Assembly (NCBI GenBank): GCA_965285935.1
Contig: OZ260664.1
Location: forward strand, 81,468,001-81,532,000
Direction of reading: 5' to 3'
From: Ophelia neglecta
Lineage: Eukaryota
Length of the DNA stretch: 64,000 nucleotides
Both the position numbers and the translations under genes were made by a program. This document shows, one piece after another, positions 1 to 64,000 of this stretch. The notes beneath the pieces are model-generated. The model saw only the letters and a program-made list of their open reading frames with translations, had not been told where the DNA came from and ran no database searches. The first letter of the stretch is position 1; every line of letters starts with the position of its first letter.

Positions 1-138
1 GTCTACCGTTGGTCTGTGAAGTAAGCACACTCACAAATACATTGCTAAGGAACATCAAACTAATTTTTAAATAAATATCTTGAATTCAGTGAGACATGTA
101 ACACGATCAGAGGTTACATATTACTGTGTTTTTTTTAG

Positions 139-3100
139 GGAGGCTTGTATTCCTTGGTGTTGATGGATAATTACACAGCCGCCTGGGCTCCTTTGGTTAT
201 TGGTATAATGTTGTGTGTGGCCCTGGCTTGGGTATACAAGGTTGACAACTTCAGTGGTGCTATCAAAGCCATGCTTGGTACTGAACCTAATTTTTGGTGG
301 AAACTGATGTGGAAGTACATTACACCTGCTCTTCTGCTTGTGAGTTGTTGAAACCTTTATTTTTCAGTTACATTAAGCTTTATAGTATTATGGTCAAAAG
401 CTGAATTAAAGTCTATGTAAATGAAGCATTATTGGTAATATGGAGCGGGCCTGGTACAGTCTACAATTTGCTGAATTTCAAATGCATATTGATATTATCC
501 TTTCACTTTATCATCATTAGATAATTGAATTATTGCTTGATAAAGAAAGCATGTTATAAACTGAAAAAAAATCCCTATGCACGTTCCTCTTAGTAGCATT
601 AGATTAAGTAATATTTTCAAATCTCGTTCATCAGGCAATTTTGTTGTTCCAATGGATAAGTTATAAATCACCAACACTTGATGGATACAAATATCCAGAC
701 TGGGCTCATGGCTCGGCACTACTTCTGTCGTTTGTGCCGATACTGGCCATTCCTCTTGTTGCCGGGATACAACTGATCAGGAGTGGAAGGTGCAGCAAAC
801 AGGTAATTGATTCAATTACACATGTACTTCTCAAAATGCATATTTGTAAATCTAGATCATAGAAATTAATGCAGTGCATCAGATATATATAGCGACTTTT
901 TATTGGCATCCAACTTGCCACATCAATATTTGCCATCGGTACATTTCTGCATCGTCGAAAGAGAGGAGAGTCAAAATACTGTGACTGCTTTAGACTGCTA
1001 TTGTGTAGGTTGTGCCGTTGTTTTTTAAACACCAACACAGTAAAAGCCTACGATGGCTTTGAGTGATCTATTCCACTCATTCTAGGGCTTGTGGCCATGT
1101 GCTTATGCCTCATAGTAGTCTTACTGATATGATATCGTATGTTTCAGATTCTCTTGTTCAGTCACAATAAAAGTGTGACTAGTGCACTTTTAATGGTTAA
1201 CATCTTAATACACCATCGAGCAGATTTAATCCTCTTTTCCTCTTTTGTGTGCAAGAGGATTTGACATCCTTCTCTTTGTCTTGTTGTATTGGGGTCCCTG
1301 TTTTCAGACCTACACTCTCCACGCTGAAGAATGATAGAAAGCCCCTTCTATTCCCTGGTCTTGGTCGCCCCTCTCCCGGTGTACGGCAGGGCTGCAGGGT
1401 CAAGCATACAACACACACAGCAACGAGTGCAGGGATTTATTTGATTATCGAGACAATTTATCCTTTGGTCCACAAATGTTACGAGAGCTTGTACCATTAT
1501 AGACTCTCCCAGAGCATAATTCATCTCTGTCCTATGGTGTCTACTTATTCGTTTACTTTGTGTTCTGACTGACTCACATCATTGAAAACTTTGACTTCTC
1601 ATTGCATGTTTTACTGGGGATTGATGTATCAATGTGTGTTGGCCTGTGACTGCCGGCTCTAATGATTTCGGACTGATTTAAGGAACTTTTCTTGATAAAT
1701 GGTTTATCAAGAATATATTCTTCCTTGTGATTTCAGACTGAATTAATGGAGTATTCATAACCGATTTTACTTTGTATATGAGGCATCCACCCCCTTTTTT
1801 TAACATAATGGCAGGTGCACAATGGGAAGCAGTTCAATTCCTCAGAGGCATTTCAATTTTTGTATTAACCCTAGCATGTACAATTTGTTTACAAAAACCA
1901 AATTAACCTAATCAACATTGATACCAGAATGTCAAATTCCCACAACACCAAACCGTAGTTCAACACCATCAAAATAAATTGTTCAAACGTTGAGTTCATC
2001 TGCACAGGACTTCATTTGCACATTAATATTCGAGTGCTTCCGTAAAGAAAACAGTCTGTGATGCCTGATTAGCCTGCGAGTCAGAACCCAGGGAGCTCTT
2101 GATGATAACACCAGGACCAAATAAGAAAAGTTTGATAGATTCTATATGTCACTGCATTAACATAACTTTCTTTGTGTTGCAACGGGTACCAATTGAAATG
2201 TTGCATATTGGAGGTCTACTGGTTGTCTTTAGTAGGTTTTATTGTCTCCCGTCGCCGCGGAGCAGCGGAAGGGAGACATAGTAATGGCCCTGTCCGTCCG
2301 TCCGTCCATCCGTCTGTCCGTCCCATTTTCGTTTCCGGAGCATATCTCGGAAACTACTGCGCCGATTGCGACCAAACTTCACAGGAGCATTCACCATGGG
2401 CCCTAGTTGTGCCTTTTGGAGTAACTGAACTTTGGCCTACTTTTCTTGCAAAAATAGGGCCCGATTTGTGCAATATCACCAATGCTTCATTTCCGGAGCA
2501 TATCTCGAAAACTACTGGGCCGCTTACGACCAAACTTCACAGGAACATCCCCTTTGGGCCCTAGTTGTGCCTTTTGGGGTAACTGAACTTTGGTCTAGTT
2601 TTCTTGCAAAACTAGGGCCCTATTTGTGCAATTCTGCCTATGCTTCATTTCAGGAGCATATCTCGCAAACTGCTGGGCCCATTACGACCAAATTTCACAG
2701 GAGCATTCCCCATGGGGCCTAGTTGTGCCTTTTGGGGTAACTGAACTTTGGCCTACTCTTCTGGCGAAACAAGGACCAGATTTGTGCAATTTAGGCAATG
2801 CTTCATTTCCACAGCATATCTCGGAAACTTCTGGGCCGATTGGGACCAAACTGCACAGGAGCATTCCCCTTGGGCCCTAGTTGTGCCTTTTGGGGTCACT
2901 GAACTTTGGCCTACTTTTTATGCAAAACAGGAGCCCGATTTGTGTAATTTTGGCGATGTTTGCTTTCTGGAGCATATCTCTCGCACTATTGGGCCGATTG
3001 TGACTAAACTTCACAGAAACATCCCACATGGGCCCTAGTTGTGCCTTTTGGGGTAACTGAACGCAGAGGAGACACACCCATGGCTGATGGAGAACCTTTG

Positions 3101-4300
3101 TGTGAAGTTTGAACATATCATTTTCATATACCCCGTAGTCATTAATCACCTCAGTGGCTTATACTGATTCTCAACCATTAACATACATCTCTTGTCCATC
3201 TTCTTTTTTGCCAATTACTTATTTAGCGACGGGAGACCGTGGGCCCGCTGGCCTACTTGTTGTGTTATTGGGTTCTTAGTTTTCAAGAATAAAAATCAAA
3301 AGCTGGGATAGAAGAAGTAGTCCCAGACAAAAGGCATGAATAAAGCAGTATAAGCAAAGTCCTTGTGGTGCATTTGCAGGAAGGTGTGAAATTTGGATGA
3401 CAACTATTCTCATAGTGTTAGATGACACTAATAGCTGTATTTCAAAATACCTTGGTCGACATGTTAGATTGACAATGTGTCACAATGAAATATATGTTTT
3501 TGGTTTGTTTAGGGATTATCCAAGCACTTCTCCCCCAAGTTGGAGTGGGGTCCAGCTTTGGACAAACATAGGAAGTCGATCTTCATTCCAGGTGTTGTCA
3601 ACGTCCAAGAAAAAATGAACCAGGTTGCCCTATGGGTGGCCGAAGGTAGGCAGGCGGGCCCATGTCACTTTTATGAGCTTAACCCTTTTCTTTTGGATAC
3701 ATACCAATAGTAATGAATTACTACTATATATAGAAATTTCATTAGGAGAATGAAAACAAAATGAAACAAAATGGCAAGGTAGGTAAAACGTAACTGATCA
3801 GATAGGGTTTGAAGCACTTTTCATACAAAATACTAATTTAAAATATGCTTTTAGGCCAGGTGTTTCAAACAGATTCAAATAAGGAAGTCAGTTTACACAG
3901 CAATAATCAAGACACTTTAAAGATGAAACAACTGAACTTGGATGATAATTACGACAAACTCTCCATGGAGAGTCATCAAGGGTCAGCCTCTACCAAGTCA
4001 GAGTCCCAGTCTATCCAGTCAGGTGACCGGTCTGGTGGCTCTGGAAAACAGGCTATAGAGTGCACCCTGGGAGAAGACATGGGTGAGAGTAATGTTAGAT
4101 CATGTGAGGACGCATTGCAAAATATGCCTTCAACATCACATAATGAGCAAGAGCCAAGGGGTCAGCTTATGAAGAAACAAATGGTTCAGAAGACACAGGA
4201 TCAAAATACACACAGAAAGCATGACCGACGAAAAGACGTTCAGAAAAGAGAAAAAAATACAAAAGGATTCAATGTGAAATTTCCAGGTGATGTGTTTTGA
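139..4300 (+). CDS. SLC6/NSS family Na+/Cl- dependent transporter (glycine/proline/GABA-transporter-like), 3' part, last 4 coding exons; 5' end lies upstream of the window
   Basis: Exons 139-339 (GGLYSLVLMDNY...WVYKVDNFSGAIKAMLG...WWKLMWKYITP, TM10-11), 635-802 (YKSPTLDGYKYPDWAHG...IPL, TM12), 3513-3645 (LEWGPALDKHR, typical SLC6 C-tail motif) and 3855-4300 (polar tail, TGA). All introns are GT-AG with phases 0,0,1 matching. AATAAA near 4704 and 4733. Confidence 0.9.
2237..3261 (+). mobile_element. Non-autonomous Helentron/HINE (DINE-1/pearl-like) element with ~158-bp internal tandem array, in SLC6 intron
   Basis: Subterminal inverted repeat GTCTCCCGTCGC (2244-2255) / GCGACGGGAGAC (3226-3237); partial IR GGGAGACA at 2271; (GTCC)n microsatellite ~2292-2323; ~4.7 copies of a 158-bp unit (~2330-3062); 3' hairpin GTGGGCC-CGCT-GGCCTAC (3239-3256); T-rich ends. 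Confidence 0.8.
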
Positions 4301-4911
4301 TTTTCCTTCACTCGAGACTTTTTCTTCGCTCCTCACTTGAGCGTTTTATTCGACGTTTTCACTGACTTTAGATTTGAGTACATGCAACCTTAGTAACAAT
4401 GTTCTGACCGACTTCTGGAATTATAGTCTTTTCCAATGGGAAGTTTAATTGGTCAATTTTTATTGTTAGGCGTTACTTTGATGTAAAATAATATTAAATG
4501 CTTTTTACCAGTGAAATAGTTAATTTGAATATATGCCGACTATAATTGAGCTATATGTTTTCTAGATAATCCCAATATACATGATGATATTATTTATGTG
4601 AAGATGTCGAAATCGCCAGTTCTTACGATGGATAAATCCATACAGACAATTGAAAGTTATTTACAGGTATGCCTTAAATAATATACCATCTGTGGTGCCT
4701 TAAAATAAAATTAATACATATTTTGTAAATTTAATAAATGCCATATGTTCTTTTAACTATTATTGTGTTCAAATGCATACAGGCATGGTAACATCGGATT
4801 CCTGTTGCTAGGATAATCATCAGATATTAATAGCATATTTAATAAGAAATTTTTATTCATATATGCAAGATCACTGATCAAATCAATAATATAACGGTGG
4901 GGTCAAAGGGA

Positions 4912-6255
4912 TTATTTTATCCGCGAAATGCGGATATTATGTTTTCAGTAGCGCCGCCGCCGCAGATTTAAGTCGTTAACGCGATAACTCAAAAAACATT
5001 TCGCACATCTTTATCAAATTCAACACAGCCATAGACCTTATTGAGAGGAGGAACTAATTAGATTCTGGTGAAAATCCAATAATTATTAATTAGTTAAAAC
5101 AATTAATTAATTACGTCAGAAACGCATTTTCTGCAATAACACAAAAAATATTTGATACATCTTTTTCTAATTTGACACAGCCATAGACCTTATTGAGAGG
5201 AAGATCTGGACTTATTCTTGTGAAATTCGGATAATTATTAATTATTTAAATAATTAATTTATTATGTCAAAAACACCTTTTCTTTCACATATTCGACAGT
5301 ATAGATGATATTGGCTTCAAATTTTGTGTCATGATTCATGTAATAAGTATATACAATCTGTGTAATAAGTTAACCATATACAATCTGTGTAATAAGTTAA
5401 TTAGTTAACATTATTAATGGCCTGAAAAAAAAATTAGTTAAGGTGGTTTTGCATTATTACTGAGGTCATATGGAACCAACTTTATTAATGACCTGCCTTA
5501 TTATTGAGGTCATATAGAACATTCTACAATCTGTGTTACAAGTTAACTAGTACTGTGTAATAAGTTAACTAGTTAACTTTATTAATGACCTCAAAAAAAT
5601 TAGTTAATGTAGTTTTGTATTATTATTGAGGTCATATGGATGGAACCTACTACAATCTGTGTAATAAGTTAACTAGTTAACTTTATAAATGACCTGAAAA
5701 AAAATTAGTTAAGGTGGTTTTGCATTATTATTGAGGTCATATGGAAACAACTTTATTAATGACCTGCCTTATTATTGAGGTTATATAGAACCTTCTACAA
5801 TCTGTGTTAACAAGTTAACTAGTACTGTGTAATAAGTTAACTAGTTAACTTTATTAATGACCTCAAAAAAATTAGTTAAGCTAGTTTTGCATAATTATTG
5901 AGTTCATATGGAACCTACTACAATATGTGTAATAAGTTAGAAAAAATTTAGTTCAGGTCGTTTTGCACTATTATTGAGGTCTTATGACACCAACTTTTAA
6001 GAATGACCTGCATTATTATTGAGGTCATATAGAACCTACTACAATGTGTAATAAGTTAACTAGTACTGTGTAATAAGTAAACTAGTTAACTTTATTAATG
6101 ACCTGAACAAAATTTAGTTAAGGTCGTTATCTTTTGTGCCAATTAAAAACTACCATATTCACTACCTCGCCTTATGCCATGTTCCCCATTCGAATATTGC
6201 ACACATTCGCGGATATACCCCTTGCTGTCGGCCCCCCGACAGCGTTGGCCTAGTT
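4912..6255 (+). mobile_element. Second, unrelated non-autonomous Helentron/HINE-like element with AT-rich internal tandem repeats
   Basis: Subterminal IR TATCCGCGAA (4918-4927) / TTCGCGGATA (6206-6215); 5' hairpin TATCCGC..GCGGATA; (GCC)n at ~4952; two ~152-bp units followed by an AT-rich array with ~270-bp periodicity (5350-6130); 3' hairpin GCTGTCGG-CCCC-CCGACAGC (6224-6243), then CTAGTT. Confidence 0.75.
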
Positions 6256-6309
6256 TAACTTTGAAGTATTTGTTATTTCCAGAAAAATCCCGATGGACAC
6301 CCAACACAA

Positions 6310-6450
6310 CCGAGTAATGAGTACAGGATATCACATGTAGAACCAGATTCTGTGACTCTATCACGTCTTTGAACTGATTGACTGCCTCATTATCCATGGA
6401 ACCATTTTGGGTGCTGATGTAACTTATATGTAAACGCCAAAAGGGCCAGT
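6310..6450 (-). mobile_element. Degenerate LINE (CR1/L2-clade-like) endonuclease-region fragment
   Basis: Translation NEAVNQFKDVIESQNLVLHVISCTH resembles the F..ll.s.nL.QHV..pTH motif of non-LTR APE domains; short and decayed. Confidence 0.35.
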
Positions 6451-7279
6451 TCTTATGATGGATAGTCAATATCCTACATCCAAACAGACCATTGAATGTT
6501 TACATAATAGCCAAAAAACTTTTAAAGTCACTTCTGCATGGCACATGGAGAAACTGTATCCTGAAGTGCACCATAACTGTACCTTCATCATCTGGTTTAA
6601 AGCCATGTTTCAGTTATAGCTAACCAGTTTAGTGCATACTGAATGATGTAGCCACTCCGGTCACACACTTCATATGGTAATTGTCAATAATGAATACTGG
6701 CTTCAAAGTGCACAATCTGCAGGGCCCACGACTGCCTGACTATCGGACTGGGCATTTTCAGCATCTTACAGTGAGAGCTGACAGAGTCAGGAAGGTCATT
6801 ATAAACTGGACAGTAGAATACGAGTGAGATCAACACAAATCACCACATGTACAATGAGTGAGTGCAAATTTACGGACCTGCTCTGGGATGGTTCTGATCC
6901 AAATGTAGTCATCCTACACTGAGATTTGGTGTTAAAGGCGAATCCTCAGAGTGTACTTCTCTACACTGTGGAATGCAGTCCTGGGGCTGTCGATGTTATT
7001 TATTAACACACTGTGCTAAGGCGACACTGTGCTTTAGCATGCCTTTCTATTTCACTGTTATGCTGCCAATAAATAGCTCTACATCTCATTCAATCCATCA
7101 AATTTGGGAAATCAAAAGCTCAACTAGAAGCTTGTGTTGGATATTTGATGTTGGGCAAAGGCTAATTTCCAGAAATAGAATAGAGACACAAAACATCTTT
7201 CATCATGTCTGGTTCAAGATCCGCTAATTCCAATCTCCAAGACATCCCATTGCAGTTAGCGAATGAATGCAACAAGCCA

Positions 7280-7435
7280 GTTGCAACTGCAAGAAACCTA
7301 GGCCTTGTTATCGATACAACTTAAAGCAATTAAAGCATGTCCAGAACGCCACCACAAGGATTGTTTTTTTTCGGCACCAGAAGGAGTTACCATATCAGCC
7401 AGATTTGCAGAGGTTGTACCCAGGCTGCCAATCTT
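7280..7435 (+). mobile_element. Degenerate L2/CR1-type LINE, C-terminal RT fragment
   Basis: ARNLGLVID in one frame and QLKHVQNATTRIVF in another match the L2/CR1 motifs ARNLGV.FD and KLQ.VQNAAAR.V; frameshifted and internally deleted. Confidence 0.5.
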
Positions 7436-8896
7436 TGAAAACCCCCATCTCGTTGACAACCACCCTCTAGGTGGTACATTTCCCTCTGCATCCCTCTTTT
7501 CTACAGACAAGTTATTGCACAACTTCCTGAACTATAAAGAAATTTATATACACTAAAGCTACCCTACTATATAGGCCCCTAATAGTTATACAATGCACTC
7601 CAAATAGATAAGTAAACTATAGATCTACAGTTTGCTGGGATTTCCTACTTCCTAGGAGATAAATCATAGTAGAACCACATTTTATAAATGTGCATATCAA
7701 GCTGAAAACTTACATTTATTACTAAATAGTTACTGTAACCCAGACATTTAAATGCGTTAAACAAAAAAGTAAATAATGTAAAAAGGGTTCATAACTTTTT
7801 TTGAAGATTGAAAATAGTACTATAATAGTAGCCTATTTTCAGGGAGAGTGCTTTCCCAAAACCAGGCTTGCCTAGTATGAGAAGACATTGCTAAGGTCTA
7901 TAGGTACTGTAGTATGTTTGATGGGCATTCTTAAGTTCATAGGCAAACATGTCAGACATATTGCAGATCTAGAATGAACATATTTATTATTAGAAAGGAA
8001 GAAATAATTAACACGTTCATCAGTTTTCAACCTTATTACGTTGGCTCGGAATGATCAGAAGACAACAGTATATATTTGTTTATTGAATCATGCAGTTGGC
8101 CTCTTGTACAGTCTGGTTTACATACTACGTTCTATGCTACTTTACTTTATCATGCGTACTACTTAATGATCCAACCTAGGATGCTGCGATTTTATTTTTA
8201 TTATATTATATTTACAACCGAACTAAAAAGGGGTTGCAGGGCGTCTCAGGTGGGTGCGGCGATGCCTGAGAACCATTTTGTTAATTTTATATGACCTAAG
8301 GCTAACATAGGCGCACAGTGAACCAGTGAAACAAATCTTTATCAACTGTTAAATAGACTATAGTAAACGTAAGTTCATGCTTAACGACACCACATAAATA
8401 CAGTTTGAATACTAAATAGACTGCAAGTTGAGGATTTGTAGTAAAATTGATACAAATGATTTAATGCCGATAAATAAAAAAGGATTGGCCGCCCCGGCAT
8501 GGTGAAAGAGGGGAGGAAAGGAAACGGACATCAGTGGCATAAAACAGCGTTCTCTGTGTGTGTAGCAAACTCAAAAAGGAACTTTCTTTTATCTAGATCT
8601 ATTTATTAAACAACTAACCTTTTATCTCCCTTTACTAACACTTTTTAATCAGAAAAACATCTGACCCATCCACCTAGAAGACTTTTTATAAAATAGAACT
8701 CAATAACCACTTACTTCTTACCATTATCCCCATGTGGATAGAAATAGACAATACAATTAGTGATAAACTATACCCAAATTAAGACACTAAATGACCCACA
8801 TGGTGTCTATGTGTCGTTAAGCCCCACAAATCCAAATCCTCTCTGATTGTACGAGTAAGCTCTGCGTATATACGCGTGTCGACATCTTATTGGAAA

Positions 8897-8983
8897 GTTG
8901 CTACAGATAGCAGGGGAAAGAAGGCCAACTACAATAAAATAGTTGCTACAGATAGCAGGGAAAAGAACGCCAATTACAACAAA
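8897..8983. repeat. Two-copy ~45-bp tandem duplication
   Basis: AGTTGCTACAGATAGCAGGG(G/A)AAAGAA.GCCAA.TACAA occurs twice in tandem. Confidence 0.7.
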
Positions 8984-11214
8984 CTATTTGTTATTACTAT
9001 CAAATTTGTTCCATCAGGTAGAAGTTATTCTAGTAAGTACAATTCGCCGACGCGACTCAGATGGGAAATTGCCGCGTTTCACTAATTCACTGCATGGGGC
9101 ATTCCCTCGGTTTGTTTATCCCAGACAATCCGTATACTATGTTTCTAAATCCAACAGAAACAATACTAGTACATCATTGGTAAAAATGCACTTCAGATAA
9201 GGAAAGAGGACATATGATGGTTAACATGTTTGAATAGTACACCCTTTTCCAAAGTGTTACGCATAAAATATTCAACCCTTTTCGGGAAAACGCTGATTTT
9301 TTTCATGTCAAAAAAATACATCTTTTTTCAAAAATCACTAACTTTCAAAAGTAAGGGAAATGCTTAATAATTCATTTGGCCTGGTAATTGGACAAGAGAG
9401 AAAGACGTAAATATTATGAAAACAACCATGGACACCTAATGCAGCCAATGCCTGTTGGAATCAGGCTGAAAACATGCCCCTTTTTAATTTCGCGAAGCCT
9501 GTTTGAAAAAAAACCCCCACCTTTTTCACTATATCACTAGATATGTTCCAGATGTGCAGGCCCCTGGGCCTATATTTAAAGCCTAGCACATTACGCCAAG
9601 CGACCGCCTCATATTTGACAAACTAGTCCTCATAAATAGGATGGTTAATAGCAGGTGTACATACACAATTATATGCTAATCTTAATTTTCCAGTAATTGA
9701 GACTTGGTAATGGAAATTTTAAAAGTGTCGGTGGATTTTTCTGTCAATGGATTCCGATCCCTATCTGTTATTTTAAATTAGTAATGTAGAGGTCTATGTC
9801 CTAGAAGCTGAAGTACATTTACCCTGTGTACATCATTGCTTTTCTGAAGCAGAAAAAGGTCCCGGTATTTAGTCGATAGCCTATTTGTTTAACTGGTTAA
9901 AATTTGTAACAGGGGAGATGACTTCACATGAACTTGAAGGTATCCCCGATCTCCGGTTTTTAGTTTCAAATACAGGTAAAAAATAATATATTCCAGTAAA
10001 ACTAAAGATTTGATGCTTTCATGATCTTCAAGGCGGTGTATGTATAGCGCGCTTTAAGTTCAGAATTACAGTACCTTTTAGGTCTAATATTTTCAACTAA
10101 CGTGTTAACATTGTCAAAATTAATTTGTTCCCAAGAAAAACACATTTAAAAGATACATAACATGTAGATCTATATGCTTATACATACAAAAATATAAAAC
10201 ATGATATTTAATAACTTCATTTTGTCCACGATCACCATTGTTCGCTTCTAAGTACGGTAAAGCCTCAAAACATCTGGTTTATAGTAAGCACGTGCATCAC
10301 TTTTGAGTATTTTTCCCTATGCTGTATTTTAAAATGTTTTCTCGCATTTTGAAATTTTGCTAAATATTTTAAATAACTCATTACCGCCTTCAAACCATAG
10401 ACGTTCAGTTGCCACTGAGTATGGACATGCAGTGTTTTAACCAATATAGCCCACACCATCTCTGATTATCCTAGGTATTCAAACTGTTGACAAGATAAAA
10501 TATTAGCAACAACAACAAAACGTCGGGCGCTGACATTACTTCATTAAAAGTCAAACTACCAGACACTAATATATTTTCTAAGCCAAATTATTTGGTGACA
10601 AGAATTGCAGTTCTTGAATATTTGTACTAACACATGTTAACATAAAATCATGCTGCTTTCATCTAACATATAATGCTCATACCATTATCGTATAGTGTAG
10701 TACCTCGACAAATCACTTTATATAATACAAATAAAATATTCTAATTGTCAGTTATGCTATAAGCCTATATCAGTTGCTCTAGTATCCTGTAAATGTATTA
10801 TAAACAAGCAAAGATTCACACAACATTCCGGTGTTTTGCAAAATCTCAAATCGGACAGGTAAGAAATTAGTTTAAGATTATGTTTTTAATTTCAATGGTC
10901 ACAATTTACAAACTACATTGTTCTTGCAGTAATACTTTGTTGATGGCATTTTGCAATTTTTTGAGCAATGAAAACAATAAACTTTGAAAATATGCAATAC
11001 TAATTTACCAATTTTATTCTTAAAGTCTTCTTTGCTAGTTTTATAAGGGCTAACTAATACTTAATGGTTATTCATTTCCTCTGACTTACAATGTTTATTT
11101 TGGAGTAAACGCTTCATTATTACATGTAAGATTTTTTGTAACATCTTGGAGTTCCTAAAGACCAAAACCTCACTCGTCTGTATTCATGCTCTTTAATGCC
11201 CTCTTCAGGGCAGC

Positions 11215-14200
11215 TTATTTTCCTGTTTTGTTTGATTTTTTCACTGGTTTCGGCTTGATTGCTGGCCTGCCTTGTATCGTTCCTTTTGGACATGTCCTTG
11301 CTGGATCCGGGCTTTCTGGCTCGGTATCTGATAAAACATTCCCAAATCTATCCACATTTAAGTACAAGTACTCTCCGGAAGCGCTCAATGTGCCACTCTG
11401 ACTCGTATTTTGATAGACATCATCACACCTGGTGTCTGTGGGCCCGGCTCCGCAATTATCACTCAAGTTTTCCCACTGCTGTGGACTTGGACCATTCACA
11501 TAATTTGCACCACTTGTATTCAGGCAGGGATTTGGATTCGGATCATCATCACACCTGGTGGCTGTAAGCTCGTCTCCGCAATTATCGCTCAAGTTGTCCC
11601 CCCCCTGTGGAAGTTGAACATTCAAATAATTTGCTTTTTTCCTGCGACTGATGGTATACTGCGGGCCATTGTGCACAGCTCGATCTGTATTGTATTCTGT
11701 TGTACAGGAATCTCTTAGCACGATGTGATTCAGTTGGTCTGCACTTGGAGGGTCAGTATTTTTGTTGTCAGTTGTGTTTTCATGTCCCTGTCTAATTAAA
11801 AAATTGAAAAAAGTTAGTAAAGCGTATAGGCCTCCGAAAAAAACAGAAACATTTAAATATTAATTCAAATAAGTTCTAACCAATGATATCAAATATTAAT
11901 TCAAATCTCTCAACACCTTGAACAATAGTAATACGAATGTATAAAGTGAAAAACAGGAAGCCTTTTTGCTGTATCAGATTGCACAATACTCAGTATTAGT
12001 AAACACCCAATATAGACTGGGGAACACGATTTTTATACTGTCACATCATAGGGGACTGGAGCAAAATGCATACCAGTATAATTTCAAAAAGTATACGATA
12101 TATAGCGAATTTCTTTCGTACTACATATTTAGAAGGTAAACACCCATTCATTTAATCGTGTTTTAGCCGCAATTGAGGTAGCAGACGGCGAGATAGGCCA
12201 TCGTCTTCATTTTTGGCCATTTAGAGGTAAAAAAGCGACCTTGGTGAAATGTCGACCAACATTTCTAATTCAGTCTCTATAGACCCTATACATGTTTAGT
12301 ATGCATATATCGATGCAGACTTTATTTCTTTATCAATGAGAAACGGCTTGTAACCATTTTACTGTCTGTAATGCTGGGCCCCTGGGAAGAACAGCAGCGC
12401 TGACAGGGTGTCCCAGGGTAAAGATTTTAAATAAATAAATAAAAACGCACCTGCAATAGTTTGTCCATCTGCTTAGATGTCCCCTACGCCATAATACTAG
12501 TAGTATGACTATGGCTATGACAATCAATGCAGTTACGCATCCAACAGCAATTTTCCATCCCTTAGAAGGAGTTGAAACTGAAAAGAGCATGATGCACTTG
12601 TCATTCAACCATTAATTATCATTCCATAACAGATGCCAATTGGTGAATGAGTTAAAATATCATCTTTTGCAAAAAACAGAGTCTTTGACCTTTTCCTCCA
12701 ATACTGAGTTCTCTTTAAAGCCAATAGAGATAAAAACGGAAGCGGTCGCGATTGTCCGAGTAAATAAAATGCCAAATTAGGATATTTGGAAATTAAGAAT
12801 AAAAAACACTGGGTATGTTCGTTTGCACGATAGAGTCGTTGCAAGTTTTTATTGCCACTGTTGGTCATCTGGCCCTTTTGGCGATGTGTCATTGGACGAA
12901 AGCCCCTGCTGTTCAATGATATGACGGTGTAGGTGACCAAAATCCCAATGATTTCTTCTAAGGTCTGTACGACTAAATTTACAACTCTTCCGAATGTTGA
13001 CAGTTTTGTTGGAAGATGGGTCCTTTGATTGTATATTATAAATCTCAGTATCCGACAGGGGCTTAGGGGATCCACAGGGTTTATGAAGAAATCATGTTTC
13101 ATTTAATGTACGATCTAATATTAGCAAGTGGTTGCTAACACACTAAAATGTTTGATAATTAGCATATACATATGGTGATATAATGATAAACACGCCAATT
13201 TTTATTATCTGGTAATGAACATGCAGAATCTAAAAACAACATATGGATACTAGTTTCATCATACAAACAGGTTCTGTGGTTTATATTGGGCCTATCCGTC
13301 ACGTTAGACTTTAGCAATTAACATGGCCTTTAATTGATTAAATACTTAATAATACGCATTCCTTGACATTGATTATGTCTCCAGAGATATCAGAAATAAC
13401 GAATTCCCAGATATCTTGTCTCGTTTGTAATCTTGTTACTCTGCCAACAGTAGAAGCCTTTCGTGGAACTACGAGAACTCCTCTCACAGTACAGTAGTCG
13501 CCGTAGGGGTTAGATGACCAACAGTGTTTACTTTTAAGAAAAAGAATCGCAGACGCCAAACTGCTTCTCAATATGTGGAGGCAGTGAAATGTATCTCACT
13601 ATAAAGGGTTAGATCTTTAACCTGAAAAATCCCAACTTACCATATGTAATTATTTACTCGCTGTTTCGTATGCACTTGCTCTAAGATTTGCAGACGGAAA
13701 TAGAGAGTATGTTTTAACGCAATTTGAAAATTGATATGCCTTATATATAATAGATAGTATAAGGTTGTTGATTCTCTCTTCTAAATTGTTTCTATGGTTT
13801 GCCTTGTAACGGAAGTTATACTCTCTTATGGTAGGTGTGCAGCTTGCCAGGGAAAATGGGGCAAGTCCCTCCTGTGCAAATGATTTCACTTTTTTTCGGA
13901 TTCACTAGACGACATGTAGAACCTTTTTGGCTGTGTTTCGGAGTAGTTTATTGAATGGATAGTAAGCAGTTACTATAAATATTCGATATTGTTAAAATAG
14001 GGTAAGGAACGGTTAAGTCATTTGAATTGTTAAAGATGACGATGAAGGTGTAATAGATAAACCTGTTGGGTATACACTCACCTGTTGTAGTGAATGTTTG
14101 AGATACATACTGAGTCAACAGACAGCCACCAGAGGTACATATAACAGATCGAACCCTGCAGTGGAATGTGTAATATTCAACTTTGAACGAACATTATGTA

Positions 14201-17200
14201 TTGGACGGTTTAATGCTTTTATACATCCAGGAGTAGTAAGTCACCTCATATGCTAGGAATAAAAGTACAGTGAAACCTGTGAATTAAGACCACCTAAGGG
14301 ACTGGAAAATACTGGTCTTATTATGGAGGTGGTCTATTTAGACAGGTTACTTTTACATGGAAAGTATGGTCTTAATTGCTAGGTGGTCTGTATGTAGAGG
14401 TGGTCTTTAAGGCAGGTTTTACTGTATAGCTTTAATTCCGCGATGCGGAAAAATGAACCTATTCAAGCCGACCCTATTTATGGTTTACCTGTACGTGCGT
14501 CCAGGGTGGACATAACCATTGCAGTATTGGGTGTCATTATACTCAGCACAGTCCCCGTCACTTCCTATAACAGTTGGAACATACTCGGGATAGGGAGGAC
14601 CTTCTGTAATAAAACATTTGATAGGGAATGGAGGGGACAAAATATTGTCATTGGTTTGCGATATTTACTTAGCATGAATAAAGCAAAATTGTTTTAATAA
14701 GGTGAGGTATGTCTGAAAATTATTCCCTAATTGTGACTAACCTGACGCGGACATTGGATTCCAATTATCTGATGTAGCTCTGTAGGCTGGTATTGGTTTG
14801 ATCGACTTCACACTAAACCAACCAGGATACTGATCATTTAACTCTGCCAGGCTTCCAATGGTTGTCATATTTTCAGAATCTACCAAATCTAAATTTAAGA
14901 ATAACTTATTGCTTTCTTTGAAATTAATATAGCGACATCAAGCGCACAATAACTGTACGTGTTTGAAACCTATTAACCAGGAAGCAGCCAGCAAAGTTAT
15001 AGTTTTAAGAAAAACAATAGGAACAGGTCAATACTCAGGTGTTTTTAATAGTCTGGGGACTGATGGTCTTTCGGTTATCAGCTTTTCTAACCAATTTGCA
15101 ACATTGAAGGGAATGTCTGATAATATTTGTATTGGACATTACACTCGTTTGCTGGTGTATTTATATCACTATATAGTTTTCTTTTCTGTCACCTTAATGT
15201 TATTATAAATATGTATTTTGCTGGTTCCTACGATAGCGATTATTTTCAAATCTTGGTAGGAGTCACACCTGTCCATGCATTGTACATACTTAAAAAACGT
15301 TATATTTTGCCTTATATCTGGCTTAATAAAAAACTTCTGAATCTGACCAAAAAAAGAATCTGTATGATGTATGTATTTGTATTTATGTATGTATATTTTT
15401 GTATGTAGTTTATTAAAGCAATCATGCGTATTGAATATAGTACAATGATCATATTAAAACCAATAACTTTAGGATAAACAACCAATACATAAAATGTGAT
15501 TAACAATGAATGACTAGAAGGTAATATGCACATTGAAATTGGTTAGATTGTTCAAGGTCATCATTGAACAGTATTTTCATTATGCTCTGCGAAACTATTT
15601 TAAATTAAACAGGCACCAGTTGTTAAGTTTATGCTCTATTAGTTAGTACAATGTGGAGGGAGCACATTGGTAACAGGCTTGATGCACTTACTTTCTTCGT
15701 CTATAACTATTAATGCAATCAGCAAGATATCTCCATTCCTATCATTAGTGATGAATTCTGATGATATTTCCAATGCAAATTGTTTATAACTGTCAATAAC
15801 TTCTGCGTCTGATTTCTTCACCGACAATTCTCCCTTTTCCTCACTTATAGAAGACGGGGCTATGGAAGAAATGCAATTGTCTCAGTATCTCTCTCTAAAC
15901 GATAAATTCTCAGACAAACTCATAATATGATTTATTTTTTATTACTAAAAACCCTGCTCCTAAACTATTATACTGTTATCAATAACCTAAAAGGAATTAC
16001 CGAGCGAAAACGTATCACTATTAAGACTACAGATGTGAAAGTGAAATGCGATCTTGAAAAAAAACTAGAAAATGAAGCTAAATTCTATTTTGATAACTTT
16101 AAAAGGAGAAGTTAAATTGGACATTGAATAGGTAATGGTGATAAACGAATCACCTACAACATATGCCAGATGATACGGTTTGGCTCAAAGATCCCATGCC
16201 AAACCCAGCTGAAGTTTTCGCAAAAACCTAAAAGGTTGTATTTCTACACTTCAAAACCAGTTTTTCTTAATTGCTATTATTAATGTTCGACGGTTATCAT
16301 TCGCACTAAATAGTCAGTTCAATACTCGAAGAAGAACAGTATGGATTTGAGATACATGTTCATAACTTATCGTTGAGAATTCCATCTGTTTTAAATTTGA
16401 CAATGATGTAAGAACACATATAAGGTTTTTCTCGATGTGTACTTGGTTACTTGGTTACCCCATTGCCACTGCAACTGCTACATAGTTATGATTCCCCAGG
16501 TCGTGCATGAACACTAGTGATAAAATACGTTCCAAATTTTACAAAATTCCACGTTTGATAAGACGAATAATTGACTATCTTGTAATATGCACCCACTTGA
16601 AAAACGTAAGTTAAATTATTGGGGTCAACGTTGATGGTTGCCGTGGTCGTCGACTCTCCAATGAACTCCTCTTCAATATTCAGGCTAGGTGACTTAAAAT
16701 GAAGAAGTCATAGGTAAAAACTTCATCAAAGGGTTTTACGTCCGAACTAAAGCAGATTACCTTATTGGGCTAAGTTAATGCATACTGGAGGCATATAAAC
16801 TTTCACCTTATTGGGCTAAGTTAATGCATACTGGAGGCATATAAACTTTCATCGTAAAAGCTAATTTAATTTAATTTATTCGCATTAGGTTTATTCTTTC
16901 TATTGTGCTTGATGTAGGGAAACTCCCATTGCTACAGAAAAGTGACTTGTTAACATCAAAACTCCAAAACGTTGTATTTACGCTTGTACTTCCTGTCACT
17001 TTGTACCCTTGAACTACGCCATGTTTGTCATAAATGCCAAGCTCCGACCAATAAAGGTGCACAAGGAAACATTGGTTTTGATTTGATAGACTATTGGCAT
17101 TGAAGTTTTGTACTGCATTTGGAACTGAAATGACAAAGCAAAATCACATGGCTGTATGAAGTTGTACTGGCTTAATGGGAAATAAATTAAGAACAAAAAG

Positions 17201-20200
17201 GAAAGTCAAGTATACACAATTATATACCATCTTCCTTAGTAGTACATCCGGCAGTATTTGTTCCAGGCGTCACATATTCCCAGTTGTTATTTTCAGGGTC
17301 AGTGGTTGAGGCAGATACGGAGACATGATATTCCCAATAAGGCCGAAGACCTCCGTATGATGTTTCGGTGCTGCTAAAACCTGGAGAAGGATGACACAAC
17401 GGCACTAATTGAGGTACATAGCATCACCATTCGGCTTGTTACCCAGACGGTCGAGCTTTAAAACTATTTGTTCGATGCATTCTTAGTGCTATTGAAGTAA
17501 AAATAAGTAGCTGAAGAAAAAAAGCAAAAATACCATCAACTACTTTAGTTTGAAGAAACATCCTATGATAAACATCGTATATTGCGATTTGATACTGAAC
17601 GTGTGGTCCGGTGGGCACTGCTCCCTCCTCGAGTGTCCAACTTGTATGTAAATCCGTAGGGCTTGTGGCGTTGGCGGTTATGTTTTGTGGGGCATATGGG
17701 TCTGAAAGAAATAATTTCACCTTAAAGTGGGGGTTTGACTTATTACTTTGGGAAAAAAAGGATCACAATAAAACTATTGAAGCAATAAATTGAGGTATGG
17801 GAAAAAAACATAATATAATCACAATATCATATTTTAACTGAGAAACAAATCGTAGCTCAGGATTTGATCTTTTGAACTCATCTGAAATAAGTTGATTGGC
17901 CTTCTTGAACTGAAGTAAATTGAAGGAATTTGAATTTGATAATTGGAGATCAAAGGGCCAGTAAAATGTGGAATAATAGCAAAATGGAAAAAAACCTACA
18001 CCCAACGAGTGTTGAAGCATTGAACTTGCAGATTGGCCCCTGACCAATACTGGTCCAAGCACTGATCTCAAACATATACGTTGATGACGGAGCAAGGTTC
18101 TCAACATGTAAAGTTGTTTCGTTGGTTGTCACTGAGCCATCTGTATCTGGATATACCGGACTTTTCCAGCTAACGGAATATTTGGTTATGATCCCATTGG
18201 TTGGTTCTGGTGGCTCCCATACCAGAGATATATTCCGGAAGCCTCTGTTCGCGATTTCTTCACATTGCATCAAGCCAGGGACTGCAAAAATCAAAGCATG
18301 GTCATAATTCGCAGAACATATTTTCTGAACTTCGATATAAACGATACTAATTGAATTTACGTGACCATCAATGATAACCAGTCTCCCTCATTAATCTCTT
18401 AACATATGATCAGATTTGCATTTTTGTCAACTAAAGATTAGGATCCATGTTAATACTAAATGCATAACTGAATAAATGCCGAATTGGGAAAAAAATGCCT
18501 GTATAGTATAGCCATTTTTTTTCTTATTTCCGTTTGAAAGGTTTTTAACAATACAAAACCAGCTTTTGACTTTTCGAGCGAGCTTTCTGAAAAGGTGCGC
18601 CTACCTTTACATAAAGAAGAATGAATAAAATATACCCCATTGTTTAGTTGTAACCATTTCCGATTGCTTCCCTTGCCCTTCGCCTCCTGGGTTAGTAGCT
18701 GACACAGATGCAGTGTATGTGGTATACGGCTGCAGCCCGGTCACATTTAAATCCAGCTTTGTTGCTGGAACCGTCTCATTAGAAATGTCATTGCCTAAAG
18801 ATGATCGTGTCCTAACCGTGTAATTGACTATATTTAAACTGTTGTCTGGTGGTATCCAGTTGATCAGAAATGACCAAGGTTCAACGTATAAGTCTCGGAT
18901 GTCAACAGATTTGACCTGACCAGGCACTATAAATTGATATAAATATTTCTTTATTACTCTTATTATAAAACATTGGGCAACTACCGAGCAACTATCATGC
19001 CTTATGTGTTCAGGAAGAAATAAATTGCACGTACATGTCCAACTTCTGTCCGTATTTGATTTGCTATTCTCTTCTAAGTTGTCATAGTATCTAGCCGATG
19101 CTGCAATGCTACAAAAGTATTCTGCATTTTCTTCTAATGCTCCTATTTCCATGTAGGTTGTGTAGCATGAGACTGGGTCATTTACAATAGTTGGACCATT
19201 AAGCAGATGCTGATGTGTTATTTGTAAGTCAGTACATTGTGCAACACTGGGATCCATTATCAAATTGTTGTCTATTAATAAAGCTATGGCTGAGATATTC
19301 AGCGGCTGGGCAATAAAGCTCACTGGTGGCAGAGGCTCTATATAAGGAAAATACAATATTAGTGCTATAATAAATGTCTCATCCCGTGTTTGATATTGAT
19401 CATCATGTTAGTTCGGGTCAAAAGTAAAGTTAACAAAACACACATTCAATCATTTCATATCAATAATGGGCGTTAAGAGACAGTGTTGACACGTTAAGAT
19501 CGACTGTATGAAGCTGACTGTATGACTGCTGAAACAAACTATACCAACTGGTGACGGATGCCACAGGTTTTGCTGCCGCCATATCGTCGTCCAGTGTAGT
19601 GGTTACCGTGACGTTGTACAAAGCTCCAGCGGTAAGGTTTACACACGAACCTGTGGTAGCATCTCTGCCGACCACAAGCCGCTGGGGACTGACTGCCCCA
19701 AAGTGACCTAGGCAGTCAATAACAAACCCACCATTGACCCCATTCGGCAGAGTCCACGACACATTAATGGACGTTTCTGTGGTAATTGTTGATACTGATG
19801 TAGGTGGATCTACCTCTGCGTTGGAAACAAAAGCAAAGAAAAATGATCAATCTTAAATTATGATAGGTTTACCTTTTCGTACTTAATAAATGTATGTTTT
19901 ATATAGAACTAGCAGCAACCATACGAATGGAGAATGCAAGCGATTTTTATGATATGGGTTGATATGACATAGGCAAGTTTCCTTGAAATGTTGCTAATTC
20001 TAATGTTTCAATGTGTCATTTTTGTCAACATTTATTATAGATCACCATTACTGGTATTTCTTCAATTCACACCGGGTTTTTAAGGTTGTGACCTGACGAG
20101 TTTCAATATGAAGATATATTGCCAAATTATGGCAACGTGTCGGGATTCTGATTACGGGACATACGGAATAAGGAATTAGAAAAAAACTTCATGTACCAAC

Positions 20201-23200
20201 TCGATTGGTTTGCTGCCGGGGAATAGGGAGCCCCACGGCCTATTTCCAAAACCACTTTCTGGTGGAATTGTGTCCAAAGCACCAATTATGAAGGATTATA
20301 TTTTTCTTTTAGATTAGATTGAAGTTCTATATATCGCGTAACAATGAGAAAATTAATGCATGGTGACCCTAGATACAGTGTTAACATATCATACTTAACC
20401 AGTTTGTCATGCGAGCAATAATTAATGGTTGATAGAAATTTAAAAAGGGCTCACTTGTTGTACAGTTAACGGTGGTAGAAGTAGAACTGACTAGTCCCAA
20501 ACTTGATGAAAACACATCCAAGCTGTATAAAGAACCGGGTAACAGGTCGTGTAGTTCAGTATTCTGGGTATCATTATTCCTATTCGTGTCATTCAATGTA
20601 AGCATTGCCCCTGGGTCTCTATCATCCGTATAAACCACAATGAATGTGTCCATGAGATTAAAATCCTCAGGAACAACAGTGATGGTCAAGGTAGTAGTAC
20701 TGGAGTTCAAACACGAGACGGATAATGGTGGCTTGGGTTCTGTTAAATTGGGTTGAAATATTAGATAATTATTCATATAGTACTAAATACGATGTATGAT
20801 ACTTGATAAACAGAGCAAAATCATCAATTTAGAATATTATATATAATCAGTCTGAAAGTATCAAGAACCAGCAGGCACAGGAACACTAATCCCCAGATAC
20901 CCAACAGTGATACATCGCTTGCGATAAGTTTCTACAGTTTTTTACGATGCAAGTCAGAGCACAAGACAAATGAGCAAGTGTTCAACGAAAGGAGAAATGA
21001 AATATCACATACGAGATTCCATTGCGGATAAATAACTGCGAAACTAATTTGGGCTCAATAAAGACAAAAACAGAAAAGGATGTCGAGGGTCCCTGCAAAA
21101 GTAGCACTATATTCAACGATAACTATAAGATCTGCGTAGTTACAGGCTTATAGCTTCAACCAATGGCAGTTCTATTTTCATGCAGCATAACTTAACCTAC
21201 TTTACCTACTAAAAAAGAATATTTGGCATGATTCTATCTCAGACAAAGGTCCTTGTTGATAATGCGTTAACCAAGAGGGTACGTCTCCTAAACCACTTTT
21301 ACCATTAATTAAGAATAAAACAAGTAACAGTATAATATATTAAAATTACAAACGAGAATGGAAACCCGTCAGAAAAAATCAAATTCTTGATAAAGAATTG
21401 TTCAACCAATCGGTCCGAAACAGAAATAAAATAGCTCTCGGGAGTCTACGAATGACAAAGCTTTCTCACAAATGTGACACTGTCCGATAAAATTGCTTCT
21501 AAAAACACAAGACCAGAGAAGGATACGAAACGCCCGTGTATACTAAAGAGGAAAAGGGTATAAGAACTCCTCGATGGTACAATACATGTTTTCTGTGTAA
21601 ATTTTGGCAATCAAAGTTTAATTGTGAGTGCCCATGTGCATCTGCAATATACGATGTTTCATATCAGTATGAACCAGATGCTCCAAGAATGAATGTAACA
21701 GATCACTATAAGGCACGGCAGTCTTATACTGCATAAAGTAAAAGAGTTGAATTTAATCGTTTTAAATTATCACTATGTAGGAAAGCTTTGTTTTAAAATC
21801 GATAAATTATGACCAAATGAGTGATTTAAACGTATCCATTACCTGTTTGTTGTAGGGTACTTTGCGCCTCACTTTCCAATCCTCCACTTAATGCCACGAG
21901 GGAAACATTATACCATTTGCCGCTTATGGGCAAATCCCACAAGTGAGCGGTATCAATGCCATTAGTTCCAAAGCTAATATTGACATTCGGCCATTTTTCA
22001 TCTGATACTAGAACACTGAATTCGTCAACAAGTCCTGGCTGGTTCCAAACAAGAAATAAATGGTTCGAGCCTCTCTCCATCAGGGCGATGTCTTCTGGTT
22101 TTGATGGCCCTAAATGATGAATAATGTTAATATGTCGGTTTTATCATAAATCATAAACTTCTATTAAAGATATGAATGTGAAATGTCTATAATTAACTGC
22201 TTTATTCGGAGCAATAACTTTTATTTAAACCGTATGTATATTTCAGTTCAGCCATATATAGTGACAGTCTGTAGGGCCTCTAATGAATTTTTCAATCCTT
22301 TATTCTTTTTAATTTTCAATAGGATATGTACCGAAGGTTTCAACCCCAGTATATGACTAGCTGAAATGCTGATGGTAAATCATGGGATAATATATAGTAA
22401 TAAGTATTGGCACGCCTATTCACAATTTAACAATATGTATGCTAGTCGTAATGGCAGACAGCATTAATGTTTCTGGGCATAGTTCATTTATCAATAAAAC
22501 TTCCTTGTCATATGAAAAATACGCTGTCAAAACAAACAAAACTTATCTCGAAAGTAATTATTTGATGTCACATATATCCGTTTTATCAGAGGATTTTACT
22601 CTTACTAAATGACTATACGCCTGCGGGAAGTATTTGATGTTATTGACAGAATCGTAATTAAATCAACCGTAGACCGAACCATATTATGCGAATATGGGCC
22701 AGGACACTGGAACTCGCCACCATATATGCCTGTGGTTTAGACCCGCGTTATAGCGTCCACATTAAGCTGTTGGAAAGTCACCAAGAATTAATGCTTGGAA
22801 GTCATATTCATGGTAGACGTCTGCAGTTATATCTTTTAAATCAAACAGGTTCCTATTGAAGACCCAGATTTTCCCCAGGATACAATATTCGTCGTTTTTA
22901 CTATCTGACTGAATGACAATTGTTCAACATTTCAAATCTTATGTCACCATCTTAATAGTAACACGAACTATAGCGCTTTTCGGTATCTGCGAAGTTCTGA
23001 ACCCCACAAAACATGTTTAAGTGCTCAGTTGAATGACACAAATAAGAGACAATATAATATGAAATATTATTGACTGAACTTAATGAAGTATTTTTTGATA
23101 AGTTCATGCACTGTGTATTAATCAGAGATGACTTTTTGAAGATTTTAAACTTAAACAAGATATCATGACAATAATAAATCGCAAATTTTGTTTTAACTGG

Positions 23201-25736
23201 GAGAATATATGTTCACGGTAAACTTATCAGATTCCAACTTTTATTCAAAAAACGAAAAGATATATACAAGGTGATATTTTAGAAGATCATAACAACCTCT
23301 CATGAAGACTCCTTAAGGTTTAAAATAATCGCTCGCGAGAGCCACCGTGTCTTACTACCGACTTGTCCTCAGGATCCTTATATAAAATAAATCCGTTGCC
23401 AGGGAGAACAAAATGAGATAAATATATATTGGCACGTAAGGCATGATGATTAGTTAAAAGCTTCTGAAATACCTCGCAAAAGTTACCTTTATTAATAAAA
23501 TCAGGAAACTATTATTTTTTATAAGCTCTTAATGTAATTACATGAAGGTTTTGTCGCCTAAAAACACTTAACAATATGGTTTCGGAACATAAAATGTATA
23601 AATTTGATTGATTTACCATTGGGTCCCTACATATGGTCAAATGTTTTGATCTCATTAGTGCTCAGAAACATGATTGCCGGTTAATTAATTCATGGTTTCA
23701 TTTAAGTGATAACTGGGCCAGTTATTATTGGAAAATACAACTTAGTTTGTATTGCAGTACATACTATAGACCAAATCTTAGATACAAATCTTACTTGTGA
23801 ATGCATCATAAAATGTTTCAGGTTTTCCTAATAAATTGTTGCTGCTAGCAGTCACAGTTAGTTCATATCCTTTTCCTGGCACGGACAGTTTTGTTATCAT
23901 AGCACAGCAGCAATCCTCAATCATCTCTGTGACATAATCCAGTTCTCCCAAAACATTTATTTGAAAATCATCATTTGAACCCTCTTGATTCCAGCAGATG
24001 GCCATGCTGGATGTTGTTTGTTCCATAACAGTAATGTTGTTCGGCTTTGCCGGGTGGGTACTATTGCTTTCAGAAACAGGTTCACTGCTGCCATTTGGTC
24101 CATTTGATACTAGAATGACAACATAAATCTCTCCTGGGATCAGGTCAGTTATTAGGTAAGAAGAGTCATATCCACCAAGTATCTCGATGTTTTCCTTAGT
24201 TGTGTTCCAACGTATGGTGTGGCTATCGATGACTTCGGCAGAAGATGATGTCCATTCAAGTAGTAGAGAATCAGTAGATGCACTGGCTGGATATAATCTT
24301 TCGATGGATGGCGGTACTGGTGAATCTAGATAAAGAACAAGATATGCTTCTTTCGAAATATAAAGGTATTTTAAATTTATTATAAACCGGTAAAAATGGA
24401 TATTGTTTGGAAAGCAATAATCCTTCTGTGCGGGTTTATTTCAATCTGCTAGGGATATCCGAGACCGGGGAAAATATAAACATGCAGTGAAACTAACTCA
24501 TCAACCTATAAATGATCAAAATAATATGTTTACCATTAAACATTATGTACCACTTGTAAACCATTGTGGCACTTTTTTATTATCACAGTATCACTATCAT
24601 ACGAAACTCTTTATTTTGTCGATTTTTTTACACAGTGTCAGGGGAAAAGGTCTGGTCTGTATTTGGCGTTGTGTGCGGTACGATAATTACTTGGCGCTGC
24701 TGCTCTGGCGAGTATTGGGTTTGCAGTCAGACTAAGATTATGAGTTCTCTTATCATTGTTCTCTCGCAGCGCAGCGCCAAAAGCGCAGCGCCGACTACAG
24801 GAAGCCAAAATTTGTCAGGTTAAGAACGTCGAAATATTATATATGTATTGGGGAAATCAACAGTTACTGTACATAACTGGTTGTATGTGAAAACGCAATG
24901 TGCTCGAGCGATTTGAGGCCGCAGATGACCACCCCCTTAGCTTTTTGCGTGAAAGATAAGAACTGCTGGAGGGATAAAATCTGTATGTAAAAAGTAACGT
25001 TAAAAATCAACGTTGGTACGGAGTACGGAAACATTTCATTTACATAAACCAGAGACCTACATAAATATATTGAATATATGAACGCCTCGTCGCAGTAACT
25101 TCTCGTCGCAGTAACTTCTCGTCGCAGTACTAAATTGCTTCCTCGGTCTTTGAGTGTTGTGCCACACCTGTGATGTCTCCACTTGCCGAAGGTCGTTTGG
25201 GCGCCTGGTGCTATCGCTAATTCGGTTGCATCAACTTTTAATTTGACTGACGTGATGGGCAAACACAATTATCCATAATTGCGGAAAGATGATAAAGATG
25301 ATTTAATATATCTAGAAATGTGGTCATTTAAATTACGTTACATATTCTATGTTTTACCTCTGTTTGAAATAAAATATGTTTAAAAATTAGATAAATGCAC
25401 CAAGAATCACGTTTTGGCGAAAACATTTCGTATGATATAAAAAAAAGAAGGAGCACTGTATAAAATAGAAATATGTAAAGCATTGTTGAAATTTAAAGTT
25501 GCGATTAATCAATGACAAGATAGAAAAATGAAGACGCAATTCTCATAGAAACTCTAGCATATTGGGAAAACAATTATCGGCACTGACAATTCACTAATTT
25601 TCTATGGCAATACTTTCCAAAACGCATTTCGTTGTAAAAAAAATAACTTACCCTGTGAAGGAACCATGTCAATTGCAAGGAAAATGAAAGAAGAAAACAA
25701 ATAAACATTTAAAATCGACATATTTGAAATCGCCAT
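11215..25736 (-). CDS. Fibronectin type III repeat type I transmembrane protein with R3 receptor-PTP-like ectodomain (PTPRB/PTPRJ/PTPRQ/Ptp10D-like) but no phosphatase domain; ~1382 aa, 19 exons
   Basis: Exons (high-low): 25736-25652 (signal peptide MAISNMSILNVYLFSSFIFLAIDMVPSQ), 24325-23795, 22109-21843, 20739-20455, 19815-19549, 19337-19035, 18926-18636, 18281-18000, 17701-17534, 17380-17228, 17124-16982, 16692-16597, 16227-16158 (10 FN3 domains, e.g. GLQPYTTYTASVSATNPGGEG), 15859-15692, 14888-14742, 14603-14489, 14155-14082 (juxtamembrane NGDILLIALIV..W..AYRA..IGSDGDC..YCNG..PGRTYRVR), 12577-12451 (TM IAVGCVTALIVIAIVILLVLW-RR), 11791-11215 (tail, TAA). All GT-AG with compatible phases; total 4149 nt and open. 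Minus-strand AATAAA at 11094-11099. Confidence 0.85.
14268..14424. mobile_element. Tc1/mariner/pogo-type MITE (157 bp) in intron
   Basis: TA|CAGTGAAACCTG...AAGACCACCT ... AGGTGGTCTT...CAGGTTTTACTG|TA: imperfect ~28-bp TIRs, TA target duplication and internal GGTGGTCT repeats. Confidence 0.8.
16759..16851. repeat. Perfect 46-bp tandem duplication in intron
   Basis: ACCTTATTGGGCTAAGTTAATGCATACTGGAGGCATATAAACTTTC occurs twice in tandem. Confidence 0.9.
25088..25129. repeat. 16-bp tandem repeat (~2.6 copies)
   Basis: CGTCGCAGTAACTTCT repeated within a CpG-rich part of intron 1 of the FN3 gene. Confidence 0.7.
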
Positions 25737-27106
25737 AATATCCACAGTGTTTCTCTGTTAATCTCACAAAGATGAACTGCCTTGAACATAGTCTAGTGTT
25801 ATCACTAGACTCGATAGCGAAGTAGGTACTTTTTCGCCAGCATAAAAGTATGCACCTTAGCTGAAATGATACATCTCATCATTAAACTAAGTGGACTTTA
25901 TACTCAATACTCTATTACAATGTGGTTGGTCTTAAGATAGGGTCCTATGACAAAGCTACAAAGCTTAATTTCATAGGTAGGACAATGAATATCAACAAGC
26001 TTACTTCCTTGTCTGATATTATGAAACACATACACATGTCAGCCGGGCTCAATTTGCTATGAAATTCCTGAAAGGATCAAAATCTTCACTCCAAGTATTA
26101 CCAAAGAATGAGCGCGTTACACATATACGTTTTACCCTTCGAACGATATTGACATCTGTCCAAGTTTGGGAAATCATTTTTTTGCCACCACTTTCCTTTC
26201 CAAAATTCCAGGTGTCTATGAGGAACACCCCCTTAACTTTATATAATATTGTAAAAAGTAAAGCTACATAATAACATATTAAAATATAACAAAAGTGCAG
26301 GTAACTCCAGCAGGTCACAGTGTGAATTGGTCTCACGATTCAAAACACGTGTGCAAGGAAACAAAGCTGGCTATTAAGTAGCTAACAAACAGGCAAGACA
26401 CATTTGACAGGGACAGTACCAAATTCATCATAAATTTATAGTAATAAGATAGTTGTTCATGTCACCAAAAAGATTATAAATTTTTTGACGCGACCCCAGA
26501 CTCCAGGGGAGATGTTAATGTCCAGTTGAGCAGATAGCCACAACTTTGATATTCACCTGAACCTTCACAAATTTCCTTGAGTAAATATCAGTTCCTTCTC
26601 ATTACTGAAAGGGGAATTTTCCCGACTGAACCAAGTGAAAAAAGGCGTGGATACCCGGCAGACACAGCCAAATCAGTAGTAAAGAAGAGTCAAATAAATT
26701 GGTCCGAAATCATCAACACCTGAGTCTCTATCAACACGTTTTTCTCGGGCAACAACCTGACCACATATCATCATTATACCACTCATCTAACTCATGCGTG
26801 CGTCCATAACTTGCCCTTCCCTTCCCATACCCAGGCATCGTCGTAGGTTCGAGGCACCACTCCCCTTCTCCGCCCTCCGACTCGCGCCCTCTGGCACCTG
26901 TTGTGTGCCCCCCCCCCCCCCCGCGCCTCCTGATACTCCCCGTGTGTTCATCTCTCGCCTGATACCCTATTTTTTCATTAATTAATTTATTCTTCGTCGC
27001 AACCCATTGAATCCCAAAAACAAAATTACATAAGCATGAGATGTTAAACAACATACTGCGAAATCGTAGGCCGTTGGACGCCAAGCAATTTCTTCAATTT
27101 CTTCCT

Positions 27107-27484
27107 GGGCAATCTCAACTGCCGATGGATCGTGGGCAATATCAACTGCCGAGGGTTCATGGGCAATATCAACTGCCGAGGGATCATGGGCAATATCAAC
27201 TGCCGAGGGATCATGGGTAATATCAACTGCCGAGGGATCATGGGTAATATCAACTGCCGAGGGATCATGGGTAATATCAACTGCCGAGGGATCATGGGCA
27301 ATATCAACTGCCGAGGGATCATGGGTAATATCAACTGCCGAGGGATCATGGGTAATATCAACTGCCGAGGGATCATGGGTAATATCAACTGCCGAGGGAT
27401 CATGGGTAATATCAACTGCCGAGGGATCATGGGCAATATCAACTGCCGAGGGATCATGGGTAATATCAACTGCCGAGGGATCAT
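27107..27484. repeat. 27-bp minisatellite, ~14 copies
   Basis: Unit GGGYAATATCAACTGCCGAGGGATCAT; copies are near-identical with a single C/T variant position. Confidence 0.95.
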
Positions 27485-27615
27485 ACAATGGACAGTCGCC
27501 TCAGCGCTTATCTTATGATTACTTTCTAAATTCATAAAGATCTGTTACAACACCTAGAGGCTCTGATTCAAAACAATTAATTACCTTGTTCTTTCCTAGG
27601 CATTCGATATACATA

Positions 27616-29050
27616 ACTGCATTAATATGAGCGATAAGACCGAACTCTACGGCCGTTCCATGTACCGTGCATGGAGACACTGGGGGGAAGTATTATTGTG
27701 GCTGGCAGTATTTGAAGTCATAGGAAAGAAGTTATTAGATTCCAATAGAAGAATTGATTCAGCACACAATGCCAATTTTCTTTTTCCAATCTTACCTTTT
27801 GTTCATTACCTTGTGCACTTAAAGTTTTTTTTAGAAACAGAATGTCATTTAATAAAGGACCTATGTTAACATTAAATACGCAAGGTTCCTGTTCACATAA
27901 TGAATTTCAAATTGGTGCTTATCATAAATGGTGAGCTCCGTAGTTTACCTAGGTACTTTACTTCCTCCTTGACATTCTATTTGTGTCAAATGAGATTGAA
28001 ACAGGGCTGTTCAAACTGTTAACCATCTCTTCAAAACAAACGGATTAGCCTGTCACTCCATTAGCCCCAACTCAGCTTTTCACGAACAAACACTTTTAGA
28101 ATGCGCCGCCACTGATTGATAACCAAAAAGAAGTGAATGCCTGCTTCATCTATAAAGTAAAAAGTACTCGTTGTAAGTTACGTTTTACACAAAGCTGCTC
28201 ACAAGACTGTACATATTACTTACTGGTCATCAAACACATTGGTTAACCTTCTCGTCTCGAGCAGACAGCAATACAGATATACGTTACTGCATTAATATGA
28301 GCGATTAGACCGAACTCTACAGCCGCTCCATGTACCGTGCATGGAGACAATGGGGGCAAGTATTATTGTGGCTGACAGGGCTAAGTATTTGAAGTCACAG
28401 GAAAGAAGTAAATTAGATTCCATTAGAAGAATTGATTCAGCAAACATACCAATTTTCTTTTTTCAATCTAACCTTTTGTTAATTACCTTTTGCTCTTAAG
28501 AGTTTTTATTAGAAACAGTATATCATCTAATAAATGTTAACATTAAATAAGGTTCCTGTTCACATTTGATGCTTATCATAAGTGGCGTGCTCCGCAGTGT
28601 CCCTAGGTACTTAACTTCCTCCTTGACATTCTATTTGTGTCGAATAAGATTGAAACAGGGCTATTCAAACTGTTAACCATCTCTTCAAAACACACGGATT
28701 AGCCTGTCATGCCATTACCGTCTATTATCTCGCCCCAACTCAGCTTTTCACGAACAAACGCTTTGGGAATGTGGCGCCAGCAAACCGTGAACTGCTGAAG
28801 TCTAAAAAAGTTGAAACAAATACCGTTCCATAATCGTCAAGCACAGTAAAAATCTAATAACATTTATTAATATCCTTCCGCTACTGATTGATAACCAAAA
28901 AGAAGTGACTGCCTGCTTCATCTGTAAAGTGAAAGGTACGGGTTGTAAGTGTGTTCTACAAAAAGCTGCTCACAAGACTTTACATATTACTTATTGATCA
29001 TTAAACACATTGGTTAGCCTTCTCTACTCCAGCAGACAGCAATACAAATA
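27616..29050. repeat. Tandem duplication of a ~670/760-bp unit
   Basis: Copies start ACTGCATTAATATGAGCGAT at ~27616 and ~28286 and both end ...GCAGACAGCAATACA; copy 2 has ~100 extra bp at ~28775-28880. Confidence 0.9.
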
Positions 29051-29097
29051 TAATTTCAACATACTATACAAGAGCAGCACAACCAAGTAAAACGCCA

Positions 29098-29330
29098 TAT
29101 TATTATTATTATTATTATTATTATCATTATTATTATTAATATTGTTATTTTTATTATGCTTATTATTATTATAATACACCAATGGGACGATAATCCCAAG
29201 AAATCAGCTAATTAAAGCACATTCCACAAGTGCAGTGTACCCAATGTGCACGCGGCTGATGTGAAGCAATCGAGAGTAAAGGACCTTGCGTAGTGATCCT
29301 TGTGGATTCGAACACACGAGACGAGAGCAG
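29098..29330 (-). mobile_element. Degenerate tRNA-derived SINE with (TAA)n tail
   Basis: Minus-strand B-box-like GTTCGAATCC at 29304-29313, adjacent GCAAGGTCCTTTAC segment, and (TTA)n tract at 29098-29172 on +. No clear A-box. Confidence 0.45.
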
Positions 29331-31837
29331 GAAACCACGAAGAATCAAGTATGGCCGAAATATGTCAAAGTCATAACATGTGAGTTATGATGGCTCAATT
29401 GGTGGTGCATCACACTTTTAGTGAGCTCGGTCTGAATGTCATGACCAATTAGCAAATGAGACTTGTTAAACTGTATCCCAGTACCCGACAAATACAGCTA
29501 ATTTGTACAGAACTTTCTACAACAATTACATATCAGGCAATATACGAAGGAGACTACTTCAAACAAGCCCCCCAAGAAGGCTATCATTTACCTTAATGAG
29601 TCAGATTACAACCGCCAATGTTTGAGGTAGAAAATAATTGAGAGCTCATTTATTTCACCACACCATACATGAGCAGCACAACCAGGTAAACCGCCAATTA
29701 TATACTAAAATTAAGTATTATTTATGCTTTTCACGTTTTATTGTTTTATTATAGTCGGCAACTAGGGCTATATTTTCGAGGTGTTATCTAGAACTAAATT
29801 GATTGGTGGTGATTTCCAAAGAGAAAAGGTGTCGAAGCACAGATTTCAAGTAAGTTAATTCGGAAACCGTTTATTTGTGCATGTTTCTTTATGCTACAAA
29901 TGCTGAATACCTTTTGCTAAAGAAGGCTGTCCTCCGAATGAGGTCACAGCGAATATAGAGAACCAAAGGGAATGATATCACACTAATGATAACCCAACAG
30001 ACCGCCATACAACACTACAGACAACCTCTTAGAATAATTGGACCATTAAGCACTTAACATAACTTGTATATAGACATTGTTAGAATAGCTTTAAATGTCG
30101 AGTTGAACAGGCAAAGAACACGGGACGAAGTGCCACTAGAAATAGTGGCACTAGTTAATTAAAATAAACTCGATGAGACTTATACAAGTATAAGTCGATA
30201 AAGTATGAACAATTATGCTTGAAACAAAAATGATTTGACCTGGATGTCACATTATCGATATACTTAAGAGCACAAAAATATGATCAAAGTCCCTAGACCA
30301 ATTTTTATGAAGGTATAATAAGTATGATAATTAGTATGCTTTGATAGATCGGGAAATGCTGTGTATGTCTAAAGATTGTTGACCTGGCCACTGTCTGTAG
30401 TGGTGTTTCCATAAATATGGTAATTTGTGGCCAAAAAAAAAACAGGCATTTATGTGAGCCCATGATATCCATTGCAACGGAACACTGGGTCAGAGGTTAT
30501 CATTTTGATATATAATAGGACTATATTATATAGTCCTGTCACTTGTATGAATTGAGTTGCCTTAATCAATTTCTTGGTAATTTAACTCATTAAGAGCGTT
30601 TCACGAATATGATCGAACGTCACGTTTTTAAAACTCCAAAGCCCTAAAACCCTTTTGCCGCCCAAACCAACACAGTCCGAGATCACAGGGCTCGATGTCA
30701 TCCAGTGAACAGTTTAGCATTGCTAGTGTCAGATCCAGATTAGGGCACCATTTAAGATAGTGTCCATAAAAAGGTGAAACATTATCAACTACTGACCAGA
30801 AAACTTCGCTATTTACATTATAATAAGAAGATTCAGTCAGTCCATGGACTACCATATCACAGAAACTAGAACTACATTGATAACAAACTACGTTCAAACC
30901 TGGCGGTATCACAAATAACTTGGCTAATAACAAAATTGCATTAACATGTGTAAATCTAAAAGATTGCCCCAAAACATGAGCTAAGCTTGGTCATGTTATA
31001 ATTAAATCGACGCTCGAAATATCATTTCTATGGTCATTCATCACATTATTCACTTGTTGCTCAATTTCAAACACACTTTGTTTAATCACTTGTTTCCTTG
31101 CCTTTTTTTGCAGGAAATAAACCGGTACTCACACAATCACAAAGAGCAGTTTCAAGTTTATATTTTATGAGAAGGTAAATAATTCTTTGTGAAACCTGAC
31201 AATTGTTCAGAATTAAGTCGCAATAGAAACAAATTATTCACCAAAGACTCTCGCATTCTACACAGCATTCCAAAAAGTATTAACTTACGAATCGCAAGAA
31301 AAACATGGCACCCAACCAAGCAATCCAAGAGACATACGCGTGTTCGATCGAGGATGCAGTGTCTATATAGTCTTGGCACAATACCGGTGACATCGCTCAA
31401 ATACATTGCCAATATAAGCTAACAAAATCCAGAAAAAATTGCCTTTAGCATTATACTTTGATTGCAATCGTTTACCACAATATACACATCTGCGCAACTT
31501 AGCCGATTACACATTTCAAATTCATGTTCAAATGCATTTATTCCACCATAATTAAAGAAAACATGCAAATAGTCCAAATTCAATTAATTATATAATATAT
31601 GTATATAATTTGTTGCGGTTGTCGATTTCGGGCCGATTTAACTTTTTTTTTTGAGCGCTGTGTTTGGATTCTCTCCTGTATCTTCCTTGAACGATTGGAA
31701 ACATTGGTTTTAAACAGCTAGACTTCTAGCAGTGAATTTTTGCACTGCATTGAAATTACAATAAGGAACATTGTAATTAAAATTGTAATTACATTGGTGA
31801 TTTAATTGGAAATAACTTTATTATAGTAAACCAGTAC

Positions 31838-32830
31838 CATCTTCCTCGGCAATGACTACGTCAGTATTTGTCGGTCGGTGGTTGAGGCTGAAACTGTGAC
31901 GTTGTATTCAAAACTGGGATGTAGACCATCATACGAAGTGTCAGTCTGGTTGAAATCTTGTGAAGGATGAACGCATACGAATTCAATACAAATGACTCCA
32001 GGTGCCTTTAAAAACATTTTCGGGTAGTTAAAACCTCTTCTTTTTTTTACTAAGCTGTGCTAAAAACGGTTAGTTTCATAAAATTTATTGCCATTGTTCT
32101 AGTGTGTTAATAATAAAGTTAACCGATTCTTATAAGGAAGCGTTAAATTTTACATATTACCTTACATATCAATTTCTTGTGGCGGCAGATATGTCCGATA
32201 ATAAATATCGTATATGTAGGCCTATATGATATCTTAATTTGCGGTCTTCTGGGCACCGCTCCCTCCTCCAATGTCCAGCTGACAAGTATATCCATAGGAC
32301 TGGTGGTGTTAGGAGCGATGTTTTGCGGGGCAAATGGAACTAAATAAAAATAGCAATGAATTATATCAGTTTGCTGTCTGACAACAAAGCAAATGAACGA
32401 CTACTTAAGTTATGTTATGATTTTATAAGCTTGAAATAAAGTAATAGACCCATTGAAGAGTAAATTAGTGATGAACTTCGCAAAAGTTACTTTCATGCGA
32501 ATTGATGGTCACATTAATAGCCAGATACAGGTGTACATAGTAGATACATAGTAGGAATTTTTAGTTGGTACTTGAGCAATGCTTTTGTTGTTTAAATGGG
32601 ACGGTGCAATCACAGTAAAAATGAACTTCATCCAACAGTTGTTGAAGCATTGACCTTTTAGACTGGTCCCAGACCTACACTAGTCCAAGCGCTCATAGCA
32701 AACATGCAAAAAGAAGACGGTGCAGGGTTCTTCACATGCAAAGTGGTTTCGAGCCACCCGCCCCTTTACATACCAGGGAAGTCCATTCAACAAAATAACT
32801 TGTTATGATACCATTAGTTTTTAGTTTTGG
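31838..32830 (-). pseudogene. Frameshifted partial duplicate of exons 8-10 of the FN3 receptor gene
   Basis: Three collinear segments, ~32630-32830 (ETTLHVKNPAPSS..SAWTSVGLGPV), ~32165-32339 (PFAPQNIAPNTTSPMDILVSWTLEEGAVP) and 31838-31956 (FNQTDTSYDGLHPSFEYNVTVSASTTD..EDG), match 18000-18200, 17534-17701 and 17228-17380. Introns are retained; frameshifts and deletions are present. Confidence 0.85.
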
Positions 32831-35800
32831 CGCTCAAATCAGCTGTTAAAAAGTTGTCAAAAATTATATTACATCGTCGCAAACTATTGAATTGCCGAAA
32901 TTATTGTAAAGGGGCTTAGAAAATGTGACAAAATCTTAATTAATTATTATCGTTATTTATTATTGCAAATATTCAAATTAAAGAAAGGGGGTGAAATGAA
33001 TTCGAATTTGACGACGTGGCATTTATGTTACTGAAATGGAAGGTAATTAAGTCATTTTTGCGTCGTCCAAACTGCTACAACGCAAGAAAATTATAAACTA
33101 TTGAAATTCTTGAAAACATTAAAATATACTTTCTTCCGAAAGGCATGGAAGTACCGAAGTGACACGCCGTGTAAGCGTGTCAGAAAGAAAGCTGAAATAA
33201 AGACTCTAGCTCTACATTGTCGCGGGTAGATGTTCCCATTTAAAATTCTCTACCTGAATTCCCGATAATTTAACACAGTATTTAATGAGCCAAAAAAAAG
33301 TAACAAGAGACCATTTAGATAGATTCTTAGATAGTCTCAAAAACGTCCATGTGAAACTTGGTTTGTTTACATGTAATGAGTTGATATCATACAGGACACA
33401 TACCCCTGGCTTTATAGTAGTCAATACATACAGTCCTACATAGCCACACACACACTACTATGCATGGCCCAATTGATAAGTAGCATACTCTTCAAATCAA
33501 ATTAAAAATCTTAAAGTAGTGTCATTAATAGGGTTCACAAATTGCTCCGACCTTTATCAGTGAAAAAAATAGGGGGACATAGATTGACTTCCGTAAATGT
33601 TGCGCCCAATCGGTATCAGGGTTGGAAAATTGTTTTTAGAAAAGAGATGACACCTTGCTACGTATACTCCTTCCATTTGCCGAACTTGGGAATAAACCTA
33701 GTAAAGCATGGTAGCAAAAACATTGAGGCTATAAAAAAATTGAGGCAGAGTAAGCGTTCCATTCTTCCCGTGACTGATGAACTTTTGTTGTAATTTTCAT
33801 TATATATAGTTGCAATAGCAACACAGAACAAAAATGGTGACTCTTCATGACTTTTGTAATATCTTTATTTGAGCATGCTGGCCTTCTACATGTATTGGGA
33901 GCAAATAGAAATGGATACATTGCGATTCTGATAGTATAATCATGTTTGGCCTGGACCTATTTAGTTGTTGCTATATGTAGCTATATGAGAGTTATTGTTT
34001 TGTTTCATGTTGTGTTTTCCTATTGGTTTGGAGAGAACCTGATGTCCTCATACACGAGTGTCCCATTATTAAAACAAGGCTAGTGTCGATTTCCAAAGAC
34101 ACTAATGTAATGAATGTAAATATGATAACAATTATAAATGTAGTGTATAGAAACACGAGTATTGTTGTGAATTTATAACGATAATAAGATGGAAAGAGTG
34201 TTAGTTTAGAATGTTGTGTAGAATGCAAAGTGTGTGTGAGTTTTAAATAACAGTGGCAAATAAGTTGAGTGTGTATGAATGGCTAAATATGCATTAATTT
34301 AAGTATTTGTTTTTATTTTACTTTCAGGTGTTTGATTTAGGGTACAGGTAATTTGTATGATTGGATTTGTGAGTGGGGATGTATATTTATGAATTAATAC
34401 GCAAGTATGAACTCACCCTTTCTTGGAACCTGATCATTATACGCCAAGATTACATTTATCTCTGAGAGCCCCCCCCCCCCCCCCCCTTCCCAGCCCATTG
34501 GATCAATTTAATATGGCCGAGCAGCCACTATACGAAAAGCACCTCAGTCAATTGTTGATAATGTTAGCCCCCACCCCAACCCCCACCCCATCCCCTCCAT
34601 AATTGCCTATTTTATATATAATTGAACATCATATCATAATCTACGCTATTTCTTCAAAAAAAACAACAATTTTAATGCAGTGTATGCTTAGTGTGAATGT
34701 CATTTATAACATCGCGGTTTGCCGCGATTGGAGGCTGTATTAAAATCGACAAACTGGTATCTCCGTGTGCCGCCAGGGGTCAGCATTGCTATCTCATGCC
34801 TCAATATACACAGTTCTTAACGCGGCTGAGACACTAACCTTCACTATTTAAACATGTTAATCTCTTCAGCGAAAGGAAAGGTGTTGCTGGGCAAAACAGT
34901 CGACGCCAAGATTGCTCGGTTAATTATTTTACTGCTGCGAACGGGTCAAAACAATTTGCAGTTGAACAGGCATCAGTTTCCAGAAGCACGTAGAATTCTT
35001 GAGAACTTTTGAAATACGAAGAGTTTAAAAAAATGCACCAAGTATCGTATTTCTTAAAACCTTCAAAAGTTCACATTTTTCTTTCAACAATTCGGCAAAT
35101 ATTGTTCCCAGTGAATTGTCAGTGAGTTGTTTTGCGCGAGTTAAGCACTTAACTGGATATGACCATTGCATTTTTACTAGATATATGGGCCTATAAGCCT
35201 ATATCTATGGAGGTAACCTTCCAGAGCTTGTTTCTTATACTGCCTCATATCGCTCCTCTGGTATTGACATTATATATACATACGGCCTTTTCGTAAAGAT
35301 TACAGATATGGTTGAGGTGCCATTTTGATCCACATTTAGATCCATATTTCCTTACACATTTTGACCGTTCGTCGGTCAGGCTTTGTCAAGAGTTTGATCT
35401 ACTAGCAGCAGTTTTGATCCTAATTTCTTCTTGGGAACGATGTGATGACTCAGACCCTGCATGGAAATTGTTCAATATAGCCCATTGTTCCTTATAGCCC
35501 ACACTATTGAGTATATTATATAGCCTCAGTATATGTCGTATTAAAAAGTGGGTGGCGGTGGCGGTGATGGTTTGAGGGAGGGTGGGGGAGGGAGGTTAAG
35601 GTTTTCACAGTTGCACGATGAATGACATCACCATTTCACAGTTCATCATTATTATTATTGTGCCTTGCCCTCACAGGCCACGACCCCCACCCCACCCCAG
35701 CCCCTCCTCACACACACTAACCCACCCCTATCCCCAGCACTAAATAGTTAAGTGGAACAGCTCATGTTATGGTTTTATTGCCTTTTTGATATGATTAACC

Positions 35801-35974
35801 TTCTGTAGGCCTATATACTGGTAATAAGAATCAGCATTTTTATCATTTTAAATGCCTATGCATTGCCACAACTGTGGTGACAGTCCCGCCCACTTTTAAG
35901 TACCAGTCATCCACGTTGCTTTGTTGTGTTTTTGTTTCTAAATTTAGACAACTTTTGTCGTCGCCAAAATCTGA

Positions 35975-36050
35975 GCCAATCAGAGGGCAGGTAAGAAATG
36001 ACGTAGGGGGAATCCCGATAGTCTTGTCACTTTTCAACATGGCGCCATGA
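35975..36050 (+). promoter_or_regulatory. Putative proximal promoter/5' leader: CCAAT box, CRE-like site, YY1-like palindrome
   Basis: GCCAATCAG at ~35976, TGACGT at ~35999, and AACATGGCG within the palindrome CATGGCGCCATG (36038-36049), directly at the first coding exon. Confidence 0.55.
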
Positions 36051-39000
36051 GTAAAGTCAAGATGCGACTCACTCAGTGGAAAATACTTATCGGAACTTTA
36101 TTAGTGCAGTCGATTGTGTTGTGTTTTGCAGAGGACATTACTACTAGATGCCGCGAACAATGTGGCGAAGATTCAGTGAGTATTACCTCCATGTTCACAC
36201 ATTTCTTAGCACTTTTCCCCTCCAAAGTTTCCCCAGCCCTGCACTGAGCACCTGTCTATTGGTCTACTCAGCGAGTTGGCATGGAGCTTGCTGGGCCGGC
36301 GTACATATGGTGTTGATTGCGGCCCGACCATCAGAAGAGCTGGCCTCTCAAAATAGAAATCACTATCCAGTCTCGTCGTTTGTACTCCTAGACACATAGT
36401 CAGTCGAGTTGTACAATTCTCACCTTTTTCATGATAGGCCAGCTACAGGCTAACATATTTTTCATTTGATTGGTCGATTGCGGGAAAAAATTCATATTGT
36501 GTTCATCAAAGTTCCAAATTCACCGCCATTTTGATGCAGTAGATATAGTGCATTTTGTCTTTCCACCTGTTCAGTCTTAGATCAAATGTCTTGAGATTTC
36601 ATTTGGAGAAAAAACGGCATTCCTTTGCATGTTCTTGATCAGCTCACAACACTATCATTACCATCTAAATCTGTTTTCAATTTTCACTTTTATTGGCTTG
36701 TCATTTTAACTCCAGGGAAAAGTGTAATATTTACTCTAAGAACAAGCAACTGGTACCAGACTGTATCTGAACAGACTACGCTGTGCGGTCCTTTTTAATA
36801 CTGTGTATTTCAAGATATTTTTCGGTTATTCATGATAAACCTGGTAAATGGTGAAATGACAAAGTGTATCTATATAGGAACGTTGATGAACATAGTATCA
36901 CAATACCCCAAAAAATGATGATTGGTATTGGTTGGCTGGCAGGAAAAGATTTAGAGGGTTAACTTTGTATAACCTTTTAGTGCTAAGGAATATTAAGAAA
37001 AAGCTTTTCACCAATTGTAACAATTGCTTGCTTTTATTAGTCCTTTATTAATTGTGGAAAGGAATTAATGCTCTCAATCCTTCCAGTTAATTTAAATACA
37101 GAATTAAGATTGATACACACACAGGAAAAGAAATAAGAACAAAATTTGTAATGTCCCACAGGGCCAGTTACTTTTAAAATCAGCAGGCCCTGTTTGCAAT
37201 AAAGCAGGCCCTAAAAATTTGACTTTTAAATGTGCTGCCCAACTATGTACTGGCCCGCTGGCCTGGAAGGTGGAATTCTAATAGGCCTGCTGCTAAAACA
37301 AAAGGCCCCGGGCCTAAGGGCCCATGCTTATTTCTTTCCCTGACACACATATATATATATGCCCAATTATTCTTTAATTTATAAGTATTTATATACATGA
37401 ACATTATATTTAGTAATGGCCGACAATATATAAAGTTTATTTCCAGTAAAAGGGTGAAAAAAGGTGTCATCTAAAACAGGGTCATGTAAAAAGGGATAAA
37501 ATTGTAATACATTTAAACAAGTCCAGTTTGGGTAGAAGGTGGACCCAGATAATTGTCACTATATCTTTAGTAAGTACCAGAGACCTACAATTTGCATAAA
37601 GGTGGGCTTGAATAGGTAAATACTCCTGATTAATCATTGATTATAGCATTTAATCATGTAGCCAACCATTCTTTTTCTTCAAATTTAATCAATGTGTGAC
37701 TTCCCTAGTCAGAATGGCCAGACAGTATGTATTTAAATGTGTTTCAGCTTTTGTTGCAATCAAATACAATTCCACGCATGTCAGCATATTCTGTACCACT
37801 TTATTGGTATTATTTTATTGCTCAGTTGTAGAAAAATGGTCAAATATTAAGGATAGGGGTAAAAAAAGATTATTATAATTTCTTTTGATTGGAAGTGTCA
37901 GTAATGTTGCCAGAAACTTTGTTTCACTTGGCAAAACTATTTGTACAATATTTCTAAGACTACAACTGGATTGTTGTACAAGACTCCAAACCTTGAGTTA
38001 AACCTAACAGTATCAAATATGAATCCTGGCATTGTTCAACTAAAACTTGGGTAATTTAAGAAGCTTTCACTGATTGATGCCAATCAACACTTTATGTACT
38101 CGGTGTTATGTCATTAACACTTTTCCTACTAGGACATTGTATCAACTAGTGATTTGCTATAGTTCTGGAACATCCAGTAAGCAAAGAGTTAATTTCCGAT
38201 AATTCTGGCAGATGAAATATTTAAGCAGCTTGGTTTAAAATAGAGAATGCTTCATTGCTCTTTCAACCTTTTGAGGAATGTGAAAAGCCTTTGATTTCAA
38301 AAGTGTTTTAGAGCTCGGAAACTCAGCCTTACCCCTCAATATTTTTTTATTTCTCCTGATCTGTATGGTACAGTACTTACTATGAAGAAGCATAGATTTA
38401 AGTGTGATTTAAATTACATAAATTGTTTTGACCTATCTCCGCCTGGAGTATTTGTCTGTATGGGTGCTTGAAGATGATTTTTGTCAGCTTTTCTCTCAAG
38501 CTATAACATTCCCCAGTGATATTATAAAGACCACCACATACTTACAAGTGCCAGCACTCTCTGTTTTTAATAGCCCCGCTGATCTACGACCCATTGAAAG
38601 TGTGCCACTATCAACCCCAAATGCCATTGAGCTGCCACCTCTCACAATCTCCCATACATACTATATGTTTGTTTTTGATATTGTCAGTCATAATAATGTC
38701 AGTGTACTGCGATAAAAGTGGTTTCAACACACACATGGTATCAGCCCCCTGCTGATCTGATGGAGGGCCCTAGCACCATGGTGTAGATCATGTCAATAAC
38801 TCCTTCTTTTGATTTTCCACATGCTTTCTGCTTTGATTTCGGCTATGCCACCAGCGCCATTGGTTTCATAGTAGCCTGCAGGGTCAACTTTACCATAGTT
38901 TCTAGCAATAAAAGTACTATATTGGGCTAGGTGTCACTATAGTAAATACATGTGCATGTACCTGTGTAGTATTTTGAGCCAAACACTTTGTTGGTTGGTA

Positions 39001-42000
39001 GCCCGCTGGGTTCATTGCTCTTGGGCTTGAATATGGGTACAGGTATTCAGCATGGCTGTGCAGGGGCTGATCCAGGAATTTATTTAAAATGTATGTCTGG
39101 GGGGGGGGGGGGGGAGGGGGGGGGGCAGGGGGCTGAGGATGGAGAGAGGGAGGAATGGGTGTGCCCCCAGCCCACCATGGCCATCTGTGGATACTCCAGG
39201 CCCCCCCTTTAGCCTTCCATCTGGGAGTGCGCACCAATCTTACATCCTAGAGATGCTCTTAGGACATTCTTGTAGTTAGACAAAGGGGTCTCTGAACCCC
39301 TAAATTGTAGCCTGCTGTGCTCCTGGCAGTTAGAATGTCCAGGCTTCGCTTCCCAGAAGGCACTGACAACTGAGCTAAATGAAGTATCTCTTGTAGCTGT
39401 GTATTTCTGAGGAAGAATACATCAATCATCAGTTGTATAGCCTGAACTACTTTAGAAAAAAGCTCAAACAGGCTCACTCATTTTTTGTGATAAACATATG
39501 TCAGTGATATACTCAAACATGCTCTCAGATCATGAAAACACTTCAGCTCTGATATTACCAGTGACAGCATGGGAAAATAAGTTGTAAAGACCCCAGACAA
39601 GATGATATACTGTCTGTACATATACTGATATACAAAATAGTACCATCTAGGTCAGTTATTGCACTATACACCTTCAAACAAAAACAGAATGTATATTATT
39701 ACCCTATCAGCGTTAATCACCTTCAAAATGAAAAGATTTGACTAATATCCTTGTATAGCCTGGCAATTTATCTGAACAGTGAAGTTTGGATTGTTCATGT
39801 TCGTCTTTGTGGAACGCAGTGCGTGATGCTTCCTTGGCACCTATTTTTTACACAGGTAGTTGGCAATGCTCCAGTTACAAGTTAGCTTCATCAGAGGAAA
39901 ACTTCCACAAGATTTGACAGCTTTCACTTGGAAAGTCATCCAAGGGCACTTTGAAGGATTTTGCACGATGGTTTTCATCAAAGAGGGCAGCCGTTTCATT
40001 GGCTTTAACCAGGTACGCATCAATCCTGATAACAGGAAGACTGAATCTGCTGGCAAGCCGGAAGCTGCTTGCCCCCGTTGGCCGTCTGGCAAACTGATCA
40101 CATTGAATTAAATGTGACATAGCAATTTAGTTCTCTGGGTCTGTACATTTATCATTGTATTACTACACCTTGACATAACCATTGGAGTGTTAGAAACTCC
40201 CATGGGCTGCATTTAAATACATGTAAATCATTCATGGCTTATAGATATTTGGCTGCACACATGCTGGAGTATATAAACATGTATGAACATATACCTACAT
40301 GTTGACCTATGAGTATGTGTAACGTAAGTGGTGACTGAGTCAGTCATCATATCACCTCTCTGTGATTCATATTTACAGACCTACCGTATTCGCTGTAAGC
40401 TCTGCCCTAAGTGCTCAGCCCTTTCTCCTCCCGTCTATCTGGAGGCGGAGTCTATGTGGGTCTCTCTTCTACGTAGGGCTTTCATCTTTGTGGGGCCCTC
40501 GTCTTTGTGAGGCTCCTAAATCAAGTTTAAACCCACATTTGTTTATTCACTGCAGTAATAAGTATAATAACCAAATATTTTGCTATAACAATATAAATTT
40601 TTGAACATTGCGAGGAGGTATTTTACATTAATATTGTCTGAAAGAAATACGGTGAGATATATCAGTTGATTGATTTTATATTCCTGGTAACTTTTAACAC
40701 CAACCAAGAAGAATACTGTGCAGCAGAAAATTTAGGCAATCTGAATCTCAGTGATGTTTGTGCGACTTTGTTAACTTACCATGTAAGCCCAGGCATATAT
40801 TAAAACATTTATTAAGAGTGTGTGCTAGAATAAAAGCAAGTTAAAATTTGTTTGGAAAACGAAAATATGCATTTCAACCGTATTTGTTTTCTTTTGTGTT
40901 TCATTATTGTGTACCTGCTCATTTCATGCTGTGCGAGGGTCAGGAATAATGTAATGCTAATATTAAATAATAAAGTATGAGTATTTGTACATGTGCATGT
41001 ACATATTTATGTATAGTATTATGGCATGGCCTGACTTTGGCTGACAAGTGACCCAAGGTGATATGCATCAAGTGACATCTGGTCATTTTAGCAGCTGACA
41101 TTTTTATGTTACTCATTATGTGTATTGCTACGGATCGACTCTTCCTAGTCCAGAATCCAAGCAAAAAACGTATTAAAAAGAGTTTGTTACATGATTATCA
41201 AGACCTTGCTACTTTTATAAACTATATTGATGGCAACACACACATCAAACAGAGAAAATAGCAGTGAAAGATTCTTGTGAGCAGTTGTAAAAGGGTAAAT
41301 TGAACTGCGTAGCTCGAGGCAAGGGCCGGGGCCCAGTTTTTGGAAGTGGTCTTATTGTTTTTAATTACATTTAACTGTATTACCAATCAGTTGAGCCTGG
41401 GTTAGTTGGTGTGTCCATTGACCAGGATTGATATTTTACCAAAATGGCTAAGTTAACAACCAAATCCAGCTTCCAGAAACCCTAAGTAGCATGTTAAGAC
41501 ATATTAACCACTTTATTCCTGATTGTAATCCAAGGTATGAGTTTAGACTGCTTCCAGAAACCGAGCACAGAATCCTTGAGCACCTTCTCTTGGTGTCCTT
41601 GACTTATTATTACAGATATTATAGCGTCTCAAGGATTAAATAGCAATTTTATTAGCTAATTATTAGATCATAAATCTTACATCTGAAGGAGCCTATGTGC
41701 ATGTACCTGTATGCCCCCCAGACAAATGGCAGCAAAATTAGTGTTCAAAGATAGATTTTATTTTTGCGATGGATGGGAAACTCTTGTGTTTCTTGGTGCT
41801 TATGAAGATAAAAGTCAGTTAACTAAGAACAAGGACAAAACTCTCATCTGTAACTTACTTTTTATAATGCAGAAGCAGGGCAAAGTGACCGCTAATGAAA
41901 ATTGGGCCTTTAATCAGTAAATTGGTTATTGCATGCTTTGTTTATTTAGAAAAGACCCACAAAAGGCAGACTACACATGCATGGAACATGTTCATGCTAT

Positions 42001-45000
42001 GATTGACCGACGCCTGTGATGTGATCCAACAATCAATCAATCAGTCAATCAATCAGGACCATGATTCACCTTAAACTGACCAAATGTCAGATCAAAGTTT
42101 ACTACCATCCTCTACCAATTTATCAACAACCAGCTCGCTTGGGAAACTGCTTCAGAACTGTGGAAAATCCGTGCAGGCATGTTGATGATATTTCACTTAG
42201 ATTTGTAAAGATTAGCAGCTCAATAGTGTCAGGCCTGCTGAAAAGTTTGTCAGAACTAGTTTTAGGTAGACAGGGTCCTGTCAAAGAATTATCTCAGGGC
42301 TTCAACCATTAGTGAAACAGTTTATCACCTAACCTTCACATGTGCTGCAACCCTACTTAAGTGAAGATTTATCAAAATCATTAAAAAACCGAATCATTCA
42401 ATAATGTCTGGGCATTGGGGATTTTTTGTTTTTGTCTAGTACTAGTCCAAGAAGTCAGCTCAGAATTCTAGGAATGCCAAATCTGGTGTTTTGATGGATT
42501 ATTTTCTTAAAATACATGTTAGAGTACATGTTGTAGTTGGCTACAAATTTGTGAGGAGTGTTTCCATAGGCAGGGGGCCCACTAGGAATACAGTAGGAAG
42601 CAGGTTTGTTTATCCAGATTAACATCACCACATGTACTGTACAGTGCTGTTTGTATTAAAAAAAAAAAATCTGTTATTAAAATCTTATAATTTTCCACCA
42701 TATTATTGTTGACAACAAATATTATTAATCACTTTCTACAAAGATAATCTTGTTAATCTGGTAAAAGCATTTGTATGCAGTAAAGGAATAAGATTTAGTC
42801 CGGGTGTAGATGACACTCCCTTGATTATCCCCCACTCTGCCGACACCTCCACCCCAGCACAGGGAGTTTAACCTGACACTGGACCAGACAGAGACCTGAC
42901 TCATCCTCCCAGGTAGATGGTAGTACCAACCGCAGGGAGGAGGAGGTGAGGAGGAGGCACTGAGGGGTGGATCAGCAGAGAGGGGCAGTCAGAGGCAGGG
43001 GGAAGGGGATTAGGGGGAATAGGCAGAGGTGGGGGAGGGGGTATCAGAGGAGTAAGGGGTGTGGGTAGGGGGTGGAGGAGGGATTTAGGTTTGGGTTAGG
43101 TAGTGGGCTAAAGTATAAGGAGGAGGAGACAGGGGGATGGTATGTCATAAGAGTTGTGATGTGGGCAGAGGTTCACCGAAGGGATACACATAGATGGGGA
43201 GGGGAATGGGGGGGGGGGGGGGAGAAGGGTTGGACTTGGTGCAGAAAAGTGGGATTGTCCATGATAGGTAGGCATCATTTACTTTGGTTCATGTACGTAT
43301 TCATGTACCCTCATCACAGCCAGACACATTTATACAATAACCCTGAACTTTACTAGATAAGTTTGGCAGTAAGAGGTTAAATATTCAAATATCCTTGTAC
43401 ATATACATGTACATGTACAGAGTGAACCATAAAATATGTACAGCTCTTTTTTCTACCTTAAACTAATATTATAAAGATTTATTTTAAAATGTTACAAGGT
43501 TTTTTCTGAAAAATTCCAAATAGGCCTTTTAGTAGGAATGTTACGAGCAGTTTGGTTTTAAGAATATCCTTATGATAGGTATGGTATAGTCATACAATCC
43601 ATGAAATCAAACAAGTACTTTTCCTTTTTTTGACACTCCCACATCATGACAGAAATCCTGGTCTGAAACCATAGAGATCAATGGCCAGTAGGGAATCCAT
43701 AACTGTAACCATGGAGGGCTTTGGCTGCTAGGGAACCATAACTGTAACTGTGGAGGTCTATGACCACAAGAGAACCATGGCTGTAAGCATGGCGGTATAT
43801 GGCCACAAGAGAACCATGGCTGTAAGCATGGCGGTATATGACCACTAGGGAACCATTGCAGTAACTATAGAGATCTATGGCCACTAGGGAACCATGACAG
43901 TAGCTATGGAGGTCTATGGCCACTAAGGAACCATGACTGTTACCATGGAGGTCTATGTCAACAAGGGAACCATTACTGTAACCATGGAGGTCTATGACTA
44001 CTTAGAAACCATGACAGTAGCTATGGAGGTCTATGACCACTAGTGGACCAAGACACTAACCGTGAAGGTCTATGGCCACAAGGGGACCATAACAGTCACA
44101 GTGGAGGTCTATGGCAACAAAGGAACCATGACTGTAACCATGGAGGTCTATGGCCACAAGAGAACCATGACTGTAACCATGGAGGTCTATGACCACTAGG
44201 GAACCATGACTGTAACCATGGAGGTCTATGACCACTAGGGAACCATGACTGTAACCATGGAGGTCTATGTCAACAAGGGAACCATTACTGTAACCATGGA
44301 GGTTTATGACCACTAAGGAACCATGACTGTTACCATGGAGGTCTATAACCAGTAGGGAACCATGACTGTTACCATGGAGGTCTATAACCAATAGGGAACC
44401 ATGACTGTAACCACGGAGGTCTATGTCAACAAGGGAACCATGACTGTAACCATGGAGGTCTATGACCACTAAGGAACCATGACTGTTACCATGGAGGTCT
44501 ATAACCAGTAGGGAACCATGACTGTTACCATGGAGGTCTATAACCAATAGGGAACCATGACTGTAACCGTGGAGGTCTATGTCAACAAGGGAACCATGAC
44601 TGTAACCATGGAGGTCTATGACTACTTGGGAACCATGACAGTAGCTATTGAGGTCTATGACCAATAGTGGACCAAGACACTAACCGTGGAGGTCTATGGC
44701 CACAAGGGGACCATAACAGTCACAGTGGAGATCTATGGCAACAAGAGAACCATGACTGTAACCATGGAGGTCTATGACCACTAGGGAACCATGACTGTAA
44801 CCATGGAGATCTATGGCCACAAGAGAACCATGACTGTAACCATGGAGGTCTATAGCCACAAGAAAACCATGGCTGTAAGCATGGCGGTATATGGCCACAA
44901 GAGAACCATGGCTGTAAACATGGCGGTATATGACCACTAGGGAACCATTGCAGTAACTATAGAGATCTATGGCCACTAGGGAACCATGACAGTAGCTATG

Positions 45001-48000
45001 GAGGTCTATGGCCACTAAGGAACCATGACTGTTACCATGGAGGTCTATGACAACAAGGGAACCATTACTGTAACCATGGAGGTCTATGACCACTTGGGAA
45101 CCATGACTGTAACCATGGAGGTCTATGACCACTAGGGAACCATGACTGTAACCATGGAGGTTTATGACCACTAAGGAACCATGACTGTTACCATGGAGGT
45201 CTATAACCAGTAGGGAACCATTACTGTAACCATGGAGGTTTATGACCACTAAGGAACCATGACTGTTACCATGGAGGTCTCTAACCAGTAGGGAACCATG
45301 ACTGTTACCATGGAGGTCTATAACCAATAGGGAACCATGACTGTAACCGTGGAGGTCTATGTCAACAAGGGAACCATGACTGTAACCATGGAGGTTTATG
45401 ACCACTTGGGAACCATGACAGTAGCTATGGAGGTCTATGACCACTAGTGGATCAAGACACTAACCGTGGAGGTCTATGGCCACAAGGGGACCATAACAGT
45501 CACAGTGGAGATCTATAGCCACAAGAGAACCATGACTGTAACCATGGAGGTCTATGACCACTAGGGAACCATGACTGTAACCATGGAGGTCTATGACCAC
45601 TAGGGAACCATGACTGTAACCATGGAGGTCTATGTCAACAAGGGAACCATTACTGTAACCATGGAGGTTTATGACCACTAAGGAACCATGACAGTTACCA
45701 TGGAGGTCTATAACCAATACGGAATTATGACAGTAGCTATGGAGGTCTATGACCACTAGTGGACCAAGACACTAACTGTGGAGGTCTATGGCCACAAGGG
45801 GACCATGACAGTCACAGTGGAGATCTATAGCCACAAGAGAACCATGACTGTTACCATGGAGGTCTATAACCAACAGGGAACCATGACTGTTACCATGGAG
45901 GTCTATGTCAACAAGGGAACCATGACTGTAACCATGGAGGTTTATGACCACTTGGGAACCATGACAGTAGCTATGGAGGTCTATGACCACTAGTGGACCA
46001 AGACACTAACTGTGGAGGTCTATGGCCACAAGGGGACCATGACAGTCACAGTGGAGGTCTATGGCAACAAAGGAACCATGACTGTAACCATGGAGGTCTA
46101 TTACCACTAGGGAACCATGAATGTAACCATGAAGGTCTATGTCAACAAGGGAACCATTACTGTAACCATGGAGGTTTATGACCACTAAGGAACCATGACT
46201 GTTACCATGGAGGTCTATAACCAATAGGGAACCATGACTGTTACCATGGAGGTCTATAACCAATAGGGAACCATGACTGTAACCGTGGAGGTATATGACC
46301 ACTAGGGAACCATGACAGTAACTATGGAGGTCTATGACCACTAGTGGACCAAGACACTAACCGTGGAGGTCTATGGCCACAAGGGGACCATGACAGTCAC
46401 AGTGGAGATCTATAGCCACAAGAGAACCATGACTGTAACCATGGAGGTCTATGACCACAAGAGAACCATGACTGTAACCATGGAGGTCTATGGCCACAAA
46501 GGAACCATGACTGTAACCATGTAGGTCTATGGCAACAAAGGAACCATGACTGTAACCATGGAGGTCTATTACCACTAGGGAACCATGACTGTAACCATGA
46601 AAGTCTCTGTCAACAAGGGAACCATTACTGTAACCATGGAGGTTTATGACCACTAAGGAACCATGACTGTTACCATGGAGGTCTATAACCAACAGGGAAC
46701 CATTACTGTAACCATGGAGGTTTATGACCACTAAGGAACCATGACTGTTACCATGGAGGTCTCTAACCAGTAGGGAACCATGACTGTTACCATGGAGGTC
46801 TATAACCAATAGGGAACCATGACTGTAACCGTGGAGGTCTATGTCAACAAGGGAACCATGACTGTAACCATGGAGGTTTATGACCACTTGGGAACCATGA
46901 CAGTAGCTATGGAGGTCTATGACCACTAGTGGATCAAGACACTAACCGTGGAGGTCTATGGCCACAAGGGGACCATAACAGTCACAGTGGAGATCTATAG
47001 CCACAAGAGAACCATGACTGTAACCATGGAGGTCTATGACCACTAGGGAACCATGACTGTAACCATGGAGGTCTATGACCACTAGGGAACCATGACTGTA
47101 ACCATGGAGGTCTATGTCAACAAGGGAACCATTACTGTAACCATGGAGGTTTATGACCACTAAGGAACCATGGAGGTCTATAACCAATAGGGAATTATGA
47201 CAGTAGCTATGGAGGTCTATGACCACTAGTGGACCAAGACACTAACTGTGGAGGTCTATGGCCACAAGGGGACCATGACAGTCACAGTGGAGATCTATAG
47301 CCACAAGAGAACCATGACTGTTACCATGGAGGTCTATAACCAACAGGGAACCATGACTGTTACCATGGAGGTCTATGTCAACAAGGGAACCATGACTGTA
47401 ACCATGGAGGTTTATGACCACTTGGGAACCATGACAGTAGCTATGGAGGTCTATGACCACTAGTGGACCAAGACACTAACTGTGGAGGTCTATGGCCACA
47501 AGGGGACCATGACAGTCACAGTGGAGGTCTATGGCAACAAAGGAACCATGACTGTAACCATGGAGGTCTATTACCACTAGGGAACCATGAATGTAACCAT
47601 GAAGGTCTATGTCAACAAGGGAACCATTACTGTAACCATGGAGGTTTATGACCACTAAGGAACCATGACTGTTACCATGGAGGTCTATAACCAATAGGGA
47701 ACCATGACTGTTACCATGGAGGTCTATAACCAATAGGGAACCATGACTGTAACCGTGGAGGTATATGACCACTAGGGAACCATGACAGTAACTATGGAGG
47801 TCTATGACCACTAGTGGACCAAGACACTAACCGTGGAGGTCTATGGCCACAAGGGGACCATGACAGTCACAGTGGAGATCTATAGCCACAAGAGAACCAT
47901 GACTGTAACCATGGAGGTCTATGACCACAAGAGAACCATGACTGTAACCATGGAGGTCTATGGCCACAAAGGAACCATGACTGTAACCATGTAGGTCTAT

Positions 48001-51000
48001 GGCAACAAAGGAACCATGACTGTAACCATGGAGGTCTATTACCACTAGGGAACCATGACTGTAACCATGAAAGTCTCTGTCAACAAGGGAACCATTACTG
48101 TAACCATGGAGGTTTATGACCACTAAGGAACCATGACTGTTACCATGGAGGTCTATAACCAACAGGGAACCATGACTGTTACCATGGAGGTCTATAACCA
48201 ATAGGGAACCATGACTGTAACCGTGGAGGTCTATGTCAACAAGGGAACCATGACTGTAACCATGGAGGTTTATGACCACTTGGGAACCATGACAGTAGCT
48301 ATGGAGGTCTATGACCACTAGTGGATCAAGACACTAACCGTGGAGGTCTATGGCCACAAGGGGACCATAACAGTCACAGTGGAGATCTATAGCCACAAGA
48401 GAACCATGACTGTAACCATGGAGGTCTATGACCACTAGGGAACCATGACTGTAACCATGGATGTCTATGACCACTAGGGAACCATGACTGTAACCATGGA
48501 GGTCTATGTCAACAAGGGAACCATTACTGTTACCATGGAGGTCTATAACCAACAGGGAACCATGACTGTTACCATGGAGGTCTATAACCAATAGGGAACC
48601 ATGACTGTAACCGTGGAGGTATATGACCACTAGGGAACCATGACAGTAACTATGGAGGTCTATGACCACTAGTGGACCAAGACACTAACCGTGGAGGTCT
48701 ATGGCCACAAGGGGACCATGACTGTAACCATGGAGGTCTATGGCCACTAGGGAACCATGACTGTAACCATGAAAGTCTCTGTCAACAAGGGAACCATTAC
48801 TGTAACCATGGAGGTTTATGACCACTAAGGAACCATGACTGTTACCATGGAGGTCTATAACCAACAGGGAACCATGACTGTTACCATGGAGGTCTATAAC
48901 CAATAGGGAACCATGACTGTAACCGTGGAGGTATATGACCACTAGGGAACCATGACTGTAACCATGGAGGTTTGATGCCACTAGGGAACCAACACATGTT
49001 CATATTCAGATTTTGTACCTTGATCAAGTCATAATACTGTCTTCAACCTAACAAAGCCTGTAAGTCATATTGAGGTTAAATCACTGTATGTTGTGTGGCA
49101 CTAAGCCCAACATTGTAATTGGGTTAGGCATTAAAAAGTAATATTGCTCTTGTAGGTGCAGAGGTAAAGAGATGTGATTGAGTTGTCTCAGAACTAGCTA
49201 GTCATAGGTACATGATCATTGCCAACATTGTAATTTTCCGGTTTAAGTAAGTAAAGGCATGGATCGTAGTAAATGTTTGCTAGGTAAACGGCATAAAATG
49301 TTAAACACAAATTCCTTGAGAATTTACATTTTGCTTGTACTTGACACATCACAGTCTGTACATGATGCAGCTAGGGTTGTGCTGGTTATACCAAACCTTG
49401 GTCAATACAGGTTTTAGGAGCCCTTAAGATCAAATAACCGCTATTAACTTTTTAACAGGTACATGTGCATAAATTTACATCAATATCTCGCTACCTGTGA
49501 AATCTGCTGTACCGCTGGTGCTGGGATGCTGCGAGGCATGTTCTTGATAACCATAATTAACCTGGCTTACCCTAACCCACGCTGTGCATATCCACAGCAA
49601 GCCTCACAGATCCACAGCACCGGCAAATAACCAATTACTTGTGTAACCTAGCTGAAATAATTTTGGCAGCCTAACCTGAAAGTGGAAAATAATCACTAAA
49701 AGTTTAGTTAGCTATTTTTGAGAAATGGGACACACAGAAGTTGTGTTTTACGGTTTACTCTTGTTTCACCCGGAAGCCTTGGAAAGTAGCCACTGTTATT
49801 TGACTGGAAAAATATGTTTGGAGCAGGATTTCCAGACCAGTGAGACTTTAATGAAGACTTCTTGGATTATCTTATTAACTTAACTTATCAGCTGCTCTCA
49901 AACATGTAAATTGGTCGATTGGTGGATTGAAACGCACATAAGCTGTCAGAAATGATAACATGTCAGCTCTTATAATCAGACTCTTCCCATATTTATTTAC
50001 CATGAACTGTCCATTCTTAAAATAGAGCTGAGTACAAAAAAACCCCGACTTTGGTCGAGATTTGATGTGTCACAGTTTATCAGCTGATGTAAATCAGGAC
50101 ATTTTCAGGAGCAGGAAATTTCCCTACTCAGGAAAAATTCCTGGAGGCCTATGAAACCCTTCTTTCTCCAGCAGACCACTGTATACCCCAGGGGGAGCAC
50201 TGCCATTTATATATTTATACTTGGTATGTGCTGCCAGAAAGAATCATTCTTCAAGACATTTTCCTGAGATAATGGTCTGTTTTCTCAGAGAAGTACCTAG
50301 ATTAGGTTCCTATAAGGCTTTTCTGAATTGTCTGGTTATTTGTACATTTTGTCTGTTTCCATATAACAGAACATTGCCAAAAGGTCTTTTTTATGCAGTA
50401 ACAAAGATCTTGATTTGCAATTGGTGTATAAAGGGTAGGGTTTTGAGCATTCTGGTAGCATCCCCCCATCCCCCGAATCCCCCCCCCCCTTACCAGTGGG
50501 GTTAGTGCATTCGTCAGGCTCATAATTACTTAGCGACAAAATTTACTGTTGAAAATATATGGTGGAATTTTCTGCTGGCGCAAATTTGTTGCTTACAGTG
50601 TGTGGTATCTTGAGATCCTCTCACCCGAAACAAGACTCCCTCTCCGTCTATTAAAACACATGTCAAGCCTTGACATGAGTGGAAAAAAGTGGCTTAATTA
50701 TGTCAAGAAAAGGTTAAATTTAGGCTTTTGCCGCCATAAGATAAACAATGGGAAATAAATTGGTATTACATACTTTTTCTTAAGTGCTAGATAGAATATA
50801 AAAGTGTTAAGGAGTGTGACATGTTTGATTTGATAATTGTGGTGTTACTAGAATCTTGTGGCATCGATTAAGTCAAGTGGTGCCTGGATCTGCGGTTTCC
50901 TGAAGTCATTGGTGAGCTATGGAGAGCTAGGACAGTGATTACCCCCAGCTTTATATTACACTCACACTCTTTGTTTCATCCTGCCATTCATATCATCGGA

Positions 51001-54000
51001 ATTTTGTGCGGTCACCAATGGCAGGACAAAGACCAGAGTTGTAACAGGGTGTTGTGTGATATGGCGACATGCAGAGTGACATCTTGCAGTTTGTTGCAGG
51101 AGTCTACACCACAAGGTCTACCTTATCGCCTGATAAACTGCCCCTCAGAGTTCATTCCAGGTGGGGTTACCTTATCAAAGATGCTGGAAGCCACCATCTT
51201 GACATGAGGATGAGGGCAAGGTCAAGTTGTTCCAGATTTACAGCCAGTCAGAACCCTAGTTTATTTGTACTGGCTTTTGTCTACTATCAGTTCTCTAGAG
51301 AAAAGGATTAAAAAACAGCAAAACATTTCATATACATGTATATAAAGAGCTTAAGAACTGTGATATAAAGAAGTTGAAATAAAACAAAGTGTCAGGCACT
51401 TAAGACTAATACATTTGGCAGATATAACACTAAAGATTCGTTCAGATAAATATGTACACTGTATATAATATGCAGTGTAACCTGATCAATTCGGTCCTGG
51501 TAAGATGGGAGGGGAGGGGGGAGGGAGGGGGGTCTCACAGACCTGTTGTCTGAGTTTCTCAAATATCATCTAGTCTACATGGCCTTTTTTTCTGACGCTG
51601 TTCAATTCTTTCTTGACAAGTTCTGGCACTTTTAAGGTATCAAACCTTTGCATTGGTATATCAATGACTTGCATCTAGATGTCACATAATCCTCTGACAG
51701 ACTGTCACTCTGGCAAAAAATTATGCAGGAATGCTGACATACATGCATTGTAAAACCAATAATTTTCATGCACCACTAAATTTAACAGGCCTCGGAAAAT
51801 GCAAATGAATTCCCTGCCAAGTTAAATGCTGCATAGTAGTATCTGAGGTGCAGCAGTCTAAATTCTCTAAATGTAAGGGCAGTAAAAAGAGTTCCATTAA
51901 TGTTTTTAAAAAAATTCTAGCAGAATTAAATGTTTCTTAGTGGGTGGTTTCTGATGTAAGAGGCTGGCAGCATTTGATATGAACTGTAGAAAATTCATAA
52001 GTTATGAGTCAGACAAGCTGAGACACTGGACAAAATTGACTGCTGTATGACAAAAAAAATTGTGCCTATGTTGCCATCGTGGCTGTGGCATTTTGCAGTG
52101 GACTTGATCCTTTTTGTTGTGCTCTTGACAATATGTAGTGAAAAACGATAAAGCTAGGGGAAAGGCTGCCCTACTGGATCTGTTATATAGAATTAAATGC
52201 TGGGTTTATTTGGCTTCTTAATTATTAATTCGGAGGCTAAAAACAGAGAAATTTATTTAGAGTAAGGCAGAAAGCAGATGCAGTCAAAAAACCCTAATTT
52301 TATTTCATACAGTAGGTGTACACTTAAACACCTTTAATTTATTATAGCCCTGGGATTTGAAGCTTAACTTGTCCGTTTATCAAGACTCCTTTTTGGTTTA
52401 CTAAAACCTTTTTATGTCCACTATGTATTAAATTTGGTGAAATAATTTACTAAGCTGTCCAAGTTTTTACTATGCACATAACTTCCAGCCTCACAAAGAT
52501 TGTTAGCCAGTTGTTCGAATTTAGAAATGGCAAAGGTTGGATGAAAATACAGAATATAAGTATAATGAGAGTAAAAACATTATGTTCTACCCTATCACCC
52601 CACCCAACCCCAAACGACTTTAACATGTATGTGTTTGTGTAAAACTTTTATTGGTTCCAGCAGGGTTATACATACAGTTCATTCTAGTATATGTAATAGT
52701 GATGCAATTAATCCCAGATTGAATTAAAACGAACATGAACAAAATAATGTTATTAATTATTTAGATTAACTCCTAGCCTAAATTATGGCAAATTCACAAC
52801 AATGTTCCTATTAAAACTTGATGTTCTTATCACAACTATCAAATTCCACATGAAAAAACACCATTGTTTTAATATGCTACTATGGTCCAGAGTTTTACCA
52901 TTATAGCAGACTTCTCTTAATATACTTTTTATAAGATTTTAACACATTTAAATTTGTATAAAGATGTGCCGATGCCTTGGGTAGCTCTTACTGTTTTTAC
53001 CTAGTGTTCCTCAATTTGACAGAGCTGAGTTGTTTATAACCCCTAGATGACAGCACTCTAATAGTTATTTGTCACTCTATTTATAAAAACGTGAGACACG
53101 GGTTAAGTAGACTCGCCAGAAAATCTTTCCGGTGGCTTATGAAGAAAGATACAAAGTTTTGTTTTTGCACCTTTACTCACACTTTTACTCGTAATATGCT
53201 AAAAGGAGTTGTATTGGACATAAGCCAGCTGGCACAGAATATATGGTTGTTGTTAAGGCTGCCAGGGAGTACTGACCAAGATCAATTAGTTTTTTAAGTT
53301 TTCCTAGCAGCTGGGAGTCATCTTTTGCTTGTGTCTTTTCTGAAGAGGATAATAAATGATCCCTGGGTAGTTGGGTGCAGGCGTTCTTTGATGGTGGGGT
53401 ATTTGATCTCATGATCCTCTCATCCCTGGATGGTGTACCAGGCGACATGAAATCCCTGTTTTTGTTACGCTGTGTCTTTTTCTGGGTAAAGACTATCCCT
53501 CTTCTGTACCTGACTATTACCTGTCAAGGTGTATAGAGAGAAGATGTAGATAAATGAGTTTTTTTGTTGTCCATTTATCTCCCTGTCTAAGCAGTGGTGT
53601 AACTAAAGAGATATATTGTTTGGTTATCAAACACTGGCTGAACTCGCTGCTGTACTCACCGCTGCAACTCTTCTGTGATGTTCATGTTCCTGTTCTTAGG
53701 CGTGGTCTCCGGCTACAAAACCTTCATACATGTATAATTGTGTGTTTCTCATAGAAAGCTTGTAGAAAGTTTGGGGAAATGTTTTAAGTTGTCAGTTGAT
53801 GTCTTCAAACAAAATATTAATAGCTGTTGTGATAACCCCATCAAAGGAGGGCGTGGGCTACTTTGTTACAAACAGGCTTTTTTGATAGACCAGCCCAACA
53901 AAGAGACACATATCTCTGTAATTCTAACTTCTGAGACTTGTGATGTTCATGTATATTGTGCCCACTAGTTATCTGATTCCCTCCTGGTATGTCCCTGTTA

Positions 54001-57000
54001 AATAACAAAACTATTGAATGGTCATAAAGCACATTAGCCCAATGACATTTCTAATGTTCCCTCCCATGAATCCACCCAAATTTTAGGTCAAAGATTTATC
54101 TTGCTGAATCAGCGATGACATTTAGCGCACAAAACTAAAATTGGCGAGAACCATTCTATACCAGTGTATGGTACTTGTTATTACATAAGCTGGCTTTTGA
54201 CATACATTAAGTTCTTACCCAACTTGCTAATTGCTCTTTAATTGCTCTGTTTATGAGCCTTGTCTATTTGTATGAATGATAAATTCTGCATGCCTGTGTT
54301 AAACATACAAAGCTTAGTTTTCTCTCAGGGTTGATCCTCTAAGAAAAGGGCAATAGTTTTATAGATACATGTATTATTTAATGCTCTGCAGCTGTTAAAC
54401 AGTTGATTCCACTTATTTATGTTGACAAGGCAATCAAATTTAATGACCCAAATGTGTAAAACTAAATTTAAATTTCTATAGCAAAAATAAATTAAGGCTT
54501 TGTCTGCACAGATCAGCCATTTTCTGAATCTTCAAGTTTTGGAAAATATGAATATATTCACCAATTTCTTTTTGAAATCTGAAGGTAGTGTTTAACAAAT
54601 GTTTATTGTTCTGCGCATTCAAGATGAAATTTTTCCCAACTTAATATTTATGCCTGCAGCATGAAACAGCCATTAACCTCGTAAAAAAGTAAAAAAGTGG
54701 ATAGTTTATGGAACAAACTTTACAACTGTATGGCATTTAATACACTACACAGAATTCATGGCCAAGTGGTGGTTCTTCCAAGAACTTCACAGATTTTGCT
54801 GGTCTATTTGACACTTGCACCAATTTGGGCCCTAAATAGCTCTTGATAATTGAGATATAATCTTGACGTTTTTTGCCTGAGGGAATCTTATATGTCTGAT
54901 AGTATCCTAGGTAGTAATCCAATCAAAATGCCAAATGGTTGAGTTATTAAGGGAAACATAGTTCGCCGGGTCTTTCTTGCTGGGAAGCACTTTTATTTTC
55001 TGTGTTTATGAAACCTTTATGAGTCGGGAATTTCTTTTGACTTATTTATTAGTGTTGTCTAAATGAGAAGTATTCCCTAGAATCATTGGCAGTTTTTGTT
55101 AGCAACTATTCGCCATTTTAAACACTTTTTTGCAGGATGTTATATGGGTGTGCTCTTGAAAAACTGTACAGGTCATGGTCTTTCCCAGTTTGAATGGAAT
55201 TAGTTTCTGTTCTATATAAAACTTTCTTTTATTAACTTGACCTTAGAACTTTAATTACCTGATAAAGTAGTTTTTCTAGATTAAATCGAGGACTTTGGAA
55301 AAAAGTGGTGTTTGGTTTTGCGCCTTCTCATACATGTATGTAGTGTGTTGAAGAGCAGACGATTGCATACAGTTGAGTCTTGGAAGATTTTGATAATTCC
55401 AAAATTCCAAAGAACTTTCAGTGAAAGATAACAAGCCAAGCCCTGAACTTTTAGCTTTTTTCAGTGAATTTACAATCATAAAAAACTAAAAGCTTGCATA
55501 GAAAGAACTTCATGTACATGTACAGTACAGGATGTAAATAATAGATGTTTTCTAATTAGCAGTGTTTAAGATTTATTATGTCATGTAAGATAACAACTAA
55601 TTGGCAGGCCCAAAATCAGTGAAGGATTGAGATCAATAAAAATCTGAAACTTCATTGCATAGCTTTTGATGCAGATGAAATATATTCAGAGTGATAACAG
55701 GTGAGCCAAACCTTTTCAACATCGGTCATTTGTTTATGTGCCACATTGTGACCCATTTTTGTTTGTGTATAACTGTGCAATGCCTAGTTGTTAACCCCTT
55801 GGACTTGGACTGATTTTTAACCCTTGGTATTAAGGGGAAAGTGTATTGAGACTACAGCTGGACCACCCTAGATTTAAGTTCTCCTAGCTGACCCTGGATT
55901 CGCCCAGTGGCTGGGCCTCTCTGGCGCTCTAGAATCTAAGTCAGCTCCTGCCTGCTCATGCACTGGGCCCAGCAAGATAACACTTGAGATAGCCTAGATG
56001 GACTGATGGGCATTGGGGCTAGCTGATATGAACCTGGCTATGACCCTCCAACAAACAGTTGCCTTCCTTTCATAAGAAATCCTTAGTTCACTGTGCAGAT
56101 TGATTCTGGTTTTCAGCAGCCAATCCTTGATCTGTAGATGCACAGCATTTGATTTGGACCAGCCTCATCCCACTTCAAGTGGTATCCTCTGTACGTACGT
56201 CTGCTCAGTCGTCTGCTCACCCCGGCACTGGTTTCTCTCCACATAAACTTTCCCCGTCAAAGTTTTTATGGACTTTCCCTCTTAAAGTTTTGCAGGCTTT
56301 CCTTCAAGGTTTTTCAACAAAAAGACTTTATTTTATTGTGTGTTCATGGGCGCTTAGCACCCATCTGTAACTTGTGGGCCTTCCTACTACAGCTTGTCTG
56401 GGGTTTTGGAATTCTTTCTACTAGTGCAGATATAAATTGCATTCTCACGACTCGTTTTGTCATTTTTGGATGCTTTCTGACACTTGGTGCATTTTCAGTT
56501 ATCGATATGAAATGGGGAATATATATATTGAATGTTTTTCTTTGGCAGCACTTTTCTAAGCACAAATATAAGGCAAGACAAGAGTGAAGAGGATTGGTTG
56601 CCAATGGTTAGTTTATTAGGTAGACAGCTATAAGCTTTGTACTCAGAGTGGTCTTTTGAAAAACTCCCAACAGACTCCTTCTTTTCAATAGACTTTGGCT
56701 TTTACAGAATTGTATATTTTGGCATTTATAGAACATACATGTACACTAAGTTTTTATGAGGTATTAAACAAATGACAGAAGCTCCATCAAGAGCTAGAAA
56801 TAGTTTTTATTATACAAGTTACCTACAGGTATTATTAAAAATGTTACCTGGATATCCGGGCACCAGAAGTATGATCAGATTTCTAGTCTCTCGTCCGTCT
56901 TGTCAACGCTGCATTTTTGACCCCATCAGACTACATTAAATGGACTGCATTGAATACTTGGCCTACGCTGAACTCTCAGAATGCACTTTTTCTCCACTAC

Positions 57001-60000
57001 ACCCATTCCACGTACTGCGCTCATTGCTAAGGTATGATAACGTAAACTGACGTGGGTGTACAGGGACTAGTTAACCCATCTTGGCCCATTATTGATGACT
57101 AGTTAAATAATTAGTTGTATTTTCATTGCTTTTGGCCCTGGACATCAATGGGTTGAGGTCAGTACAGGACCGGATGTTAGCTGTCAGATGTCTGAATCTG
57201 GCCATCAGAAACCACTAGTATGTGTAGTTATTCTGTTTGCCGATGTGTTAGCATTTTATTTGATAAGCAATGATGGCAGTTGTTTACCAGCCAGATTTCA
57301 CCCATCACACTTCATGGATCATGGTTCCCAGATCATCAGTGCCGCAATCTGCAGGCCCTAACTGGCCGACCAGAATGGAGTGGGATCTTTCCTTGGCAAA
57401 TAAACTTGGCCGCCCCATACATGATAATAGTGATAGCTGGGGAAGATGATCTGCAGAAACTGCCGGGCATCTTGGTGCACCTCTCTCAGACCACTCCATC
57501 AGGGTCTGTCTGTGCAGGAGTCAAAATACAAACAGCTGAACTATCAACTTAAATATTATGGAATGCTGTCCGTATTCTATACATCTTTTGATATAGGAAT
57601 TATCGTATAAAAAACATTCTTGTTATACTGAAATTTGAAACCTGCCCACCACATCACCCATGTAGACATGGGCATAGCCAGACTCCTGACTTCATTCTGA
57701 CAGTTATGGCCACACGACTGCCCGGCAATTATTAGTTCAGTTCAACTTCTGTTCTATAGGTCATAGGAAGCTCAAGGTTACACCTTCATAGGAAACCCAA
57801 GGCTATGTCTTCAAATAGAGTCAGCAAGTCTTACAATTATAACAGAAAACTGTGGTGTTTGCGCATTTAATTGTAAAACTGGCCACTTGATTTAGTTTAT
57901 TCTGAGACGAGAATATTGTACAAAAAATGACACAATCTTGTCTTCCGTACCTCCTCTTATCAACCTAGTTGTTGGAGATTGATGTCTCTATAAATATAAA
58001 AAGTGTCATCTTTTTCTTGTGAGAGAACTTTTGCTGCTGAAGTTGAATTAAGTGATATGTTTGTTAAGATGAGTTTGAGACCCACCATATTGATAATTCC
58101 TAGTCACTGCCAGGTACATGTACACATATAATGTATCAGTTTCAGACACTGCTGATAGTACATGTACACCTAGGACATAGTTCAGGAGAGTTTTTGAGTC
58201 TCTGCTACCAGTCTAAGCCATATCATAGCCTGTTTGAAGTCATATTAAAGATATGTGTAAGATGTGATTACATGGTTTAAGAACTGCGTCTTGACATATA
58301 CTGGTTCTACAAATCTTCCCCCTGATCTCTTTTGTGCCACAGAGGGTTGTAGTGGCATGTGGGGGGAGGGTGGTGGCTGTATGTCTGGGAGGATGTAGGA
58401 AGGTGGCCAGCAATATCGTCAGATGGTAGTGATTACACTTTACAAAGGGGGCTGTATTGGGATGTGTAAAAGTGTTGGTAAAGCTTGGTGGTGGGTGTCC
58501 ATGTCAGCAGGATGGGTGTCAGGTAGTGGGAGTAGGGCGGTGGTGCTGTGGTTCAGTTGTGGTTGGTTTGGGGTGGAGACAAGGTGGAGGTAGGGTGGAA
58601 CTTACAGCCTAGCTGGCTACAGGTTAGGGTATGGAAGCTGCTAGGTTACTTTTGGGTGGGTCTGTGGTTGATACATTGTTAGCAAGATGGCTGGGTTGGA
58701 CTGGGACATGTACATGTAGTAGGGGATGACCATAGTCACACGAACGTTGTATTTCTACTAGGCTACTTTGGAGGAGGGGTTCTATTGGAATGTGATAGTA
58801 ACTATAGTAACTATGTGATCATTTTTTTTCTCCAAATAAACCAAACTGAATTTTTTAAATCTTCTAGAACCCCCCCCCCCCCACCCAAACTTACTAATGG
58901 TGATGCATTCTGAAGGTGTGGGTTATAGTTTGCTGAAGAGTGCTCTCAGAAGTTTGGATTATTCCTCCTTTGGGTGGGGCAGTCGGTGGAGGCAATCAGA
59001 TGGCAGGGTGGATGAGAAAAAGTGGTTCCAAGATGCTTGTATCTGAGATAAAAGGATTATAAAAAACGTGTCATTGACAAGGGCGGTGAATAAAAGAAAT
59101 AAAAGAAAATAAACATAATAATAAAAGGAGTTGCTACAACTGCAGATAATGAGAGCACATCCAGCTACATCCCTACCCTGTTTAGCCAGTCTAGTTTATC
59201 TGCCCAGGCATTTTGCCCAGGGCTGTGGACCATCGCCTCCAACTTCTACTCTAGGTCATACTGGTACACTTGTCAAGATATGTGGGTCTTGTAATGGGTT
59301 ATAAACTTGTCAGATTACACCAAAAAACAGCCCAAACGTGCAATATACTTGGTACGTTTTGTACCAGGACTATTGATACATTTTTTTGGGGTAATTTATG
59401 AAGATTTTCCATCTCCTGTGTTGTGGTTGATATGTTTGAAATTCTCAAGTGTCTAATCTTGTACATTCCTGGGAAAAGGGATGATTAAATCATGAAGATA
59501 CATTTCTCTCCCAGACTAAAACATATGAAAACAAGTCTCATGTGTATATCAAACCAGACTTGGATGGTTTTCCCTGCAGGCACTGCTGTTTCTAATTTAA
59601 CCTGATGATATACAATTGAATCACTTTGACAAAAGTACACAAATCATCCTGTCAGGAGTCTTGTCAGCACAGCCTATGTTCACACTCTATAAAACTGTAC
59701 AATGGTAAAATCACTGCCAAACCATTTTTGTGAATTGTATTTCTGGCTGCATGATGATACATTCAAAAGACTAGGTAGGGTAGGGTAAGTGAGGTGATAG
59801 GAGGCAGACTGTGGATGGGGGCTCCAGTAAGGGGGTGATGGGGACTTGAGGTGGGGGACTAGGGATGGGGGAATCCAGGAAGGGGGTAGCCATGCACTGA
59901 GTTAGTCAAGAGAAAGGGAAATTGTCTCTACTACATGTATGTGATCATATTCATGTAGAGTATGGAGAGGGATATTTTTAGAGTTAAGGAGAGAATTGTA

Positions 60001-63000
60001 TATTTCTTGTCCTTCCAACTCACAGGGTTATATACTGAGGATAAAACAAAGAGCTGGACTCAATCTCTTGTGATTTAAGAAGACTGATGTTTGTTTGAAG
60101 AAGAAACATCCAGAAGGACATCCCTTATTGTTACATGTTCAGTCAGATGATCAATGGCTCTCTTCGGCCAGTTTAATTTATACGTACCTTACAGTACCGG
60201 ATTTGCTCCATTGATAAATGTCGAGTTTGATTTATCTGTTTATAAATGGAGTGTCATCTAAATTGTTGCATATTTAGAGGTGCAATCCTACCAATCTGAT
60301 TTTGATGGGTAGTAGGTCAACTTTGACATGCAGTGATTGTCAAATTATTATTAATAACTGTTCTGTAATGATAGAAAATTCACTGACAATATCATTGGAA
60401 CTAATATGGCAAATCATTTTAATTTGTATTATATCATCAAGTATGGGAGTGTTAACCTATAAAAGTTGGTTGATTTTGGAAAAACAGCTGCCCTGATATT
60501 TTTAAATGAACAGACACAATTTAGAAGGGGTAATAATTGGATAAGTGTAATAAAGAGATTATAGAATACATTTCTGAGCCACGACCTGAATCAACAAGAG
60601 AGCCTGTTAAGTTCTAGTTTTCAGTACTGTCTTGTTATGAACCAGTGTCTCGGGTGAGTATTAAGAAGACAAGAGGTGTATCCATGTGGGTGATCCATGG
60701 CCTTGTACAGCCACTCCTAACCGCAAACTGATCCCTCTATCCTAATATCAGGATATATCAGCTCGGCAAAGTGGCCATGAATCTACTGTATACAACTGTC
60801 AGTGTAGGTGATAGGAGATTTGTCTGGAGGCAGACGCAATATCAGCTTGATCCTTGTAGCCTGCAGGAATGTGTAACTAAAGGTGGTCAGTTCCCCGCCT
60901 TTATGTTTACGCAATGTTTCCTAAACCAACAAATTGTGAAATCCGTAGATAGTCATCCACAAGTCTAGTCCAATGCTCTCAAGGCTTGAGATCTAAGTGG
61001 CCACTGCGCCTGAGACTCTGCTGCTGGTGTTATTAGCACAATCATGGTTTTAACAAAGTTTCAAAGCTTTTGCTGTGTATTTCTGTCATTTTTAGCTCAG
61101 CTTACACATGTACTGTAGCTATTGTATGTCAGACTACAATTTATGATTTCAACTTTGTCCCAAAACTTTGAAGTCAAAGAGCTTTATCCTTACACCTGAG
61201 TGCATTTTCCTTCCACTTTGCTCATTTTTTTTAGTAGCATGTTATTAACTGATATTTCAAACAAAAAAGACTATTCATCAAATCTTACTGTGTGAAATAT
61301 TGTTACTGTGCACAAACAATTTGTTGACTTTAAGCCATAAGAAATGGTGGCAGCTTCAAAGGCATCAGGTGATCCACCATACGGTCCAGTTTACCGGTAG
61401 TCGCCATATGGTCCAGTGTGGTGGGTCATCACTCCCAAATGATTGGCCTTAACTTCCGATAAAATACATATTTTTTGCCAAAATAGGTACGGGGGCAACA
61501 AAGACTCCATACTGGAAGAGTCATTATTGTTAAAGATTTTAACACTGTCAGTGCCAAGCACTGATCTTCACATCCAGTTGACCTACAAGCACAAGTCTCC
61601 TGACTAATTCATAAAGTTTCTTCTTACTGGTATATACCTTGCTCATCATTGTTTATCCCTTCTTGTTATGGTATGTTCCTTGCTCATTATGGTTTATCCC
61701 TTGCTCATCATGGTATATCTCTTGCTCAACATGGTATATCTCTTGCTAAACATGGTATATCTCTTGCTCATTGCGGTATATCTCTTGCTCATCATGGTAT
61801 ATCTCTTGCTCATTGCGGTATATCTCTTCCTCATTGCGGTATATGCCTTGCTCATCATGGTTTATCCCTTGCTCATCATGGTATATCCCTTGCTCATCTT
61901 GGTATATCTCTTGCTCAACATGGTATATCCCTTGCTCATCATGGTATATCCCTTGCTCATCATGGTATATCCCTTGCTCATCATGGTATATCCCTTGCTC
62001 ATTCGGGTATATCTCTTGCTCATTACAGTATATCCCTTGCTCATTGCAGTATATCCCTTGCTCATCATGGTATATCCCTTGCTCATCATGGTATATCCCT
62101 TGCTCATCGTGGTATATCCCTTGCTCATTGTGGTATATCCCTTTCTCATCATGGTATATCCCTTGCTCATCATGGTATATCCCTCGCTCATCATGATATA
62201 TCCCTTGCTCATTGTGGTATATCCCTTTCTCATCATGGTATATCCCTTGCTCATTATGGTATATCCCTTGCTCATCATGGTATATCCCTTGCTTATTGTG
62301 GTATATCCCTTTCTCATCATGGTATATCCCTTGCTCATCATGGTATATCCCTTGCTCATCATGGTATATCCCTTGCTCATTCTGGTATATCCCTTTCTCA
62401 TCATGGTATATCCCTTGCTCATCATGGTATATCCCTTGCTCATTGTGGTATATCCCTTTCTCATCATGGTATATCCCTTGCTCATCATGGTATATCCCTC
62501 GCTCATCATGATATATCCCTTGCTCATTCTGGTATATCCCTTTCTCATCATGGTATATCCCTTGCTCATCATGGTATATCCCTTGCTCATCAGTGGGAGG
62601 GTAATTGCTTGGTAGTTTTTGTTATTTCAACTCTTTTCATTTTTAGATTTGTATTTATTGACAAAACAGTTGACTGTCATTTCCAGAAAAGTTTTTTTCC
62701 CAAATTTGCTACTATGTGTCTACCATTTCATGCAAGCTGCTAATATATTAGCATTGTTTAACTGATTGCATCTTAATTTCATAATTTGTCAGGTCAGGGT
62801 AAAAATCAAAGCCAGTGAGACGAAAACTGTAGAAGTAGCTGAAACAAGAAACATGGTGTTTAAGATTATTTGGTCCCCCGGCTGTTAAGTCCCCTGGACT
62901 CAAAACCCTATGGTAAAAAATCCTGGGGACGAAGTATTTAAGACCAGTGGATGCTATAAACCAGGGTATAAAGACCGGATCCCAAATATACTAGAATTTC

Positions 63001-63973
63001 TACTGCAGACAATCTCTTTCTCGAAATAGTTTGAGAACTTCCTAGAACAAGGCCCCTTGCTGTAGCATCCTTGGGTCTTGTTAGACTGGGAAGGCCCTAG
63101 AACAAGGGCCGCCAACATGCTGGGGGGGGGGGGGGGATTCGGGGCCCCTGTCTTATCTCCATTCAGGCACCTTATGGCATTCCAGTGTCAAGTGCAGAGA
63201 TGCTTTGTTATGTAATCGTTTGTCTGTGTGTACTTCAGATGTTACCGCTGTTTTCCGGAATGCCTTGGGGTATTTTTTTAGGCCAAATGCCTAGATATGC
63301 AGGCAAGGATATTTTGTTCCCAGTAGAGATCAACCAAAACAAGGGGATAAAAAGCGTCAGTTGAAGCTTTGTTGAAGTGTTTTGTACAAAAAAATGAAGC
63401 AATCCTATCCTATTAGTAAGTAGTGGGATGAGTCTTGTATCCTCTCCAGCTCAGGTTAAATGGACATGGCCAGGCTTGTTAAACGCGAGACGCTCGCAGG
63501 ACGATTTAACTGGCATCGTTTGCACTTGGTACCCGCAAAAAAATGCTAAGAAATCTATCCTGAGTTTCTGTGAGCTAGTTTAAGCCATTGCTTACTACAG
63601 CTATACATGCATTTTCATTTTCCATTTTATTTAGTGAGAAGGGGGGGTGGGGGGGGGGGGTCGGGGGGCTTATGATTTTCATGGAATTTTATGTTTTTGT
63701 GGGTGTGGCTAACAGGCAGGTAAGTTTTTGAGAATTCAGAGTTTTTTCTTTTAACCCCATATGCCACTGGAAATCCAATGTTCCTAGGTGTCCCTCAGCT
63801 GATAGGCTCTCAGCTAGTAGTTTACAAATATTGATTTTTTATAATTCTTATTCAGTACATAATATTATGTATAGTAATTGATTGAAAAATTAATTTGTGT
63901 AATTGTTGTTTTACAGATTGGCCTCGATGGAGATGATGGGAGCTTATGTAATGGTACATGCAGAGTAAAACAG
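36047..63973 (+). CDS. 5' part (exons 1-2) of a signal-peptide-bearing protein, possibly a ROS1/Sevenless-like receptor tyrosine kinase; continues beyond the window
   Basis: Exon 36047-36175 (MSKVKMRLTQWKILIGTLLVQSIVLCFAEDITTRCREQCGEDS|GTGAGT) and exon 63917-63973 (TTTTACAG|IGLDGDDGSLCNGTCRVKQ|GT), both phase 0. The CxxxC...CxxxCxxxQ spacing recalls the ROS/Sev N-terminus. Gene presence is well supported; family identity is tentative because only 62 aa are visible. Confidence 0.55.
37122..37342. mobile_element. hAT-like MITE (221 bp)
   Basis: TIRs CAGGAAAAGAAATAAG / CTTATTTCTTTCCCTG (15 of 16 match), flanking ACACACA direct repeat, and many internal GGCCC/GGGCC motifs. Confidence 0.7.
41331..41566. 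mobile_element. Old MITE with degenerate 22-bp TIRs
   Basis: GCCCAGTTTTTGGAAGTGGTCT versus AGACTGCTTCCAGAAACCGAGC: 17 of 22 positions complementary, and all mismatches are transitions. Confidence 0.45.
43690..48990. repeat. 39-bp satellite array (~5.3 kb, ~135 monomers) with higher-order repeats, intronic
   Basis: Consensus GGGAACCATGACTGTAACCATGGAGGTCTATGACCACTA; recurrent variant monomers; ~1470-bp higher-order duplication. Confidence 0.97.
61630..62592. repeat. 21-bp minisatellite, ~46 copies, intronic
   Basis: Unit GGTATATCCCTTGCTCATCAT. Confidence 0.97.
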
Positions 63974-64000
63974 GTTGGTAGGGCATGCTCTATTACAGAA

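What the first reader, a model, noticed from the sequence alone, without database searches (positions are those of the whole stretch)
11215..25736. Receptor-PTP ectodomain with the phosphatase replaced by a LAT-like tyrosine adaptor tail
Seen: an intact 19-exon ORF with signal peptide, 10 FN3 domains, a juxtamembrane module, one TM helix and a ~200-aa polar tail ending in TAA followed by a polyA signal; I found no KNRY, WPD or HCSAG exon downstream. Established: an FN3-only ectodomain with the NG.I..IV / W..Y / IG..C..CNG.L.PG..YR module characterises R3 receptor phosphatases (PTPRB/J/O/Q, Ptp10D), which normally carry a catalytic domain. Inference: this is a non-catalytic derivative whose output is inverted, acting as a kinase substrate or scaffold instead of a phosphatase. 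It could be a lineage-specific signalling, immune or recognition receptor.
Basis: partly seen in the sequence, partly recalled or inferred. Interest (0 to 1): 0.8.

Follow-up and report, generated by a model that had tools for sequence, protein, structure and literature searches.

The report
Phosphatase-less R3 receptor with YxN tail
An invertebrate gene keeps the whole outer part and membrane anchor of an R3-type receptor tyrosine phosphatase, but ends in a unique tyrosine-motif tail instead of the enzyme, so it probably acts as a docking site for kinase signalling; no RNA data were available to show that it is expressed.

Summary
On the minus strand, 25736 to 11215, there is a stop-free 19-exon model (all GT-AG, 1,382 codons). 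It encodes a signal peptide, about 10 FN3 domains, a four-exon juxtamembrane module, one TM helix and a 191-aa polar tail ending in TAA, with AATAAA 118 nt further on.

The R3 origin is well supported. The closest paralog (G000:C7:46.02-46.055 Mb) is a catalytic R3 phosphatase gene. It matches this gene exon by exon for exons 2-17, and by eye through the TM exon, with the same intron phases. It then continues into PTP exons with intact KNRY, WPD and HC-SAGVGRTG motifs. This gene instead splices to a terminal exon with no relative in the genome.

An exon-level PTP profile found nothing in the window or 40 kb downstream, although it found every PTP exon in control loci.

The tail has 7 Tyr, 4 of them in YxN (Grb2-type SH2 motif), and an in-frame 126-nt duplication.

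No RNA runs exist, so expression and the terminal splice are unproven. The docking mechanism is an inference.

Verdict: a real non-catalytic R3 derivative, a new variant of a known kind.

The parts
25652..25736 (-). Exon 1: ATG at 25736, hydrophobic signal peptide; donor AGG|GTAAGT, phase 1
23795..24325 (-). Exon 2: FN3-1 and FN3-2 in one exon (phase 1-1)
   Evidence: Pfam fn3 4.6e-11, with weak Fn3_Dep-1_3rd/4th hits. About 40% identical to eight tandem two-FN3 exons of paralog R3e.
21843..22109 (-). Exon 3: FN3-3
20455..20739 (-). Exon 4: FN3-4
19549..19815 (-). Exon 5: FN3-5
19035..19337 (-). Exon 6: FN3-6. Divergent and not seen by Pfam.
   Evidence: (25% identity to R3e, E 0.025)
18636..18926 (-). 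Exon 7: FN3-7
   Evidence: Pfam fn3 1.1e-11; 44% identity to R3e
18000..18281 (-). Exon 8: FN3-8
   Evidence: Pfam fn3 1.4e-11
17228..17701 (-). Exons 9 (17701-17534) and 10 (17380-17228): FN3-9, split by a phase-1 intron
16158..17124 (-). Exons 11 (17124-16982), 12 (16692-16597) and 13 (16227-16158): FN3-10, split by two phase-0 introns. Boundaries were fixed by homology to R3e.
14082..15859 (-). Exons 14-17 (15859-15692, 14888-14742, 14603-14489, 14155-14082): the large R3-type juxtamembrane module. Intron phases 1:1:1:2:1.
   Evidence: The custom R3 juxtamembrane profile matches collinearly at positions 5-21, 33-59 and 69-92; 0 of 2,000 shuffles reach the summed score. Matches to R3e exons at 26-44% identity, with the same phases.
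12451..12577 (-). Exon 18: TM helix plus basic stop-transfer. The donor is phase 2. This is the last exon shared with the catalytic paralog.
11215..11791 (-). Exon 19: 191-aa polar tail plus TAA. It has 7 Tyr, four in YxN (YLNV, YVNG, YQNT, YLNV), a basic and proline-rich C-terminus, and no relative elsewhere in the genome.
11418..11634 (-). In-frame tandem duplication inside the tail, with a period of 126 nt = 42 codons. Identity is 83.5% over 91 nt and 20 of 42 aa. It doubles one YxN motif.
11094..11099 (-). AATAAA polyadenylation signal, 118 nt after the stop

Best explanation
This is an intact single-copy gene for a type I membrane protein of about 1,382 aa. It arose by duplication of an R3-type receptor tyrosine phosphatase gene; the catalytic sister gene is still present 35 Mb away on the same contig. 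The signal peptide, FN3 stalk, large juxtamembrane module and TM exon were kept. All exons downstream of the TM exon, including the phosphatase, were lost, and the TM exon now splices in phase 2 to a new terminal exon (these steps are shown). That exon encodes a probably disordered tail with four YxN motifs. The inferred mechanism is that ligand binding or clustering of the ectodomain brings the tail to Src-family or receptor tyrosine kinases. The phosphorylated YxN sites then recruit Grb2/Drk-type SH2 adaptors, possibly at several sites at once. The receptor would then act as a phosphotyrosine docking platform instead of removing phosphate. R3 phosphatases themselves carry a YxN docking site after their catalytic domain, so this output is an amplified version of something the family already does.
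For: Gene integrity: the 19-exon GT-AG chain has no stops; an open tail frame by chance has P about 6e-6; FN3 hallmark residues are kept. R3 ancestry: of the 150 best database hits to exon 2, 46 carry a PTP catalytic motif and 54 carry the R3 juxtamembrane module, and many are named PTPRB. The juxtamembrane exons match an R3 profile collinearly, with 0 of 2,000 shuffles reaching the sum. The gene is collinear exon by exon with the catalytic paralog R3e and shares its intron phases. The phase code 1:1...:2:1:2 fits the published R3 code (PMC5336234). Phosphatase loss. R3e keeps KNRY, WPD and HC-SAGVGRTG. Tail: no genomic relative; 4 of 7 Tyr are in YxN, reached by 298 of 100,000 composition-preserving shuffles; the 126-nt duplication is in frame; the only exonic indel among allelic contigs is 6 nt and in frame, whereas 7 of the 8 intronic indels are not multiples of 3. 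Published background: YxN after the PTP domain is conserved in R3 RPTPs including an annelid one (PMC5336234), and phosphorylation there recruits Src-family kinases or Grb2 (PMC4259406, citing Murata 2010). Multiple phosphorylated Grb2-SH2 sites are how LAT, LAB and LAX work (PMC3291652).
Against: There is no RNA evidence at all: the only public runs holding this DNA are DNA contigs from one sample. No ortholog was found, as the best database identity was about 31%, so conservation of the tail and its motifs cannot be tested. Allelic variants in exons run 6 nonsynonymous to 3 synonymous, which does not show constraint. Two of the four YxN motifs come from one duplication and so are not independent. 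YLNV also fits the YxxΦ endocytic signal. Pfam PTP_tm does not score single exons. The two other R3 genes examined in this genome have no YxN after their PTP domain.
Confidence: 0.55

Rival explanations
1. The gene is real and lacks a phosphatase, but the tail does not signal through SH2 docking. The protein would be an adhesion, scavenger or ligand-trapping receptor, and its YLNV-type motifs would be YxxΦ sorting or endocytosis signals. Alternatively it is simply a decoy for ligands of R3 phosphatases.
For: Both YLNV motifs fit YxxΦ. The ectodomain is long and rich in N-glycosylation sites, like adhesion molecules. There is no evidence for phosphorylation.
Against: YVNG and YQNT fit YxN but not YxxΦ, and Asn is enriched at +2. 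The ectodomain is only 25-47% identical to its catalytic sister, so shared ligands, and hence a decoy role, are not obvious. R3 family tails already use YxN (PMC5336234).
Confidence: 0.2
2. The tail exon is one alternative terminal exon. A catalytic isoform would also exist, using phosphatase exons more than 51 kb downstream.
For: There are no RNA data to exclude it. RPTP genes often have truncated isoforms.
Against: No PTP exon was found in the window or 40 kb beyond it, using a profile that found every exon in controls. In the other R3 genes examined here the PTP exons begin about 2-5 kb after the TM exon. The nearest listed PF00102 matches on this contig are about 2 Mb away, although 99 weaker matches were not listed.
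Confidence: 0.08
3. It is a silent or decaying truncated duplicate (unprocessed pseudogene) whose frame happens to be still open.
For: No expression data exist. Allelic variants are 6 nonsynonymous to 3 synonymous. Broken relic copies of exons 8-10 lie just upstream. Another R3 copy in the genome (C7:77.29 Mb) also lacks PTP exons within the roughly 26 kb searched after its TM exon.
Against: Divergence from the nearest paralog is old (25-47% amino-acid identity). Even so, all 1,382 codons and 36 splice sites are intact, where the chance of that many open codons at intron stop density is about 2e-38. FN3 core residues are kept. The tail indel and the tail duplication are both in frame.
Confidence: 0.07

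Closest known systems
R3-subtype receptor tyrosine phosphatases (PTPRB/VE-PTP, PTPRJ/DEP-1, PTPRO, PTPRH, PTPRQ; Ptp10D/Ptp4E), and in this genome the catalytic paralog at G000:C7:46.018-46.055 Mb
   Same: An FN3-only ectodomain with one FN3 per phase-1-flanked exon. A large juxtamembrane module with the NG.I..I.V, W..Y and IG..C..CNG...YR motifs and a phase-2 intron after YR. A single TM. YxN docking tyrosines in the cytoplasmic part. Exon-by-exon collinearity with the paralog (PMC5336234).
   Different: There is no phosphatase domain. The cytoplasmic part is a single unique exon with four YxN motifs, instead of about 340 aa of PTP domain plus a short tail.
LAT / NTAL (LAB) / LAX transmembrane adaptor proteins
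   Same: A probably disordered cytoplasmic tail with several YxN (Grb2/Gads SH2) motifs and no enzymatic domain (PMC3291652, PMC2196071).
   Different: LAT-type adaptors have almost no ectodomain and a juxtamembrane CxxC palmitoylation motif. This protein has about 1,150 extracellular residues and no CxxC. No Pfam family, LAT included, matches the tail. The likeness is analogy, not homology.
Unstudied database proteins with an R3 juxtamembrane module but no PTP domain, for example the tick 'PTPRQ-like' proteins XP_077549602.1 and XP_049275420.1
   Same: FN3 array, R3 juxtamembrane module, TM, and a cytoplasmic tail of 87-100 aa without a phosphatase.
   Different: Their tails are unrelated and lack YxN. 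One is flagged LOW QUALITY, so they may be truncated models. They are not close relatives of this gene, with about 30% identity in the FN3 domains.
Lectin/EGF/FN3 receptor families of this same genome that pair phosphatase tails with tyrosine-motif tails
   Same: The same theme: an RPTP-type ectodomain joined either to a phosphatase or to a tyrosine-motif tail.
   Different: They are a different ectodomain family, arranged in tandem and nearly identical to each other, with ITAM-type motifs. Here the two genes are 35 Mb apart and anciently diverged, and the motif is YxN. Those notes were not checked here.

Membership tests
R3-subtype receptor protein tyrosine phosphatase | Ectodomain made only of FN3 repeats | tested here: met
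   Pfam fn3 in 7 exon pieces and no other domain type. The best database hits are multi-FN3 R3 RPTPs.
R3-subtype receptor protein tyrosine phosphatase | Large juxtamembrane FN3-like module (Pfam PTP_tm, PF18861) | tested here: met
   The Pfam model gave no hit on single exons, and the joined protein was not scanned, by instruction. A profile built here from 54 R3 proteins matches exons 14, 15 and 16 collinearly; the summed score is 17.0 bits against a null of -8.2 +/- 5.4, and 0 of 2,000 shuffles reach it. The paralog R3e matches all four module exons.
R3-subtype receptor protein tyrosine phosphatase | Family gene structure: FN3 exons flanked by phase-1 introns, and juxtamembrane/TM code 1:1:2:1:2 | tested here: met
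   The phases here are ten phase-1 introns, then 0, 0, then 1:1:1:2:1:2. That is the published code (PMC5336234) with one extra phase-1 intron. The last three phases match those read in R3e; R3e's TM-exon phase 2 rests on an inferred GC donor.
R3-subtype receptor protein tyrosine phosphatase | Single cytoplasmic PTP catalytic domain (KNRY, WPD, HCxxGxxR) | tested here: not met
   No PTP exon in the window or 40 kb downstream, by tblastn and by an exon-level profile, while controls were all found. No listed PF00102 hit lies near the window.
R3-subtype receptor protein tyrosine phosphatase | YxN phosphorylation motif in the C-terminal cytoplasmic region | tested here: met
   There are four YxN motifs in the tail. 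They sit in a non-homologous exon, so this is a functional likeness only.
LAT/NTAL/LAX transmembrane adaptors | Multiple cytoplasmic YxN (Grb2-SH2) motifs and no enzymatic domain | tested here: met
LAT/NTAL/LAX transmembrane adaptors | Very short ectodomain and a juxtamembrane CxxC palmitoylation motif | tested here: not met
   The ectodomain spans exons 1-17. Only one Cys follows the TM helix, 13 residues after it.
LAT/NTAL/LAX transmembrane adaptors | Sequence homology to the family | tested here: not met
   Pfam scan of the tail at E up to 1 returned no family. The Atlas feature search gave no usable hit.

The most novel reading that the evidence does not exclude
This gene and its catalytic sister R3e form an ancient activating/inhibitory pair within the R3 family. 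One dephosphorylates kinase pathways. The other, on engagement, becomes a multivalent pYxN platform that recruits Grb2/Drk and switches Ras-MAPK-type signalling on. This would be the first case of an R3 phosphatase ectodomain rewired to the opposite signalling polarity, with tail valence tuned by in-frame duplication.
Probability: 0.2. Interest if true: 0.75.

Novelty: new variant of a known kind. Interest (0 to 1): 0.55.

Why it matters
R3 receptor phosphatases (VE-PTP, DEP-1, Ptp10D) are studied as brakes on receptor tyrosine kinases. A sister gene that keeps the whole extracellular sensing part but swaps the enzyme for a multi-YxN docking tail would show how animals can reverse the sign of a receptor by exchanging one terminal exon. 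The exact breakpoint, the phase-2 intron after the TM exon, is visible here. It also adds an R3 example to a pattern that this scan has noted in other receptor families of the same genome. Finally, it gives a clean natural experiment, one paralog with and one without the phosphatase, for asking what R3 ectodomains sense.

Tried and rejected
- **RNA evidence.** The look-up of sequencing runs returned only three runs from one sample, none on record as RNA. Laying them down showed genomic contigs that cover the introns, with no splice joints. Expression is therefore untested.
- **Pfam PTP_tm.** There was no hit on single exons, and PF18861 across the whole genome gave no hit in the window.
- **Large protein search with exon 2.** It found no ortholog and no self-hit. 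The best hits were about 31% identical multi-FN3 proteins. These were useful only for building profiles and for showing that R3 RPTPs dominate the hits.
- **Other R3 genes of this genome (C7:77.37, 77.29, 31.93 Mb; C12:24.85 Mb).** Only one weak hit was found, to exon 16. Their juxtamembrane A|B intron is phase 0, not phase 1, so no shared intron is claimed there.
- **Tail as the last R3 exon exposed by deletion.** Rejected. The last intron of R3a is phase 0, whereas the TM exon ends in phase 2. There is also no sequence similarity, and R3a and R3c have no YxN after their PTP domain.
- **Relatives of the tail.** None in the genome and no usable Atlas hit. The search for homologous proteins was not used for the tail, because its length window would hide full-length relatives.
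- **AlphaFold on the tail alone.** Mean pLDDT was 32.9. That is compatible with disorder, but a single-sequence model proves nothing.
- **Constraint from allelic variants.** 6 nonsynonymous to 3 synonymous is too few to interpret.
- **SH3-type motif in the C-terminal RPAIKPKPVKK stretch.** It fits no canonical class by inspection, so nothing is claimed.
- **Complex prediction.** Not used, because phosphotyrosine-dependent binding cannot be modelled that way.
- Joining the exons into one protein for Pfam, folding, or a juxtamembrane phylogeny.


Full report
**Observation**

The window is G000:C7:81468001-81532000 of a 762-Mb invertebrate genome. Earlier scan notes call the organism annelid- or mollusc-like; I did not test that.

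Stop-to-stop frames on the minus strand between 25757 and 11218 show a row of FN3-like pieces, a hydrophobic piece and a 214-codon terminal piece. Pfam finds fn3 in seven pieces (eight domains), with weak hits to the Dep-1 (PTPRJ) FN3 families, and finds nothing for the juxtamembrane, TM or tail pieces taken singly.

I fixed the exon boundaries from splice signals and phases. Where those were ambiguous, I used homology to a paralog.

- Every intron is GT-AG, and no exon or split codon holds a stop.
- It totals 4,146 nt, or 1,382 codons.
- It runs from ATG at 25736 to TAA at 11217-11215.
- AATAAA lies at 11099-11094.

Stops occur at 0.061 per codon in this gene's introns. A 191-codon open tail after a phase-compatible acceptor therefore has a chance probability of about 6e-6.

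Everything below was done exon by exon, by reference. The whole-protein Pfam scan, a fold of the juxtamembrane domain and a tree of that module are therefore missing.

**No phosphatase**
- PF00102 has more than 249 exon matches in the genome. None of the 150 listed lies near the window.
- tblastn with a full PTP protein from this genome finds nothing in the window or in the 40 kb beyond it.
- I built a profile from 46 PTP domains of R3 proteins and ran it without filters on all open frames of 15 aa or more. It finds every PTP exon in four control loci (E from 1e-23 to 0.03). It finds nothing on the right strand in the window or the 40 kb downstream.
- That covers 51 kb past the stop. In the R3 genes examined here, the PTP exons begin about 2-5 kb after the TM exon.

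**Where it comes from**

A phmmer search of 1.84 billion representatives with exon 2 gave 447 hits, none above about 36% identity, so there is no ortholog or self entry in the library. Of the best 150 hits, 46 have a PTP catalytic motif about 270 residues after a TM helix. Sampled hits are fn3 + PTP_tm + Y_phosphatase proteins, and many are named PTPRB.

Starting from three PTP_tm segments, I built a profile of the juxtamembrane module, which 54 of the 150 hits contain. Run against all 2,036 open frames of the window, exon 16 ranks first and exon 14 third.

The three exons align to consecutive parts of the profile: positions 5-21, 33-59 and 69-92. Their summed score is 17.0 bits, against -8.2 +/- 5.4 for shuffled exons, and none of 2,000 shuffles reaches it.

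The decisive evidence is a paralog. Searching the genome with exon 2 and exon 8 finds only one other locus, C7:46.018-46.055 Mb, on the plus strand. tblastn of every exon piece against that 70-kb locus gives matches in the same order for exons 2 to 17, at 25-47% identity. The missing exon 13 was then found by comparing the two genes.

The two genes share these features:
- FN3-9 is split into two exons, and FN3-10 is split by two phase-0 introns in both.
- A phase-2 intron lies directly after CNGY...YR.
- The following exon is exactly 74 nt in both.
- A phase-1 intron precedes the TM exon.
- The TM exon opens with a similar PKGW/SKGW motif and ends in phase 2. In the paralog this last point rests on an inferred GC donor.

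The phase code agrees with the one published for R3 genes: FN3 exons 1:1, and the large juxtamembrane domain 1:1:2:1:2 (PMC5336234).

After the TM exon the paralog goes on to PTP exons with KNRY, WPD and HC-SAGVGRTG intact. The window's gene goes to its tail exon instead. The tail has no match in the paralog or anywhere else in the genome. The swap point is therefore the intron after the TM exon.

The low identity to the sister gene, together with a fully intact frame and retained FN3 core residues, argues that the phosphatase-less copy has been kept by selection for a long time. This is an inference. I could not compute dN/dS because no ortholog is available.

**The tail**

The tail is 191 aa and rich in N, T, D, P, G and S. 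It has 7 Tyr, four of them in YxN: YLNV, YVNG, YQNT and YLNV. Composition-preserving shuffles reach four YxN in 298 of 100,000 trials.

A 126-nt (42-codon) tandem duplication, 83.5% identical over 91 nt, lies in frame and supplies one of the motifs. This agrees with an earlier first-reader note on the same exon.

Among allelic DNA contigs, the one exonic indel is a 6-nt in-frame deletion near the C-terminus, while 7 of the 8 intronic indels are not multiples of three. Exonic substitutions are 6 nonsynonymous to 3 synonymous, and none touches a YxN motif. This is too little to show constraint.

AlphaFold on the tail alone gives pLDDT 32.9, which is compatible with disorder.

**Mechanism**

Shown:
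- R3 ancestry.
- Loss of the phosphatase.
- A new coding terminal exon that carries YxN motifs.

Inferred:
- The tail is phosphorylated on these tyrosines and recruits Grb2/Drk-type SH2 adaptors, as the multi-YxN tails of LAT, LAB and LAX do (PMC3291652, PMC2196071).
- R3 phosphatases themselves do the same at the YxN site after their catalytic domain (PMC5336234; PMC4259406, citing Murata 2010).

The main rival reading is that the YLNV motifs are YxxΦ sorting signals on an adhesion or decoy receptor. An alternative catalytic isoform and a silent pseudogene are each unlikely, but they cannot be excluded without RNA.

**Comparison and novelty**

The gene cannot be filed as an R3 RPTP, because the defining catalytic domain was tested for and is absent. 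It is an R3-derived non-catalytic paralog.

It works like a LAT-type adaptor only by motif. It has no homology to that family, no short ectodomain and no CxxC.

Database proteins with the R3 module but no phosphatase do exist. Several are plainly truncated models. Two tick 'PTPRQ-like' entries may be complete, but their tails are unrelated. I found no paper describing such a protein.

Earlier notes of this scan report a similar swap of phosphatase for tyrosine tail in lectin-type receptor families of the same genome. I did not check them.

I rate this a new variant of a known kind. It is solid as a gene-structure finding, but its expression and signalling are untested.

Noticed in passing
window 31868-32842 (minus strand): Broken relic copies of exons 8, 9 and 10 of the gene lie 6-7 kb upstream of exon 1, in the same orientation. 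They are 48-70% identical at the amino-acid level and 72-75% at the DNA level, with a stop and a frame shift. They look like the remnant of a partial tandem duplication.
   Followed up: partly
G000:C7:77286974-77290110 (loci L004, L011, L016, L017): A second R3-type copy, a tandem neighbour of the catalytic R3 gene at C7:77.37 Mb, has juxtamembrane and TM exons nearly identical to that neighbour. No PTP exon was found in the roughly 26 kb searched after its TM exon. It may be another phosphatase-less or truncated R3 copy.
   Followed up: partly
G000:C7:46018349-46028173 (loci L021, L022): The catalytic paralog R3e carries eight tandem copies of the two-FN3 exon that occurs once in the window's gene. 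It also has duplicated KNRY-type and WPD-type exons, which could be mutually exclusive exons or pseudo-exons.
   Followed up: partly
window 26982-27535, 44056-48669, 61649-62743: Three long minisatellite arrays, open in several frames, with peptide-like periods such as DPSAVDITH, GSLVVIDLHGYSH and HHGISLA. The 42-48 kb stretch has raised GC and a strong AT skew. No gene-like content was seen.
   Followed up: no
window 14260-14430 and 12300-12500: Contig depth in the DNA runs jumps to 1e3-3e5 here. These are high-copy repeats inside the introns between exons 16 and 17 and after the TM exon.
   Followed up: no
window 2172-3038 (plus strand): A tandem array of a unit of about 150 nt that gives overlapping ORFs with a repeated 'SPWALVVPFGVTELWPTF' peptide. 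It is probably a satellite or a degraded repeat family downstream of the gene.
   Followed up: no
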